64,000 bases of DNA from a virus, in IMG/VR virus record IMGVR_UViG_2786546706_000001, positions 4,285 to 68,284 of that record. One strand, written 5' to 3'. Made by a program: the position numbers and the translations under genes. Below, piece by piece: positions 1 to 64,000 of this stretch. Under the pieces are notes generated by a model. The model did not search any database, was not told where the DNA came from, and was given only the letters and a program-made list of their open reading frames with translations. Positions within the stretch are counted from its first letter, which is position 1. Every line of letters begins with the position of its first letter.

Positions 1-976
1 GTCCGGCCAATCCCAAAATATCTCCGGCGAGGACACGCACACGCTTCCGGGTCTGTTCCAGCGAACCGGCCGACTCGGATGTCTGCGGATCGTCGATGAT
101 CACGAGTGATGGACGCACACTCCGCCCGTCCGCGCGTTTGTATTTCATGCCTCGCACCCGTCCGGTTATTCCCGCTACCCGGACGATGATGCCGGATGCC
201 TTGCTGTCCTTGATGGTCGGCAGCACGATCTCGTTGCTGGTCCAGGTGATTCGAGTGCGCTCACCGTGATACAGCTGACCGGCGCACCTGTTGGCGATCC
301 CGTCCAGCTGCTCGATGGGGTAGCACACTTCGGGGAAGTCCGCGGCGAGGTTCTCGTTCACCTCCAGCTCGGTCTTGATGCTGTCGAGCATCTCCAGCGC
401 GGCGGACTCCGTCGCCCCGATGAGAGTGACGAACTCCCGGTGACCGTAAACCATCGACCAGATGGCGGCGGTTTCGGCGAGCGTCGATTTACCCGAACCG
501 CGCGGCATCGCCAGGGCGAACAGACCGCCCGACAGAACCGCCGTCTCGATCTTCTCGATGACCTTCAGGTGGTCCGGCGACCATTCCAGAGAATAGGTCT
601 CCGGGAAGTAGCTCTCGCAGAAGAGCTGGAAATTCCGTTCGCACTCCTTCTTCCGCTCCGGGTTCACCACCTGGGGCAGATCTCCGATGTCGCGTCCGGC
701 GAGAGACTGCTCCGCCTGCCGCGCCCGTTCCGCATTCCTGCGGTCTTCGTATGAACGCGGTCCGGTCTCCTCCCTCGGCGTGTGCTTCTGGTCATACGCC
801 CATGCTATATATTTAAGGAGATTGATATTCCTGGTGTTCTCGGCCGCCGCGATCCGGAAGCCGACCCGGTTGAAGTCCCGGTAGAGCCGGGCCTGCGCCA
901 GAACGAAGCCCTGCGAGGTGGAGTTCAGCAGCCGGGCGACATCCACCACTCTCATGTTATTCGGACTGATTGGCAT
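1..976 (-). CDS. Phage terminase large subunit, GpA-like (5' part; runs off left edge)
   Basis: Manual translation from ATG at 976: MPISPNNMRVVDVARLLN...FQLFCESYFPETYSLEWSPDHLKVIEKIETAVLSGGLFALAMPRGSGKST (Walker A), later RPSLVIIDDPQ (Walker B). Confidence 0.85.
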   Translation of the reverse strand, partial: MPISPNNMRVVDVARLLNSTSQGFVLAQARLYRDFNRVGFRIAAAENTRNINLLKYIAWAYDQKHTPREETGPRSYEDRRNAERARQAEQSLAGRDIGDLPQVVNPERKKECERNFQLFCESYFPETYSLEWSPDHLKVIEKIETAVLSGGLFALAMPRGSGKSTLAETAAIWSMVYGHREFVTLIGATESAALEMLDSIKTELEVNENLAADFPEVCYPIEQLDGIANRCAGQLYHGERTRITWTSNEIVLPTIKDSKASGIIVRVAGITGRVRGMKYKRADGRSVRPSLVIIDDPQTSESAGSLEQTRKRVRVLAGDILGLAG

Positions 977-1166
977 TTGCCTCGTCTCCTTTCACAATCC
1001 AGGCGGCGAACTCGATCAGATTGATCGTGCCGTCTTCGTTTCGGGGCGCTCCGGCTTCGAAGTCCGCCGCCAGGAGCTCCGCGGAAATCAGCCGCGAGCC
1101 CGCCCCTTTGAGAAGATTTATGAGCATCTCCGTCTGTAATGCAGTGAGTTTTAAGGAATTATCCAT
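957..1166 (-). CDS. Small terminase-associated protein (possible small subunit, wHTH-like)
   Basis: 69 aa overlapping terminase start; GTINLIEFAAW resembles terminase N-terminal RNINLLKYIAW. Confidence 0.6.
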   Translation of the reverse strand: MDNSLKLTALQTEMLINLLKGAGSRLISAELLAADFEAGAPRNEDGTINLIEFAAWIVKGDEANANQSE

Positions 1167-1194
1167 TTATTTTTCCTATATTTTCGATATCCGA

Positions 1195-1236
1195 CTGGAT
1201 ATAGTCGGAAAGGCATGGTTATATATGCGCAGTCAA
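1195..1236 (+). promoter_or_regulatory. Copy of repeated early-type promoter, upstream of HARE-HTH gene
   Basis: CTGGATATA...CATGGTTATATATGCGCAGTCAA matches motif at 50425, 51780, 53848, 55646; overlapped by inverted repeat CCGACT-GGATAT-AGTCGG. Confidence 0.6.
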
Positions 1237-1279
1237 GCGAAAAACGCTCAACACCAACAACCTGCATAGGAGGCAGAAC

Positions 1280-1798
1280 ATGAGCATCGAAAGCACCATC
1301 ACCGTCGGAACCATCGCCATCGTCAAAATCGGACGCAACGAGGTCGAAGTCACCGTGACCGAGATCACCGCAAACGGGTGGAAGGTCAAGAGCCAGACCA
1401 CCGGGCGGGAGTTCGAGGTCCGCCGCATCGAGCGGATCGTCACGGAACCGGCCGAGGAAGCCGAACCCGAAACCGCCGCCCCCGCCGAACCGGAAACCGA
1501 GGAGGAAGACAATGCGGTCAACCCCGCCCCCGAGTCCGGAAGCGGCCCGCGCCCGGAAAAGAAGCTCTCGCTCCTCAACGCCGCCGCGCAGGTGCTCGCC
1601 ACCTGCCGCACCCCGATGAACTGCAAGGAGATCATCGCCAAGGCGGTGGAGATGGGGCTCTGGACGCCCACCGGCGCGAAGACCCCGGAGCAGACGCTTT
1701 ACAGCGGCATCTTCAGGGAGATCAAGACCACCGAGGAGCCGCGCTTCAGAAAGAGCGCGACCCGCAAGGGTTCCTTCGAACACACCAAGAAGCGGTAA
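1280..1798 (+). CDS. HARE-HTH (winged helix) domain protein
   Basis: KKLSLLNAAAQVL...MNCKEII...GLWTPTGAKTPEQTLYSGIFREI; AGGAGG RBS. Confidence 0.8.
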   Translation: MSIESTITVGTIAIVKIGRNEVEVTVTEITANGWKVKSQTTGREFEVRRIERIVTEPAEEAEPETAAPAEPETEEEDNAVNPAPESGSGPRPEKKLSLLNAAAQVLATCRTPMNCKEIIAKAVEMGLWTPTGAKTPEQTLYSGIFREIKTTEEPRFRKSATRKGSFEHTKKR

Positions 1799-1820
1799 GC
1801 GGTTCCGAAGCCCTCCATCG

Positions 1821-2057
1821 TCAGCCCCTCAAATCGAGGGGCTTTTTTCGTCTCCACGCTATCGCGCCCCAGACCGCGAACGCCAGATGAACGGCATCCA
1901 GCACCGCGCGGCTGTAGAGTCCGGACCAGAGGTCGAACCCCAGCCACGCGATGTTCCCCACCGCCCAGAGATAGAAGCACCAGATGTTCTTCCGGACATT
2001 CAGCGCCGTTCCGGTGAGGCTCAGGACAGTTATCGCCCAGGTGAATGCCGTAATCAT
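1821..2057 (-). CDS. Half-size PnuC-like (nicotinamide riboside transporter-like) membrane protein
   Basis: 78 aa, three hydrophobic segments, LNVRKNIWCFYLWAVGNIAW and WGAIAW patterns; start overlaps metK stop. Confidence 0.6.
   Translation of the reverse strand: MITAFTWAITVLSLTGTALNVRKNIWCFYLWAVGNIAWLGFDLWSGLYSRAVLDAVHLAFAVWGAIAWRRKKPLDLRG
1823..1848 (+). terminator. Rho-independent terminator
   Basis: AGCCCCTC-aaatc-GAGGGGCT followed by T run. Confidence 0.7.
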
Positions 2058-3070
2058 GTGAACAGCCCGTCCCTGCACATCTCGGCGAAGCGCGGCCGGT
2101 CGAGCCGGAACTCCCGGATGAGTTCTCCGGGCTTGACCGAATCACGATAGGAGAGCAGTTCATTTCCCTGCCGGTCGGTGAACACCACAAGAATCAGCGG
2201 ACTCCCGATGCGGCAGGAGATCGAGCAGAACACCTCCGGGCAGTCCGGGTGATGCTCGATGTAGGAGAGCGCCTTCGCCCTCGCCAGCAGATTCAGCGAC
2301 AGGTCCGCCTTCGTTCCGTCCTTCGTCCACGGCGAGCCGCCTCCGATGCGGCAATTCCCGCCGTAGAAGTCCACCGCCAGCTTGCGGCCGGTCGTGCCGC
2401 AGTCGCCGACCGGACCATGCTTCAGATACCGCCCCGTGCCGTTGACGATGAGCTTGTAGTCCCGGTTCCCGCCGCAGCAGAACGTGACGATGTTGGCGAC
2501 ATCGTAGTCATAGTGTTTCTCCGTCATCGGGACGGCGACCACGATCTCGTCAATCTTGTCGTCGCGTAGCGTGACCTGCGTCTTGATGTCGATCCCGGCG
2601 TAATGCGAATCGTAGAGATGCTTGCCGATCTTACGGGCCAGCCACCAGTCCTTCGGCATATACTGTGCTTCCGGGGAGTTGACCGCCATGCCCCAGAAGA
2701 TGCCCTGATCTCCCCAGCCGTCCGCATCCACACCCTGGGCGATGTCCGGGGACTGCCGCCCGATGTGCTGCGTGACGATCAGATCATCTCCGCAGATGAT
2801 GTTCTCCCGGCCGAACCGCTTCTGGTATGCGGCGGTGTAGCCGACCTGATTGACGGCGGTCTTCACGAATGCCGCGATGTCCTCCGGCGAGAAGTCCGCC
2901 GTGCTGGTGATCTCGCCGCCCAGCGTCACGAAGTTGTCCTTGATCTGCACCTCCAGCGCATACCGGGTCTTCGGGTCGCGTTCGATGTAGCGGTCGAGGA
3001 TGAAGGACGAGATGAAGTCCGCGAGTTTGTCCGGATGCCCGGTGGACACCCATTCCGAAGTCTTATACAT
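2054..3070 (-). CDS. metK: S-adenosylmethionine synthetase
   Basis: SEWVSTGHPDK, GDQG, TGRKLAVDFYG, GGGSPWTKDGTKAD motifs. Confidence 0.92.
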   Translation of the reverse strand: MYKTSEWVSTGHPDKLADFISSFILDRYIERDPKTRYALEVQIKDNFVTLGGEITSTADFSPEDIAAFVKTAVNQVGYTAAYQKRFGRENIICGDDLIVTQHIGRQSPDIAQGVDADGWGDQGIFWGMAVNSPEAQYMPKDWWLARKIGKHLYDSHYAGIDIKTQVTLRDDKIDEIVVAVPMTEKHYDYDVANIVTFCCGGNRDYKLIVNGTGRYLKHGPVGDCGTTGRKLAVDFYGGNCRIGGGSPWTKDGTKADLSLNLLARAKALSYIEHHPDCPEVFCSISCRIGSPLILVVFTDRQGNELLSYRDSVKPGELIREFRLDRPRFAEMCRDGLFT

Positions 3071-4298
3071 TGGCGTTTCCTTCCATTTCATTGTTGACGG
3101 CGGGGGTGAGAGCCTGCCAGTCGCAGCCTTCACCGGCGGTGAACTCGGCCCACCTGCGGCGGATCACATCGCAATATTTCGGGTCCAGTTCCATCGTGCG
3201 GCAGATCCGTCCGGTCTGCTCGCAGGCAATCAATGTGCTTCCGGACCCGCCGAAAGTGTCGATGACGATGTCGCCGCGTCTGCTGGAATTCTTGATGAGA
3301 TACACCAGCATCTCCACGGGTTTCATCGTCGGATGCACATCGTTATGCTTGGGCTTGTTGTATTCCATGACGGTGGTCTGACTCCGGTCGTTGTACCATG
3401 CGTGGGCAGCGCCTTCCTTCCAGCCGTAGAGCGCGGGCTCGTGGAGCCACTGGTAGTCCTGCCGCCCCAGGACGAGCGCGTTCTTCTTCCAGATCAGGCA
3501 CTGCCGGACTTTGAGACCGATGTCGTGGCAGGCTCCCCGGAAGTTGTATCCCTCGGAGTCGGCGTGGAAGATGTAGAACGACGCGCCGGGTTCCATGCGG
3601 TCATGCACACACTGGAACGCATCCCGGAGGAACGCGCGGAACTGCGTGTCCTCCATGTTGTCGTTTTCGATGGTCATGCCGTTGCTGCCCTCATACGCCA
3701 CGTTGTATGGGGGATCGGTGAGCCAGAGGTTCGCTTTCTCCTCGCCCATCAGCCGGGCGACATCCTCCGCCTTGGTCGCGTCGCCGCAGAGGAGTCTGTG
3801 CTTCCCCAGCTGGTAGACCGTGCCGGGGACGGATGCCGCGTCCTCCGGGACTTCCGGAACGGCGTCCGGTTCGGTCTCGCCCTCGGTCACGGTATCCTCG
3901 CCGTCCCCGTTCAGCAGTTTGTCCAGTTCTTCGGGATCGAAACCCAGCACGGACAGGTCGAAGTCGGCGTTCTGAAGGTCTTTCAGCTCCATCGGCAGCA
4001 GAGCGAAGTCCCATTCGGCAATTTCGCCGGTCTTGTTGTCGGCGATGCGGTATGCCTGGACCTGCTCCGGCGTGAGGTGATCCGCCACGACCACCGGGAC
4101 CTCGGTCAGTCCCAGCTGTTCGGCGGCCTTCAGCCGGGTATGACCGACGATGACGACCATGTCCTTGTCCACCACGATGGGCTGCTGCCAGCCGAATTCC
4201 TTGATCGACCGGGCAACGGCCTCGACCGCGCCCTCGTTGTGGCGCGGGTTCTTCTCATACGGACGGATGTCCGTGATCTTCATGTTGACGATATTCAT
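3063..4298 (-). CDS. ParB-like N-terminus fused to N6/N4 DNA methyltransferase
   Basis: PYEKNPR...GHTRL (ParBc); TDPPYNV and DTFGGSGST motifs; HPTMKP. Confidence 0.92.
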   Translation of the reverse strand: MNIVNMKITDIRPYEKNPRHNEGAVEAVARSIKEFGWQQPIVVDKDMVVIVGHTRLKAAEQLGLTEVPVVVADHLTPEQVQAYRIADNKTGEIAEWDFALLPMELKDLQNADFDLSVLGFDPEELDKLLNGDGEDTVTEGETEPDAVPEVPEDAASVPGTVYQLGKHRLLCGDATKAEDVARLMGEEKANLWLTDPPYNVAYEGSNGMTIENDNMEDTQFRAFLRDAFQCVHDRMEPGASFYIFHADSEGYNFRGACHDIGLKVRQCLIWKKNALVLGRQDYQWLHEPALYGWKEGAAHAWYNDRSQTTVMEYNKPKHNDVHPTMKPVEMLVYLIKNSSRRGDIVIDTFGGSGSTLIACEQTGRICRTMELDPKYCDVIRRRWAEFTAGEGCDWQALTPAVNNEMEGNANV

Positions 4299-4448
4299 GT
4301 TGTTTCCTTTTTGGTAACGATTGTTGTTGAAAAGGTTACAGACGCGCCCGTATAGGCGCGAGACAGCCCCGCTGTCGCGTCTCACGGGCAGACCAGGAGC
4401 GTGATTCGGGCCGTTCCCAAGGGCGGCCCAGCGGCGTTTTGTCATCGG

Positions 4449-4522
4449 CAAGCAAGTCTGCTTAACTGATCGAGTCCTTCCGCGCGCCCATCCATTTTCC
4501 CTTTTGAGGGGGGAACCATAGG
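4449..4522. other. Candidate packaging (cos/pac) site
   Basis: Non-coding gap ahead of the methylase-terminase block with quasi-symmetric GAGTCCTTCC...GGGGGGAACC; position-based inference. Confidence 0.3.
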
Positions 4523-4550
4523 ATTTGAGGCCGCTCCGGGCCTTGCCGCC

Positions 4551-4880
4551 TCATTCCCGACCCCTTCGGTGTGCATCCCGTCTATGGTGCGGTTTCCGTC
4601 GATCTTTCGTCACTTCTTCCGTCACTTTGGGATGGTGATACGGATTCTCAGGGCCGAGCATCCGGGCAATCTGATAGACTCTTCTGGTTGTAACGCCTGC
4701 AACGGTGGCTATATCATTGGCGGGGCATCCGGACCGGATCATGGCTCGGATAAACTCCGGGTCTTCTCTCCGGGGCGAGTCCGGCGCTGGCGGCACATAC
4801 AGCAGACCGCGCCAGTGCTTCTGCACGGCATGCAGCAGTTCAGGCGGAAGGACGTCCGCCGCGTTGGAATAAACACACAA
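4551..4880 (-). CDS. CD3324/Mor-like HTH protein
   Basis: YSNAADVLPPELLHAVQKHWRGLLYVP plus C-terminal HTH (IATVAGVTTRRVYQI). Confidence 0.6.
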   Translation of the reverse strand: MCVYSNAADVLPPELLHAVQKHWRGLLYVPPAPDSPRREDPEFIRAMIRSGCPANDIATVAGVTTRRVYQIARMLGPENPYHHPKVTEEVTKDRRKPHHRRDAHRRGRE

Positions 4881-4904
4881 GACGCACCTCCTTTCCTGGG
4901 GTCC

Positions 4905-5147
4905 GGCTGCAAATTCCCAAATTCACGGATTCACAGATATAATGCGGAAAGGCCCTGAAAACGGCCCAAAATAAAGAAATCCACGTGTGCTGTGAATTTG
5001 TGAAATAAGGGAAGGAAGAATTATAAGTAAGTAATTATTAGTTATTTACCCTATCTTCTTCTTTCACATCCTGATTCCCAAATTCACAAGGAGCGATCCG
5101 CGATTTCGGGTCTGATCTCCGCGAACTTGAAAAACGCCTTTGTGAAA
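4905..5147. other. Putative replication origin
   Basis: Downstream of primase; repeated (C/A)AAATTCAC / GTGAATTTGTGAAA in both orientations around an AT-rich core (AATTATAAGTAAGTAATTATTAGTTATTTA). Confidence 0.5.
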
Positions 5148-7547
5148 TCAGGCCAGCCGGTAATACTTCGCCGTCTTCCCCTCGGTCGGGATGAAGTCCG
5201 TGGTGACCGTGCCGTTCTCCTGCAGCGTGTCCATGATCTGCTTGAACACTTCCTTGGACTCGTGCATGTTCCGCAGCAGCTGGCTGTGCTTCATCTTGCC
5301 TCCGGCCTGCCGGATGTAGCGGACGGCCTTGCGGCACTTCTCATCGAAGAGGTTCTCGAAGGAGTATGCGTCCACCATGAACAGCATCTGGTCGGTGACG
5401 TGTTCCACGAAAGCGGCCGCCCACTTGACTCCGGCGACCGAGATGACGGGCTTGACCGGGTTCTCGGATACGGCGTAGAGCATGGAGAGCTTGCACACCT
5501 TCTCGAAGACGCGCGCCCAGAACGCCATCGCCTCGTTGCGCTGTTCGGCTTCGTGCCGGTCGTAGATGCAGTCGTACTTCTCGTTCAGCTTGGACAGAAG
5601 CACATCGGCATCGGGCGCGGCCGGGATCAGCATGGGAGCCGGGTTGATCTCGGTGAGATTCCCGGACTGCCCGTATTTGCCGATGATCTCGATGGCGCGG
5701 GTGATGGCGTCCGGGATGCTTTCGCCGGACGGCTTGCGTCCGTGGCCGCGTTTTCCCGCGTCCAGGATCATGCACCGGGCGATGAGTCCGTTGGCCAGCA
5801 CACGTTCGGACAAAGCCGAGTAAAAGAACTTCGGGATGGCGGTTCCGAGGATGACCAGATGCGGATTCACGATCTTGCGGTCGTCGTCGGTCTTCTTGCC
5901 TTCGTTGTTGCGTATGGAGAGTTTTCTCATTTTATATACTCCGTTGGATGCTCCGTAGAAGCGGAGCAGTTTTTCCATAATTGATTCGCCGCGTCCGTCG
6001 CGGGCGAACTTCAGGGAATTGAAAACTGTGTCGAACTCGTCGATCTCGAAAAGCATGGACGGATGCAGAAACATCGCATCCTCCAGACCCTCGCCGGACC
6101 CGAAGGATTCCGCGATGCAAGCGCCAAGGTCGTGGTGAATGGCGACATTCATATTGACCTTGCGGGGATGATCCTTGCCCGTGCCGCTGTTCGCCAGCGC
6201 GACGAGATAGATGTTACCCCGGTTGTTGCGCTCGTCGGTGATCTTGCGGCCGGTGAGGAACGCGAGGAACGCCAGTGCGCTGCAGAATGCCAGGATGCGG
6301 TTCGGATACTGTCCGGTCCGCATGGTGTAGTTCGCATATTCCGTGATGAAGCCCGGCACGTCGAGCAGCTTCTCCGGCAGTGGCGCGAGCATCGGTTCCT
6401 TGTCCGTCTTCGGCTCGGCCGGTGGCGGCAGCGCCTTCGGCTTCTGGGACAGGATGCCGGAGATGTCCACGTCCGGGAGCGGCTGTTCCTTCCGGTCGTG
6501 ACAGCCAGGTTCGCGCAGTTCGCGGAGCTTGAACCAGTCGTTGCCGGTGCAGGAATTGTGATGACACCGGAAGGCGATTGCCCCGTTTGCCTGCTGGATC
6601 AAAACGGCGGACCGGTTGCGGTGCGCGTCGTTGAACGGGCAGACGGGGAAAACCCACTTTCTGCCGTCCTTCCACACCTGCGGCTGACCGAGTTCCGGAC
6701 AGTATCGGGCGATCCAATCGTCCAGATTGAACTCGGAAACTTCCCGGCTTGGTAAGGATGAGGTCTCCTGCACACCGCCGCTTGGTAAGGAGGTGGTCTG
6801 CTCCGCTGTCGCGGCACTCTTCCAGGAGGCGGCGGTTTCCATCTGCTCCGGCGTGACGATCCCGAACTTCTCCGGGGCGGAGAGGATCTGCGCCATGCGG
6901 TGAGGCCGGGTCTTGACATCGTCCCCCTTGCAGTTCATCGTTCCCGGTATCCTCCAAATCCGGGCCGGGTTGAACACCGTGAGATCGACGTCCACCTTGT
7001 CATCCCCGGCAGTTGCGATTCCCGCGATGCACCTCTGGACGAGATCGCCGTCCGCGACAGGCAGGTCGATGCGATACATCATCTGCGCCCCGTTGCCGGA
7101 GTCGATCAGGATGGGATCGGGCCAGCCGGAGGCGGACAGACCTGCGCGGATCTTGCATGCCATCGAAATGGCGGCTTCGTGTTCGGGGTCGGAACTCGAC
7201 ACGCCGGACACCCGCTTCGGATCGCAGTCGACCAGCAGCCACCGGCGCGACAGAATATCCGTGTCGGCGGTGGTGGCTTCCCTCGTGATGCCGCGCAGCC
7301 GGTTGCAGGCGCGGGCCAGCAGGTCGGGATTGACCGGATTCACCGTTGCATACGCTCCCCGGAAGGAGCGCAGTTTGCCGATCGCTTCGGCAGCGTCCGT
7401 GATGTGTTCGTAATCGAAATATCCCGACTCCATGTGCGGACGCATCCATTCGGAGGTGGTCGCGTCCAAGACCCGAATCTCGAAGACATCATCTTTGCGG
7501 AACCACAGTTTCAGCGCTGAGACGATGCTTCCTTTATCGGTTTTCAT
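5148..7547 (-). CDS. Primase-like protein with Zn-binding region and DUF3987 helicase-like domain
   Basis: DCD and DSGNG (AEP-like), CPF...H...CHHNSC, ANSGTGKD Walker A, IDEFD Walker B. Confidence 0.8.
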   Translation of the reverse strand: MKTDKGSIVSALKLWFRKDDVFEIRVLDATTSEWMRPHMESGYFDYEHITDAAEAIGKLRSFRGAYATVNPVNPDLLARACNRLRGITREATTADTDILSRRWLLVDCDPKRVSGVSSSDPEHEAAISMACKIRAGLSASGWPDPILIDSGNGAQMMYRIDLPVADGDLVQRCIAGIATAGDDKVDVDLTVFNPARIWRIPGTMNCKGDDVKTRPHRMAQILSAPEKFGIVTPEQMETAASWKSAATAEQTTSLPSGGVQETSSLPSREVSEFNLDDWIARYCPELGQPQVWKDGRKWVFPVCPFNDAHRNRSAVLIQQANGAIAFRCHHNSCTGNDWFKLRELREPGCHDRKEQPLPDVDISGILSQKPKALPPPAEPKTDKEPMLAPLPEKLLDVPGFITEYANYTMRTGQYPNRILAFCSALAFLAFLTGRKITDERNNRGNIYLVALANSGTGKDHPRKVNMNVAIHHDLGACIAESFGSGEGLEDAMFLHPSMLFEIDEFDTVFNSLKFARDGRGESIMEKLLRFYGASNGVYKMRKLSIRNNEGKKTDDDRKIVNPHLVILGTAIPKFFYSALSERVLANGLIARCMILDAGKRGHGRKPSGESIPDAITRAIEIIGKYGQSGNLTEINPAPMLIPAAPDADVLLSKLNEKYDCIYDRHEAEQRNEAMAFWARVFEKVCKLSMLYAVSENPVKPVISVAGVKWAAAFVEHVTDQMLFMVDAYSFENLFDEKCRKAVRYIRQAGGKMKHSQLLRNMHESKEVFKQIMDTLQENGTVTTDFIPTEGKTAKYYRLA

Positions 7548-7929
7548 GACGGGCGGCCTTCTCCTTCGCGGTCGGACAGGAGAGGTCCAGGATCACGAAC
7601 AGGAACGACCCCGCCGCGACCTCCGGGAACACCTTCGGATAGACCTCCGTCCGCAGCCAGCGGCGAAGCGCGGCGGCTTTCCGGCCGCGATTCGGGGCGA
7701 GGATCTTCTCCACGTCCTCGCGGGGGACCAGACGCACGACCTGCAGACCGCCGGGAGTGCTGATCCGCTCGTAGAGGGGCTTGTTCTCGGTGTGGACGGC
7801 CAGCTGACGGTTCGGGTTAGAGAAGCCCAGGATGTTGCAGATGTCCCGGATGACGAACAGGGGCTTGCCGTCCTTTTCCACGATGCGGACGGGCAGATCG
7901 TTGAACTTGAAAGTCGTGACGTTACTCAT
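7534..7929 (-). CDS. BRO-N domain protein (antirepressor-like)
   Basis: FKFNDLPVRIVEKDGKPLFVIRDICNILGFSNP...TPGGLQ. Confidence 0.85.
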   Translation of the reverse strand: MSNVTTFKFNDLPVRIVEKDGKPLFVIRDICNILGFSNPNRQLAVHTENKPLYERISTPGGLQVVRLVPREDVEKILAPNRGRKAAALRRWLRTEVYPKVFPEVAAGSFLFVILDLSCPTAKEKAARHENR

Positions 7930-8173
7930 TGTTTTTCTCCTCCAGATTTTTCAGGAATCGGATGGCTGATGCGGCGGTATGGACTGCTTCGGTGATCATC
8001 GACTGATGCGAAGTACGTTTCTCGCCGTAATCATTGGCGGCTTTCAGCAACTCCCCGGCTTCCTCTGCCGGGATCGCGGCCGCCTTGACCGGATCGGTGG
8101 GCCAGACGGGATGCAGTTTCTCGGCGCGGTTGATTTCGGCCATGACGAGACCGAGGATGGCTTCAATTTTCAT
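7922..8173 (-). CDS. MazG-like NTP pyrophosphohydrolase
   Basis: AEEAGELLKA...EAVHTAASAIRFL acidic helical pattern. Confidence 0.55.
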   Translation of the reverse strand: MKIEAILGLVMAEINRAEKLHPVWPTDPVKAAAIPAEEAGELLKAANDYGEKRTSHQSMITEAVHTAASAIRFLKNLEEKNNE

Positions 8174-8462
8174 GCGTTTCCAGCTCCTTTGCCGCGGCGA
8201 GCATCTCGTCCATGTGCATCCGGGCCTGATCGCGGACGGCTTTGATCTTTTCGATGAAAACATCGCAGTCGGCGATGAAGGACTCGAAGCACTGCTTGTA
8301 GTCCGTGCCGCAACCGTGCGGACTGAGCAACAGATCGTAATTCGTCAGGAAAAAGGACGGTTCCAGATTGCCTTTCTGGTTCTTGGTGATGTGCCAGCGG
8401 CCGTCCGCGCTGACCATTTCCTGCTGTGATTCCTGCTCCGTGATTTTCCATTCGATGTTCAT
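8163..8462 (-). CDS. Hypothetical phage protein
   Basis: 99-aa ORF in operon, GGAG RBS, coupled to neighbours. Confidence 0.65.
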   Translation of the reverse strand: MNIEWKITEQESQQEMVSADGRWHITKNQKGNLEPSFFLTNYDLLLSPHGCGTDYKQCFESFIADCDVFIEKIKAVRDQARMHMDEMLAAAKELETHEN

Positions 8463-8463
8463 C

Positions 8464-8883
8464 TTATTTCTCCTCCTGAAGTGTTTGTTTGACTGAACGC
8501 CATCCCTGCGGACGATACGGGGTGTCGAATACCCATTCGCCATTGCGGAACACATACACATATTCCGCCCAATACATGTGGTGGGCCTGTGCCAGCAGTT
8601 TGTCGGCGGACTCCCATTCATCGGGAGCGTCGTATTCCTCGCCGTAGTCGCGGTGATATGCGATGCAGACATCCTGCGCCTCCGGTTCGGGATCGTCTTC
8701 CGACAGTTTGTCGCCGAGTGCGGACAGGCCGCCGAGCGCCAGCAGTTTCTCGACCCGGTTCTGCGTGGTATAGTGCTGCGTCAGGCAGATGCCCGCGCCG
8801 TCCAGATACATATCGAAATGGACGTAGATCGCCCGGCAGGTCTTGTCGGGATCTTCAATTGCGATAATTCCTCGTGTTGACAT
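8464..8883 (-). CDS. Conserved phage protein (MSTR...IYxH.D.Y family), paralog of 55758-56192
   Basis: MSTRGIIAI...AIYVHFDMY...LLALGGLS...IAYHRDYGE...WAEYVYVF. Confidence 0.75.
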   Translation of the reverse strand: MSTRGIIAIEDPDKTCRAIYVHFDMYLDGAGICLTQHYTTQNRVEKLLALGGLSALGDKLSEDDPEPEAQDVCIAYHRDYGEEYDAPDEWESADKLLAQAHHMYWAEYVYVFRNGEWVFDTPYRPQGWRSVKQTLQEEK

Positions 8884-8887
8884 ATAT

Positions 8888-9109
8888 TTACTCCTGTTCG
8901 GGTTCGTCGTCGAACCAGTTGGTCAGCGTGGCCAGCGAGAAGCCGAGCTTCACGGCCGCCTCCTCGATCTGATACTTGATTTCGGAATTCCAGTCCCTGT
9001 TCTGTTCGAACACGAACTCCAGTTCGCCGGTCACCGCTTCCAGCAGATTCAGGCATTTCGCCAGTCTTTTGCGGGACCTTTCGATCTGTTCTGTGAAGTC
9101 TCTTGCCAT
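8888..9109 (-). CDS. Hypothetical protein
   Basis: 73-aa helical ORF, GGAGG RBS. Confidence 0.6.
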   Translation of the reverse strand: MARDFTEQIERSRKRLAKCLNLLEAVTGELEFVFEQNRDWNSEIKYQIEEAAVKLGFSLATLTNWFDDEPEQE

Positions 9110-9110
9110 G

Positions 9111-9422
9111 TCAGCCCTCCGTCACGTTTTCGGGATTCTCTTTCATCGCTTCTTCGCAGTCGTCGAGCCGCGCCATGAGACCGGCGTTGTCCTCGATCTC
9201 CTCGCGCAGTTCTCTGACCTTCATGGCGATAAACTCGGGCCACGGGTATTCGTTTCCCTCGGCGTCTTTCGCCGTTGCCGGCGGCGTCGAGGCCATGTAG
9301 GCGAGGATCTCACGCCAGAGCATATCGTTGATGTTCTGACATTCCTCGCGTTTGCTTTCGATTTCGTTTTTGCCGATCCGGGAGAGATAGCCTTCGTGCT
9401 TGTAGTAAGTTCCCCAGCTCAT
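9111..9422 (-). CDS. Hypothetical protein
   Basis: 103-aa ORF, GGAGG RBS. Confidence 0.6.
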   Translation of the reverse strand: MSWGTYYKHEGYLSRIGKNEIESKREECQNINDMLWREILAYMASTPPATAKDAEGNEYPWPEFIAMKVRELREEIEDNAGLMARLDDCEEAMKENPENVTEG

Positions 9423-9432
9423 ATTTCCTCCG

Positions 9433-10503
9433 TTATTTGAGTTTGAGAAGATAGCGGTTGCTGACGGCCTTGAACGAGAACGGATGACCGGTCCCGACTT
9501 CCTTGAACACCAGCCCTTCGCGTTCGTGACCGCGATCGGTCTTGCCTTCGGCGAAGGTGAGGATTTCCTCCACGGACCGGAAGCGGTCGAACACCGGGCA
9601 TTCCTCCTCGATCACCGGGACGTGCGGAATCTTGTATCTCCGGCACAGTTCGCGGCGTTCCTCCGGCAGAAGGAAGCAGGCGTTCCCGATGTCCCAGATC
9701 CGGAAGACGTGCCACTCGCTTTCGCGGTAAAGATCGCGGTTCCCGTTGCAGCCGGGGCCGACGAACTCACCCTGGAACGCCAGCTCGCGACCGATGTGCG
9801 CCAGTTTGGAGGGCATCTGATATCTCCGGGCGATCTCCCAGAGACTGCTGGTGTCGGTGTCCTTCAGATTCTTGTTCCGGGAACATACTCCGAACGGGGC
9901 GTCCGGGAAATGGGAGGGACTGAAGTAGACCGTCATGGAACAGCCGTCGTCCTTGCCCGTGACTTCGAACAGCTTTCCCTTCATCGTCTCGAAACAGCCG
10001 GTCAGGTTCTGGATGCGCTCCTCATCGGTCTTCGGGATGAATTCGGGGAATTCCCCCAGCGCATCGCCGGAGACCCGGAGAGTCCCGTCGAAAGCCCGGA
10101 ACGGGGCGGCGACCTCGTCGTAGTGTTCCACGCCCAAACGGGCGGTGACGTCCTCGCCGTCCGGGAGGTTCGCCAGTTCGGGGAATTCGGTCAGCGGCAT
10201 CAGGAGTCCCTGACTGACCACTCCGCGGATTTTCATGGTCTTGATTCGGATGGTCTGCTTGAGGACTTCGCCGTTGAGCGACCACGTTTTGAGGCATTTC
10301 TCCTTGAGAAAATCGAACCGGGCGTCGGTCGGCGGCAGCGCCGAGTCGATCTCGAAATACACGGCCCGGTCGCCGTGCTTGAGGGAATCCCGGCCGATCA
10401 CGACCTGCCAGCCCTTGCCCTGCATGGACGCGACCGACAGGGTGTCGCTCCAGGGGACGTCTTTCACCTCTCTGATGGTGACGATGGATGCGAGTTTGCG
10501 CAT
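9433..10503 (-). CDS. RNA ligase, DRB0094/Rnl5 family
   Basis: MRKLASI start, YFEIDS, IRGVVSQGL, IPKTDEERIQN, motif I KDDG, QGE, REGLVFK, FKAVSNRYLL. Confidence 0.88.
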   Translation of the reverse strand: MRKLASIVTIREVKDVPWSDTLSVASMQGKGWQVVIGRDSLKHGDRAVYFEIDSALPPTDARFDFLKEKCLKTWSLNGEVLKQTIRIKTMKIRGVVSQGLLMPLTEFPELANLPDGEDVTARLGVEHYDEVAAPFRAFDGTLRVSGDALGEFPEFIPKTDEERIQNLTGCFETMKGKLFEVTGKDDGCSMTVYFSPSHFPDAPFGVCSRNKNLKDTDTSSLWEIARRYQMPSKLAHIGRELAFQGEFVGPGCNGNRDLYRESEWHVFRIWDIGNACFLLPEERRELCRRYKIPHVPVIEEECPVFDRFRSVEEILTFAEGKTDRGHEREGLVFKEVGTGHPFSFKAVSNRYLLKLK

Positions 10504-10570
10504 GATAATCTCCAAAATTTTATCTTTTATTGTGTGTTTTCGCGGTCAGCGGACAATGTGGTGTCCGTTG

Positions 10571-12343
10571 TCAAAACGGTATATCGCCCGGATCAAAATC
10601 CTGAGACACGCCCAGATCGCCGGGACTGTTGGAGGGATATTCCGACTCGATCTCGGCGGAATCGTCCCCCGGTTCCCGCATGACGGGGCGGTCTTTCAAG
10701 ACCCAGCGGGTGATCCGGTCGAACTTCTCTCCGGCGACAGAGCGCACGGTGATGCGTTCAGGTGCGGCGAGCAGTCCCTGATTCGCCAGGGCGACTGCTT
10801 CCCGCGCGGTGCTCGGAATCGGACAGCCGAGGGCGGCCCGTTCCCGCCACCACTTCAGGAACTTGTCGCGGGCGTATCCCGTGTGCTCCGGACAGACCCA
10901 CTCAGATTTGAACTCGTCGAAGCCGATCTGATAGTCGATCCGCATGGTGCGCGGCGTTCCCGGTTCGGCGTAACGCTTCTCGTGGACGCAGTAGTACACG
11001 TCCTTCACGTCGTAGTCCGTATAGTCGATCTGCCCGGATATAATTCCGGCCGAGGATGCCTTGTCCGAAAGATTGCTCTTCTCAGACGGCGGGAACTCGA
11101 AGCCGCACTGCGGGCACTTCGCATACGCCGCATGGATCAGGGCCAGACACTGCGGACACTTCTTCGCCGGGGCGTCGCCGCCCTTGCCAGCGCCGGGTTC
11201 CTTGACGCGAATCATGTCCACCGGACCGTGTCTGAGGATGTTCCCGCCGTAGTCCAGAACAAGGCAGTCGGTTTTGCCGGTCTGGGGCGACAGCCGTGTG
11301 CCTCTGCCGACCATCTGGATCAGCAGACCGGCCGAATTGGTCGGCCGGAGCAGAACCACGCAGTCGGTGTTCGGGGCGTCGAAGCCGGTCGTAAGCACGT
11401 TCACGTTGCAGAGGAACTTGAGCTGCGGCTTCGTCTTGCCAAACAGGTCGGCGGGGACCAATTCTCCCTTGAACCGGGAGATAATCTCGGCTCGCTCCCC
11501 TGTGGAAGTGTCGCCGGTCACCACAGCGCACTCCTGTCCGGAATACGCCTGGATTTTCTCCGCCACATGTTTGCAGTGTTCCACACTGGTCGTGAAGATC
11601 AGCACCGATTTCCGGTCTCTGGTCAGGTCGACGATCTCCCGGCAGGCCGAGGACACGATCTGCTCGTTGTCCATCGCCGCCGCCATCTCTTCGCCGATGA
11701 ACTCCCCGCCGCGGATGTGCAAATCGTCCAGATTCGCCTCGGTCCGACCTGCCTTGGAGATGAGCGGTGACAGGTATCCCTGCGCGATCATCTCCTTGAG
11801 ACCCGCCTCGTAGCACACCTCGTTCAGGATGTTCTCCGGCTGACAGATCAGTCCGCCTTTGAGACGGAAAGGTGTTGCCGTGAGACCGATCACCCGGACA
11901 TGGGGGTTGATCACTTTCATATCCTTGAGGAATGTGCGATACATCCCGTCCCCGTCCGGGGCGATGAGGTGTGCTTCATCGACGATCACCAGATCGAACG
12001 CGCCCAGATCGCATGCCTTATTATACACGCTCTGGATGCCCGCCACGATCACCGGCTCATCGGTGTCGCGGGACTTCAGTCCCGCCGAGAAGATCCCGAT
12101 GGGGATGTCCGGGCAGAATGCCTTGACTTTGCCGGAATTCTGTTCCAACAGCTCTTTGACGTGGGCTAAAATGAGCACCCGCCCGTGCCATTGCCGGACG
12201 GAATCGGAAACGATCTTTGCGATCACCACGGACTTGCCCGTGCCTGTCGGCAGCACGATGCAGGGATTGTTGTCCTTCTCCCGCAGATGCCGATATACCG
12301 CTTCGACCGCCGCCGCTTGATACGGTCGAAGGTCCATATTCAA
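10571..12343 (-). CDS. SF2 DEAD/DEAH-box helicase (RadD/YejH-like) with Zn finger
   Basis: LRPYQ, PTGTGKS, DEAH, TATP, TTGFD, QMVGRGTR, CPQC...CPQC. Confidence 0.92.
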   Translation of the reverse strand: MNMDLRPYQAAAVEAVYRHLREKDNNPCIVLPTGTGKSVVIAKIVSDSVRQWHGRVLILAHVKELLEQNSGKVKAFCPDIPIGIFSAGLKSRDTDEPVIVAGIQSVYNKACDLGAFDLVIVDEAHLIAPDGDGMYRTFLKDMKVINPHVRVIGLTATPFRLKGGLICQPENILNEVCYEAGLKEMIAQGYLSPLISKAGRTEANLDDLHIRGGEFIGEEMAAAMDNEQIVSSACREIVDLTRDRKSVLIFTTSVEHCKHVAEKIQAYSGQECAVVTGDTSTGERAEIISRFKGELVPADLFGKTKPQLKFLCNVNVLTTGFDAPNTDCVVLLRPTNSAGLLIQMVGRGTRLSPQTGKTDCLVLDYGGNILRHGPVDMIRVKEPGAGKGGDAPAKKCPQCLALIHAAYAKCPQCGFEFPPSEKSNLSDKASSAGIISGQIDYTDYDVKDVYYCVHEKRYAEPGTPRTMRIDYQIGFDEFKSEWVCPEHTGYARDKFLKWWRERAALGCPIPSTAREAVALANQGLLAAPERITVRSVAGEKFDRITRWVLKDRPVMREPGDDSAEIESEYPSNSPGDLGVSQDFDPGDIPF

Positions 12344-12564
12344 GCCTCCGCCGTCTTGATGCCCGCCGCGATCAGGGCTTTCCGGATCACGCCCCTGATG
12401 TCTTCGAGCTGCTTCCGGGAGATTCGCAGGAATCTCCGCACCTCGTAATCATCGAAGTTGTTCACGTAGAGGTAGCACACAAGCCGCTCCCGGTCATCGG
12501 TGATGCCCGCGAGGTAGTCCTGCACGATTTTCCGGCGCTGTCCGCCGTTCTGTCTGCGTTCCAT
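12340..12564 (-). CDS. Hypothetical (sigma region-4-like HTH) protein
   Basis: 74-aa ORF coupled to helicase start. Confidence 0.5.
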   Translation of the reverse strand: MERRQNGGQRRKIVQDYLAGITDDRERLVCYLYVNNFDDYEVRRFLRISRKQLEDIRGVIRKALIAAGIKTAEA

Positions 12565-12908
12565 TCTCTTATCCTTACATATGCCAGCCCGTCAGGGGGC
12601 ATCGGTTCGCGTTTGGTGATGGTCAGCCGATGGATCTGGCTGTCATCCTCGTAAAGCCCTGCGTGAGTGAACGTGTCCAATAAGCACTTCAGCGAATTGT
12701 CCACATCCCGCCTGCGGTTGTCCGGGGGATAGAGCTCGATGTCGAGCGCCACCGGACCGGTGTATTTCGTCACCCGGTCCGTATGAAACCGGGCGACGAT
12801 CTGCTCGCGGTATTTCCTGCCGTCACGGGAGATGAGCACTCTCGGTCCCACATGACGGTAGTAATGATTCACGCTGGGCGGCCACGGAAGTTCGAACTCC
12901 GCCGTCAT
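12462..12908 (-). CDS. rusA: RusA family Holliday junction resolvase
   Basis: LPWPPSVNHYY...PPDNRRRDVDN..K.LLD...DDSQI. Confidence 0.9.
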   Translation of the reverse strand: MTAEFELPWPPSVNHYYRHVGPRVLISRDGRKYREQIVARFHTDRVTKYTGPVALDIELYPPDNRRRDVDNSLKCLLDTFTHAGLYEDDSQIHRLTITKREPMPPDGLAYVRIREWNADRTADSAGKSCRTTSRASPMTGSGLCATST

Positions 12909-13399
12909 TGCCGCGCCCACGGCGGGGCGGACGGCGCGGTTCCCTGCTGGGGCGGCTGCTGCGGCGCGACGGCGGACGTTGCGGCTCCTGCGGCGGTTCC
13001 CGCGGCAGAGGCTTTCGCCGCGAAGCCCTTGATTTCGTTCACGATGTCGCCGTCCGGGGTCTTGCGGCATTTCACCGTGATGGTCAGGGGAAGATTGTGC
13101 AGGTCCGCAGAATCACCGGGCTGGATGACGCCGACGGCGTGACAAATCGCCGAGAGGTCGGCGCGGGCCATGCGGACGGCGTCCGGATTCGGATTGTTCA
13201 GGTTCAGCCGGGTCCAGACCTTACGGTTCTTGTATTCCCCTTCGATGATCTCGAACTCCAGCTGAAGATACTCGCCGGTTCCCGCCTTGTTCGGCTTCAT
13301 ATCCGAATCGACGATGACGGCCTGGTATTTCCCCGCGGGGATCGCCTCGAATCCGACAGAGGGTTCGACTTCGTTCGCATTGAAATTGAGAGTTGCCAT
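12905..13399 (-). CDS. DUF669 protein (putative ssDNA-binding)
   Basis: FEAIPAGKYQAVI...YLQLEFEIIEGEYKNRKVW...NEIKGF, PPW tail. Confidence 0.85.
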   Translation of the reverse strand: MATLNFNANEVEPSVGFEAIPAGKYQAVIVDSDMKPNKAGTGEYLQLEFEIIEGEYKNRKVWTRLNLNNPNPDAVRMARADLSAICHAVGVIQPGDSADLHNLPLTITVKCRKTPDGDIVNEIKGFAAKASAAGTAAGAATSAVAPQQPPQQGTAPSAPPWARQ

Positions 13400-13418
13400 G
13401 ATGTGTTTCCTCTTTCTG

Positions 13419-13643
13419 TTACGCCAGCGCGGGCAGCGGCTGACGGTTGCTGTTGACGGGTTTGTTGGGAGTGTAGTTCGGGCGGACGACTGCCGGACCG
13501 GACGGACAATTCAGATGTTCGAAGTAGGTCAGGAACGGCAGGAAATCGTCCCGGATCAGGCGGCATCGGCAGCCCTGCGGAATTCGGTGTCCGCAGAGAT
13601 CGCAGGTCAGCGGCCTGTTTGCAACGATTATTTTTTCGGACAT
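13419..13643 (-). CDS. Small Zn-ribbon protein
   Basis: CDLC...H..C; overlaps upstream stop. Confidence 0.5.
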   Translation of the reverse strand: MSEKIIVANRPLTCDLCGHRIPQGCRCRLIRDDFLPFLTYFEHLNCPSGPAVVRPNYTPNKPVNSNRQPLPALA

Positions 13644-13771
13644 TTCTGCTGAACCTCGAACATCTTTCTGTCCTTGAACTCCTGCTGTTTGCCACGATTC
13701 CAGTTGGAAACGGGGCGGTAGTAGCCGGTCACGCGGCTGTAGATTTCACACTTCTCACTGCATTTTCCCAT
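13628..13771 (-). CDS. Stand-alone NrdD C-terminal glycyl-radical domain (47 aa)
   Basis: MGKCSEKCEIYSRVTGYYRPVSNWNRGKQQEFKDR; GGAGG RBS. Confidence 0.8.
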   Translation of the reverse strand: MGKCSEKCEIYSRVTGYYRPVSNWNRGKQQEFKDRKMFEVQQKCPKK

Positions 13772-14528
13772 GTTTTTCCTCCAGGGTCTTTTGGTAAGCG
13801 TTGATGAATGCGGTCCACGACAGGGGGATCTCCCCCGGCAGACCATAGCGGTTTTTGGCGATGCAGGCCGGGGAACCGACCGTGCGGATGATACGCTCTC
13901 CGCCGTCCGCGCCGATGGGGGCGGCAATCGCCCGGTCGCCGGAATCTTTGGTGACGCGGAACTTCTTGTTTGCGAACAGGACGGCGTCGACCCATTCCGC
14001 AATCAGGGATGCGGCGTGCTTGTGGAGGCGCGGCGTGTACCGATCATAGGCCGCATTCTCCGGATCTTCGAAGCGCTCCACCTTGGCGTGGGCGACCAGA
14101 ATCACCATCATGCCTCTCTTGTCCCGAAGCTCCTGGAGAAGGTTCACGACCTTGCGCCAGTGGGTGAGAGCGTGGGTGTATCCCTTGCCGTAGCCGCCGT
14201 CCGCCTTCTCGATGTTCCGGACGCCGTATTCCCGGCAGACCTCGTCGAAGATCAGGCGTTCCAGCCAGTCGGCGGAGTCCACGACCACCGTCTGGAAGTT
14301 GTGCTGTTCATCGCGCAGAGCGGTCAGCTGGGCCAGCACTTCGGCGAGACTGTGTGCCAGCGGGAACTTCCGGCAGTCGAGCTCACCGAGGCCGTCCTCG
14401 GTCTGGATGAAGATCGGGTTCGGCGCGGAGGCTCCGAAGGTCGATTTCCCGACTCCCTCGCTTCCGTAGATCATGATGCGCGGCGGCCGGTTCTCGCGGC
14501 CGGACTGGATCGTTTCAAGCATTCCCAT
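13755..14528 (-). CDS. AAA_24 (Sak4-like) ATP-binding recombination protein
   Basis: YGSEGVGKST, VVVDS, GYGKGY, VAH, AKNRYGLP. Confidence 0.88.
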   Translation of the reverse strand: MGMLETIQSGRENRPPRIMIYGSEGVGKSTFGASAPNPIFIQTEDGLGELDCRKFPLAHSLAEVLAQLTALRDEQHNFQTVVVDSADWLERLIFDEVCREYGVRNIEKADGGYGKGYTHALTHWRKVVNLLQELRDKRGMMVILVAHAKVERFEDPENAAYDRYTPRLHKHAASLIAEWVDAVLFANKKFRVTKDSGDRAIAAPIGADGGERIIRTVGSPACIAKNRYGLPGEIPLSWTAFINAYQKTLEEKHGKMQ

Positions 14529-14541
14529 AGTATGTTTCTCC

Positions 14542-15348
14542 TTATCGTGTCGTGTTTTCTGCTGCTTCCAGGGGCAGATTTCCCATCGCGGCGGTTATTC
14601 CGGAAACACATCTCGCAATCAGCTCCCGGCGCTCCTGTTCTCCATACCGGATTTCCGGGTATTCGCGGATTTCCCGCTCAATCCTTATGGAGACCATTTT
14701 GATGATGCTTTCCTCAAGCGCCTTCAGTCTCTCCTTTTTCGCATCTTCGGGCGCGACTTCCCGGATGTGATTTTCATCGGCGCGGCGATGACGCATCGTC
14801 TCGTTGTATGCCCGGTTGACGGAAATGTCCCCCTTGGTCAGAGACTCCCTGATTTCCGGCGTGGCATGGGAATTGATCGTCCGCAGTTTTTCCACTTTTG
14901 TCGGGGATGTGCCGAGCAATTCCGCCGTCTTTTTGGAAGTCCTGCCGGAAATTACTTCATTTGAAGTAGTTTTTTCGGGACGTCCGACTTTTTTCCGTTC
15001 ATCCAGCGCCGCGAGGCAGGCGAGCATTTCCCCGTTCGTGAGATTTCTGCGATGGCTCTGACAGGCGATGGCGTATTCCAAGGCCTCCAGCTCATCGGCG
15101 AAATCGTGCATGACGACCGCCACGTCCAGCACCCCCGCATCCTTGGCGGCCTGGAGTCGGGTATGCCCGTCCACCAGAACCCCGCCGTGGCCCGCCCAGA
15201 GAATGAGCGGGAACGCTTCGTCATACCCTTTTTTCTTCATGGAGTCGGTGATGTCCGCCAGAACCGAGGGCTTGATCGTGAACAGGTCCTTGAACGGGGC
15301 GGCGGTATGCACATCGAGGATGTGCATGAGCAGGTATTTTTTTTCCAT
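14542..15348 (-). CDS. ParB/Srx-like protein with HTH
   Basis: LVDGHTRLQAA, RRNL, AELLGTSPTKV. Confidence 0.75.
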   Translation of the reverse strand: MEKKYLLMHILDVHTAAPFKDLFTIKPSVLADITDSMKKKGYDEAFPLILWAGHGGVLVDGHTRLQAAKDAGVLDVAVVMHDFADELEALEYAIACQSHRRNLTNGEMLACLAALDERKKVGRPEKTTSNEVISGRTSKKTAELLGTSPTKVEKLRTINSHATPEIRESLTKGDISVNRAYNETMRHRRADENHIREVAPEDAKKERLKALEESIIKMVSIRIEREIREYPEIRYGEQERRELIARCVSGITAAMGNLPLEAAENTTR

Positions 15349-16157
15349 TATGCCACCACCGGGAAGGCTTCGGTTTTGGAATTCCAGCTGAGTTCGGGCA
15401 GAAGCTGGTCGGCGACGTAGGCATTCCATGCCTTGATGTAGAGCGCGATCTGCTGGCGGGCGGACAAATCGCTCTTCCCGTTTCTGTATGCGCCGATCAG
15501 TTTGTTGAACAGCGCCAGAACGGGATGCCCTTCCGTGAGATGCTCTCCGGTTCTCAGCTGATGAATGAACTCGTCCGCGAGAGCCTTGTTCTTCCGGGAG
15601 AAGATCAGATGGCAGAATCCGACAACGGACGGCTTCAGGTAATACCGGCAGGATGCGGCGATGGCTGTGGATTCCGCGACGTCGGGATTCAGATACTCCG
15701 CATAACGCTCGATGATGTCGGTGTTGACCTCGTGCGCTTTTCCGGAGAGATTCATCTTCCGGTCGAGCATATCGTAGACATATGCCATGCGGACGATGGG
15801 AGCCATGATGTTGGCGTTGCGGTAGCCCTTGAAGTGAAGCACATCGGCGGCGGTGCGCTTTTTTCCGCTGTCCATCGAGGAACGGGCGTCTTCCGGAACA
15901 TTGTACCACACGCAGAAAGCCACGGAAACTCCGGCCTTCACCACGGCCGCGAGGCGGTTCTGCCCGTCGAGCAGCGTCCCGTCCGGAGCGAAGACCAGGC
16001 ATTCGCCGTTGATCCGCCATGCTCCCGCCTTCATGGAGGCGGCATAACGGGCGACCTGCCGCTTGTCGATGGGGCGGTTGACCGTGTTGCGGGTGTTGAG
16101 GATGGTCTGGGCTTCTTCGGGGGTGACGACGGCGATTTCTCCATAGATCTTGTTCAT
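15348..16157 (-). CDS. ParB/Srx-superfamily (DGQHR-like) protein
   Basis: NR....V.RYA..M..G.W...LLDGQNRLAAV...MDSGKKRT. Confidence 0.7.
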   Translation of the reverse strand: MNKIYGEIAVVTPEEAQTILNTRNTVNRPIDKRQVARYAASMKAGAWRINGECLVFAPDGTLLDGQNRLAAVVKAGVSVAFCVWYNVPEDARSSMDSGKKRTAADVLHFKGYRNANIMAPIVRMAYVYDMLDRKMNLSGKAHEVNTDIIERYAEYLNPDVAESTAIAASCRYYLKPSVVGFCHLIFSRKNKALADEFIHQLRTGEHLTEGHPVLALFNKLIGAYRNGKSDLSARQQIALYIKAWNAYVADQLLPELSWNSKTEAFPVVA

Positions 16158-16193
16158 GATGCTTTTTCCTTATATTTGAGTTTTGTTATGTGT

Positions 16194-16997
16194 TCAGAGG
16201 GAATCGATAATGCGGATGTCTTCGTAGCCGGTGGGCCAAATGCCGGTGTGCTGGCAGTTCTTGTAGCGTTCCAGCGCGGCTTCGTTGATCAGTTCAGCCA
16301 GATCGAGAACTTCGCCGGTGAGCTGCCACACTCCCGTGGCAAAGGGCTCGTTCTTTTCCACGGCGATGATGTGAATGGGGACGGTGACGCCGGTCACGGT
16401 CCGAATGATGGCCCGGTAGAATGCCAGCTGGAAGATGTATCCATAGCGGCGGCAGTCGGACTCGAACCACTTCAGGCTGTCGCAGGTCTTGAGATCGACC
16501 AGACCGTGTTCCGGACTGAACCAGTCCATCCGGATCTGACAGGGAACGCCGCTGTATTCGGCCCGGACCACGCCTTCGGCCTCGCCGCTGGCGAGCAGTT
16601 CGGAGGCGGCCGCGTGGAGATGGACGCTCCGCTGAAGATTCAAAATGAAGGAGTAATCCTTGCCGGACACGACCTCCCGGTCCTGGGCCGCCAGCCATTC
16701 GGTATACGCCTTGGTCTTCGCTCCGTAGGGTTCGCCGGTTCTTGGGTTGACCGGACCGTCCGTGACCACGAAATCGCGGTCGAAGGCGGTGCGTCCTTCC
16801 AGGATCAGACTGTGCGCTGCGCGTCCCAGTACGAAGGCGGGTGTGTCCTTCTGCTCGATCTCGCCGTTGATCTCTTTGCGGAAGAGAGCCGGGGATTCCC
16901 GGAAGTCCGCCAGAAGATGGCTGGACATGAATTCTCCGCTGCGGCTGCGGGCATGATAGATGTCCGCCGGTTCGTGGGTGATGAAGTTGCTGTTCAT
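16194..16997 (-). CDS. RecE/exonuclease VIII-like PD-(D/E)XK nuclease (DUF3799)
   Basis: YHA, GRAAHSLILE, RMDW...DLKT, YIFQLAFY, AVEK. Confidence 0.85.
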   Translation of the reverse strand: MNSNFITHEPADIYHARSRSGEFMSSHLLADFRESPALFRKEINGEIEQKDTPAFVLGRAAHSLILEGRTAFDRDFVVTDGPVNPRTGEPYGAKTKAYTEWLAAQDREVVSGKDYSFILNLQRSVHLHAAASELLASGEAEGVVRAEYSGVPCQIRMDWFSPEHGLVDLKTCDSLKWFESDCRRYGYIFQLAFYRAIIRTVTGVTVPIHIIAVEKNEPFATGVWQLTGEVLDLAELINEAALERYKNCQHTGIWPTGYEDIRIIDSL

Positions 16998-17025
16998 GCT
17001 GTTTTTCCTTTTGTGGATGCGTTGC

Positions 17026-17075
17026 TCTCTATCGGGGTTATCGCCAGGCAGGGGTGCAAATTGGCCCCTGTTTTT
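17026..17075 (-). promoter_or_regulatory. Shared 50-bp promoter motif, leftward copy
   Basis: Reverse strand AAAAACAGGGGCCAATTTGCACCCCTGCCTGGCGATAACCCCGATAGAGA, near-identical to 21092-21141. Confidence 0.75.
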
Positions 17076-17085
17076 GAAAAATTTT

Positions 17086-17676
17086 TCAATTATTTTTCCC
17101 GCGGATGATGACTCCGGCCTCAAGCAAAGCGGTTTTGATGAATTCGATTTTGCGTCGGAGGGTCTTCCGCGAAAGCGCCGTTCTTCTGGAAATTTCCGCA
17201 ACGGAGCAATCGGCTATCAGAAGGCGGCAGATGACCTGCGAATCGGAGGGAAGACAGTTGATGACACTGCGGACGCGGAGGATCTGTTCCTGCCGCCTGT
17301 GTTCCTGCGATGCTGTCTCATTCTGCATTTGAAGCATCCCGATTTTGCTGTAATCGGGGGCATCGTCCGTGTCTTCGGCATCGCAGACGGCATCAATGGA
17401 TATTGCATCGGTCAGAATGCGCGATGTCGCCGAGCGGAATTTCCGGATCACCCGGAAGACCTGAATTTTCATAACTCCGTGTGCATAGGTGATGAATTCC
17501 GCCGCGGAACTGTCATCATACTGATCGGACAGTCTGACGGCCTCCAGCAGCAGTTCCTGGACTGCATCGTCCATGTCCCGCTTCTGTATCAGCCCCTGAC
17601 TGACGATGGGGCCGATGAGTGATTTTGCGATTCGGGTGAGTGTCTGCGCTTCCGCGTCGGTGATAATGTGAGCCAT
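17086..17676 (-). CDS. ECF-type sigma-70 factor
   Basis: DMDDAVQE...YDD...FITYA (region 2); INCLP...SVAEISRRTALSRKTL (region 4). Confidence 0.8.
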   Translation of the reverse strand: MAHIITDAEAQTLTRIAKSLIGPIVSQGLIQKRDMDDAVQELLLEAVRLSDQYDDSSAAEFITYAHGVMKIQVFRVIRKFRSATSRILTDAISIDAVCDAEDTDDAPDYSKIGMLQMQNETASQEHRRQEQILRVRSVINCLPSDSQVICRLLIADCSVAEISRRTALSRKTLRRKIEFIKTALLEAGVIIRGKNN

Positions 17677-17767
17677 TTCTGCTCTCCTCCCCGGCCGCTC
17701 CAGAGCGGAAGGCGGAGGACTGAAGCGTCCGGCATTGTTCTTTCGTTTTTGCCTTCCGCTCCCCAAT

Positions 17768-17943
17768 GGTGCAATTACACCGGCTCCGGTGCAAAATGGG
17801 GTTTTACACCGGGTGCAAAATCACATTGTTGTTGATAACGTGAGAGTTGTGCAATAGAAAAATCTTTAAAAAAGGTCTGAACGCCCGGTGTAAAACCCGG
17901 TGTAATACACCGGACGGGGAGGTTTTACACCGGACTTTGCGCC
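17768..17943. promoter_or_regulatory. Operator-like array of TT(A/G)CACC(GG) boxes upstream of sigma gene
   Basis: About nine direct and inverted copies (TTACACCGG, CCGGTGCAA, CCGGTGTAA) in two clusters flanking an AT-rich stretch. Confidence 0.65.
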
Positions 17944-17962
17944 GAAAATGCCGGAAAAGGGC

Positions 17963-17998
17963 AAAAAAAAAAGCACCCTGCCGTGATGACAGAGTGCC
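17963..17998 (-). terminator. Rho-independent terminator of the lexA operon
   Basis: Minus strand GCACTCTGTC-atca-CGGCAGGGTGC then T10. Confidence 0.7.
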
Positions 17999-18021
17999 GG
18001 AGGGGCCGCTATGGGATCGGA

Positions 18022-19113
18022 TCAGGTCCGGGCGGGATGGTAGTTGGAAGAGCCGGTGGCATCGTCCCGGTTGACGAAACGCACCTGATATCCTTCGTTT
18101 TTCACGAATTCAATGGGGTCGCCATCGTTGATGTTCGGAAAGAATCTTCTCAGGGCAGCGCAGATATCCAGTTTCCGGCGTTTCCAGAAATCATACTCTG
18201 GTGTGCCTCTGGCCGGTAACGGGAGCACCTTGCCCGGCATGGCCAGCAGAGCGAGCAGAGCTGTAAACGCATGTGAAGGACATCCCTTGACCTGGTTGCA
18301 CAGACCAAGTTGCAGATAATTGATCTGAACCGGAGCCTCTCCCTTGACCCAGACAGAGATGTTGTCGTTGTCCTTTTTCCGGATGTGGACATCCGCCCAT
18401 TTCGTGTCGGGGGCGCACTGGTATTCCGTCAGCGCCATCGGCTGTCTGGCGGAACGGATGCCGTTCAGAAGATTCACAGTTTCGCCGTCCGCGGCAAAAC
18501 TGCCGTCCGGGGTGATGGATACACAATCATCCAGCCCCAGGCAGACACACTTCTTCTGCCGCAGCGCGGCGAGCATCGCCTTTGGAACGTCAGCAAGTCT
18601 GCCGACAAGAAGGATGAAAGTCCGGTCTTCCTTGAGCAGATTCTCCAGCCGGTGTTCGAAGACCATTGTATTTATATAATAGGAAATATAGACCGGCATC
18701 CGGCTTCCCGTTCCGGTCTTCAGACAGCCAAGTTCCCAGAAAAAGGCATCGTCCAGATCCACACTGGAAAACTCAATGCCGAGGGCATTGGCGATTTCCT
18801 TGTGGACACGGGCGTAATTCAAACGGAAAATACCGATGTCTTCCGGCGTGACCGGAATTCTGGGCCGGGTGATGTCCAAGGGACAGCATGCCATAAGTCC
18901 GGAACTCAGTTCCCGGACTTTCCGGTAATGACACTCCTCCGGACAGTCGGCGGCATCCGGGCATAGCAGTCGCAAAGCCTCTCCCGGAGCCGGGTTCAGA
19001 TATTTTGCCCGGAACTGCCCGATGTCGATGCCGGGAAGCAGGACTTTCCAGTCAAACAGCGGCAGCGATCTTGCATTCGTCAGCAAGGAGTTCCACATGA
19101 ATGGCCTCGTCAT
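18022..19113 (-). CDS. Hypothetical protein with C/C-rich N-terminus and possible C-terminal winged helix
   Basis: 363 aa; CPD..CP.EC; C-terminal LRRFF...DPIEFVKNEGYQVRF. Confidence 0.7.
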   Translation of the reverse strand: MTRPFMWNSLLTNARSLPLFDWKVLLPGIDIGQFRAKYLNPAPGEALRLLCPDAADCPEECHYRKVRELSSGLMACCPLDITRPRIPVTPEDIGIFRLNYARVHKEIANALGIEFSSVDLDDAFFWELGCLKTGTGSRMPVYISYYINTMVFEHRLENLLKEDRTFILLVGRLADVPKAMLAALRQKKCVCLGLDDCVSITPDGSFAADGETVNLLNGIRSARQPMALTEYQCAPDTKWADVHIRKKDNDNISVWVKGEAPVQINYLQLGLCNQVKGCPSHAFTALLALLAMPGKVLPLPARGTPEYDFWKRRKLDICAALRRFFPNINDGDPIEFVKNEGYQVRFVNRDDATGSSNYHPART

Positions 19114-20272
19114 TCTGCATTAAAGTGTGGATGATGCCGACCTGTCGCAGCCACTCGTCCACCACCATGCCGAAATCATCGTAATCATATCCTGACCGGT
19201 TGGATGCGTCAAGGATAATCGTCCGCTCTGACCGCCCGATTTTCACCAGAAACTTCGCCCGGATGATCCGACCCATGCTCGACAGCTTGAAATGATGCCG
19301 TTCCATGTCCCGGAACAGGTCTCCGTCATCCGCCTCCAGGATTGCTGACATTCCGTCGCTCCCGCTGAGGAACGCCTTGATCGACAGCAGGGAGATGCTC
19401 TTCACCTCCGCCGCCCCGTGATAGACGAGGATGTTCCGACCGAGTTCCCTGATCTTGTCCAGATCGTTGATGCGCGGAGCGGAAAAGGCATCGTAATCAT
19501 TGAAGAGGCTCTTGCCGAGCTGCCTGCAGTAGGCATCCTCCATCCACTTGGGACTGGTGGGGATGCCCAACCGCAATTCCCCGGTATCTCTATTGATGCT
19601 CAAAGTGTTGTAACTTTCCGGCTGAAAACCGATGGTCTTAGATTTCCTGCCGTTCATGACGATGCCCTGCCGACGGTAGGAGTCGCCATGCCGGACAAGC
19701 AGCACGAGTTCGCGGCTGTCGTTCTCCGTCAGGGTCACACGGGCCGTGTTTCCGTAGTTCTTCGACTGGAAAATCAGATTCATTCCCTCTTCGAAGTCGC
19801 GGATCTGCGCCGGAGTGATGACCAGATTGCGGATGTCCCGCCGCGTCGCCCGCATCGCAAAGGACTTCTTTTTCAGTGCGGCATAGTCCGTCTCAAGAAC
19901 GCTGAGTTCTTCGGGGTCATGGAGATACACCAGCAGAGCCATATCCGCCGTGGACATGGTGTCCGTCAGTTCACCGGCATAACTGCTTCTCGAAATGAAA
20001 GTCCGCAGGACGTCGTTGAAGCATTCCATGCTGGTGGCTCCGACAAGCGCGAAGCCGTTAAAAAGTTCCTCGTATTCGCCGACGAACATCTGATTCGAAA
20101 GGATTTCCGCAAGCCTGTCATAATCGAAGGTCTCCTCGGTCGCGCCTTCGATCTGGAACTGCATCCGGTCGAAATAGCCCTTGTAGCGTCCCACCATTTC
20201 CAGTAGACGCTGAAACGAGAATTTTCGTAGGACCTCCGGGTTCTTGAATTTTCGTAAATTACTCCCCGCCAT
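19052..20272 (-). CDS. Hypothetical protein of the repressor operon
   Basis: 406-aa ORF overlapping lexA end, GGAGG RBS. Confidence 0.75.
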   Translation of the reverse strand: MAGSNLRKFKNPEVLRKFSFQRLLEMVGRYKGYFDRMQFQIEGATEETFDYDRLAEILSNQMFVGEYEELFNGFALVGATSMECFNDVLRTFISRSSYAGELTDTMSTADMALLVYLHDPEELSVLETDYAALKKKSFAMRATRRDIRNLVITPAQIRDFEEGMNLIFQSKNYGNTARVTLTENDSRELVLLVRHGDSYRRQGIVMNGRKSKTIGFQPESYNTLSINRDTGELRLGIPTSPKWMEDAYCRQLGKSLFNDYDAFSAPRINDLDKIRELGRNILVYHGAAEVKSISLLSIKAFLSGSDGMSAILEADDGDLFRDMERHHFKLSSMGRIIRAKFLVKIGRSERTIILDASNRSGYDYDDFGMVVDEWLRQVGIIHTLMQNDEAIHVELLADECKIAAAV

Positions 20273-20921
20273 TGTTATCTGCCTCCTGTTTGATGATACC
20301 CACCATTTTGCCGATAACCCGGAAGGAGTCGTAACGAGTAAGCTCAATGGGGTTGAATTCCGGATTCTCCGCTTCCAGCGCGATGCGGTCGGGGCGGTTC
20401 ACGAGCCGTTTCAGCGTCACTTCATTGTTGACGGACGCCGCCACAATGTCCCCGTCCGCGGCAATGGGCTGGTGGCGGATGATGACGATGTCGCCGGTTC
20501 TGATGCCAGCGCCGATCATGCTGTCGCCCTTCACGCGCAGTGCAAACACATCCCCGTTGGTGGTGAGAGCTTTATCCACGGAAACAGTTTCATCGCCGCT
20601 CCGGTCTTCGAACTCCTCCACAGGCACACCGCCGGGGATTTCGCCGAGGACAGGGATCTGAACTGTGACAAGAGCTTCCGGCTCAACAGCTTTATTGATC
20701 ACATACGGCTTGGTGGCTCCCTTTTCAATGCGTTTCAAGTAACCTTTGGAAACCAGCTCCTGAAGAATATCATAGATGCTCGGCACGGATATTCCGAACG
20801 CATCGGCCAACTGCTGCATCCTCGGCATTTTCCCATATGTCGAGAAAAACCGACAGATCTCCTGCATCACTTCCGCCTGCCGTCTCGTGATGTTCTCTTC
20901 CTTATGTCTTCCCTGTCCCAT
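20259..20921 (-). CDS. lexA: LexA-like repressor (wHTH + S24 peptidase)
   Basis: TRRQAEV...P...LADAFG; GDSM (Ser) and VTLK (Lys); LEAENPEF. Confidence 0.88.
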   Translation of the reverse strand: MGQGRHKEENITRRQAEVMQEICRFFSTYGKMPRMQQLADAFGISVPSIYDILQELVSKGYLKRIEKGATKPYVINKAVEPEALVTVQIPVLGEIPGGVPVEEFEDRSGDETVSVDKALTTNGDVFALRVKGDSMIGAGIRTGDIVIIRHQPIAADGDIVAASVNNEVTLKRLVNRPDRIALEAENPEFNPIELTRYDSFRVIGKMVGIIKQEADNNGGE

Positions 20922-20955
20922 AGCGGACTCCTTTTCTTCCTAAAACAACAGGCAT

Positions 20956-20983
20956 AATATACACCATCCGGAGATTATTTCAA
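20956..20983 (-). promoter_or_regulatory. Sigma70-like promoter of lexA operon
   Basis: Minus strand TTGAAA-N16-TATATT. Confidence 0.45.
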
Positions 20984-21091
20984 ATCGTCTCCGATGGCGA
21001 AAAATCACTCTCTCCCTCAACCGGTTTTTCGATGCAGGTCTCTAAATGCCTGATTCTGACCTTGCGTTAAAAAATTTTTCGATTTTTTTTG

Positions 21092-21141
21092 AAAAATAGG
21101 GGCCAAAATGCACCCCTGGGTGGCGATAACCCCGATAGAGA
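21092..21141 (+). promoter_or_regulatory. Shared 50-bp promoter motif, rightward copy
   Basis: AAAAATAGGGGCCAAAATGCACCCCTGGGTGGCGATAACCCCGATAGAGA 30 bp upstream of MTase ATG. Confidence 0.75.
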
Positions 21142-21170
21142 CACATTGATTCAACAACGAAAGGACCAGC

Positions 21171-23336
21171 ATGAGATACGGCAGTATTTGCAGCGGAGTT
21201 GAGGCGGCGAGCCTTGCCTGGCGGCATCTCGGGTGGACTCCGGCCTTCTTCTCGGAGGTGGAGCCGTTCCCGGCGGCGGTGCTGATGCAGCGGCTCGGCG
21301 CGACGAAACCGCTCCGACCGCTTGATCCGGATGCCGCATCGGATGAAAAAGACCGGAAGCAACGCCTTTCCTGGCAGTCCCTGATCGCGGAAATGCCGGA
21401 CGGCGGCACGACTCCGAACCTTGGAGATTTTACCCTAATAAAAAAGGATGATTATGACGGACAAATCGACCTGCTCGTCGGGGGGACGCCTTGTCAAGAC
21501 CTCTCAATTGCCGGAAAACGACTGGGATTTGACGGTTCTCGGAGCGTCCTCGCTCTCGACTTTGTACGACTTTGCTTTGAAACTGGAACGCGCTGGGTGC
21601 TGTGGGAAAATGTCCCCGCGACACTTTCAAGCCACAACGGAGAGGACTTCGCAAGATTTGTTTCTCTCCTCTGCGGCTGGGACGTCCCCGTGCCGGATGA
21701 CGGTTGGCGGAAGTCAGGGATCGTCACCGGAACCCCCGGTCATTTCGGTGTATGCTGGCGAATACTTGACGCTCAATACACCCGAGTTTCCAAATTTCCA
21801 AGGGCGGTCCCGCAGCGAAGGAAGCGTCTCTTCCTTGTCGGATATCTTGATCATTGGAAATATCCCGCTCAAGTATTATTTGACGGTGAAATGTGCGGAG
21901 GGAATTCTCCGCCGTGCCGAACGAAGGGGCAAACCGCTCCCGCCGGTGCTGAAGGCGGCATTGATACGGCAAAGTCAATCCGGATGCGGTGCGGAAAACC
22001 GGGAGGAGGCAAAGGAGCTCTCATCGGAGATGACCTGAGCCACACGCTGGCGACCGGAAACGATCAGACGGTCGTTTACACCGTCCACGGCGCGCAGACC
22101 CCGATCAGCAACGACGATCACGCCAATGCCCTCGGATGCAGCAACAGCGGCCTTGAGAACTGCGTCTGCGTTTCCAAGCAGAAGAAGCCGGAAGGCCGTT
22201 TCTGGAACGGAGAGGATGTCGCAGGGACGCTCACCGTCACCAGCGACCGCCAGCTGATGCCAGACAAGGGACGGCTGCAGTGTGTGATCGAACCGCGGGA
22301 AGATTCCGTGGAGTGTCTGGACACCCGGCAAGTGGATGTGCATGACACGGATCTCGCGCCAACGCTGATCGCCACGGACTACAAGGGCGGCAAGGCGATC
22401 TGCTTTCAGCAGAACAGCAGAGATGAGGTCCGTCTCATAAGTCAGGACGGGACAGTCGCCGGGGCGCTCACGGCAAGTCCCGGAGCAAAACAGCAGAACT
22501 ACCTCTGCTATGAGAACCACGCCCAGGACTCCCGGATCAAGCCCGTGGAGGTCTCTCAGTCCATTGTCGCCCGGATGGGGACTGGCGGAGGGAATCTTCC
22601 GCTGGTGAAGGAGCCCGATGTCATCGGCTTCATCAAAAACGATGCTGGCGGCATTCAACAGGGATTCTGGAAGAATGTCTTTCCGACGCTCCGGGCGGCG
22701 ATCACTCCGGCGATCACCTGGAATGAGTGCTTCCATCTCTCCTTCTGCGATGCCAACGGGACGAGAAAGGACCGGAAGAACGGCGGTCTCTACGTGACGA
22801 AGGCTGAAACGAGCCAGACGGTCACGACCAAGGGACCGCACACGGAAACGGTCGTCATCGCCCTTGACGGGGACAAGATGGCGAAAGCCGAACGCAAAGG
22901 CGGTTCCGGTCTGGGGGTGAGCGAAGACGGCGTGATGTATACGCAGACCGTCAAAGATGTTCACGCCGTGGCCTACGATGAATGCGTTCCGCTGGACCTG
23001 CGAAACGCCACCCGCGATCCGGAGAAGCACGATGCCCAAAACCGACAGGGAGTCGGCGTTGGCGAAGACGGCGCTCCGATGAACACGGTGACGGCGGCAT
23101 CCGTTCCCGGTGTCGGCTGGCAGGCTACGGTGAGGAAACTGCTCCCGATTGAATGTGAAAGGCTTATGGGGTTCCCCGACAACTGGACCCGGATTTCCTG
23201 GAAAGGTAAGCCGGAAGAGGAATGTCCCGACGCCCCGCGCTACAAAGCATGCGGCAACTCGATGTGTGTCAACGTGATGGCGTGGATCGGAGAACGGATT
23301 GAAACGGTAAACCAAAAACTACTTCAAATGAAGTAA
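21171..23336 (+). CDS. DNA (cytosine-5) methyltransferase with greatly expanded variable region
   Basis: CSGVEA (I), GTPCQ (IV), ENV (VI), PQRRKR (VIII), RKLLPIECERLMGFP (IX), YKACGNS (X). Confidence 0.92.
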   Translation: MRYGSICSGVEAASLAWRHLGWTPAFFSEVEPFPAAVLMQRLGATKPLRPLDPDAASDEKDRKQRLSWQSLIAEMPDGGTTPNLGDFTLIKKDDYDGQIDLLVGGTPCQDLSIAGKRLGFDGSRSVLALDFVRLCFETGTRWVLWENVPATLSSHNGEDFARFVSLLCGWDVPVPDDGWRKSGIVTGTPGHFGVCWRILDAQYTRVSKFPRAVPQRRKRLFLVGYLDHWKYPAQVLFDGEMCGGNSPPCRTKGQTAPAGAEGGIDTAKSIRMRCGKPGGGKGALIGDDLSHTLATGNDQTVVYTVHGAQTPISNDDHANALGCSNSGLENCVCVSKQKKPEGRFWNGEDVAGTLTVTSDRQLMPDKGRLQCVIEPREDSVECLDTRQVDVHDTDLAPTLIATDYKGGKAICFQQNSRDEVRLISQDGTVAGALTASPGAKQQNYLCYENHAQDSRIKPVEVSQSIVARMGTGGGNLPLVKEPDVIGFIKNDAGGIQQGFWKNVFPTLRAAITPAITWNECFHLSFCDANGTRKDRKNGGLYVTKAETSQTVTTKGPHTETVVIALDGDKMAKAERKGGSGLGVSEDGVMYTQTVKDVHAVAYDECVPLDLRNATRDPEKHDAQNRQGVGVGEDGAPMNTVTAASVPGVGWQATVRKLLPIECERLMGFPDNWTRISWKGKPEEECPDAPRYKACGNSMCVNVMAWIGERIETVNQKLLQMK
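21454..22038 (+). CDS. Nested +1-frame ORF resembling the alternative-frame beta subunit of M.EcoHK31I-type methyltransferases
   Basis: Open ~195 codons, AAAGGA RBS, SSLSDIL...PLKYYLTVKCAEGILRRAERRGKPLPPVLKAAL. Confidence 0.65.
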   Translation: MTDKSTCSSGGRLVKTSQLPENDWDLTVLGASSLSTLYDFALKLERAGCCGKMSPRHFQATTERTSQDLFLSSAAGTSPCRMTVGGSQGSSPEPPVISVYAGEYLTLNTPEFPNFQGRSRSEGSVSSLSDILIIGNIPLKYYLTVKCAEGILRRAERRGKPLPPVLKAALIRQSQSGCGAENREEAKELSSEMT

Positions 23337-23364
23337 TAAATTTCTAAGTCAACGGAGGTCAAGG

Positions 23365-23589
23365 ATGTGTGAAACCGAACCCGGATGCCGGAGATGTTCC
23401 AGACAGTACAGCAAGCTGCTCTCGGAATACTGGTATCAGAGACGGCAGATCCGCAAGATGCGGAAGGCGTTTGCCGCCATCGAGTGTGCATTGACGCACA
23501 AGTGCGAGCATGCCACTGAGTTCATCATCGGAGAATGCGAGGCGTATCGCGGCAGATACGAACAGAGGTGTCCCAATGACGAAAAGTGA
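23365..23589 (+). CDS. Hypothetical Cys-rich protein
   Basis: 74 aa, GGAGG RBS. Confidence 0.55.
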   Translation: MCETEPGCRRCSRQYSKLLSEYWYQRRQIRKMRKAFAAIECALTHKCEHATEFIIGECEAYRGRYEQRCPNDEK

Positions 23590-23776
23590 AACCATCGAGG
23601 AAAGCATCCGGAAGAATGCGTCCGGGCCGAAGTCCGCCGAAGTCGACGGACAGCGCGTCGAACAGCATTCTCTCAAGGACCAGATCGCGGCGGATGAATA
23701 TCTCGCGTCGAAAAAGGCTGTGAAATCCCGCAACAGCGGCCTGAAGATAACGAAACTGAGCCATTCAGGGGCGTGA
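23576..23776 (+). CDS. gpW-like head-tail joining protein
   Basis: GPKSAEVDGQRVEQHSLKDQI, immediately before lambda-type portal. Confidence 0.7.
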   Translation: MTKSETIEESIRKNASGPKSAEVDGQRVEQHSLKDQIAADEYLASKKAVKSRNSGLKITKLSHSGA

Positions 23777-23786
23777 GGAGTCATCC

Positions 23787-25199
23787 ATGTTCAACAAGAT
23801 CAAATCAATTTTCCGGAGCAGAACACCTCCGAAACAGAAGGTGGTCAAGGCCCGCTTCGATGCGGCGCAGACCACGACCGACAACCACCGGCATTGGGCG
23901 GCGGCCGATCATCTCTCCGCCGACATGGAGGCGTCGCCGGAAGTCCGGCGCACCCTCCGGCAGAGGGCCCGTTACGAGGTAGCGAACAACTCGTATGCCA
24001 AGGGATTGGTGCAGATGCTGGCCAACGACACCATCGGAACGGGACCGCGCCTCCAGATGCTCTCCGGAGACGAAAATTTCAACGACGAGGTGGAAACCGC
24101 GTTCAGCAAATGGGCGGATGCGGTTCACCTCCCGGCGAAACTCCGAACCATGCGGATGGCAAGATGTCAGGACGGCGAGGCATTCGCGGTGCTGGCGACC
24201 AATCCCAAAGTCCGTCACGAAGTCAAGCTGGACCTGATGCTGGTGGAAGCCGACCGCATCTCCGGCGATCTCAAATGGGTCGAGGATGACAGGAGCGTGG
24301 ACGGCATCACCTTTGACCAGTGGGGCAACCCTCTCTCATACAGGGTCCTGAAATACCACCCCGGAGACATCCACTACATGCCGGGAGACGAGGCGGTCCG
24401 GGTACCTGCGGAATTTATGATCCATATCTTCCGTCAGGACCGCCCCGGTCTCCATCGCGGCATTCCGGAACTGACCGCCGCGCTCCCGTTGTTCGCCCAG
24501 CTGAGACGTTACAATCTGGCTGTGCTTTCAGCGGCAGAAGCCGCAGCGGACTTTGCAGCAATCCTCTATACCGACGCGCCCCCAAACGGGGAATCGGACG
24601 AGGTGGAGCCGATGGACAGCATCCCTCTCGAAAGGAATATGATGCTGACCGTCCCGGCCGGATGGAAGATGGGACAGCTCGATCCCAAGCAGCCGGCTGC
24701 GAACCATTCGGAATTTGTGAAGATCATCCTTTCCGAAATCGCCCGGTGCGCCGTCACGACCTACGGGACGCTGGCGGGGGACTTCAGCGGCCACAACTAC
24801 GCCAGCGGCAGACTCGACAATCAGATCTATCACAAGTCGATTCTGGTCGACAGGTCGTTCTGGGAAAGCGAAGTCCTGAACAGGATCTTCGAGGTGTGGT
24901 TCCGGGAATACCTGCTCACGACCATGCAGCCTTTCATGTCAGAAAGGCACACATGGTTCTGGGACGGATTCCCCCATGTCGATCCGAGCAAGGAAGCGGC
25001 CGCACAGGAGAAACGGCTGGCGAACAACACGACCACGCTCGCGGCGGAATGCGCCAAGGACGGCAGAGACTACATGTCGGTCCTGCACCAACGGGCGAAG
25101 GAAATCAGACTGATGAAGCAGCTGGGCATCCCCATCGCCGGGGAAGAACCGGCAGAAACACCAACCGAACCGGAAGACGGTTCAGAACCCAAGGAGTAG
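23787..25199 (+). CDS. Phage portal protein, lambda family
   Basis: LRQRARYEVANNSYA, DGEAF, RPGLHRGIP, GDFSGHNYASGRL, VDPSKEA. Confidence 0.92.
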   Translation: MFNKIKSIFRSRTPPKQKVVKARFDAAQTTTDNHRHWAAADHLSADMEASPEVRRTLRQRARYEVANNSYAKGLVQMLANDTIGTGPRLQMLSGDENFNDEVETAFSKWADAVHLPAKLRTMRMARCQDGEAFAVLATNPKVRHEVKLDLMLVEADRISGDLKWVEDDRSVDGITFDQWGNPLSYRVLKYHPGDIHYMPGDEAVRVPAEFMIHIFRQDRPGLHRGIPELTAALPLFAQLRRYNLAVLSAAEAAADFAAILYTDAPPNGESDEVEPMDSIPLERNMMLTVPAGWKMGQLDPKQPAANHSEFVKIILSEIARCAVTTYGTLAGDFSGHNYASGRLDNQIYHKSILVDRSFWESEVLNRIFEVWFREYLLTTMQPFMSERHTWFWDGFPHVDPSKEAAAQEKRLANNTTTLAAECAKDGRDYMSVLHQRAKEIRLMKQLGIPIAGEEPAETPTEPEDGSEPKE

Positions 25200-25205
25200 T
25201 GAACA

Positions 25206-27248
25206 TTGAGTGAATTCACCCTCATCGAAGCGGCGGGCGGGAAGCCCAAAGTCGCCGGAATTGCCTACAGCGGCGGGAAAATGAATCTGCCGGGATGGAA
25301 GCATCCGGTGGTCGTCGATCTCGCCGGGATGGAGATTCCCGACACCGTGCCGCTTCTGGCAAATCACGAGAACAAGACCGAGGCCCGCGTGGGAATGATC
25401 TCCGCCAGCGTGAAGAACAACGCGCTGGAGATCACCGGCGAAATCGTCTCGGAGAATGACGATGCGAAGAACATTGTCGCACAGAGCAAGGCCGGTGCGG
25501 ACTGGCAGCTCTCCATCGGAGCCGATGTGAAAGAGTGCGAACTCGTCCAGGGCAAGCGCGAAGTGAACGGACAGGAAGTGGAAGGACCCTTCTACCACAT
25601 CAAGAAGTCCGTCCTCCGGGAAGTCAGCATCGTCGCGGTCGGGGCCGATGCCCACACCGCAATGAAAGTCACCGCCAAATTCAACATCACCAACCCCAAC
25701 CATGAAGGAGAAAAAAACACCATGTCCGAGGAAAAGAAAGACCTCAAGACCGTGACCGCCGCCGCTCCCGCCAAGACGGAGCCCGAAAAGAAGGTGGAAG
25801 CCGCCGCTCCCGCCGTCCCCGCCGTCAAACCGGAGCAGAAGCCCGACACGGCGAAAGCGGAGGCCGCTCCCGCCGCGATCACCGCCAGCGCGACCGATCT
25901 GACGGCGACCGCCCGTGAAGCCGCTGTCGCGGCCGTCAAGGCCGAACGTGAGCGCGTCAGCGCCATTCAGTCGATCTGCAACGGAGAGTTTCCCGAGATC
26001 GAGAGGGAAGCAATCAGCGCCGGGTGGACGCCCGAAGTCGTGACCAAGAAGGTTCTGGAAACCATCCGCGCCGAACGTCCCGCCGCCAACGTCAACATCA
26101 GCGTGAAGACCTCCCCCGAAGGCGGCGAAATGCGCAAGACCATCGAAGCGGCGATGTGCCTCCGGGTCGGCGTGAGCGCCGACCAGCTCGAAAAGTCCTA
26201 CGGCGCACAGGTCGTGGAAGCCGGTATGCGCGACATGGACATGCCGCTCCGCCAGCTTCTGATCGAGTGCATGAAGCTCGACGGCATCCCGTATTCCCGC
26301 GGCTTCGACAACGAGACCATCCGGGCGGCGTTCAGCTCCGTGAGTCTCCCCGGCATTCTCAGTAACGTGGCGAACAAAAAGCTGCTTCAGTCCTACGAAG
26401 CGCAGCCGGTGATCGCCACCAAGCTGTGCTCCACCGGCGACCTGAACGATTTCAAGGAGAACGACCGGTTCCGTCTGACCGACGTCGGCGATCTGCTGCC
26501 CATCGCGGCGGACGGCGAAATCAAGGACGGCGGCCTCATCGAAGAATCCGCGAAGAACCAGCTCGACACCTACGGCAAGAAATTCTGCCTGACGCGCAAG
26601 ATGATCATCAACGATGATCTGGGGGCGTTCATGAAAGTCCCCGTGGCGATGGGCAACCGCGCCGCAAGGCTGATCGACCAGCTGTTCTTCTCCCGGCTGC
26701 TCCGCAACCCGGCGCAGCAGGACGGCAAGGCGCTGTTTTCCACCGCTCACCGGAACCTGCTCTCCGGAGCGTCCAGCGCGCTGAGCGCCGACAGTCTCAA
26801 GAAGGCCATCCAGCTGTTCCTCGATCAGGTGGACGGCGACGGGCAGCCGATCAGCGTGGAACCGCGTTACCTGCTGGTCCCGACCGCTCTGAAGCACCTC
26901 GCCATCGAACTCACTCAGGGCGCGACCCTCATCATGAGCGGGAGCGACAACGCGGTCCGTCCGGCGTTGAATGTGCTTGCGGATGAGAACCTGCGCGTTG
27001 TCTCCAGCCCGTATCTCGGCAACAGCGCCTACGACGGAGCCAGCCAGACCGCATGGTATCTCTTCGGCGATCCGAAGACCGTCGATACCTGGGAAATCGG
27101 GTATCTGAAGGGCAAGCGCACCCCGACCGTGGAACGCGGCGAAACCGACTTCAACACTCTGGGCCTGTGGTTCAGGGTCTACTTCGATCTCGGCGTCCGC
27201 GAACAGGACCATCGCGGCATGGTCAAGGCCATCGGAGCCGCCAACTAA
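25206..27248 (+). CDS. Prohead protease-major capsid fusion (Mu gpT-like capsid)
   Basis: AYSGG, H, WQLSIGA, LREVSIVAVGAD; Ala/Pro-rich linker; TYGKKFCLTRKMIINDDLGAF, PRYLLVP. Confidence 0.9.
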   Translation: MSEFTLIEAAGGKPKVAGIAYSGGKMNLPGWKHPVVVDLAGMEIPDTVPLLANHENKTEARVGMISASVKNNALEITGEIVSENDDAKNIVAQSKAGADWQLSIGADVKECELVQGKREVNGQEVEGPFYHIKKSVLREVSIVAVGADAHTAMKVTAKFNITNPNHEGEKNTMSEEKKDLKTVTAAAPAKTEPEKKVEAAAPAVPAVKPEQKPDTAKAEAAPAAITASATDLTATAREAAVAAVKAERERVSAIQSICNGEFPEIEREAISAGWTPEVVTKKVLETIRAERPAANVNISVKTSPEGGEMRKTIEAAMCLRVGVSADQLEKSYGAQVVEAGMRDMDMPLRQLLIECMKLDGIPYSRGFDNETIRAAFSSVSLPGILSNVANKKLLQSYEAQPVIATKLCSTGDLNDFKENDRFRLTDVGDLLPIAADGEIKDGGLIEESAKNQLDTYGKKFCLTRKMIINDDLGAFMKVPVAMGNRAARLIDQLFFSRLLRNPAQQDGKALFSTAHRNLLSGASSALSADSLKKAIQLFLDQVDGDGQPISVEPRYLLVPTALKHLAIELTQGATLIMSGSDNAVRPALNVLADENLRVVSSPYLGNSAYDGASQTAWYLFGDPKTVDTWEIGYLKGKRTPTVERGETDFNTLGLWFRVYFDLGVREQDHRGMVKAIGAAN

Positions 27249-27319
27249 GGCATCCCCTCCGGGCGGGCAGCCGCCCGGATCACCCTTAACTCTCACAAAT
27301 CACAAGGAGAAACATCATA

Positions 27320-27835
27320 ATGCTCGCTCGTTACGTTCAAAAGGGAGACTCTATTGACTATCGTCCCGACACCGCTGTCGCCGCGGGTGACGTCATCGTC
27401 ATCGCCGATCTGATCGGCATCGCCAGACTCGACATCGAAGCCCATACCCTCGGCAGTCTCGCCGTGGTCGGTGTCTTCGACATCACCAAGGCCGATGGCC
27501 AGATCCCGGCCGGAGCGACCGTCTATTGGGACGCAGGTGCGCGGAAAGCCACCCTCGTTTCCGGGTCCAACCATTACCTCGGCAAGGCGATCCTCGCCGC
27601 CGACGCGGAAGCCGAAACGGTCCGGGTCCTGCTCAACGCCCCGTATTCCCTTGCCACCGAATTCGTGGCCGGTGATCCCATCAGCGATCTGGTCGACAAC
27701 TCGGGCGGCACTCCCTCCGAGACCATCGCCCCGATCCAGGAATGCGAATGCAAGGACGCGATCGCCTCCCTGATCCGCAAGACCAACGCGATCCTCGCCG
27801 CTCTCCGCGCGGTGGGCATCATCGCCGAGGAGTAA
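27320..27835 (+). CDS. DUF2190 capsid cement/decoration protein
   Basis: YVQKGDSIDY...AGDVIV...GIA...GVF...G..VYWD. Confidence 0.85.
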   Translation: MLARYVQKGDSIDYRPDTAVAAGDVIVIADLIGIARLDIEAHTLGSLAVVGVFDITKADGQIPAGATVYWDAGARKATLVSGSNHYLGKAILAADAEAETVRVLLNAPYSLATEFVAGDPISDLVDNSGGTPSETIAPIQECECKDAIASLIRKTNAILAALRAVGIIAEE

Positions 27836-28191
27836 TGGGTCTGCTGGAGGAAGCGGCGGCGTGGCTGAATGACCAAAGGGAAGAGTGTCTTTCCGTGCCG
27901 ATAGAGTATCTGTCAAAGGGCGGAACTCCCGCCCGGATGACGGCTACCATCGGCCGGACGCTCTTCCGCTCGGAGAATGAATACGGCGTGACGATCCGGG
28001 TCGAAAGCCGGGACTTCCTGGTGAGTGCCGATCAGATGCCGCGGGAACCGCAGCGAGGAGACCGGATCACCTACGCCGGACGCATCTACGAGGTCCTCGC
28101 CCCAAACGGCGAACCCGTGTGGCGCTGGTCCGGTCCGCAGCACGTTACCCGCCGCATCCACACAAAAGAGATTGGAGGAATCAATGGCTGA
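27835..28191 (+). CDS. Head-tail connector/head closure protein
   Basis: Position; RDFLV...EPQRGDRI...YEV...WRWS...RIHTK. Confidence 0.7.
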   Translation: MGLLEEAAAWLNDQREECLSVPIEYLSKGGTPARMTATIGRTLFRSENEYGVTIRVESRDFLVSADQMPREPQRGDRITYAGRIYEVLAPNGEPVWRWSGPQHVTRRIHTKEIGGING

Positions 28192-28423
28192 AGATGAAGT
28201 CCCGAACCTCCGGGATGTCTGGGAACAGCTCCAGCAGGCTCGGATGGACATCGCCGAACTCCGGGGTATGCTGACCATGCATTTCCGCGACGGCGAACAC
28301 CACCATCCGCCCTGCAAGGCGGCGGCCGACATGCAGAAGACCATGCTCTCTGCAGTCGGCGCGGCACTGCTGGCGCTGATGGCGGCGGTCGGAAGCATCA
28401 TCGCGGAATTTCTGCGGAGGTGA
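28184..28423 (+). CDS. Coiled-coil + single TM protein (holin-like)
   Basis: 79 aa with C-terminal hydrophobic helix AVGAALLALMAAVGSII. Confidence 0.5.
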   Translation: MAEDEVPNLRDVWEQLQQARMDIAELRGMLTMHFRDGEHHHPPCKAAADMQKTMLSAVGAALLALMAAVGSIIAEFLRR

Positions 28424-28425
28424 TT

Positions 28426-28818
28426 ATGTCCGCCGTTCTCGATATCGCCGAAGCGGTGGCGGGAACTCTCGAAGACTATCATGCGGAAGTCCTCTTTTTC
28501 CCGGAATTCGAACTCCGGGATATTGAGGAAATGAAAGTCATCGTGGTCCCGCTCGCCGAAGAATTCAAACCGCTCAGCCGAACCCAACATGAGGAAATCC
28601 TGAAAGTTCAGGTTGGATTCCTCAAACGCGGCTGTGAAGATGAACTGCCCGAACTGCTGAGAACCGTCGAAGGTCTCGGTCTGGGCTTCCTGAACAAGCA
28701 ACTGGCCGGAGCCACGTGTGTCGGCGTGGCATACAACCCCATCTATTCCCCGGAACACCTCCGGGAACGCAACCAGTTCACCTCGGTAATCGAACTCGCG
28801 TTCAAGCAGTTTCGATGA
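28426..28818 (+). CDS. Putative tail terminator/neck protein
   Basis: Position, size, acidic alpha/beta pattern. Confidence 0.6.
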   Translation: MSAVLDIAEAVAGTLEDYHAEVLFFPEFELRDIEEMKVIVVPLAEEFKPLSRTQHEEILKVQVGFLKRGCEDELPELLRTVEGLGLGFLNKQLAGATCVGVAYNPIYSPEHLRERNQFTSVIELAFKQFR

Positions 28819-29198
28819 AATGCCGAATTGAATTCGATGACCGCCGAATTCTCGTAGCCGTCAGAAGCGGCAACAACATCGCCCTCCGCCGCGCCGGAGC
28901 CTACATCCGGAAAGCGGCAAGGAACCGAATCTCCACCTCGGAAAAAGCATCCGCCCCCGGCTCTCCGCCGAACACCCGGCAGGGACTTCTCAAGCAGTCT
29001 CTGCTCTTCGGCGTGGACAGCCGACGGGAATCAGTGGTGATCGGTCCGGCCGAATCGATAATCGGCACGGCGATGGTGGCACACGAATTCGGCGGAAGAT
29101 ACCGCAAACGCCGCTATCCGAAGCGTCCGCTGATGGGGCCGACGCTTCAGAAAACGGCAACAAAACTTCCCGACCTCTGGGAAAAATCTGTCAAATAA
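28815..29198 (+). CDS. Virion morphogenesis/neck protein (HK97 gp10/Mu gpG-like)
   Basis: SAPGSPP...G.L..S, HEFGG, YPKRPLMGP. Confidence 0.75.
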   Translation: MKCRIEFDDRRILVAVRSGNNIALRRAGAYIRKAARNRISTSEKASAPGSPPNTRQGLLKQSLLFGVDSRRESVVIGPAESIIGTAMVAHEFGGRYRKRRYPKRPLMGPTLQKTATKLPDLWEKSVK

Positions 29199-29213
29199 CA
29201 AGGAGAAAACCAC

Positions 29214-29624
29214 ATGGCAATTGTTCTGGGCCTCAATGCAAAACTGCTTCGCGGCGCGGCCGGTTCCACCGGCTCCACCGAAGTCAAAAACGTGAAGGAC
29301 CTCACTCTGAATCTGGAGAGCGGCGAGGCCGATGTCACGACCAGAGCCACTGGCGGCTGGCGTGCCTCGGCGGCCACCCTGAAGGAAGCCAGCCTCGAAT
29401 TCGGCATCCTCTACGATACCGAAGACGCGGACTTCCAGGCGTTCCAGTCTGCCTACTTCAGCAACACTCCGCTGGCTCTGTTCATCACGGACGGCAATGG
29501 CGGAGGGCTCGACGCCGACTGGTCGATCACCGCATTCACTGTGGAGCAGCCCCTGGAGGAAGCGGTCTCCGTGTCGATCACCGCGAAGCCGACCGCATCC
29601 ACCCGTGCTCCGGCGTGGGTGTAA
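29214..29624 (+). CDS. Major tail tube protein
   Basis: NVKDLTLNLE..EADVTTR..GGWR...LKEAS; 136 aa beta-rich. Confidence 0.8.
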   Translation: MAIVLGLNAKLLRGAAGSTGSTEVKNVKDLTLNLESGEADVTTRATGGWRASAATLKEASLEFGILYDTEDADFQAFQSAYFSNTPLALFITDGNGGGLDADWSITAFTVEQPLEEAVSVSITAKPTASTRAPAWV

Positions 29625-29639
29625 GAGGAGGCGTGACCG

Positions 29640-30131
29640 ATGAAAAGTTTCACCGATAATACGGGCCGGACGTGGACTCTCGCGGTGACCGTGGGCACGA
29701 TCAAGCGTGTCCGCGCTCTCTGCGATGTGGATCTGGCGAACATCATCACCATTGATGCGGGGACAACCCCGAAGGTCGATCTGCTGGAGAAGCTCGGCAG
29801 CGATCCGGTGCTTCTGGTGGATGTGCTTTACGCGGCAGTCAAACCGGAGGCCGACGCCAAAGGCGTGACCGACGAGGAATTCGGCCGCGCCATGTCCGGG
29901 GACGCCATCGAAATGGCGACCACCGCTCTGCTGGACGAGGTGATCGATTTTTTCCCCGAGACGAAGCGCAAGGTCTTCCGGAAAATTCTGGACGCGACCC
30001 GGCGCTTCGAAACCAGGGGAAAGGCGGCGCTTCAGGCGCTTCTGGACGATCCCGCTTTGGACGGCAAAATCGACGAGGCGCTCGCACAGTTGATGACCTC
30101 GTCCTCGAACTCGCAGGGATCGCCGGAGTAA
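29640..30131 (+). CDS. Tail assembly chaperone (gpG-like)
   Basis: Between tail tube and tape measure; contains in-frame G-GGA-AAG. Confidence 0.8.
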   Translation: MKSFTDNTGRTWTLAVTVGTIKRVRALCDVDLANIITIDAGTTPKVDLLEKLGSDPVLLVDVLYAAVKPEADAKGVTDEEFGRAMSGDAIEMATTALLDEVIDFFPETKRKVFRKILDATRRFETRGKAALQALLDDPALDGKIDEALAQLMTSSSNSQGSPE

Positions 30132-30364
30132 ATCCCGACCCGTTCACGCTCCGCGAGCTGGTAAAGCTCGCGGATGCGCGGGGTCGCTTCGAATGGGAGC
30201 AGACTTCGGCGCAGATGGCGCTCATCGTGAATCTGCTCCGCGACCCGAAGAAATCCCAGCCTGTCAAGGCGGAGGATTTCAATCCATATCGTGCGCGTTC
30301 CAGGGACAACTTCATCCCGAATGTCCCGGTATCCGTCCTGAAAGACATCTTCGTAAAGAAATAA
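30017..30364 (+). CDS. -1 frameshift extension of tail assembly chaperone (gpGT-like)
   Basis: Slippery GGGAAAG at 30017-30023; -1 frame open to TAA 30364 encoding ...GVNPDPFTLRELV...W.QTS.QMALIVN...DFNPY. Confidence 0.75.
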   Translation, partial: GKGGASGASGRSRFGRQNRRGARTVDDLVLELAGIAGVNPDPFTLRELVKLADARGRFEWEQTSAQMALIVNLLRDPKKSQPVKAEDFNPYRARSRDNFIPNVPVSVLKDIFVKK

Positions 30365-30373
30365 GGAGGCTTC

Positions 30374-33300
30374 ATGTCCCTATCCGGCTCTATCCGCGCC
30401 GGAGCAGCTTATGTCGAGGTGACCGCCCAGACGAGCAAGCTCCAGCGGGGGCTTGCCAATGCGCAGGCTCAACTTCAGCAATTCGGGCGGTCCTGCACCG
30501 CCATCGGGAAGGACATGCTGATGCTCTCCGGGGCATTCGCGGTTCCGATGGCGATGGCTGTAAAGGGTTTCGCCGAGTTCGACGACCAGATGCGGCTCGT
30601 CAAAGCCGTAACCAAATCGACCAAACAGGAATTTGAATCCCTGACGCAGGTCGCGGCCAAACTCGGCCGGGAGACCTCCTTCACGGCGAAACAGGTCGCG
30701 GACGGCATGGTCAGCCTCGGTCGGATGGGCTTCTCGCCCAAAGAAATCGAACAGGCGATCCAGCCGACCCTCGACCTGGCACGGGCGACCGGAACCGATC
30801 TGGGGGAAGCGGCGAACATCGCCGCCAACTCCATGCGGATCTTCGGGATCGAAGCCAGCCGGATGAGTGATGTGGCGGATATCCTGACGGCAACCGCCAA
30901 CGGGAGCGCACAGACCCTGACGGATCTGTTCGAAGCTCTCAAAATGGCGGGACCGCAGGCAAAGGCCGCTGGTGAGAATATCACCGACACGTCGGCGGCC
31001 ATCGGTGTGCTGGCAAACCTCGGCATCAAAGGGTCCCTGGCGGGAACGGCTCTCCGGAAAAGTTTCTCGCAGTTTGCCAAGACGAAGGTGCAGGACAAGC
31101 TCAAAGCGGTCGGGATATCGACCGTGGACGCCAACGGGAACCTCCGCAAGATGGCGGAGATCATCGCCGACATCGGGCGGGTCATGGCGACCATGCCGTC
31201 AGCCGAGAAGCTGGCTTTCGCCGAGGACATCTTCGACATCCGTGGGTCGCTTGCCGGACTCTCCCTTGGCGGGAACGTCAAGGAGCTGGACGCCTTCATC
31301 GAGCGGCTCTATGATGTCAAGGGCACGGCCAGAACCACAGCGCAGGAGATGGATGACGGTCTGGGCGGCTCTTTCCGGAAACTGCTGTCGGCGGTCGAAG
31401 GCGCGATGAACGCAATCGGGAAAGCATTGGAGGGCACGCTGAAGCCCTTCGTCGACAAGATTACGGCGACCACTCTCGCCGTCATCAAGTGGATCGAAGC
31501 GAATTCGGGGCTCGTCACCGCCTTCGCCGCGACCATCGCGGGAACGGCGGCGCTGGGGGCGGCATTGATCGTCATCGGTGTCGCCGCCAAAGGCGCGGCC
31601 GCCGGGTTCGCGGTAATCCAGACGGCGATAAAAGGGTTCACATTCCTGCAGGGCGTGTGCATCGCCCAGGGAGTGGCGCTCAAAAACAGCATCTCGCTGA
31701 TCGGAGCGGCATTTGTGAACTTCCGGAATGTCGCAATTCCGGCGATGGTCGGGACGGAGCAGTTGTGCGCCGCTTTCGGGCTCGCGTCAACGGCTGCCAA
31801 CAGGACGGCGGCGAGCATTGTTCTGATGAGCAACGCCGAAGCCGCCGCGACTGCGAAGTCGATTCTCGCCGCAAAATGGACGGCGATGACCGGCGCTCTG
31901 AAAGCCTTTCGGACTTCCGCAATCGCCGCAACTATCGCCACGAAAGCACAGGCGGCTGCGGAGGCGGCGATGGCGGCAAAAAGTGCCATTGTCGCGGGCT
32001 GGGTGGCGATGACCAACGCCATCAAGGGGATGACCCTTGCAACGGCGGCGGCCACGGTGACCACCTACGCCCATACTGCGGCGGAGGCGATCTGCACGGC
32101 GGGAACCATTGCCCTCAACAAGGCGCGGCAAATCGCCATCGCAACGACCGCTCTGTTCACGGCGGCGAACCTCAAGGCGGTTGTTTCAATTTCCGCTGTG
32201 ACGGTCGGGAATTTCCTCCTTGCTGCTGCCGCGAAGGTGGCGGCGGTGGCGATGATGGCGCTGTCGGCGGTGATGACGCTAATCGCGGCGCACCCGGTCG
32301 CGGCGGCACTGATCGCGCTGGGGATTATCCTGGCGGGTGTGTGCATTTACCTCTACCGGGCGGCGAATTATACAGCCAAACTCTCCGACGAGGCCGGGAA
32401 ACTCCGGGAGAAGAACGACGAACTCCGCAAGACTGACCAGCTCCGGATGGAACGGCTGAAGCAACTCTCGGAAAAACAGCGGCTTACCAATGCGGAGATG
32501 GCAGAGGCCCGGCAGCTTGCCAAGGAACTGAAGTCCCGATACGGCGACCTCGGCATTTCGATCTCCAACAACACCGTCCGGATCAGAGAACTGGACAGCG
32601 CGGCGAAACGCCTCGGAGCGGTGCAGCTCCGGGTCAAAAACACCGAGGACATGGAGAAGCTGAAACGCCTGAAAGAGCTGTCGCTGAAGGTGAGACTCTC
32701 CGTTCCGGAACAGAACGAGGCGGCCGATCTGATTGAGGACCTGTCCGGCAGATACGGCGATCTCGGGATGGAAGTCGACCGGGCGAAAAAGAAAATCATC
32801 CTGCTCTCGGCCGCCGCCCAGCGTCTTCAGGGCATCCGGATGGTCACCAAGGTGGAAGAGCCGGATCTCGCCAAATTCGACAAACTGAAAGGGCTCTCGC
32901 TGGAAACGAAACTCACTGTCGAACAGCAGGGAGACGCGGAGACTCTCATTGCCGAACTCAGCCAAAGATACGGCGATCTCGGCATCACGGTCAACCGGAC
33001 CACCGGCCAGATAGAACGTCTGAACACGGTGGCGGGTTCAATCTCCGACCTGACCTTCAAAGTCCGGGGAACGGAGGACATCGAGAAACTCCAACGGCTG
33101 AAACAGCTGTCGCTGGAGGCCGATCTGACTGTCGAAGGACAGCAGGAAGCCGCCCGGCTGCTTGAGGAACTGACCCGGAAATACGGGGACCTCGGTCTTG
33201 CGGTCGAAACCACCGGCGCGAGGGTCGCCGCTGTAAATGACGCCCTTGCACACATGAACCGGGTCCAGGTGGCGGTCGATGACGGCGATCTTGAGAAATT

Positions 33301-36300
33301 CAACCGGCTGAAGGCTCTGACGCAGGTCGTGAGGCTGGATGTCCAGGGTCAGGCAGAGGCGGAGACGCTGATCGCAGATCTGTCAAAGCGTTACGGAGAC
33401 CTTGGAATCGCCGTGGACAGGGCCGCGGGCAAAATCGTGCGGATGAACACGGTCGCCGGAAATCTCCAGTCTGTCGAACTGACCATCACGGACAAAATCG
33501 ACCTGGCGAAGATCCGCGACCTGCAGGGAATGTCTCTGCAGGCGGAACTTACGGTTTCCGGAATGGACAGCGCGGAACAGATGATCGCCGAGCTGGAACG
33601 GAAATACGGTTCTCTCGGCGTGACGGTGGACCGCACGGCAGGGAAGATCACCGTGCTGAATGACGCCGCCAGCCGGATTCGGAACATCGAACTCGGAGTG
33701 ACGGACGGCGGAGACCTGGAAAAGCTCACCCGTCTGCGGACTCTCTCCCTGCAGGCCGAACTGGATGTGCAGGGACAGGCGGAGGCGGAGACGTTGATTG
33801 CCGATCTGAGCAAGAGATACGGCGATCTGGGGCTTGCGGTCGACAAGACGGTCGGAAAGGTCGTGCGGCTGAACACCGTTGTCGGCAGTCTTCAGGAAGC
33901 CCGGTTCCGGATTCGGACCGACGCGGATCTGAAACAGCTGGACCGGCTGAGGGAACTGTCTCTGGAAACGACCCTTTCCGTGGAAGGACGGGAAGAGGCG
34001 GCGCGGATCATCGCGGAACTGACCGAAAAATACGGGCAGCTCGGTGTGGAACTGGACCGGACCACCGGGAAAATCCAGACGGTGAATACCGCAGTCGCCA
34101 GGATCGGGGACATCCAATTCCGCGTAAATGCCGAAGACCTGAAAAGGTTCGACAGGCTGAAGGCTCTGACGCAGGTTGTGAAACTGGATGTGCAGGGCCA
34201 GGAAGAAGCAGAGGCGCTGATCTCCGATCTGAGCAAGAGATACGGCGATCTCGGGCTGATCGTGGACAGGGCATCCGGAAAAATAGTCCGGATGAACACG
34301 GCTGCGGGCAATCTCCGGGCCGTCGAACTGACGATCACCGACAAGGTCGATCTTGCAAAGATTCACGACCTGCAGGGGATGTCCTTGCAGACGGAACTGA
34401 CGGTCGAAGGGATGGACAGCGCCGAGCGGATGATCGGCGAACTGGAAGAGAAATACGGTTCCCTCGGCGTGGCGGTCGACAGGACTTCCGGAAAAATCGT
34501 CACTCTGACCGAGGCGGCGAGCCGGGTCCGGAACATCGAACTCGGCGTCTCCGATGGCGGCGACCTTGAGAAACTCACCCGACTGAGAACCCTTTCCATG
34601 CAGGCCAAACTGGATGTGGAGGGTCAGGCCGAAGCGGAAAAACTGATCGCCGATCTGTCAAAGCGTTACGGAGACCTCGGAATCGCCGTGGACAGGGCCG
34701 CGGGAAAAATCGTGCGGATGAACACGGTCGCCGGGAAAATCCAGGATGTCCGTTTCCGGATCAAAGATGAAACTGACCTGAAGAAGTTCGACCGGCTGAA
34801 GAAACTCTCCGCCGAGATCGTTCTCACGACCGAAGGACAGGCCGAAGCCGAGAAACTGGTCTCCGAACTCTCCGCCAAATACGGAGACTTGGGGATCACC
34901 GTGGACAAGACGGCGGTCCGAATCTCCGCACTGAACGCCGAAGCCGCCCGGATTTCGGCGGTCGAGCTGGAGGTGAAGGATTCCGGCGACCTCGCCAAAC
35001 TCCGCAAGTTGAAAGCTCTCTCGCTGGAAGTGAAACTGGATGTCGACCGACAGAATGAAGCGGAGACGCTGATTTCCGATCTTGCCGCCAAATACGGCGA
35101 CCTGGGCGTGTCCGTGGACCGGGCGACCGGAAAAATTGTCCGGCTGAATTCCGTGGCGGCAAGCCTCCGGGAAATCCGGATCAAGGTCTCCGGGACAGAG
35201 GACGCGGACAAGGCGGCACGGCTTCAGGCTCTCGCCGCCATGCCCAAACTGGACGCCTCCGGAATTTCCGAGGCAAACACGCTGATCGACCAGCTCAAGG
35301 CAAAATACGGCGATCTGGGACTCTCTGTGGATGCCGCCAACGGCCGGATCGTGGCTCTGACGGAGGCGCAGAAGAAGTTCGCTGAAGCTCAAAACATCAT
35401 CAGGGCCGGTAACGATCCGCTGAAGGAGACACACCTTGCACAGCTGGAACGGCTGAAGAAGCTGACTGAGCAGGAGAAACTGACAGCAGCCGAACAGGCC
35501 GAAGCACAGAGTATCGTCAACGCCCTGAACGGGGCATACAACGGTCTGGGGCTCGGCATCGATGCCATCACGGGCAAGCTCAACCTCGCGGCCGGGGCGC
35601 AGCAGAAGCTGAACGACGCGATGAAACAGGCGACGCTCGCCGAACTGGACGCCGAAATCGCCGAACTGGAAGGCAATATCAGGGAACTCGGAAAGGAAAA
35701 CGAGGCCCTGATGAGTTACTGGAACCACAACCTTCTGTCCCAGATCACCGGCCGCCAGCAGGAATCGGTCAACAAGATCGAGGCCAACGGCGACAAGATG
35801 GCTGCCATGAGGCAGAAGATCGGCGCTTTGAGGATGCGAAAACAGGCGGTTCAGCAGGACAAGCCCGGCGCGGTGACCGGAACGGACGGAAAACCCGGCT
35901 CCACCACCGCAGAGAATGTGGAAGCCGAAAAACAGCGCCGGAAACAGTCCCAGGAGGCCGCCGACGAAGCGGCGAAGCGGGTGGCGGAGATCGACAAGAA
36001 GCTCGCCCGTGAGCGCAAGACCGACCTCGAAAATGAGATCGACGACATCAACGCTCTCCGGGATGAATACAAGGCGCTGATCAAAACCATGCTGGACTAC
36101 GAGAAATCCAAGCCGGAAGGACAGCAGGACAAGGCGAAGATCGCCGAGCTCGAAGGCAAGCTGAAACAGGCCGATGTCACGGCACAGGAGCGGATCGCCA
36201 AGGCTCGGGAAAAGGCGGCAGAGAAGATGAAGAAGGATGTCGCCGACTTCCAGAAGAGCTTCGACGAGGCCCAGCAGGGCGTCCGGGAACGCCGCGCCGA

Positions 36301-36772
36301 GGATGTGCAGGACCGGAAGATCGACGATACGCTCAAATCCGACAAGGATGCGGGCATCCAGATGCTCCAGGGGCTCATCCTGCAGTATCAGCAGGCCGCC
36401 GAAGCGGCGAGACAGCAGTTCCAGCGGGAACTGCAGGCGGCTCAGGCGGACGGGAAGATCGACGACGGCGAGCGGGAACGCATCTCGGCGGCACAGGCCG
36501 CCTACACGCGGGCGGAGTCCCTTGTCGACAAGTATTCCGGAAAACTCCGGGACGCTCAAGGTGGGACGGAGGCCGCTGCGGACCGCTCCCAGACCACCGG
36601 AAGTTTTCTCGCGGCCGCGCTGACACAGGCGCTGGGCGGAGGTGGAAACGAGGCGGAAAGGACCGCCAACGCCACCGAGCAGATGGCGCGGACATCGAAG
36701 GAAACCAACAAAATCTTAAAGAAAATGGGCAGAGGAGGAGGCAGTTCCGACACGACTCTCGCCTACACATAA
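30374..36772 (+). CDS. Tail tape measure protein (TP901 family core), 2132 aa
   Basis: IRAGAAYVE start; FDDQM...LG.ET.FTA...LARAT...GIKGSLAGTALR; Ala-rich hydrophobic segment; long repeat block. Confidence 0.92.
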   Translation: MSLSGSIRAGAAYVEVTAQTSKLQRGLANAQAQLQQFGRSCTAIGKDMLMLSGAFAVPMAMAVKGFAEFDDQMRLVKAVTKSTKQEFESLTQVAAKLGRETSFTAKQVADGMVSLGRMGFSPKEIEQAIQPTLDLARATGTDLGEAANIAANSMRIFGIEASRMSDVADILTATANGSAQTLTDLFEALKMAGPQAKAAGENITDTSAAIGVLANLGIKGSLAGTALRKSFSQFAKTKVQDKLKAVGISTVDANGNLRKMAEIIADIGRVMATMPSAEKLAFAEDIFDIRGSLAGLSLGGNVKELDAFIERLYDVKGTARTTAQEMDDGLGGSFRKLLSAVEGAMNAIGKALEGTLKPFVDKITATTLAVIKWIEANSGLVTAFAATIAGTAALGAALIVIGVAAKGAAAGFAVIQTAIKGFTFLQGVCIAQGVALKNSISLIGAAFVNFRNVAIPAMVGTEQLCAAFGLASTAANRTAASIVLMSNAEAAATAKSILAAKWTAMTGALKAFRTSAIAATIATKAQAAAEAAMAAKSAIVAGWVAMTNAIKGMTLATAAATVTTYAHTAAEAICTAGTIALNKARQIAIATTALFTAANLKAVVSISAVTVGNFLLAAAAKVAAVAMMALSAVMTLIAAHPVAAALIALGIILAGVCIYLYRAANYTAKLSDEAGKLREKNDELRKTDQLRMERLKQLSEKQRLTNAEMAEARQLAKELKSRYGDLGISISNNTVRIRELDSAAKRLGAVQLRVKNTEDMEKLKRLKELSLKVRLSVPEQNEAADLIEDLSGRYGDLGMEVDRAKKKIILLSAAAQRLQGIRMVTKVEEPDLAKFDKLKGLSLETKLTVEQQGDAETLIAELSQRYGDLGITVNRTTGQIERLNTVAGSISDLTFKVRGTEDIEKLQRLKQLSLEADLTVEGQQEAARLLEELTRKYGDLGLAVETTGARVAAVNDALAHMNRVQVAVDDGDLEKFNRLKALTQVVRLDVQGQAEAETLIADLSKRYGDLGIAVDRAAGKIVRMNTVAGNLQSVELTITDKIDLAKIRDLQGMSLQAELTVSGMDSAEQMIAELERKYGSLGVTVDRTAGKITVLNDAASRIRNIELGVTDGGDLEKLTRLRTLSLQAELDVQGQAEAETLIADLSKRYGDLGLAVDKTVGKVVRLNTVVGSLQEARFRIRTDADLKQLDRLRELSLETTLSVEGREEAARIIAELTEKYGQLGVELDRTTGKIQTVNTAVARIGDIQFRVNAEDLKRFDRLKALTQVVKLDVQGQEEAEALISDLSKRYGDLGLIVDRASGKIVRMNTAAGNLRAVELTITDKVDLAKIHDLQGMSLQTELTVEGMDSAERMIGELEEKYGSLGVAVDRTSGKIVTLTEAASRVRNIELGVSDGGDLEKLTRLRTLSMQAKLDVEGQAEAEKLIADLSKRYGDLGIAVDRAAGKIVRMNTVAGKIQDVRFRIKDETDLKKFDRLKKLSAEIVLTTEGQAEAEKLVSELSAKYGDLGITVDKTAVRISALNAEAARISAVELEVKDSGDLAKLRKLKALSLEVKLDVDRQNEAETLISDLAAKYGDLGVSVDRATGKIVRLNSVAASLREIRIKVSGTEDADKAARLQALAAMPKLDASGISEANTLIDQLKAKYGDLGLSVDAANGRIVALTEAQKKFAEAQNIIRAGNDPLKETHLAQLERLKKLTEQEKLTAAEQAEAQSIVNALNGAYNGLGLGIDAITGKLNLAAGAQQKLNDAMKQATLAELDAEIAELEGNIRELGKENEALMSYWNHNLLSQITGRQQESVNKIEANGDKMAAMRQKIGALRMRKQAVQQDKPGAVTGTDGKPGSTTAENVEAEKQRRKQSQEAADEAAKRVAEIDKKLARERKTDLENEIDDINALRDEYKALIKTMLDYEKSKPEGQQDKAKIAELEGKLKQADVTAQERIAKAREKAAEKMKKDVADFQKSFDEAQQGVRERRAEDVQDRKIDDTLKSDKDAGIQMLQGLILQYQQAAEAARQQFQRELQAAQADGKIDDGERERISAAQAAYTRAESLVDKYSGKLRDAQGGTEAAADRSQTTGSFLAAALTQALGGGGNEAERTANATEQMARTSKETNKILKKMGRGGGSSDTTLAYT
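32425..35600 (+). repeat. 15 tandem ~213-bp (~71-aa) coding repeats in tape measure
   Basis: Recurring L..RYG(D/S/Q)LG..VD..GKI at ~32540, 32755, 32970, 33183, 33392, 33605, 33818, 34031, 34241, 34454, 34667, 34880, 35093, 35306, 35537. Confidence 0.92.
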
Positions 36773-36781
36773 GGAGGAATC

Positions 36782-37606
36782 ATGGCGGCAAAAGTTGAAC
36801 TGAGTTATTCGGAGCACCCCAAAGCCATCGACAAGAATGGGAAATACACCTCCATCGAGGTCCAGTATCTGGTTTTCGGAGTGTCTTCCGAGGAAGAAGC
36901 GCTGGCGGCGGTCCACGGGAAAGCCCCCAAGGAAAGCAACGGGCTCCCGCTGGACAGCATTGAGATCGACACCCGCGAAACGGACGACACCTTCCGGGTG
37001 AACGCCATCTACCGGGAGGAGGATACCACCGTCGACGATTCGAACGATGATGACGACGATGAAACGCCCACGGAGAGTTTCGACTGCGGCGGCGGGACCA
37101 AGCATCTTCTCTACAGTTTCGGACAGAGAAAAGTCTACGGAGACAAGGACGCCGGGGGAGCCATCGGCTGGAACGGCAAGTCCGGTGATGACTGCGAAAT
37201 CGCCGGGGTGGACGTTCCGACCGCCCAGCTGCGAGAGACCTACACCAAGCAGATGCGGATCGGCAAGCTCACCACCGCCTTCAAGAGAAAGGTGGCGGCG
37301 CTGGTCGGCAAGGTGAATTCCGGTTCGTTTAAAGGCTGGAATGCGGGTGAAGTGCTTTTCCTGGGGATGAGTTACTCCACTCCGGCAAAGAAGGCGAAGA
37401 AGGTCACTGTCTCCTTCAATTTCGCCATCCAGCCGAATGAGAGCGGCGTCAAGGTTGCCGGGAAATCGGTCACCAAAAAGGGCTTCGAATACGTGTGGGC
37501 GATCAGCAAGACGGTGGCGTCCAGCGGAACGCCCAAACTGGAAGTGGAAGGCATCTACGTGGATCAGGTCTGCGAATACGCCTCCTTCTCCGGGCTGGGA
37601 CTGTGA
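36782..37606 (+). CDS. Putative distal tail/hub protein
   Basis: Directly after TMP; GKVN...F.G..AGEVLFLG...KKGFEYVW. Confidence 0.65.
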   Translation: MAAKVELSYSEHPKAIDKNGKYTSIEVQYLVFGVSSEEEALAAVHGKAPKESNGLPLDSIEIDTRETDDTFRVNAIYREEDTTVDDSNDDDDDETPTESFDCGGGTKHLLYSFGQRKVYGDKDAGGAIGWNGKSGDDCEIAGVDVPTAQLRETYTKQMRIGKLTTAFKRKVAALVGKVNSGSFKGWNAGEVLFLGMSYSTPAKKAKKVTVSFNFAIQPNESGVKVAGKSVTKKGFEYVWAISKTVASSGTPKLEVEGIYVDQVCEYASFSGLGL

Positions 37607-37614
37607 GGTGATTT

Positions 37615-38406
37615 ATGGCATTCTTCCCAGATGTCAGTCCCGGCGACAAATTCAAGCCGAACGCTCTGCTGTCCAACAATGTCCGGCACATTGTAAATGC
37701 TCTGAACGGCTTCAACGGGAAGCCGGTCATGGCAACGGGGGGCATGATCCGGATTCAGGTCTACAACAACTCCGGCTCAACGCTGACCGCGGGGACTGCG
37801 GTCAATTTCGCCGACAGCGGCTCGCTGTGCGGAGAGGCGGTCCCGGCGATCAAACTCAAGGACACCGAGAAGCCCTGGGGAGTGCTGGTGAACCAGCTCA
37901 AATCCAAGGCCATCGGGAGCTGCATTCTCTGCGGTCCGGCACAGGTCTCGCTGACCGGGAGCGGTGATTTCGCCGCCCCGACCACCTCAAATCCCTCCGT
38001 CTTCACGCGGGGAGCGACCGGTGCGCCGGTGATCTTCGCCGGGGACGGCAAGGGAGTGGTTCTGCTGGGCGCAATCGCGCAGGACATCTACGACGGCCCG
38101 TTCGCGCTTTCGTATGATACGGAAAAGAAGCAGCTCAAGGTCAATGCCGGATACGCCAACATGAACGGCGAATGGAAGAATGTAGCGGAAAAGACGCTGA
38201 CTGCATCCACCGGAACGGTGTGTGTTTGCTCGACCCTCGGCGACGATGGCAAGTGGACCGCGCCGGAAATCAAGGTCTCCACGCCGGGACAGTATGCCTA
38301 TCCCATCGGGAGTTGCAAGGTTTCCGGCGAGTCGGTCACCGTGTGCTCCTTCCGCGTCCCGGTGGCGATTTTCCTGGTGGCGGACGTCTGCTCGACCACG
38401 AATTGA
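37615..38406 (+). CDS. Putative tail tip protein
   Basis: 263-aa beta-rich ORF in tail operon, GAGG RBS. Confidence 0.6.
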   Translation: MAFFPDVSPGDKFKPNALLSNNVRHIVNALNGFNGKPVMATGGMIRIQVYNNSGSTLTAGTAVNFADSGSLCGEAVPAIKLKDTEKPWGVLVNQLKSKAIGSCILCGPAQVSLTGSGDFAAPTTSNPSVFTRGATGAPVIFAGDGKGVVLLGAIAQDIYDGPFALSYDTEKKQLKVNAGYANMNGEWKNVAEKTLTASTGTVCVCSTLGDDGKWTAPEIKVSTPGQYAYPIGSCKVSGESVTVCSFRVPVAIFLVADVCSTTN

Positions 38407-38415
38407 GGTGATTCT

Positions 38416-38850
38416 ATGGCTGAAGAAAAAAAGCCACCTTCAATCCTGTGGCGGGACAAGAAGACCGGGAAGATCATCCGAAAGAAAAAGAACGGACGGC
38501 TGATCGTCTGCTGGGTATGCCCCTGTTGCAAGCCCAAGGTCATCGCCAGCGCCATCACCAACGCCAGAACCGGCCCGAAAGAATGGGACCTTACGCCCTA
38601 CCAGAAGGAACGGATGGGGCTGCCGGGGGGCCGGTGGCGTATCCGGGATGTCGGGGAGAGCCACCACAACAATCCTAATGCGTCCTGCTCGGGTTCGATT
38701 TACTACAACGGGACCATCGACGAAAAAGGCAAACTGACCGGTCTGCCGAACAAGTTCGTTTCCAGCTATTCCTACAACGGCTACATGGAGCTGCAGCAAG
38801 GGTGCGTCCGGGAAGACGGCAGCATCGAGTGGCCGTGTCCGGGAGAATGA
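38416..38850 (+). CDS. Hypothetical Cys-containing tail-region protein
   Basis: CWVCPCC motif; GAGG RBS. Confidence 0.6.
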   Translation: MAEEKKPPSILWRDKKTGKIIRKKKNGRLIVCWVCPCCKPKVIASAITNARTGPKEWDLTPYQKERMGLPGGRWRIRDVGESHHNNPNASCSGSIYYNGTIDEKGKLTGLPNKFVSSYSYNGYMELQQGCVREDGSIEWPCPGE

Positions 38851-38860
38851 GGAGAAAGAG

Positions 38861-48844: not shown

Positions 48845-49306
48845 ATGAACAGACTCAAAGAACTCAAGACGCTGAAGGAGAAAGCGGAGGAACTTCAGCT
48901 GGACAACAGGGAAATCCTCCGCAAATACACGCTGACGGAGCTGTCCGCCATCTACAACGGGATCGGTCCGGACTCCTTTCCGGAGTGGCTTCGGAACTGC
49001 ATTTCCGCTCTGCATCCGAGCCTCGCCGTGGTCGCGCTGATCCACGATGTCGAATGGCACGAGTCGGACAAGAGCAAGGAGAAGTTCGCCGAATCCAACG
49101 CCCGGTTCAAAGCCAACGGCTACAAGGTCGCCGAGTCGGAATTCGGGTGGTACAACCCCAGACGGTATGTGGTCATGAATCAGGCGCGGCGCTTCGGCAA
49201 CATCTGCCAGCTCTTCGGCTGGGGGGCGTGGACCACCGACTGCATCTGCACCGTCTGCCGGAAGCGCAGGGAAAAAGAAGTTCAGGAGGCAAAGGAAAAT
49301 GCGTAA
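48845..49306 (+). CDS. Phospholipase A2-like protein
   Basis: YNGIGP...ALIHDVEW...N.RF..N. Confidence 0.55.
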   Translation: MNRLKELKTLKEKAEELQLDNREILRKYTLTELSAIYNGIGPDSFPEWLRNCISALHPSLAVVALIHDVEWHESDKSKEKFAESNARFKANGYKVAESEFGWYNPRRYVVMNQARRFGNICQLFGWGAWTTDCICTVCRKRREKEVQEAKENA

Positions 49307-49691
49307 TGTTCTGCTCATTCTCGCGGCGGTGTGCATCACCGCGATGATCGCCGGCTGCGGTCATAACGCGGTCCACTATGGAGACGGCATCGGGTTCGAT
49401 GCCGGAATCAATCCGGAGAACTGGACGGCGTCGTTCACCCTGCGGTACGGCAAGATCCTCTCCACGGTCACCCGCGACAACGTGGAGATCGAACTGACCG
49501 GCAACGCAAACGCGAACACACAGAACGGCGGAGAAAAGACCGCCCTGACCAAAGTCGGCACGGACGGGAACCTGAAGATCAAAATCGGTCGTCAGATCAA
49601 CGGCGCGGCGGTGGATCTCGTCAAGGCCGGAGCGGACGCAGACAAAGTGGTCAGCGCTCTGTCCGAAACCGTTCCGCCTCAGAAACAGTAA
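49299..49691 (+). CDS. Lipoprotein
   Basis: MRNVLLILAAVCITAMIAG-C lipobox. Confidence 0.75.
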   Translation: MRNVLLILAAVCITAMIAGCGHNAVHYGDGIGFDAGINPENWTASFTLRYGKILSTVTRDNVEIELTGNANANTQNGGEKTALTKVGTDGNLKIKIGRQINGAAVDLVKAGADADKVVSALSETVPPQKQ

Positions 49692-49742
49692 CAGTCACCC
49701 CAAAACGGGGAATCTCAAAACCAATAACGAAAGGAACAACTC

Positions 49743-50063
49743 ATGCAGACCAGAAAACAGAAACTCGCCCTCGTCATCTCCATGCTCACCGCCTTCGCAC
49801 TCGGCATGGCAACCCTGTCCGGATGCGCGCTCTTCACGGAGGAGAAAATCGCCGCAACCGCCAGCGCCGTGCTGGAGAACGCCTACGTCGCGGGAGGGGC
49901 CAGCATGGTCGAACAGAAAATCGATCAGATGGTCGCCGACGGCAAGATCACCGCGGAACAGGCAACCCTGCTCAAGGCGGCCGCGCAGAAGTCCTATGAG
50001 GATCTGCAGCGGACGCTCCGGGACAAGGGCCTCGCGGATGTCGAAGTCACCGTAACGAAGTAA
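49743..50063 (+). CDS. Lipoprotein
   Basis: MQTRKQKLALVISMLTAFALGMATLSG-C lipobox. Confidence 0.75.
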   Translation: MQTRKQKLALVISMLTAFALGMATLSGCALFTEEKIAATASAVLENAYVAGGASMVEQKIDQMVADGKITAEQATLLKAAAQKSYEDLQRTLRDKGLADVEVTVTK

Positions 50064-50069
50064 CCGCCC

Positions 50070-50116
50070 AGCCCGACAGTCGCGCACAAACGCCCGCTGT
50101 CGGGCTTTTATTATTT
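50070..50116 (+). terminator. Putative late-operon terminator
   Basis: AGCCCGACAG...CTGTCGGGCT followed by TTTATTATTT. Confidence 0.55.
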
Positions 50117-50490
50117 AGCACGATCAGGCCGGTTCAGCCGCCCCCCGCCTAAGCGAACAGCGGGCCGTTTCCGGCCGACTGTGGGCGTTTTTATGCTGCC
50201 CATATCGAGTGCGGAGCCCCATTATTTTTTCTGCATATTTCGCAGATTTTTTCCGGAATTCCGCTTGCTATTACAGCGTTCCATGCTGCCCGAAAAAAGA
50301 TCGAAAATTCTTTGATTCCGGACTTGACTTCCGGCATATCGCGCCATTTGGAAAAGTCAAGTCATAAAAGTCATAAATAGTTGAGAATAAACGCTTTTAT
50401 TATCGGAATATCTTTCATAATTCGCTGGATATAAACAGGTTTCATGGTAATGTATGTCACTGTCAAGGGGGGCGGTGCGGAGCCGCCCCG
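50105..50490 (+). repeat. Intergenic repeat unit A (forward) ending in promoter CTGGAT-N17-TAATGT (50425-50453) and hairpin
   Basis: Homologous to units B, C; 50105-50287 is an imperfect inverted copy of 57197-57378. Confidence 0.8.
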
Positions 50491-50526
50491 GACGCGGAAA
50501 AACAAACGCCAACAACGGAGGCAAAC

Positions 50527-50784
50527 ATGAAAAAAAACGCCAGCAAGATTCCGGCAGAGTTCTGGACCACAGCCACCGGCCGCACCCTCTGCACCGCCAT
50601 GCACACAAACGCCTGGGACACCCTCGACTGCCTGAACGCGCAGGTCGATGCGATGACCGCAGCCAGCGCCGAAACCGCCGATGCCTCGGTCAAGGCCGAG
50701 ATCGAGAAGGCCAAAGCCAAGGTGGTCGCCGCCCGCGAAGCCTGCCGCAAGGCGATGGCGATCCTGAGCGACAGCACGTTTTAA
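50527..50784 (+). CDS. Hypothetical helical protein
   Basis: GGAGG RBS after promoter and hairpin. Confidence 0.7.
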   Translation: MKKNASKIPAEFWTTATGRTLCTAMHTNAWDTLDCLNAQVDAMTAASAETADASVKAEIEKAKAKVVAAREACRKAMAILSDSTF

Positions 50785-50832
50785 CCCAAAACCGGGGCGG
50801 CGCGAGCCGCCCCCCAAACAACGGAGGTCAAT

Positions 50833-51276
50833 ATGGACTACAACAACATCTACTGGATGGGCAACGGCAAGTATCAGAAAGAGTACGATGAACTGTGGGA
50901 ACGGCTGGTCCCCTCGCAAGGCAACGCGGTCACCAAGGCCGGAGAGGTTCTCCGGGCGGTCTCCCGGATCTACTGCCGGTGGTATAACGATTGCGATCGC
51001 ATCCAGCCGGTCCTGAGCGAATCGGTGGCGGTGAGTGCGATAAAGGCATTCAAATACCTCTACCAGTTCCTCGACCTGGGTTCCGGATTCAGCACGAGGA
51101 AGCTGATGGAAGACATCGTCTTCGCGGACACCGAGGAAGAGTACGAACTGGCGTTGGAACGGGCCGTCGATGCCATCATCGAGTGGGCGATCAAACAGCC
51201 GGACACACCAAACTCGGACGACTTCCTCGATGAAAAGTTCGACGGGGCCTTCGAATTCGACATCATCAGAGACTAA
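50833..51276 (+). CDS. Hypothetical acidic protein
   Basis: YW.GNGKYQ..YDEL...LVP..G....GE.LRA..RIY...YND; GGAGG RBS. Confidence 0.75.
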   Translation: MDYNNIYWMGNGKYQKEYDELWERLVPSQGNAVTKAGEVLRAVSRIYCRWYNDCDRIQPVLSESVAVSAIKAFKYLYQFLDLGSGFSTRKLMEDIVFADTEEEYELALERAVDAIIEWAIKQPDTPNSDDFLDEKFDGAFEFDIIRD

Positions 51277-51321
51277 GACGAAGACTGAAAAAAACCGAGG
51301 GGCGGCAACGCCCCGATTTAT

Positions 51322-51843
51322 GCATAAACGGCCCGCCTCACGTGCGGGCTTTGCTTGCCCACATACGGCTCTGTCGCGGCGGTCAGGTCGGAACCACCTC
51401 CAGGCCGATGCTGGCCTCATGGCATAATCGCACCACGGGCCAAGTCCGGCCAAATGTGGGCGTATTTCATATCGGGCAGCCGAGTGCGAAGCCCCATAAT
51501 ATTTTTTGCAGATTTTCCTCTATTTTTCCGAAATTTGACTTGACTTCGCTTTTTCCCATGCTGCGGAAAATAAATCGAAAATAGTCCGATTCCGGACTTG
51601 ACTTTTTCCCGACTCGCGGAATTTCCATGCGCCGCAAATCCGGAATTTCAGAGTGTCGCAAAAAACGAGATTTTCCGTTGACCGGAGGGGCATATCGCGC
51701 TATTCCGGAAAGTCAAGTCAAAAAATCCACAAATAGTTGAATATAAACGCTTTGTTATCGAAAAATCTTTCGTAATTTACTGGATATAAGCACGTTTCAT
51801 GGTAATGTATGCACTGTCAAGGGGGCGGTGCGGAGCCGCCCCG
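51322..51843 (+). repeat. Intergenic repeat unit B (forward) with promoter CTGGAT-N17-TAATGT (51780-51808)
   Basis: GCATAAACGGCCCGCCTCAC, CAGGCCGATGCTGG, CGGGCCAAGTCCGGCCAAA shared with unit C; 3' ~130 bp similar to unit A. Confidence 0.85.
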
Positions 51844-51874
51844 AAAACGAGCGAAGCCAACAACGGAGGCGAGA

Positions 51875-52042
51875 ATGGAAAAGGCGATCATCAGAGACCG
51901 CGAGACCGGCGAAGAGCTGACCCTCACAGCCCTTCGGGAAGAATACGAAACCCTGAAAAAAGCCGGGGAAACCGAAGCCGGAAGTTTTGAGGATTACCTC
52001 GAAAACATCACGGACGGCAACGGAACCTGCGATTGGATTTAA
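51875..52042 (+). CDS. Small acidic hypothetical protein
   Basis: 55 aa, GGAGG RBS. Confidence 0.7.
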   Translation: MEKAIIRDRETGEELTLTALREEYETLKKAGETEAGSFEDYLENITDGNGTCDWI

Positions 52043-52081
52043 CGAAACAACGGGGGCGGCAACGCCCCCAAGGAGGACACG

Positions 52082-52378
52082 ATGGAAAAAAGAATTTGCG
52101 AAGCCTGCCACACGGCGACCGAGGACACGTTCCTGACGGTCGGGGAACGGGAAAACGTCTGCTTGGAATGCGCCACCAAGATGGCGAACGAAGCCAAGGC
52201 GGAGAACCGCGAACTTGAAATCACCGACGAGAACGGCGACGCCTGGTTCCTCTGCACCTGGTGCGAGGAGCTTTTTCCGGAAAGCGAACTCCGGAAGGAG
52301 GCCGACCTCGGGCACCTTTGCGACCGGTGCATCGCGGCGATTCACTCACGGGGCGAACGCCTGAGCCTGGAATACTGA
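52082..52378 (+). CDS. Double Zn-finger protein
   Basis: CEAC...CLEC and CTWC...CDRC; AGGAGG RBS. Confidence 0.75.
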   Translation: MEKRICEACHTATEDTFLTVGERENVCLECATKMANEAKAENRELEITDENGDAWFLCTWCEELFPESELRKEADLGHLCDRCIAAIHSRGERLSLEY

Positions 52379-52433
52379 AAACCACCGCGGGGCCCGGTTC
52401 GCCGGGCTCCGGCAAACGAAAGGAACAGAAAAA

Positions 52434-52649
52434 ATGCAAGACCCGTTTTTCACCAAAACCCGCTGCGACCGTTGCGGAGCCCCGCTGACGGTCAGAATCA
52501 TGAGCATGTACAATGAGGACGTCTTGTGCATGACCTGCAAGGAAAAGGAGCGGCAGCGCCCCGACTACCGCGAGGCGGTCGAGGCGGACAACGCCGCCAT
52601 CCGGCGAGGCGACCGGAACTTCAAGGGCATCGGGCTGAAAAAGAAATGA
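52434..52649 (+). CDS. Small Zn-ribbon protein of the amidoligase/GGCT cassette
   Basis: FF....CDRCG...RIMSMYNEDVLCMTCKEKE...GDRNFKGIG. Confidence 0.75.
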   Translation: MQDPFFTKTRCDRCGAPLTVRIMSMYNEDVLCMTCKEKERQRPDYREAVEADNAAIRRGDRNFKGIGLKKK

Positions 52650-52666
52650 ACGGAAAGGAGACCACC

Positions 52667-52885
52667 ATGCCGAAAACCGACATCAAAGTCCGCATCATCG
52701 GAGCAGACGGAAACGTGTTCAACCTCCTCGGCATATGCCGGAGAGCCCTCGGCCGGGCCGGGAAGATCGAACTGTGGGACGAGTTCTACAAGGAGGCGAC
52801 CTCCGGCGATTACAACCACGCCCTCGCCACCATCGCCGACTGGTTCGTGGTCTGCTCGGTGGATGAATCCGAGGACGAGGACTGA
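52667..52885 (+). CDS. Conserved small phage protein
   Basis: IGADGNVFNLLG..RRAL...ATSGDYNHAL. Confidence 0.7.
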   Translation: MPKTDIKVRIIGADGNVFNLLGICRRALGRAGKIELWDEFYKEATSGDYNHALATIADWFVVCSVDESEDED

Positions 52886-52931
52886 AGCACAGACCGGCCC
52901 CCGGAAGGGGGCCTTCACCAAGGAGGCGAAA

Positions 52932-53240
52932 ATGTACCTTTTCAAGCGAATCGGGAAAGAGATGCCGGGGACCGTGCCGGAACTGGAAGTCGTGGAATTT
53001 CCGACCGCCGACACGCCGGACAGCATTCTGTTCCAAGGGAACTGGAAAACCGAAAACGGGGAGTTTTTTCTCGAATTTGAGGGGCTGAAGGAATCGGAGA
53101 AAATTCTGTGGCTCCGGATCATCGATTGGAACGAAGGCGGCGAGGTCATCGCCGAACTCACCGACCTGACGGAATTCGCAAATCGGTATCCGAACTGCAT
53201 GGAGGAGCTGATTTCCTTCTGCCGGGAGACCCGAATTTAG
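52932..53240 (+). CDS. Hypothetical acidic protein
   Basis: AGGAGG RBS after hairpin. Confidence 0.65.
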   Translation: MYLFKRIGKEMPGTVPELEVVEFPTADTPDSILFQGNWKTENGEFFLEFEGLKESEKILWLRIIDWNEGGEVIAELTDLTEFANRYPNCMEELISFCRETRI

Positions 53241-53913
53241 CATAAACGGCCCGCCTCACAAGCGGGCTTATTTCGCGCACACTCGCCCCTGTCGCGGCGA
53301 ACAGGGCGAGCCCACCTGCAGGCCGATGCTGGTCTTATGCTATAATCGCGCCGCGGGCCAAGTCCGGCCAAACGTGGGCATAATTTTATTCGGGGATCGG
53401 CTGCCGAGGCCCCTGAAAAAATCTGCATATTTTTCAGATTTTCTTTGAATTCCGACTTGACTTCGCTTTTCTCCATGCTGCGGAAAAAAGATCGGAAATT
53501 CTTTAAAATCCGACTTGACTTCGCTTTTCTCCACGCTCCGGAAAAAAGATCGAAAATTCTTTGAATGCCGACTTGCATAGGGCTTTTCCCATGCTGCAGA
53601 AAAAATAGCGATTATTTCTATAAAATTGACTTGACTTCGCTTTTCTCCCATGCTGCCGGAGAGGGGCGATTTTTCTTTTTTTCCGACTTGCATTCTGCCG
53701 ATTCGCCGCCGCGCCGGACGGCAGAGAAAATGCCGATTTTTCCGCATATTCCGGCCCTGGAGCGCCTCATTTTCAAATAGCAAGTCGGAATATCGCAAAT
53801 ACTTGAAAATAAAGTGGATTTATTATCGGAAATTCCGCTATAAGTTACTGGCTATCAACGGATTGTATGGTAATGTATGCACTGTCAACGGGGGCGGTAC
53901 GGACGCCGCCCCG
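53240..53913 (+). repeat. Intergenic repeat unit C (forward) including four to five 58-bp tandem repeats and promoter CTGGCT-N17-TAATGT (53848-53876)
   Basis: CCGACTTGACTTCGCTTTTCTCCATGCTGCGGAAAAAAGATC... at 53452, 53510, 53568, 53626, partial 53683. Confidence 0.85.
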
Positions 53914-53949
53914 GACAAACCGGTCAACAGCCAAACGATGGAGGCGAAC

Positions 53950-54846
53950 ATGACCAACACGATTGAGACGGCGAAGGGCTTGACCTTCGGGACGGAACTT
54001 GAGTACACCAACATCAGCCGCGAGCGCGCGGCGCGGGCGATCCACACGGTGGTCGGCGGAACGGTCCGCTACACCGGCGGGAGCTACGACGAGTGGACGG
54101 TGGTCGCGCCGGACGGTCGGCATTGGAAGGCCATCAGCGACGGCAGCCTGACCGACCGCGCCACCAGCGCCGAGGTGGTCACCCCGATTCTGAAATGGGA
54201 CGACCTCGAAACCCTGCAGGCGGTGGTTCGCGCCCTGCGGCACGCCGGGGCCAAGACGCCCGATTGCACCTCCCAGCACGTTCACATCGGGATCGCCGAT
54301 TTCAACGCCCGCCAAATCGCCAACATCGCGCGGATTTTCTACAAGCAGGAGGAGCTGATCCTCAAGGCGGCCGGAACCCTCGAACGCCGCCTTCAGCACT
54401 ACACCCGCCGCACCGACCGCGCCTTCATCGAGCGCCTTGAAAGGGCGAAACCGACCACGCGCGAGGCCCTCAACGAGGCCTGGTTCGGTTACCGGAACCC
54501 GACCCCCTCCCACTACGACGGGGCCCGCTACCGCGACATCAACCTGAACAACGTGTGGCGGATGGGCACGGTCGAATTCCGGCTTTTCAACGGCACGACC
54601 CACGCAGGCGAGGTCAAGGCGCACATTCAGCTTTGCCTCGCGATTGCGGCGAAAGCCAAGACCGCGGCCTGCGCCTCCACCAAAAACCAGCGCCCCTACA
54701 ACCCCGCAAGCGCCAAGTACGACCTCCGGGTTTTCCTCCTCCGCCTCGGCCTCATCGGGCGGGAATTCAAAAACACCCGCATGCACCTGATGAAGCGGAT
54801 GCCGGGAAGTTCGGCATGGAAGAACGGCAGACCGGAAGGCCGGTAA
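53950..54846 (+). CDS. Putative amidoligase (COOH-NH2 ligase type 2)
   Basis: TFGTELE, W....DGSL, AEVVTPIL, HVHIG, RY..INL, TVEFRLFNGT.HAG. Confidence 0.88.
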   Translation: MTNTIETAKGLTFGTELEYTNISRERAARAIHTVVGGTVRYTGGSYDEWTVVAPDGRHWKAISDGSLTDRATSAEVVTPILKWDDLETLQAVVRALRHAGAKTPDCTSQHVHIGIADFNARQIANIARIFYKQEELILKAAGTLERRLQHYTRRTDRAFIERLERAKPTTREALNEAWFGYRNPTPSHYDGARYRDINLNNVWRMGTVEFRLFNGTTHAGEVKAHIQLCLAIAAKAKTAACASTKNQRPYNPASAKYDLRVFLLRLGLIGREFKNTRMHLMKRMPGSSAWKNGRPEGR

Positions 54847-54884
54847 AACGGAACGGGGGGCCGGGAACCCCGGCCCTCCTTTAA

Positions 54885-55245
54885 CAGCATGGCTTGCGTC
54901 AATAGCAAGCGGTTCTTTGAAAAAAAGTTGGAAATAAAGTCGAAAAAAAGACGCGAGCATGGCTTGACTCACCATGCAAGTCCTTTTTCGCAGAAAGTTT
55001 GAAAATATATTTGCGATTTTTTCCAGAGCATGACTTGACTGCTTATGCAAGTCGCCATCGAGGTCATTTTCAAAAAAATCGCAAATATTTTCAGACCCCT
55101 CGGCACTCGATGCCGTGATAAAATTATGCCCACACGGGCAGAGTTAGGGGGCAACGTGCGATCTTATGGTCAGACCAGCATCGGCCTGTAGGTAGTCAAA
55201 CGCTGTTCGCCGCGACAGAGGCCCGTGTGGGCGAAATAAAGCCCA
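54885..55245 (-). repeat. Intergenic repeat unit D (inverted copy of unit C/B)
   Basis: 55118-55133, 55172-55188, 55203-55218 are exact reverse complements of 53374-53389, 53319-53335, 53289-53304. Confidence 0.88.
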
Positions 55246-55264
55246 ACGTGAAAGGAGCAATAAA

Positions 55265-55603
55265 GTGAAAATCCGCATTTACGAAACCGACTTCGAAGGC
55301 CACCCCGTGGAATGCACCGGTGAGTTCTTCTCCGGACCTTCCGCGCTCGCCATCGTGGAGGCGATGAAGATGAGCCCGTTCACCGCCAGCCTCGATCCGC
55401 TTGCCTTCATGCGCCGGGTGCTTGACGGCATCGGCCAGGCGGACTTCGAACTGACCGGGCCTCCGGAAAAGGCCGCCATCGTCTTCCTGCAAAGACTCAC
55501 GGCGCTGAACTTCGCCGGATACGAACTGGAGAAAGACGAGGTGATTTTCGCCCCGGTTTCGGGACATATTCGGCACATATCGAAAAAGCAAGTCGGAAAA
55601 TAA
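55265..55603 (+). CDS. Hypothetical protein
   Basis: GTG start with AAAGGAG RBS. Confidence 0.65.
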   Translation: MKIRIYETDFEGHPVECTGEFFSGPSALAIVEAMKMSPFTASLDPLAFMRRVLDGIGQADFELTGPPEKAAIVFLQRLTALNFAGYELEKDEVIFAPVSGHIRHISKKQVGK

Positions 55604-55645
55604 AGATTTCTCGATAATATATCTTGATTATAAACGACTTGTGGA

Positions 55646-55711
55646 CTGGATATATCCGCAGTTCAGCGGCAATGTATGTCGCTGTCAAGGGCGAGGTCCG
55701 GAGCCTCGCCG
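55646..55711 (+). promoter_or_regulatory. Repeated promoter + 5' hairpin
   Basis: CTGGATATA...GGCAATGTATGTCGCTGTCAA then GGCGAGG...CCTCGCC. Confidence 0.7.
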
Positions 55712-55757
55712 GAAAGTTCGGAAAAACAACGGGCGGAAGCCCAGAAAGGAATGAGCC

Positions 55758-56192
55758 ATGAGCACTCGCGCAGCAATCGCCATGAGACTCCCCGACAACA
55801 CCATTCACGCCATCTACTGCCACAACGACGGCTACCCCGGCTGGACCGGAGCCATCCTCGGCGGGTTCTACAAAACCGAGGAACGGGTCAAGGCGCTCCT
55901 TGCCCTCGGCGCGCTCAGCCAGATCTGGCCGAAGCTGGAGCCGGACCCCGGCGTTCCGCACACGTTCATCAATCCGCAAAAGGACGTGACCATCGCCTAC
56001 CATCGGGACCGCGGCGAGCCGCTGAGAACCGGCTCGGTCTACGCCACCCTTGAGGAATTCGAGAAGGACGCGCCGGAATCCTTCTGGGCCGACTACCTCT
56101 ACCTTTTCGAGAACGGGACGTGGAAATTCCGCCAGAGCTACGGCGAGAGCGAATGGACCGAGCTCAACGTGAAGGTCGGAGAAGAGAACTGA
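55758..56192 (+). CDS. Conserved phage protein (MSTR...IYCHNDGY family), paralog of 8464-8883
   Basis: MSTRAAIA...AIYCHNDGY...LLALGALS...IAYHRDRGE...WADYLYLF. Confidence 0.8.
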   Translation: MSTRAAIAMRLPDNTIHAIYCHNDGYPGWTGAILGGFYKTEERVKALLALGALSQIWPKLEPDPGVPHTFINPQKDVTIAYHRDRGEPLRTGSVYATLEEFEKDAPESFWADYLYLFENGTWKFRQSYGESEWTELNVKVGEEN

Positions 56193-56239
56193 AAACGGGA
56201 AACAGGGGCGGCGCGAACGCCGCCCCGGAAAGGAACGCC

Positions 56240-56662
56240 ATGAGAGCGATTTTCATCAACGCGGTCGGCCGCACGGTCGAGGAAGTTCAGATCGAAAACA
56301 AACTGGAAGCCTTCTACGAAAAGATCGGCTGCGAGATGATCGAGGTTCTGCGGATCGGCGGAAACCACCTCGCCATCGTCGACGAGGAGGGGAAACTCCG
56401 GAATTGGGAAGCGGGATTCAGGTTTCCGAAATCGGAGGGCATCGCCGGGAACGCGCTGATCGTCTGCGGAAAGAGAAACGGCGACTTCACCGACGCCAAG
56501 GCTCCGGTCGAGTTGTTCCAGCTCTGCACCACCTTCCTCGATCTGAAAAAGAATCCACTGCCGCCACCGGCATTCGGAGTCGCCTTCATCTCCGACATGA
56601 GTCCGGAAGGTATCGAAAAGGCACGGGCCGAGGCACTGCGGGATTTGGAACAGCATCGCTGA
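56240..56662 (+). CDS. DUF3846 domain protein
   Basis: IENKLEAFYEKIGCEMIE...IVDEEGKL...IAGNALIV. Confidence 0.75.
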   Translation: MRAIFINAVGRTVEEVQIENKLEAFYEKIGCEMIEVLRIGGNHLAIVDEEGKLRNWEAGFRFPKSEGIAGNALIVCGKRNGDFTDAKAPVELFQLCTTFLDLKKNPLPPPAFGVAFISDMSPEGIEKARAEALRDLEQHR

Positions 56663-56714
56663 ACACGAAACAACGCCGCCCCGCCGAGGGGCGGCTCATA
56701 GAAAGGATTGGAAA

Positions 56715-57197
56715 ATGGAAATTCTGGAATCGCAAAACAAGGACTACGGTTTTTACGGAACTGCGGCGCTTCACGGTCGCGGCAAGGCCGGAGCAAAATG
56801 GCAGGCCGCTTTCCTGTGGGTGGCGGCGGCAATGCCGTCATGGTCGGCGGAGAACATCCGCGATTTCCTCGACGGTCGCCCCGGTCGGCATCTTGCCGAT
56901 GAACTCCACTGCCGCGGCGACATGGGGAAAATCAGTCCGGACTCCTGGCTCCGGAGCATGTACGAATTCGCCGTGGAGGTCGGCATCGCCGATAAAACGC
57001 CGGGGCTGGACCTCCGGCTGAAAGCCGACGCCGAATTCCGGAAGGCCGTGGCGAGCGCCAGAGCCGCCGAGGACGTCTACTGGAAAATACTGAACGGCCT
57101 CCCATCGGAGCAGAAGGACACTCCCTACACCGCCGCACTGCGTGAGCATGTCTCGGACCGCATTGCCAGGATACGGCTCCTCCTGCACGACCTGTGA
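56715..57197 (+). CDS. Conserved hypothetical MGE protein
   Basis: ILESQNKDYGFYGT...IRDFLDGRPGRHLADEL. Confidence 0.7.
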   Translation: MEILESQNKDYGFYGTAALHGRGKAGAKWQAAFLWVAAAMPSWSAENIRDFLDGRPGRHLADELHCRGDMGKISPDSWLRSMYEFAVEVGIADKTPGLDLRLKADAEFRKAVASARAAEDVYWKILNGLPSEQKDTPYTAALREHVSDRIARIRLLLHDL

Positions 57198-57378
57198 GCA
57201 TGGATTCCGCACTTATGCAAGTCGTAAGTGCGGAAATATCTCGAAAATATGGAGAAATTATTATGGCCCTCCGCACGAGGTCAGCGCATAAAATAACGCC
57301 CACTGCGGCCCGGAAACGCCCCAGCGTCCGCTTATGCGGGGGCGGGTCAAATCGGCCTGATCGTGGTAATAAAAACCT
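57197..57378 (-). repeat. Intergenic repeat unit E (inverted copy of unit A)
   Basis: CGGCCTGATCGTG (57353-57365) is reverse complement of 50119-50131; similarity continues through GTGGGCGTT, GTGCGGAG and TTGC..N..CCATGC. Confidence 0.8.
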
Positions 57379-57520
57379 CGCGCCACAGGGGCCTGTCCGG
57401 GCCGGAAAAGGGCATTCGATATTCTTCGATATTTTCCTGATATTCAAGTTGCTATATCGGAGAATCCACGCTTATATATACGCCGGGTCAGACATAAACG
57501 CAAAAGCAGAAAGGAGAGCC

Positions 57521-57949
57521 ATGAAAAGCCCGATTCTATACTTCGCCTACGGCTCCAACATGAACCCGTTCCGGATGGCACAGCGCTGTCCGGGCGCTTC
57601 CGCGCTCGGCGTTGCCATTCTGCGGAACTACCGGCTCGCCGAGCGGCTTTACGCCGACATCGACTTCCAGGAAGGAGCCGAGGTCCACGGAGTGCTGTTC
57701 ATGATTTCAGAACAGAACCTGCGGTCGCTGGACGCCCGCGAGGGCTACCCGAAGGTTTACCGGAGGATGTGGCTTCCCGTCGAATTCAACGGCGAGTCCT
57801 ACCTCGCGGTCACCTACGAGATGACCGCCGCGACCAAAGCCGCCAGGAGCGGCAAACGCTATCCCGAAGAATACCGGAAAATCTGCTCGGAAGGGGCAAG
57901 ATTCTATCGTGTAAAAAACAATTTCACAACCAGGAGGAAAAGAGCATGA
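57521..57949 (+). CDS. Gamma-glutamylcyclotransferase (AIG2-like)
   Basis: LYFAYGSNMN...RCP...V.GVL...LD.REGYP..Y. Confidence 0.88.
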   Translation: MKSPILYFAYGSNMNPFRMAQRCPGASALGVAILRNYRLAERLYADIDFQEGAEVHGVLFMISEQNLRSLDAREGYPKVYRRMWLPVEFNGESYLAVTYEMTAATKAARSGKRYPEEYRKICSEGARFYRVKNNFTTRRKRA

Positions 57950-58311
57950 ACACAGTCCAGATCATCGCCTACGGAACGCTGATGACCGGAGAATGCAACC
58001 ACCGCTACTGCCGGAATGCCGTCAGCATTCAGCCCTGCACGATCAAGGGAACGATCTACGACACCGGCTGGCATTTCCCGGCGTTCCGGCCGGAGGGCGA
58101 CAACACGGTCCACGCGGAGCTGATCGAAATCCCCATCGCCGACTGGCCCTCAATGGACCGGCTGGAGGGCTATCCCCGGTTCTACGACCGGATGCTGGTC
58201 CCGGCGACGCTGGCGGACGGCAGCACGGTCGAGGCGTGGGTCTACGTGATGAACACCATCCCGCCGCAGGCGCGGGTCATCGCCAGCGGCGACTGGAAAA
58301 ACAGAGAGTGA
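57946..58311 (+). CDS. Gamma-glutamylcyclotransferase (AIG2/YtfP-like)
   Basis: AYGTLM.G..NH...FPA...DRLEGYPRFYDR...AWVY...IASGDW. Confidence 0.88.
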   Translation: MNTVQIIAYGTLMTGECNHRYCRNAVSIQPCTIKGTIYDTGWHFPAFRPEGDNTVHAELIEIPIADWPSMDRLEGYPRFYDRMLVPATLADGSTVEAWVYVMNTIPPQARVIASGDWKNRE

Positions 58312-58318
58312 GGGCATT

Positions 58319-58528
58319 ATGGTGAATACGGTTTTGATCGAACAGTCGGCGAAAAACATCAAACTCGCAGAGACAATCGTGCTGGCGGTGCTGTTCGCCA
58401 GCATCGCGGCCGGGCTGGGCGGGATGTATCTCTCGCTAACGCTGGGGATAGTGATGTTCATCCTCGCCGGGATCGCGCTCGTCGGCTTCATGGCCGTCCG
58501 GATCTGGCGCTGGTGGATGCATGGGTGA
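58319..58528 (+). CDS. Small two-TM membrane protein
   Basis: Two hydrophobic helices. Confidence 0.55.
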   Translation: MVNTVLIEQSAKNIKLAETIVLAVLFASIAAGLGGMYLSLTLGIVMFILAGIALVGFMAVRIWRWWMHG

Positions 58529-58707
58529 GCATCATGTGTGAACATTGCATCGACTGCTTCTTCCGGGATGAGGACGGCGACCGGGAACAGTGCATTTTCG
58601 ATCTCGAAAATCCGGTCGAGATCAACTATTCCGATCCGGCCTGCGAGCACTTCGAACTGAGCGAGACGGCGGCCGCAGAACGGCGCAAGGCTCCCGGCGA
58701 ACTGTAA
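58513..58707 (+). CDS. Small Cys-rich hypothetical protein
   Basis: C..C.DC...C...ACEHF. Confidence 0.5.
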   Translation: MDAWVSIMCEHCIDCFFRDEDGDREQCIFDLENPVEINYSDPACEHFELSETAAAERRKAPGEL

Positions 58708-58735
58708 GCGAACACTTTATTTGGAGGAGACGCAA

Positions 58736-59104
58736 ATGAAAGAGAAAACAATCTGGCATCCCGCCTCGGAATTTCCTGAGAGCGGCGCGTATGTTCTGGT
58801 CGTGTACAACGGCCGCCTTCGGGAGCAGACCGTACATCAGAAAATCATGGCGGACTTCTTCGAGACCAGCCACGGCGATCACGCAATGGCGGTCGGATAT
58901 TTCCATCCGACTTGGGGCGCGGCGCTCGACAGGCGGACCCATATACCCGGCGTGAAATATCCGAAACGGACACCGCAGACAAATGCGGCAATTGTAGATC
59001 AAATCGGCGGCCCGATTGATTTCTGGCAGAACGTGAAATGCTGGGTCTACGGCAAGGACATCTTCGCACTGATTCCGAAACCGGAAGGGAAAAAATCAAA
59101 ATGA
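58736..59104 (+). CDS. Hypothetical (DUF551-like N-terminus)
   Basis: IWHPASEFPE...VLV; GGAGG RBS. Confidence 0.6.
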   Translation: MKEKTIWHPASEFPESGAYVLVVYNGRLREQTVHQKIMADFFETSHGDHAMAVGYFHPTWGAALDRRTHIPGVKYPKRTPQTNAAIVDQIGGPIDFWQNVKCWVYGKDIFALIPKPEGKKSK

Positions 59105-59161
59105 CGGCTTCCCTTTCAGGCGTTTCGGTGCTATATTATATTGCAACACAGCGGAGTTTCC

Positions 59162-60808
59162 ATGCCAACGTTTCATAATCAATTTCAGCCCCGTGCCACC
59201 CGCACGACTGTCTATCAGCTTCGTGCCGATGTCCAGTGTCCGGACGACATGGAAAATTCCTTTTCCCGGATCATCGGGCTGATTCTTCCATTCGTCGCAA
59301 AATCTCTCTATACGAAACTGCCGCCCGAAGCGGCGGAACATCGCAGCTTTGAAATCCAGGACGAGAACCGCCAGTGCGAATGCGTCGCCGTCCCGGAGCG
59401 GATGCTGTGGGCGATCCGATTCAAATTCACCAGCAAGGACGGGACGTTGTGGTATTACGATGTTTCTCTTGTCCGGGAAGATGACCGGCTGATTTTCGGC
59501 ATGAAGATCGATACGGCTTTCGGGGCCGACGTGAAGGCTTTACAGGCAAACCTGCCGCTGGTCGAGTCTTTGCTCGGGTGCGGCCTCCTCGCGCAAGGAC
59601 GGCCCGTTACGGCCAATCTGTGGCTGGTCAACACGCCGGAGGACGTTCCGGAGCTGGTTGCTCTGCTGGAAGCCCCTTACCGGTCCCTGCCGGTGATCGT
59701 CATTTCCGCCGTAAACCGGAATGCGTGGCGTTTCACGCCGACCGCTCCCGGATATCTGGTCAACGCCGCTTACCTGGCGGACAAAGTTAAGGGTTACGCC
59801 ATCGTCGCGCAGATCAGTTTTCAGGCTGCATTTGCCCTGACCGAGGCGGTCGGCAAGAGCTGGTCTGTTTACGATGGAGCCTGCCGGACCTATTTCCCGA
59901 AGATCGATTTCGACAACGGTTCCCCGGCGCACCATCCCGGTAATTTCAAAGACAAGATCTGGTTCTGGAATTACGAAGGGTTGCGCGGAGAACGGGGCTA
60001 CACGGCGTTTCTGATCGACACCGCCCATCGGGTCGCGTCCACCAGCCGGACCGACTGGAGCGGCCTTTACTTCGTGCCGGACGCCCGAATTCTCGCCGCC
60101 GAACTGGAATGGGCCCACGCAATGCACCTCGCCAACGCCCCGGAACGGGAACTGGCGATGCAGAACCACATCGCCGCGCTTCAGCGGAAGCTGCAGACGG
60201 CGGAAGATGAGAACGCCGACTGGCTGGGCGAACTGGAAAAGGCGACCGAGGAAGCCGAATACTACAAGCAGGAGAACGCGGCACTCCGGGTGCAGCTGGA
60301 TGCTCTCCGCGCACACCTGATCCGGCAGAGCGGCGAGTCCCCGGACAAGGAAATCCCAATTCCGAACAACTACAAGGTCATGGGCGAATGGGTGAAGGAA
60401 CACCTCGCCGGGCGGCTGGTTCTGCTCCCGCGCGCGGAACGGGCCGCGTCAAAGGCTGAATATGCCGAGGTCGGGATGGTTTACCGGGCCTTGCTGATCC
60501 TCGCCAACGAGTATCGGGACTCCCGGATGGGCACGGGAACTGACAAGGCGTTCCGGGATGCGCTCGCCCAATTCAGCATGAACTTCTCAGGTTCCATCGA
60601 CAAGAGCCGCGCCGGACAGGAGGGCGAGGCTTACTACGTCAACTATCCCATCGGGACCGATCAACGGGCGTTCCTGCAGTTCCACGTCGTCAGGGGAAAC
60701 TCCCGCGAGGACCGCTACTGCATGCGGATCTACTTCTTCTGGGACGAGGACACCAACCAGGTCGTGGTCGGCTGGCTCCCGTCCCACCTCAGCAACCGGA
60801 TCAGCTGA
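59162..60808 (+). CDS. Coiled-coil protein with C-terminal RelE-like motif; candidate defence protein
   Basis: 548 aa; central coiled coil; FH...G...RYCMRIYFFWD....VVVGWLPSHL. Confidence 0.65.
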   Translation: MPTFHNQFQPRATRTTVYQLRADVQCPDDMENSFSRIIGLILPFVAKSLYTKLPPEAAEHRSFEIQDENRQCECVAVPERMLWAIRFKFTSKDGTLWYYDVSLVREDDRLIFGMKIDTAFGADVKALQANLPLVESLLGCGLLAQGRPVTANLWLVNTPEDVPELVALLEAPYRSLPVIVISAVNRNAWRFTPTAPGYLVNAAYLADKVKGYAIVAQISFQAAFALTEAVGKSWSVYDGACRTYFPKIDFDNGSPAHHPGNFKDKIWFWNYEGLRGERGYTAFLIDTAHRVASTSRTDWSGLYFVPDARILAAELEWAHAMHLANAPERELAMQNHIAALQRKLQTAEDENADWLGELEKATEEAEYYKQENAALRVQLDALRAHLIRQSGESPDKEIPIPNNYKVMGEWVKEHLAGRLVLLPRAERAASKAEYAEVGMVYRALLILANEYRDSRMGTGTDKAFRDALAQFSMNFSGSIDKSRAGQEGEAYYVNYPIGTDQRAFLQFHVVRGNSREDRYCMRIYFFWDEDTNQVVVGWLPSHLSNRIS

Positions 60809-60885
60809 TTCACATTCTCCTCTGTTGCACAGACGACAAATATAAACTATTGCCAACAAACAAGCCCATTTCCCTACTATTCGTC

Positions 60886-60914
60886 TTGAAATCTCTGTGC
60901 CCGGATGCTATATT
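60886..60914 (+). promoter_or_regulatory. Sigma70 promoter of RM operon
   Basis: TTGAAA-N17-TATATT with extended -10 TG. Confidence 0.6.
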
Positions 60915-60956
60915 AGCCACATCGCAACAAAATAATAAAGTTTCAGGAGTGGCACG

Positions 60957-61151
60957 ATGAACGACGAACGATGGCTTTCTGTTGAAGAGATTTCAGAATA
61001 CCTCGGAGTCGGCCGGGAAACCATTTATAACTGGATTGAAAAAAGAGCAATGCCCGCACATAAGGTGGGCAGATGTTGGAAATTCAAACGCCAGGAAGTA
61101 GATATCTGGGTGAAATCCGGTCAGGCCGCTGAAGGGAGCGGTGCAGTATGA
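60957..61151 (+). CDS. Excisionase-family HTH_17 DNA-binding protein
   Basis: RWLSVEEISEYLGV..ETIYNWI...PAHKVGR.WKFK...VD.W. Confidence 0.88.
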   Translation: MNDERWLSVEEISEYLGVGRETIYNWIEKRAMPAHKVGRCWKFKRQEVDIWVKSGQAAEGSGAV

Positions 61152-62365
61152 TGAAGAAATCAATGGACGATGAGATTCTGAGAGGGAAAATTATTGCCTT
61201 GCTGAAGGATTATGGGTCATCGTCATCGGACAGTGATTTAAACACTGCGGTGATGAACATGCTGAAAATTCTTCCACCGCCAGTTGTTAGGCTTAATGCC
61301 GAAAAATCGCTCCCCGTGCATTCGGCCTTGCGTAAAGACCAAATTCCCTATCCCCCTCCGAAAAAACATGAATTTACCTTCATAGACCTCTTTGCCGGGA
61401 TCGGCGGATTCCGCCTTGCCTTTCAAAAAGCAGGCGGGTTGAGTGTTTTCAGTTCGGAATGGGATGAGGCTGCCCAGAAGACCTACGAGGCAAATTACGG
61501 AGAGATTCCGGTCGGCGATATTCGGGCTGTTGATAAAGATGCCATTCCCGACCACGATGTCCTCTGTGCCGGTTTTCCTTGTCAGCCGTTTTCTCTTGCC
61601 GGAGTCTCTAAAAAGAACTCAATGGGGCGGGCAACCGGTTTTGAGGATCAGACCCAGGGAACGCTGTTTTTTGAAATCAAGGAAATCTTGGCCAAAAAGC
61701 GCCCTGCCGCCTTCATGCTGGAAAATGTCAAAAACCTATTCCGTCATGATCAAGGTCGGACATTTGAAATAATCAGACACACGCTGGAAGATGTTCTGGG
61801 ATACATCGTCAACTGGAAAATTGTGGACGGCAGCAAATGGGTTCCCCAGCATCGGGAAAGATTATTCATTGTCGGTTACAATCCGGATTTGATTGACATT
61901 AGGAAAGATGAAATCATCATTCCAACAGAACCTCACAAAGAAGAGCATTTTACGAGGAAGCAACTGCGTGACATTATCCTTCCTGCCGTAGACGGCTACA
62001 CGCTTGGTCCGGGGACTTGGGATACTCTTGAACGTCACAAAGCACACCATGAGGCAGAAGGCAACGGCTTCGGATACGGTCTGCATACAGTTCCCATTAA
62101 GGAAAACGAAATCACCCGGACTATTTCCGCCCGTTATCACAAAGACGGAGCGGAAATTCTCATAGAGCAGCCGGGTAATCGTCCGCGACGCCTGACCGTT
62201 GAAGAGGCCATGCAGTTGCAGGGCTATGATCCGGAGCATTTCCTTTTTCCTGTCTCCAAAACTCAGGCATACAAGCAAATCGGGAATAGCGTTGTATGGC
62301 CTGCGATTCATTCATGTGCATTGGAAATCGCCAAGGTTCTGAAAAACCGGAGAAAGAAGAAATGA
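61148..62365 (+). CDS. dcm: DNA (cytosine-5) methyltransferase, Dcm/M.EcoRII-like
   Basis: FIDLFAGIGG, GFPCQPFS, ENV, PQHRER, TISARYHKDGAEILI, YKQIGNSV. Confidence 0.92.
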   Translation: MMKKSMDDEILRGKIIALLKDYGSSSSDSDLNTAVMNMLKILPPPVVRLNAEKSLPVHSALRKDQIPYPPPKKHEFTFIDLFAGIGGFRLAFQKAGGLSVFSSEWDEAAQKTYEANYGEIPVGDIRAVDKDAIPDHDVLCAGFPCQPFSLAGVSKKNSMGRATGFEDQTQGTLFFEIKEILAKKRPAAFMLENVKNLFRHDQGRTFEIIRHTLEDVLGYIVNWKIVDGSKWVPQHRERLFIVGYNPDLIDIRKDEIIIPTEPHKEEHFTRKQLRDIILPAVDGYTLGPGTWDTLERHKAHHEAEGNGFGYGLHTVPIKENEITRTISARYHKDGAEILIEQPGNRPRRLTVEEAMQLQGYDPEHFLFPVSKTQAYKQIGNSVVWPAIHSCALEIAKVLKNRRKKK

Positions 62366-63579
62366 ATCCTGAAAAGGACTATAAAAACATATCCTTGACA
62401 CAGTTTCTGGAGATTTTGGACCAGAAACGCTTCTTCTGGCTCATAAAACGCCTTTCTGGGAATGATACAGGAATTACCGGCGGTCATCAGTCGGGGATTT
62501 ATGTTCCCCGACAGTTCATGGAGGCGGTTGTCCCCTCTGTGGTCACCACGGAGGAGTATAATCCTACACGAGAAATTTCCTGCTACATCCCAAGTCAGGA
62601 CTGTCTGAAAACAGGAATTCAGGCGAAGTATTACAACAATAAGTATTTCCCTGAGAAGGAACTGAAAAAGAAATACGATGAATTCCGACTGACCCGCTGG
62701 GTTGGGACTCCTTTGCAGGACGTGGAAAACACGGGAAGTATTTGCATCCTTGCCGGAGCATGCAGAAATGGAGAAACAGAACTGCTCGGATGGGTAAGTA
62801 ATTCTGCGGAAGAAGAAGACCTCATCGAGTATTGGCTCGGAAAAGATGTCGAGCCGGGACAGATGTATCTATCCTCCGCGCAAACCGAAAGGAAAGAACT
62901 TCCGATTTTGAAGCAGCTTCCAGTCGCATGGCTGAAGGCGTTTCCGTCAGGTCGTGACATTTTTAACTTCATCGAGGAAAGATTCCCTCAAAGTTCATGG
63001 ACGCGCTCAATTGACGAGCTCCTGCTGAAAAGACGAGATGTCGAATTTGACATTTTTTCCGAGGTGGAAAAACATGATGTCATTCCCAACATCAAAGATG
63101 GATTTTCTTCTGTCGATGAATTCATAAAATATGCGAACAGCGTGGCGAACCGCAGAAAATCACGCGCGGGAACATCTCTTGAACTTCATCTGGAAAGCAT
63201 TTTTCGATATGAGCAGTTGAAATTTGAGGCTCAGGTCGTCACAGAACAGAATAAAAAACCAGATTTCATATTCCCTTCCGGCAAAGATTACCATAATCCA
63301 GCATTCCCCAGCACGAAACTGCACATGCTGGCCTCAAAGACCTGCTGCAAGGACCGCTGGCGCCAAGTCATCTCTGAAGCAGACCGAATTGAGAAAAAAC
63401 ATCTCTTTACTTTGCAGCAGGGAGTATCCTCCAATCAGCTGGCGGAAATGTATCAGCATGGCATTGTTCTGGTTGTCCCGCAGCCAATCATTACGACATT
63501 TCCGGATGAATACCGGACAAAAATAATGAATCTGACCGGCTTTGTCGATTTTATAAAAACCAGTCAAAATGCGGGTTGA
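62362..63579 (+). CDS. EcoRII-like type IIE restriction endonuclease
   Basis: KRLSGNDTG.TGGHQ.G.Y (effector domain); NRRKSRAG.SLE.HL, KPDF.FP, KT.CKDRWRQV. Confidence 0.92.
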   Translation: MNPEKDYKNISLTQFLEILDQKRFFWLIKRLSGNDTGITGGHQSGIYVPRQFMEAVVPSVVTTEEYNPTREISCYIPSQDCLKTGIQAKYYNNKYFPEKELKKKYDEFRLTRWVGTPLQDVENTGSICILAGACRNGETELLGWVSNSAEEEDLIEYWLGKDVEPGQMYLSSAQTERKELPILKQLPVAWLKAFPSGRDIFNFIEERFPQSSWTRSIDELLLKRRDVEFDIFSEVEKHDVIPNIKDGFSSVDEFIKYANSVANRRKSRAGTSLELHLESIFRYEQLKFEAQVVTEQNKKPDFIFPSGKDYHNPAFPSTKLHMLASKTCCKDRWRQVISEADRIEKKHLFTLQQGVSSNQLAEMYQHGIVLVVPQPIITTFPDEYRTKIMNLTGFVDFIKTSQNAG

Positions 63580-63580
63580 T

Positions 63581-64000
63581 ATGGATTCCCTGACCAAAGA
63601 GAAACGCAGTTGGAACATGAGCCGCATCCGGTCGAATGACACGACACCGGAACTCGCGGTTCGCTCGTTTCTCTTCCGTCATGGATTCCGCTTCCGGCTG
63701 CACGTCAAGACTCTGCCGGGGCATCCAGACATCGTGTTGCCGAAACACAAGACTGTCATTGAGGTCCGCGGTTGTTTCTGGCATCGGCATCCCGGATGCC
63801 GACAGGCGACCACTCCATCCACAAATGTCGAATTCTGGCTGGAGAAATTCAAGCGAAATGTCGAGAGGGATCGAAATACGGAAAAACAGTTAAAAGAACT
63901 CGGCTGGCATCTGATCGTCATCTGGGAATGCGAGCTGAAAAAAGACGGCTTTCTTGAAACTCTGCCGGGCAAAATAAAGGAACGCAAATCAGGAGCATAA
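63581..64000 (+). CDS. vsr: Very short patch repair endonuclease
   Basis: RSWNMSRIRS.DT.PE, LPG.PDIV, GCFWH.H, N..RD, IWECEL. Confidence 0.93.
   Translation: MDSLTKEKRSWNMSRIRSNDTTPELAVRSFLFRHGFRFRLHVKTLPGHPDIVLPKHKTVIEVRGCFWHRHPGCRQATTPSTNVEFWLEKFKRNVERDRNTEKQLKELGWHLIVIWECELKKDGFLETLPGKIKERKSGA

Follow-up and report, generated by a model that had tools for sequence, protein, structure and literature searches.

Why should the small, co-oriented genes of a phage accessory region lie between long inverted repeats that nest inside one another? The initial annotation of the 64-kb stretch of viral DNA analysed here (the window) had described such a layout and had proposed that the nested arms pair with each other. 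The comparisons presented below favor a different account, with a probability of about 0.5, in which the repeats are duplicated regulatory cassettes, each with a candidate structured RNA core, and the nesting is a by-product.

Repeat units and their parts

Repeat search, five-way alignment, and profile searches agreed on five non-coding units of 180 to 650 bp (A to E; orientations +, +, +, -, -) at the places first described. The amidoligase gene (53950-54846, + strand; Pfam PF12224 Amidoligase_2, E 4.2e-57; phrog_2443) forms the center of the arrangement and is the sole gene bracketed by C and D, and the cassette genes are co-oriented on the + strand throughout. The earlier description of D as the reverse complement of C was borne out by three exact blocks of 16, 17, and 16 nt that occur in order in the five-way alignment. 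Searching the window for repeats returned the inverted pairs C/D at 53268-53349/55158-55239 (82 nt, 79%) and 53374-53434/55073-55133 (61 nt, 77%) and A/E at 50115-50192/57292-57369 (78 nt, 77%), along with direct repeat families that connect A, B, and C. The window copies were matched by nhmmer using a five-copy profile with E values of 5e-36 to 4e-56. A covariance model derived from 22 non-redundant relatives (cmsearch, cutoff E ≤ 1) identified exactly five 115-nt cores in the 64-kb window (E 4e-36 to 4e-5) and no others. Three of these, with - as the proposed reading strand, are at 50074-50188 (A; E 4.1e-5; nhmmer match at 50080-50253, E 5e-36), 51349-51463 (B; E 9.3e-33), and 53267-53381 (C; E 6.4e-31); the other two, for which + is proposed, are at 55126-55240 (D; E 3.8e-36) and 57296-57410 (E; E 2.7e-7). 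Two subtypes were distinguished: the short T1 (A and E) and T2 (B, C, and D), which has an additional CTGTCGCGGCG-containing part. A-E and C-D are best matches partly because the partners share a subtype, and the core of B (71% identity) is as near to that of C as is the core of D (64%).

Each unit is a composite of one or more terminators, the core, an AT-rich box, and GACTTG...CATGCT modules, with a rightward promoter segment in A-C only. The terminator of gene 49743-50063 (terminator scan, 50092-50105, + strand) is situated at the left edge of unit A. Two hairpins, found by the terminator scan and in the sequence, follow gene 50833-51276 at 51299-51348; the first (51314-51299, - strand) is preceded by A7 and followed by T7, has the tail TCGGTTTTTT, and may be a bidirectional terminator that would stop a putative unit B RNA. 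A hairpin of eight pairs 3' of gene 52932-53240 (53267-53249, - strand; terminator scan) would similarly stop a putative unit C RNA. The AT-rich box of D (TGnTAAAAT, 55116-55125, + strand) is a putative -10 element situated 3-4 nt ahead of GCCCAC, the first conserved block of the core, and equivalent boxes are at about 50187-50196, 51462-51472, and 53380-53390 on the - strand and at 57286-57295 on the + strand. These boxes were read from the sequence and are kept in the alignments, but were not called by a strict sigma-70 scan; alternatively, they may represent a T-tract on the opposite strand, where the terminator scan listed the box after a weak hairpin as terminator-like at 51444+, 53362+, and 55140-. 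Unit C possesses a tandem array of GACTTG(A/C)-N14-CATGCT (53441-53656, + strand; TRF: 58-bp period, 3.7 copies), for which three- and four-copy variants were seen in RNA runs X15 and X19. Single or double modules occur at 50321-50363, 51537-51601, 51713-51719, 53685-53691, 53780-53786, 54955-55053, and 57196-57223. The rightward promoter segment with its 5'-UTR hairpin (50385-50494, + strand; direct-repeat families D5, D9, and D11) has paralogues at 51740-51847, 53808-53915, and 55620-55715; its box TGGTAATGTATG, at 50445 in this copy, occurs four times, always on the + strand and 75-90 nt 5' of start codons.

Unit D extends up to gene 55265 (55265-55603, + strand) and reaches into its ribosome site and its start codon, a GTG about 25 nt beyond the 3' end of the D core. 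The gene encodes a 112-residue product of unknown family that had no match in Pfam or PHROG; its homologues in relatives are 55-95% identical and always lie 3' of a reversed T2 unit. Unit E reaches to about 57431 and is followed by two tandem gamma-glutamyl cyclotransferase-like genes (57521-58311, + strand; Pfam GGACT, E 2.7e-13 and 9.1e-25). The core of E is not simply a leader, because a separate sigma-70-like promoter lies between it and the gene.

Orientation, pairing, and exchange among related prophages

Related prophage contigs from ruminant and pig gut contain the same unit family in the same layout, with forward copies to the left of the amidoligase gene and reversed copies to its right. 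The family was seen in 30 of 63 loci from a pattern scan, at three to five copies per genome, and the unit positions are syntenic in diverged genomes. In the contig comparison, forward copies always came directly after the stop codon of a gene, and in all 13 contigs the 55265 homologue had a reversed T2 copy abutting or overlapping its start. When read by eye, forward-mode copies had a GC hairpin (12/12) and reverse-mode copies a ribosome site and start codon (10/10) at the homologous place. The terminator scan detected terminator-like hairpins on the reading strand after cores B and C, and none between either of the cores D and E and the gene that follows. These relations hold where the nesting does not: in L060/L063 and G005:C12 the nesting is broken, yet each unit keeps its relation to the adjoining gene, and the E-type copy of G005:C12 still faces the GGACT genes even though those are inverted relative to the neighboring operon. 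In the favored account, the nested inverted-repeat picture would arise from a rule of orientation rather than from arm-to-arm pairing.

The initial annotation had envisaged A-E and C-D pairing over 1.6-7 kb in single-stranded DNA, extruded DNA, or a long transcript, as nested stems that organize the cassette in the manner of Frpo/ssi leading regions or the T5 injection stop, or else a role for the units as inversion or excision sites. The nested partners are indeed the most complementary cross-orientation pairs in the window, with cofolding gains over self-folding (RNA parameters, kcal/mol) of -81 (C+D) and -59 (A+E) versus -55 (B+D), -28 (B+E), -15 (C+E), and -11 (A+D), and the + + (+) - - order, in which T1 units flank the T2 units, was found again in G002, Ga0079305, and the L061 contig. 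In contrast, C-D identity was 54-69% within genomes versus 52-68% between genomes, the nearest relative of each copy was its positional orthologue in another phage, and compensatory arm-to-arm changes amounted to 0-6 of 1-26 co-varying columns, so that co-evolution of the arms is absent. Furthermore, G001 has D and E with A-C missing, and G003 likewise has these two and is devoid of any forward copy; the broken arrangements described above also argue against pairing. Cruciform extrusion requires near-perfect arms and a short spacer; the arms here are just 64-69% identical overall, and the element is a tailed double-stranded DNA prophage, not a conjugative leading region. Two of the three observations named beforehand as counting against pairing were made, namely pair-specific similarity that is only marginally higher and a lack of compensation, whereas orientation order was conserved among related contigs rather than random. 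Long-range pairing is largely refuted and, together with inversion or excision, is the least probable of the explanations considered. Structured RNA, another suggestion of the initial annotation, survives as local folds inside each unit and fails as pairing across units.

The proposal of recombination sites divided in a similar way. With regard to inversion, the amidoligase gene was co-oriented with its neighbors in 12/12 contigs, no recombinase family was detected among 55 ORFs scanned, and no strand-changing joint was present in four RNA runs, whose contigs cover genes and units alike and possibly include DNA. Homologous exchange between direct copies, on the other hand, is supported as a source of gains and losses of whole cassettes. 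Contig Ga0079305 is missing the sequence corresponding to window positions 50535-51689, with both breakpoints within the repeated promoter segment, where L079 531-723 aligns to both 50340-50534 and 51690-51880; Ga0079305 also lacks 52932-53240 and 55758-56192. Contigs from the RNA runs exhibited a joint 50471>51865 and a deletion of one 58-bp repeat unit. The repeated cassettes thus allow exchange between direct copies to add or remove whole gene cassettes among related phages.

The 115-nt core

Alignment of 22 non-redundant T2 cores gave 115 columns with a single 1-nt gap, present in two sequences, and two invariant blocks, CCAGCATCGGCCTGnAGGT and GCCGCGACA, that are separated by a 15-nt spacer variable at every position and without kept pairs. 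On the proposed strand, RNAalifold yielded 18 pairs, seven with double changes, on a covariation base of roughly seven independent lineages. For these pairs, 91.2% of 396 cells were paired, compared with 33-48% when the partners were slid, and none of 500 shuffles came up to either the pairing or the covariation score of the real alignment. When those 18 pairs were scored on the other strand, pairing fell to 77.8% overall, to 65% (versus 84%) in helix 9-14/96-101, and to 62% (versus 89%) in helix 30-32/41-43; RNAalifold of that strand returned nine pairs and no compensatory ones. There were 58 G.U cells versus 5 A.C cells, with equal GxT and AxC base products, an asymmetry that suggests an RNA whose reading strand faces away from the amidoligase gene. 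Neither a 3-base periodicity nor a reading frame that stays open in every one of the 22 copies was detected in the core, which also had no match in Rfam. Single-sequence folding was unexceptional on either strand (z -2.7 to +0.6), the closing helix was missing or register-shifted in 5 of 22 copies, and the best helices of a column-pair scan had seven extra pair types on this strand versus five on the other. Column-wise covariation for an antiterminator/terminator alternative was not found. The strict sigma-70 scan gave three promoter-like sites versus 3.0 expected, none of them at the cores in the proposed direction, for which no -35 element was evident. The combination of a fixed length and a fully variable 15-nt stretch separating the invariant blocks is no less characteristic of a bipartite DNA site for a protein than of an RNA.

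We infer from these patterns that the five units are old paralogous copies of a single self-contained regulatory cassette and that they belong to the moron-like accessory region of a prophage of siphovirus type. The fixed-length core would most likely be a structured RNA directed outward from the amidoligase gene and read on the - strand in A, B, and C but on the + strand in D and E, with the TAAAAT-like box serving as its putative -10 element and the GACTTG...CATGCT arrays upstream of the box. In reversed copies the RNA would continue toward the next gene, such that D is a putative 5' leader of gene 55265 and E would lie ahead of the GGACT genes' own promoter and leader. The predicted RNA of forward copies would run back into the terminator hairpins 3' of the preceding gene, giving a short free-standing RNA transcribed divergently with respect to the next operon and its rightward promoter. 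Such RNAs may act as cis leader switches, as trans-acting sibling RNAs, or as both.

A core that acts as duplex DNA is the most serious competitor, possible though clearly less probable. The invariant 18-mer and 9-mer on either side of a 15-bp spacer would form a bipartite site for a phage or host protein that, with the GACTTG modules, controls adjacent promoters or works as a roadblock or insulator, and orientation would matter since the site is asymmetric. The constant length, the variable spacer, the confinement of strong conservation to the invariant blocks, and the lack of a canonical promoter for an RNA all agree with such a site, as does the clustering of GACTTGM sites, 16 of 23 in the window falling within 50321-57223 (11% of the window), partly as 6-10-6 palindromes in D and E. 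It does not predict the excess of G.U over A.C at covarying column pairs or the 13-point strand difference in pairing; moreover, no DNA-binding family was found among 16 cassette genes scanned (49743 to 58528), and the only helix-turn-helix match is at 60957-61151, beside a restriction-modification island. The duplex site and the RNA are not mutually exclusive.

An additional terminator or insulator on the opposite strand, formed by a hairpin that ends in GTGGGC followed by a T-rich tract, would block transcripts that read through from the gene before it (A-C) or antisense transcripts that enter from the right (D and E). We consider this unlikely: although the terminator scan reported weak sites of this type (51444-51461+, 53362-53379+, and 55140-55127-) and forward copies are directly behind stop codons, the hairpins have just five pairs and 8-nt loops (4-nt at 55140-), the interval from stop codon to core already contains canonical terminators, pairing on that strand is poorer and includes no compensatory pair by RNAalifold, and the invariant blocks and the reversed copies that always abut gene starts are left unexplained. 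Slightly more doubtful still are decaying relics or miniature mobile elements, i.e., leader-plus-promoter fragments from duplication or inversion of a 55265-type gene that now provide only homology for recombination. B/C-type copies do resemble the D-type leader, with a terminator hairpin in place of the ribosome-site region at the homologous position, and whole-cassette indels have their breakpoints in the repeats. Relics would not be expected to keep invariant blocks in all copies and both orientations across phages with protein identities of just 28-82%, or to be maintained at several copies per genome, and the syntenic copies in diverged genomes indicate that the units have not been recently mobile.

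Comparison with known systems

The duplicated cassettes share single features with several known systems. In invertible segments of the Gin/Hin/Rci type and shufflons, too, inverted repeats enclose a gene or several genes of a phage accessory region beside tail-fibre genes; these systems differ in their short crossover sites, compared to arms here of hundreds of bases that are 64-69% identical, and in the recombinase gene and alternating orientation, neither of which was found here (ORFs scanned; single orientation in 12/12 contigs). The nutL/nutR elements of lambda and putL/putR of HK022 are cis-acting RNA elements just 3' of promoters directed outward from a central region, which makes the two copies look like an inverted repeat flanking it, and their operons are rich in terminators, all of which resembles the present layout. 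No sequence or Rfam relation to nut or put was found, however, the copies here number three to five per genome, and those that point left have no leftward genes ahead of them and enter terminators; antitermination would not fit copies A-C. Lambda OOP is a short convergent antisense RNA of a temperate phage, transcribed against the main operon from a promoter just 3' of a gene, and sibling small RNAs are paralogous copies in which variable stems lie on both sides of an invariant single-stranded stretch. The RNAs predicted here resemble both in these respects, but they are predicted to overlap the upstream mRNA only in the terminator that the two share.

Frpo is a local hairpin of single-stranded DNA in which a -35/-10 duplex is restored, and it works on DNA transferred in single-stranded form (Samuel and Burstein 2024, PMC11541004). 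The units resemble the Frpo/ssi elements of that account as long, structured, non-coding elements 5' of small accessory genes; they differ in having no -35/-10 hexamers in any stem and in belonging to a tailed prophage, and the main text of PMC11541004 contains no occurrence of the amidoligase, DUF3846, or cyclotransferase families. According to the abstract and section 14 of Arbiol et al. 2010 (PMC2839356), promoter-early stem-loops (PeSLs) are regulatory cassettes of T4-type phages, repeated terminator-plus-promoter composites that lie between small accessory ORFs in a plastic region, where exchange between copies leads to insertions, deletions, and replacements among close relatives. As far as those parts describe them, PeSLs are short, have consensus sigma-70 promoters, belong to virulent myoviruses, and are not described as having a conserved RNA core (PMC2839356). 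The present units share with PeSLs, as portrayed there, this organization and exchange, the latter seen here as breakpoints within the repeated promoter segment, whereas they differ in their length of 180-650 bp, 115-nt conserved core, upstream repeat modules, absence of a consensus sigma-70 match, occurrence in both orientations, and temperate siphovirus-type host element. PeSL cassettes are reportedly also the subject of work by Comeau et al. in 2014. Set against these systems, the novelty of the locus would be a candidate phage RNA element rather than a DNA structure of a new kind.

The five repeated units and their genomic setting

The five related non-coding units described in the initial annotation are real, as a profile built from the five copies scored each of them in the window with E values from 5e-36 to 4e-56. 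Units A, B and C (forward) precede the Amidoligase_2 gene (Pfam; 53950-54846, + strand), units D and E (reversed) follow it, and each contains a 115-nt core (A, 50074-50188; B, 51349-51463; C, 53267-53381, all on the - strand; D, 55126-55240; E, 57296-57410, both on the + strand) with a G+C content of 0.58-0.66. In a repeat search, C and D matched as inverted copies over 82 nt (79%) and 61 nt (77%), A and E did so over 78 nt (77%), and direct-repeat families joined A, B and C; the three exact blocks reported between C and D were visible in the five-way alignment. The units fall into two subtypes, a short T1 (A and E) and T2 (B, C and D), which has an added segment carrying CTGTCGCGGCG.

Relatives were sought with two degenerate patterns drawn from conserved blocks, followed by a profile check. 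The first pattern hit 24 loci in IMG/VR, five of them real by profile (on three contigs) and 19 due to chance; the second hit 6 loci in IMG/VR (4 real), 37 in metagenome contigs (23 real) and 20 in species-representative genomes (3 real), so that 30/63 of its loci were real and 33/63 chance. The units are conserved among relatives and not peculiar to this phage. The matches, 65 in total, reduced to 45 distinct sequences, and the 27 full-length T2 copies to 22 after collapsing at 96% identity. A covariance model (R1) from 22 non-redundant relatives matched the five cores and nothing else in the window at E ≤ 1. Rfam 15 gave 0 matches over the whole window at the gathering score; at E ≤ 5 the stretch 49900-57600 gave two weak, chance-level matches, both inside genes and none in the units, and ARAGORN returned no tRNA relevant to them. 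Among the species-representative genomes, the family lies in three MAG contigs, whose titles are Lentisphaeria bacterium, Victivallaceae bacterium and Christensenellaceae bacterium. In these MAGs the model matched short phage-like contigs and one further contig (G005:C12) only, with no sign of a host-encoded version, and public runs in which most of the 7.7-kb stretch is present carry bovine, pig and goat gut metagenome labels. In the phage GenBank collection no unit was detected, and the one match was an 88-nt amidoligase stretch shared with a Christensenellales phage. Searches of IMG/VR for relatives of the gene at 55265-55603 (+), by protein and by alignment query, returned three contigs already known and no others.

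The 68,284-base IMG/VR record, of which the window forms bases 4285-68284, is classed as a provirus, and PHROG matches (38 ORFs scanned) indicate a siphovirus-type genome: primase/helicase, Sak4-like annealing protein and exonuclease at 5-17 kb (- strand), a portal gene at 23787, a 2132-aa tape measure at 30374-36772, and tail and collagen-like fibre genes up to 46.6 kb. Directly past the tail genes lies the cassette region, a run of small + strand genes (55-298 aa), most of them without a known family (Pfam, PHROG). Besides the amidoligase, the run includes a DUF3846 gene (56240-56662, +; Pfam and PHROG scans), two GGACT genes (57521-58311, +; Pfam) and members of phrog_27033, phrog_1933, phrog_1987 and phrog_8020. 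A 71-aa zinc-ribbon-like protein (52434-52649) resembles the C-terminal part of phrog_27033 (142-206) and the first GGACT protein (57521-57949) its N-terminal part (1-105); because each matches the other end of this family, we infer that the two genes, 5 kb apart here, are fused in some phages.

The cassette run is followed by a Dcm-EcoRII-Vsr island of lower GC (61.1-64.0 kb), with a Dcm-type cytosine methylase (61148-62365), an EcoRII-family endonuclease (62362-63579) and a Vsr nicking endonuclease (from 63569); an HTH_17 protein (60957-61151) precedes it. At 47-48% G+C (61148-64000) versus ∼60% elsewhere, it is probably a separate mobile island or host flank. Another stretch of lower GC (17000-23600; 53-57%) has ORFs on both strands without Pfam or PHROG family, including one of 406 aa (19052-20272). 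A 78-aa ORF at 1821-2057 (-) corresponds to the C-terminal end of the nicotinamide mononucleotide (NMN) transporter family (E 1.2e-6, just above the cut-off) and may be a piece of a host gene at the left prophage border. Pfam and PHROG scans recognized no integrase or repressor anywhere in the window, and a Pfam search of 32 further ORFs for a regulator, sigma factor or recombinase gave matches to Bro-N, RusA, DUF669, a tail tube protein, the HTH_17 protein, Vsr and the NMN-transporter fragment only.

Tests of proposed arm pairing and inversion, and module exchange

The initial annotation proposed that the units form nested arms, A[B[C..D]..E], that pair across 7 kb. Such pairing was unsupported, as neither identities nor compensatory changes revealed co-evolution of the arms. 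Core identities in the window were 69% for A-E, 64% for C-D, 71% for B-C and 67% for A-B, and the closest relative of each copy was its positional counterpart in another phage (A/g2a, 72%; D/g2c, 78%; D/g1D, 95%). Among the four genomes with copies both before and after the amidoligase gene, within-genome similarity (68.7, 67.0, 61.4 and 54.4%) was not above the between-genome range of 51.8-67.8%, and same-position copies were 55-94% (C) and 61-91% (D) identical across genomes. Fully complementary columns were rare among the both-arm changes (0/1, 5/26, 3/21, 6/24, 4/21 and 2/12). The related genome G001, which does not differ from G003 where both are present, shares 93% identity with the window across 54037-60801 and has D and E with the forward copies absent; a simple AT-rich promoter precedes its amidoligase gene. 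By cofolding, the nested partners are indeed the most complementary cross-orientation pairs in the window (gains of -81 kcal/mol for C+D and -59 for A+E; -55, -28, -15 and -11 for the other combinations), but the co-evolution expected of pairing arms is absent. G002, Ga0079305 and the L061 contig share the + + (+) - - layout, with T1 copies on the outside and T2 copies within; orientation is thus conserved rather than random among relatives, although pairing is not its cause. Striking nested inverted repeats can arise purely from oriented paralogous regulatory units, a warning for genome scanning.

Inversion or recombination at the units had also been suggested. Invertible segments require a recombinase and two orientations. 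The amidoligase gene has the same orientation as its neighbors in 12/12 contigs, contigs from four RNA runs contain no strand-changing joint, and no recombinase family occurs in the 23 + 32 ORFs searched with Pfam or the 38 searched with PHROGs. A site-specific invertible segment was rejected, given a single orientation throughout and no adjacent recombinase. The suggestion of recombination fared better in another respect, because whole-cassette indels break in the repeats, but no inversion was seen. Thus, the contig Ga0079305 matches window 49805-50534 and then 51690-52382, with the two matches overlapping at L079 531-723 (which matches both 50340-50534 and 51690-51880) inside a repeated promoter segment; the contig is accordingly without unit B and genes 50527-51276. 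Also missing from it are 52932-53240 and 55758-56192, locus L082 has an additional cassette between T1 and T2, and the genes to the left of the amidoligase differ in G001. These comparisons provide direct evidence for the gain and loss of whole gene modules at repeats. Two joints in RNA-run contigs are weak: 50471>51865 (run X16; flank of 29 letters), which connects homologous points of two 5'-UTR hairpins, and 50530>55812 (flank of 22 letters). Left of its amidoligase gene, G001 (L040 7460-9700) carries AT-rich promoters and another set of small genes with lower G+C, which looks like replacement of this part of the cassette by DNA from a source of lower GC; a GCAAGTC box is retained ∼18 nt before a TTGATA hexamer.

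Structure, orientation and flanking signals of the 115-nt core

The 22 T2 cores aligned over 115 columns with a single 1-nt gap, found in two sequences. The blocks GCGAT, CCAGCATCGGCCTGnAGGT and GCCGCGACA are invariant, and every position of the 15-nt spacer between the last two is variable. On the strand pointing away from the amidoligase gene (R-strand; - for A-C, + for D and E), RNAalifold predicted 18 pairs, 7 with double changes, versus 9 and 0 on the other strand. The fold comprises a closing helix (2-4/106-108 plus 9-14/96-101), a small hairpin (30-32/41-43), 23-24/50-51 and a pairing of the invariant blocks (57-60/84-87). For the same 18 pairs, 91.2% of cells were paired on the R-strand and 77.8% on the other; the values were 84% and 65% for helix 9-14/96-101, and 89% and 62% for helix 30-32/41-43. 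Cells with changes on both sides numbered 48 versus 21.6 in shuffles, 0/500 shuffles reached the observed pairing or covariation score, and sliding the partner lowered pairing from 91% to 33-48%, figures to be read with the 22 sequences falling into about seven lineages and the 18-pair structure having been derived from the alignment on which it was scored. An unbiased column-pair scan gave the R-strand a modest lead (7 versus 5 extra pair types in the best helices) and an alternative partner, 30-32, for columns 9-11. The closing helix is missing or shifted in five copies. Single-sequence folding of each unit on both strands was unremarkable and uninformative, with inconsistent structures (z from -2.7 to +0.6).

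The strands also differed in that G.U cells outnumbered A.C cells by 58 to 5 while the base products GxT and AxC were equal, and it is mainly because of this asymmetry that we read the element as RNA, on the R-strand. The earlier suggestion of structured RNA is supported by conserved pairs with compensatory changes beyond controls and by their strand asymmetry, but not by any match in Rfam 15. A double-stranded binding site for a protein is a serious, though less probable, rival and is compatible with the RNA reading. The almost complete lack of indels and a seeming L-Q-A-D-A-G frame raised the possibility of a small ORF, which was rejected: codon periodicity is lacking, none of the frames stays open through all 22 copies, and the 1-nt gap present in two of them displaces the reading frame over an invariant block. 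RNA libraries account for 6/24 of the runs listed, and contigs of four of them, strand-less, end-less and possibly including DNA carry-over, cover units B, C and D and genes alike.

The orientation of the core follows a rule. In every contig, each forward copy comes immediately after a gene's stop codon and terminator, and each reversed copy immediately ahead of a gene. In 13/13 distinct contigs (G001 and G003 taken as one), the reversed T2 copy extends over the ribosome site and start codon of the 55265 homologue. In L060/L063 a reversed T2 copy stands ahead of an amidoligase-like gene, which breaks the nesting and keeps the rule; in L059 and L065 one stands ahead of other genes, again in accord. 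The E-type copy of G005:C12 points at the GGACT genes despite their inversion relative to the neighboring operon. At this locus (L114, G005:C12:20401-22780, from the MAG titled Victivallaceae), the GGACT pair and E-type unit are divergent from the 51875/52082/52434 operon, and the core is a T1/T2 hybrid retaining GCCGCGACA.

An AT-rich box (TGnTAAAAT in D; ATAAAAT, TATGAAAT or CATAAAAA elsewhere) occurs 3-4 nt before GCCCAC in all copies; we read this TAAAAT-like box as a putative -10 element. No -35 element accompanies it, a strict promoter scan does not call it, and on the opposite strand the scan reports a weak hairpin with a T-tract at this site. Cores B (51314-51299, tail TCGGTTTTTT) and C (53267-53249) are the only ones followed on the R-strand by terminator-like hairpins, and the terminator scan found none between core D or E and the next gene. 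By eye, the homologous position holds a GC-rich hairpin in 12/12 forward-mode copies and a ribosome site with start codon in 10/10 reverse-mode copies. A three-way switch downstream of the core (closing helix, antiterminator, terminator), attractive in single sequences, showed no covariation, its column counts of 80.6% and 75.0% paired lying within shuffles, and is retained as no more than an idea.

Modules of the form GACTTG(A/C)-N14/15-CATGCT lie upstream of the AT box, and 16/23 of the GACTTGM sites in the window fall within 50321-57223. In unit C a 58-bp module is tandemly repeated in 3.7 copies (53441-53656); this array is polymorphic in nature, with a 3-versus-4 copy variant in which contigs from RNA runs X15 and X19 are short of precisely one unit (53450>53509). 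The modules of A-C are followed by a separate conserved segment, a putative rightward promoter, with a 5'-UTR hairpin; its box TGGTAATGTATG occurs four times, always on the + strand and 75-90 nt before a start codon. In unit E a sigma-70-like promoter (TTGCTA-17-TTATAT), conserved in G005:C12, lies between the core and the GGACT genes, so that E is not simply a leader. A G+C-rich hairpin lies 5-15 nt ahead of the ribosome site of nearly every cassette gene (50792-50815, 52050-52070, 52385-52410, 52895-52915, 56205-56228 and 56675-56695), and the 5' UTRs that follow the four rightward promoter boxes show the same feature. Several of these hairpins scored as terminator-like, on the - strand only, and they may be mRNA-stabilizing or processing stem-loops.

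Interpretation and comparison with known systems

We read the units as oriented paralogous regulatory cassettes in which the core is a candidate structured RNA, a reading to which we assign a probability of about one-half. Reversed copies of the core RNA would provide a leader for the next gene, and forward copies would each yield a short stand-alone RNA. A more speculative extension, which we consider improbable as a whole, is a new class of phage riboregulator, with 3-5 siblings per prophage that would sense one common signal, which would set the expression of the whole accessory cassette. Here a single fold with an invariant 18-nt plus 9-nt core would act as a 5' leader switch of 55265 and also, to either side of the amidoligase gene, as free-standing RNAs transcribed outward from it; the signal would be a ligand or protein bound to the invariant core, and control would extend to the accessory (possibly anti-defence) cassette, including conditional antisense read-through into upstream operons. 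If the core is RNA, it represents an undescribed family, absent from Rfam 15, and one fold present as both leader and stand-alone copies would offer a compact system for studying how phages coordinate accessory cassettes. Contigs of the gut prophages with the core were also found in MAGs titled Lentisphaeria and Victivallaceae; to our knowledge, gene regulation in such hosts is almost wholly uncharted.

The initial annotation had likened the arms to Frpo/ssi elements, which the relevant part of one account (PMC11541004) presents as local single-stranded DNA hairpins that rebuild -35/-10 duplexes in conjugative leading regions. Neither feature was found: the cores are G+C-rich without -35/-10 hexamers, and the surrounding genes (portal, tape measure, tail fibre, primase and Sak4) are those of a tailed prophage. 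This single-strand promoter was rejected. Elements of the nut/put type are promoter-proximal RNA elements that appear as inverted repeats because they flank a center, and OOP is a convergent small RNA. Repeated cassettes with shuffling behavior have been described, in part of a study of T4-type phages, as PeSL cassettes (PMC2839356). The present region resembles them in having terminator hairpins behind stop codons and a putative rightward promoter segment between small accessory ORFs, and in that relatives differ by indels with breakpoints in repeated cassettes. It differs in that the units are much larger than the cassettes in that part of the study and carry an extra 115-nt core, and no site at the cassettes passed a scan for the consensus sigma-70 promoter (TTGACA/TATAAT) expected of PeSL. 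The comparison extends the idea of a mobile regulatory cassette from virulent T4-type phages to a temperate siphovirus-type prophage. We do not claim membership in the PeSL, Frpo/ssi, invertible-segment, nut/put or OOP families; the nearest functional analogies would be PeSL cassettes, as terminator-promoter modules that shuffle, and nut/put-type elements, as elements that flank a center.
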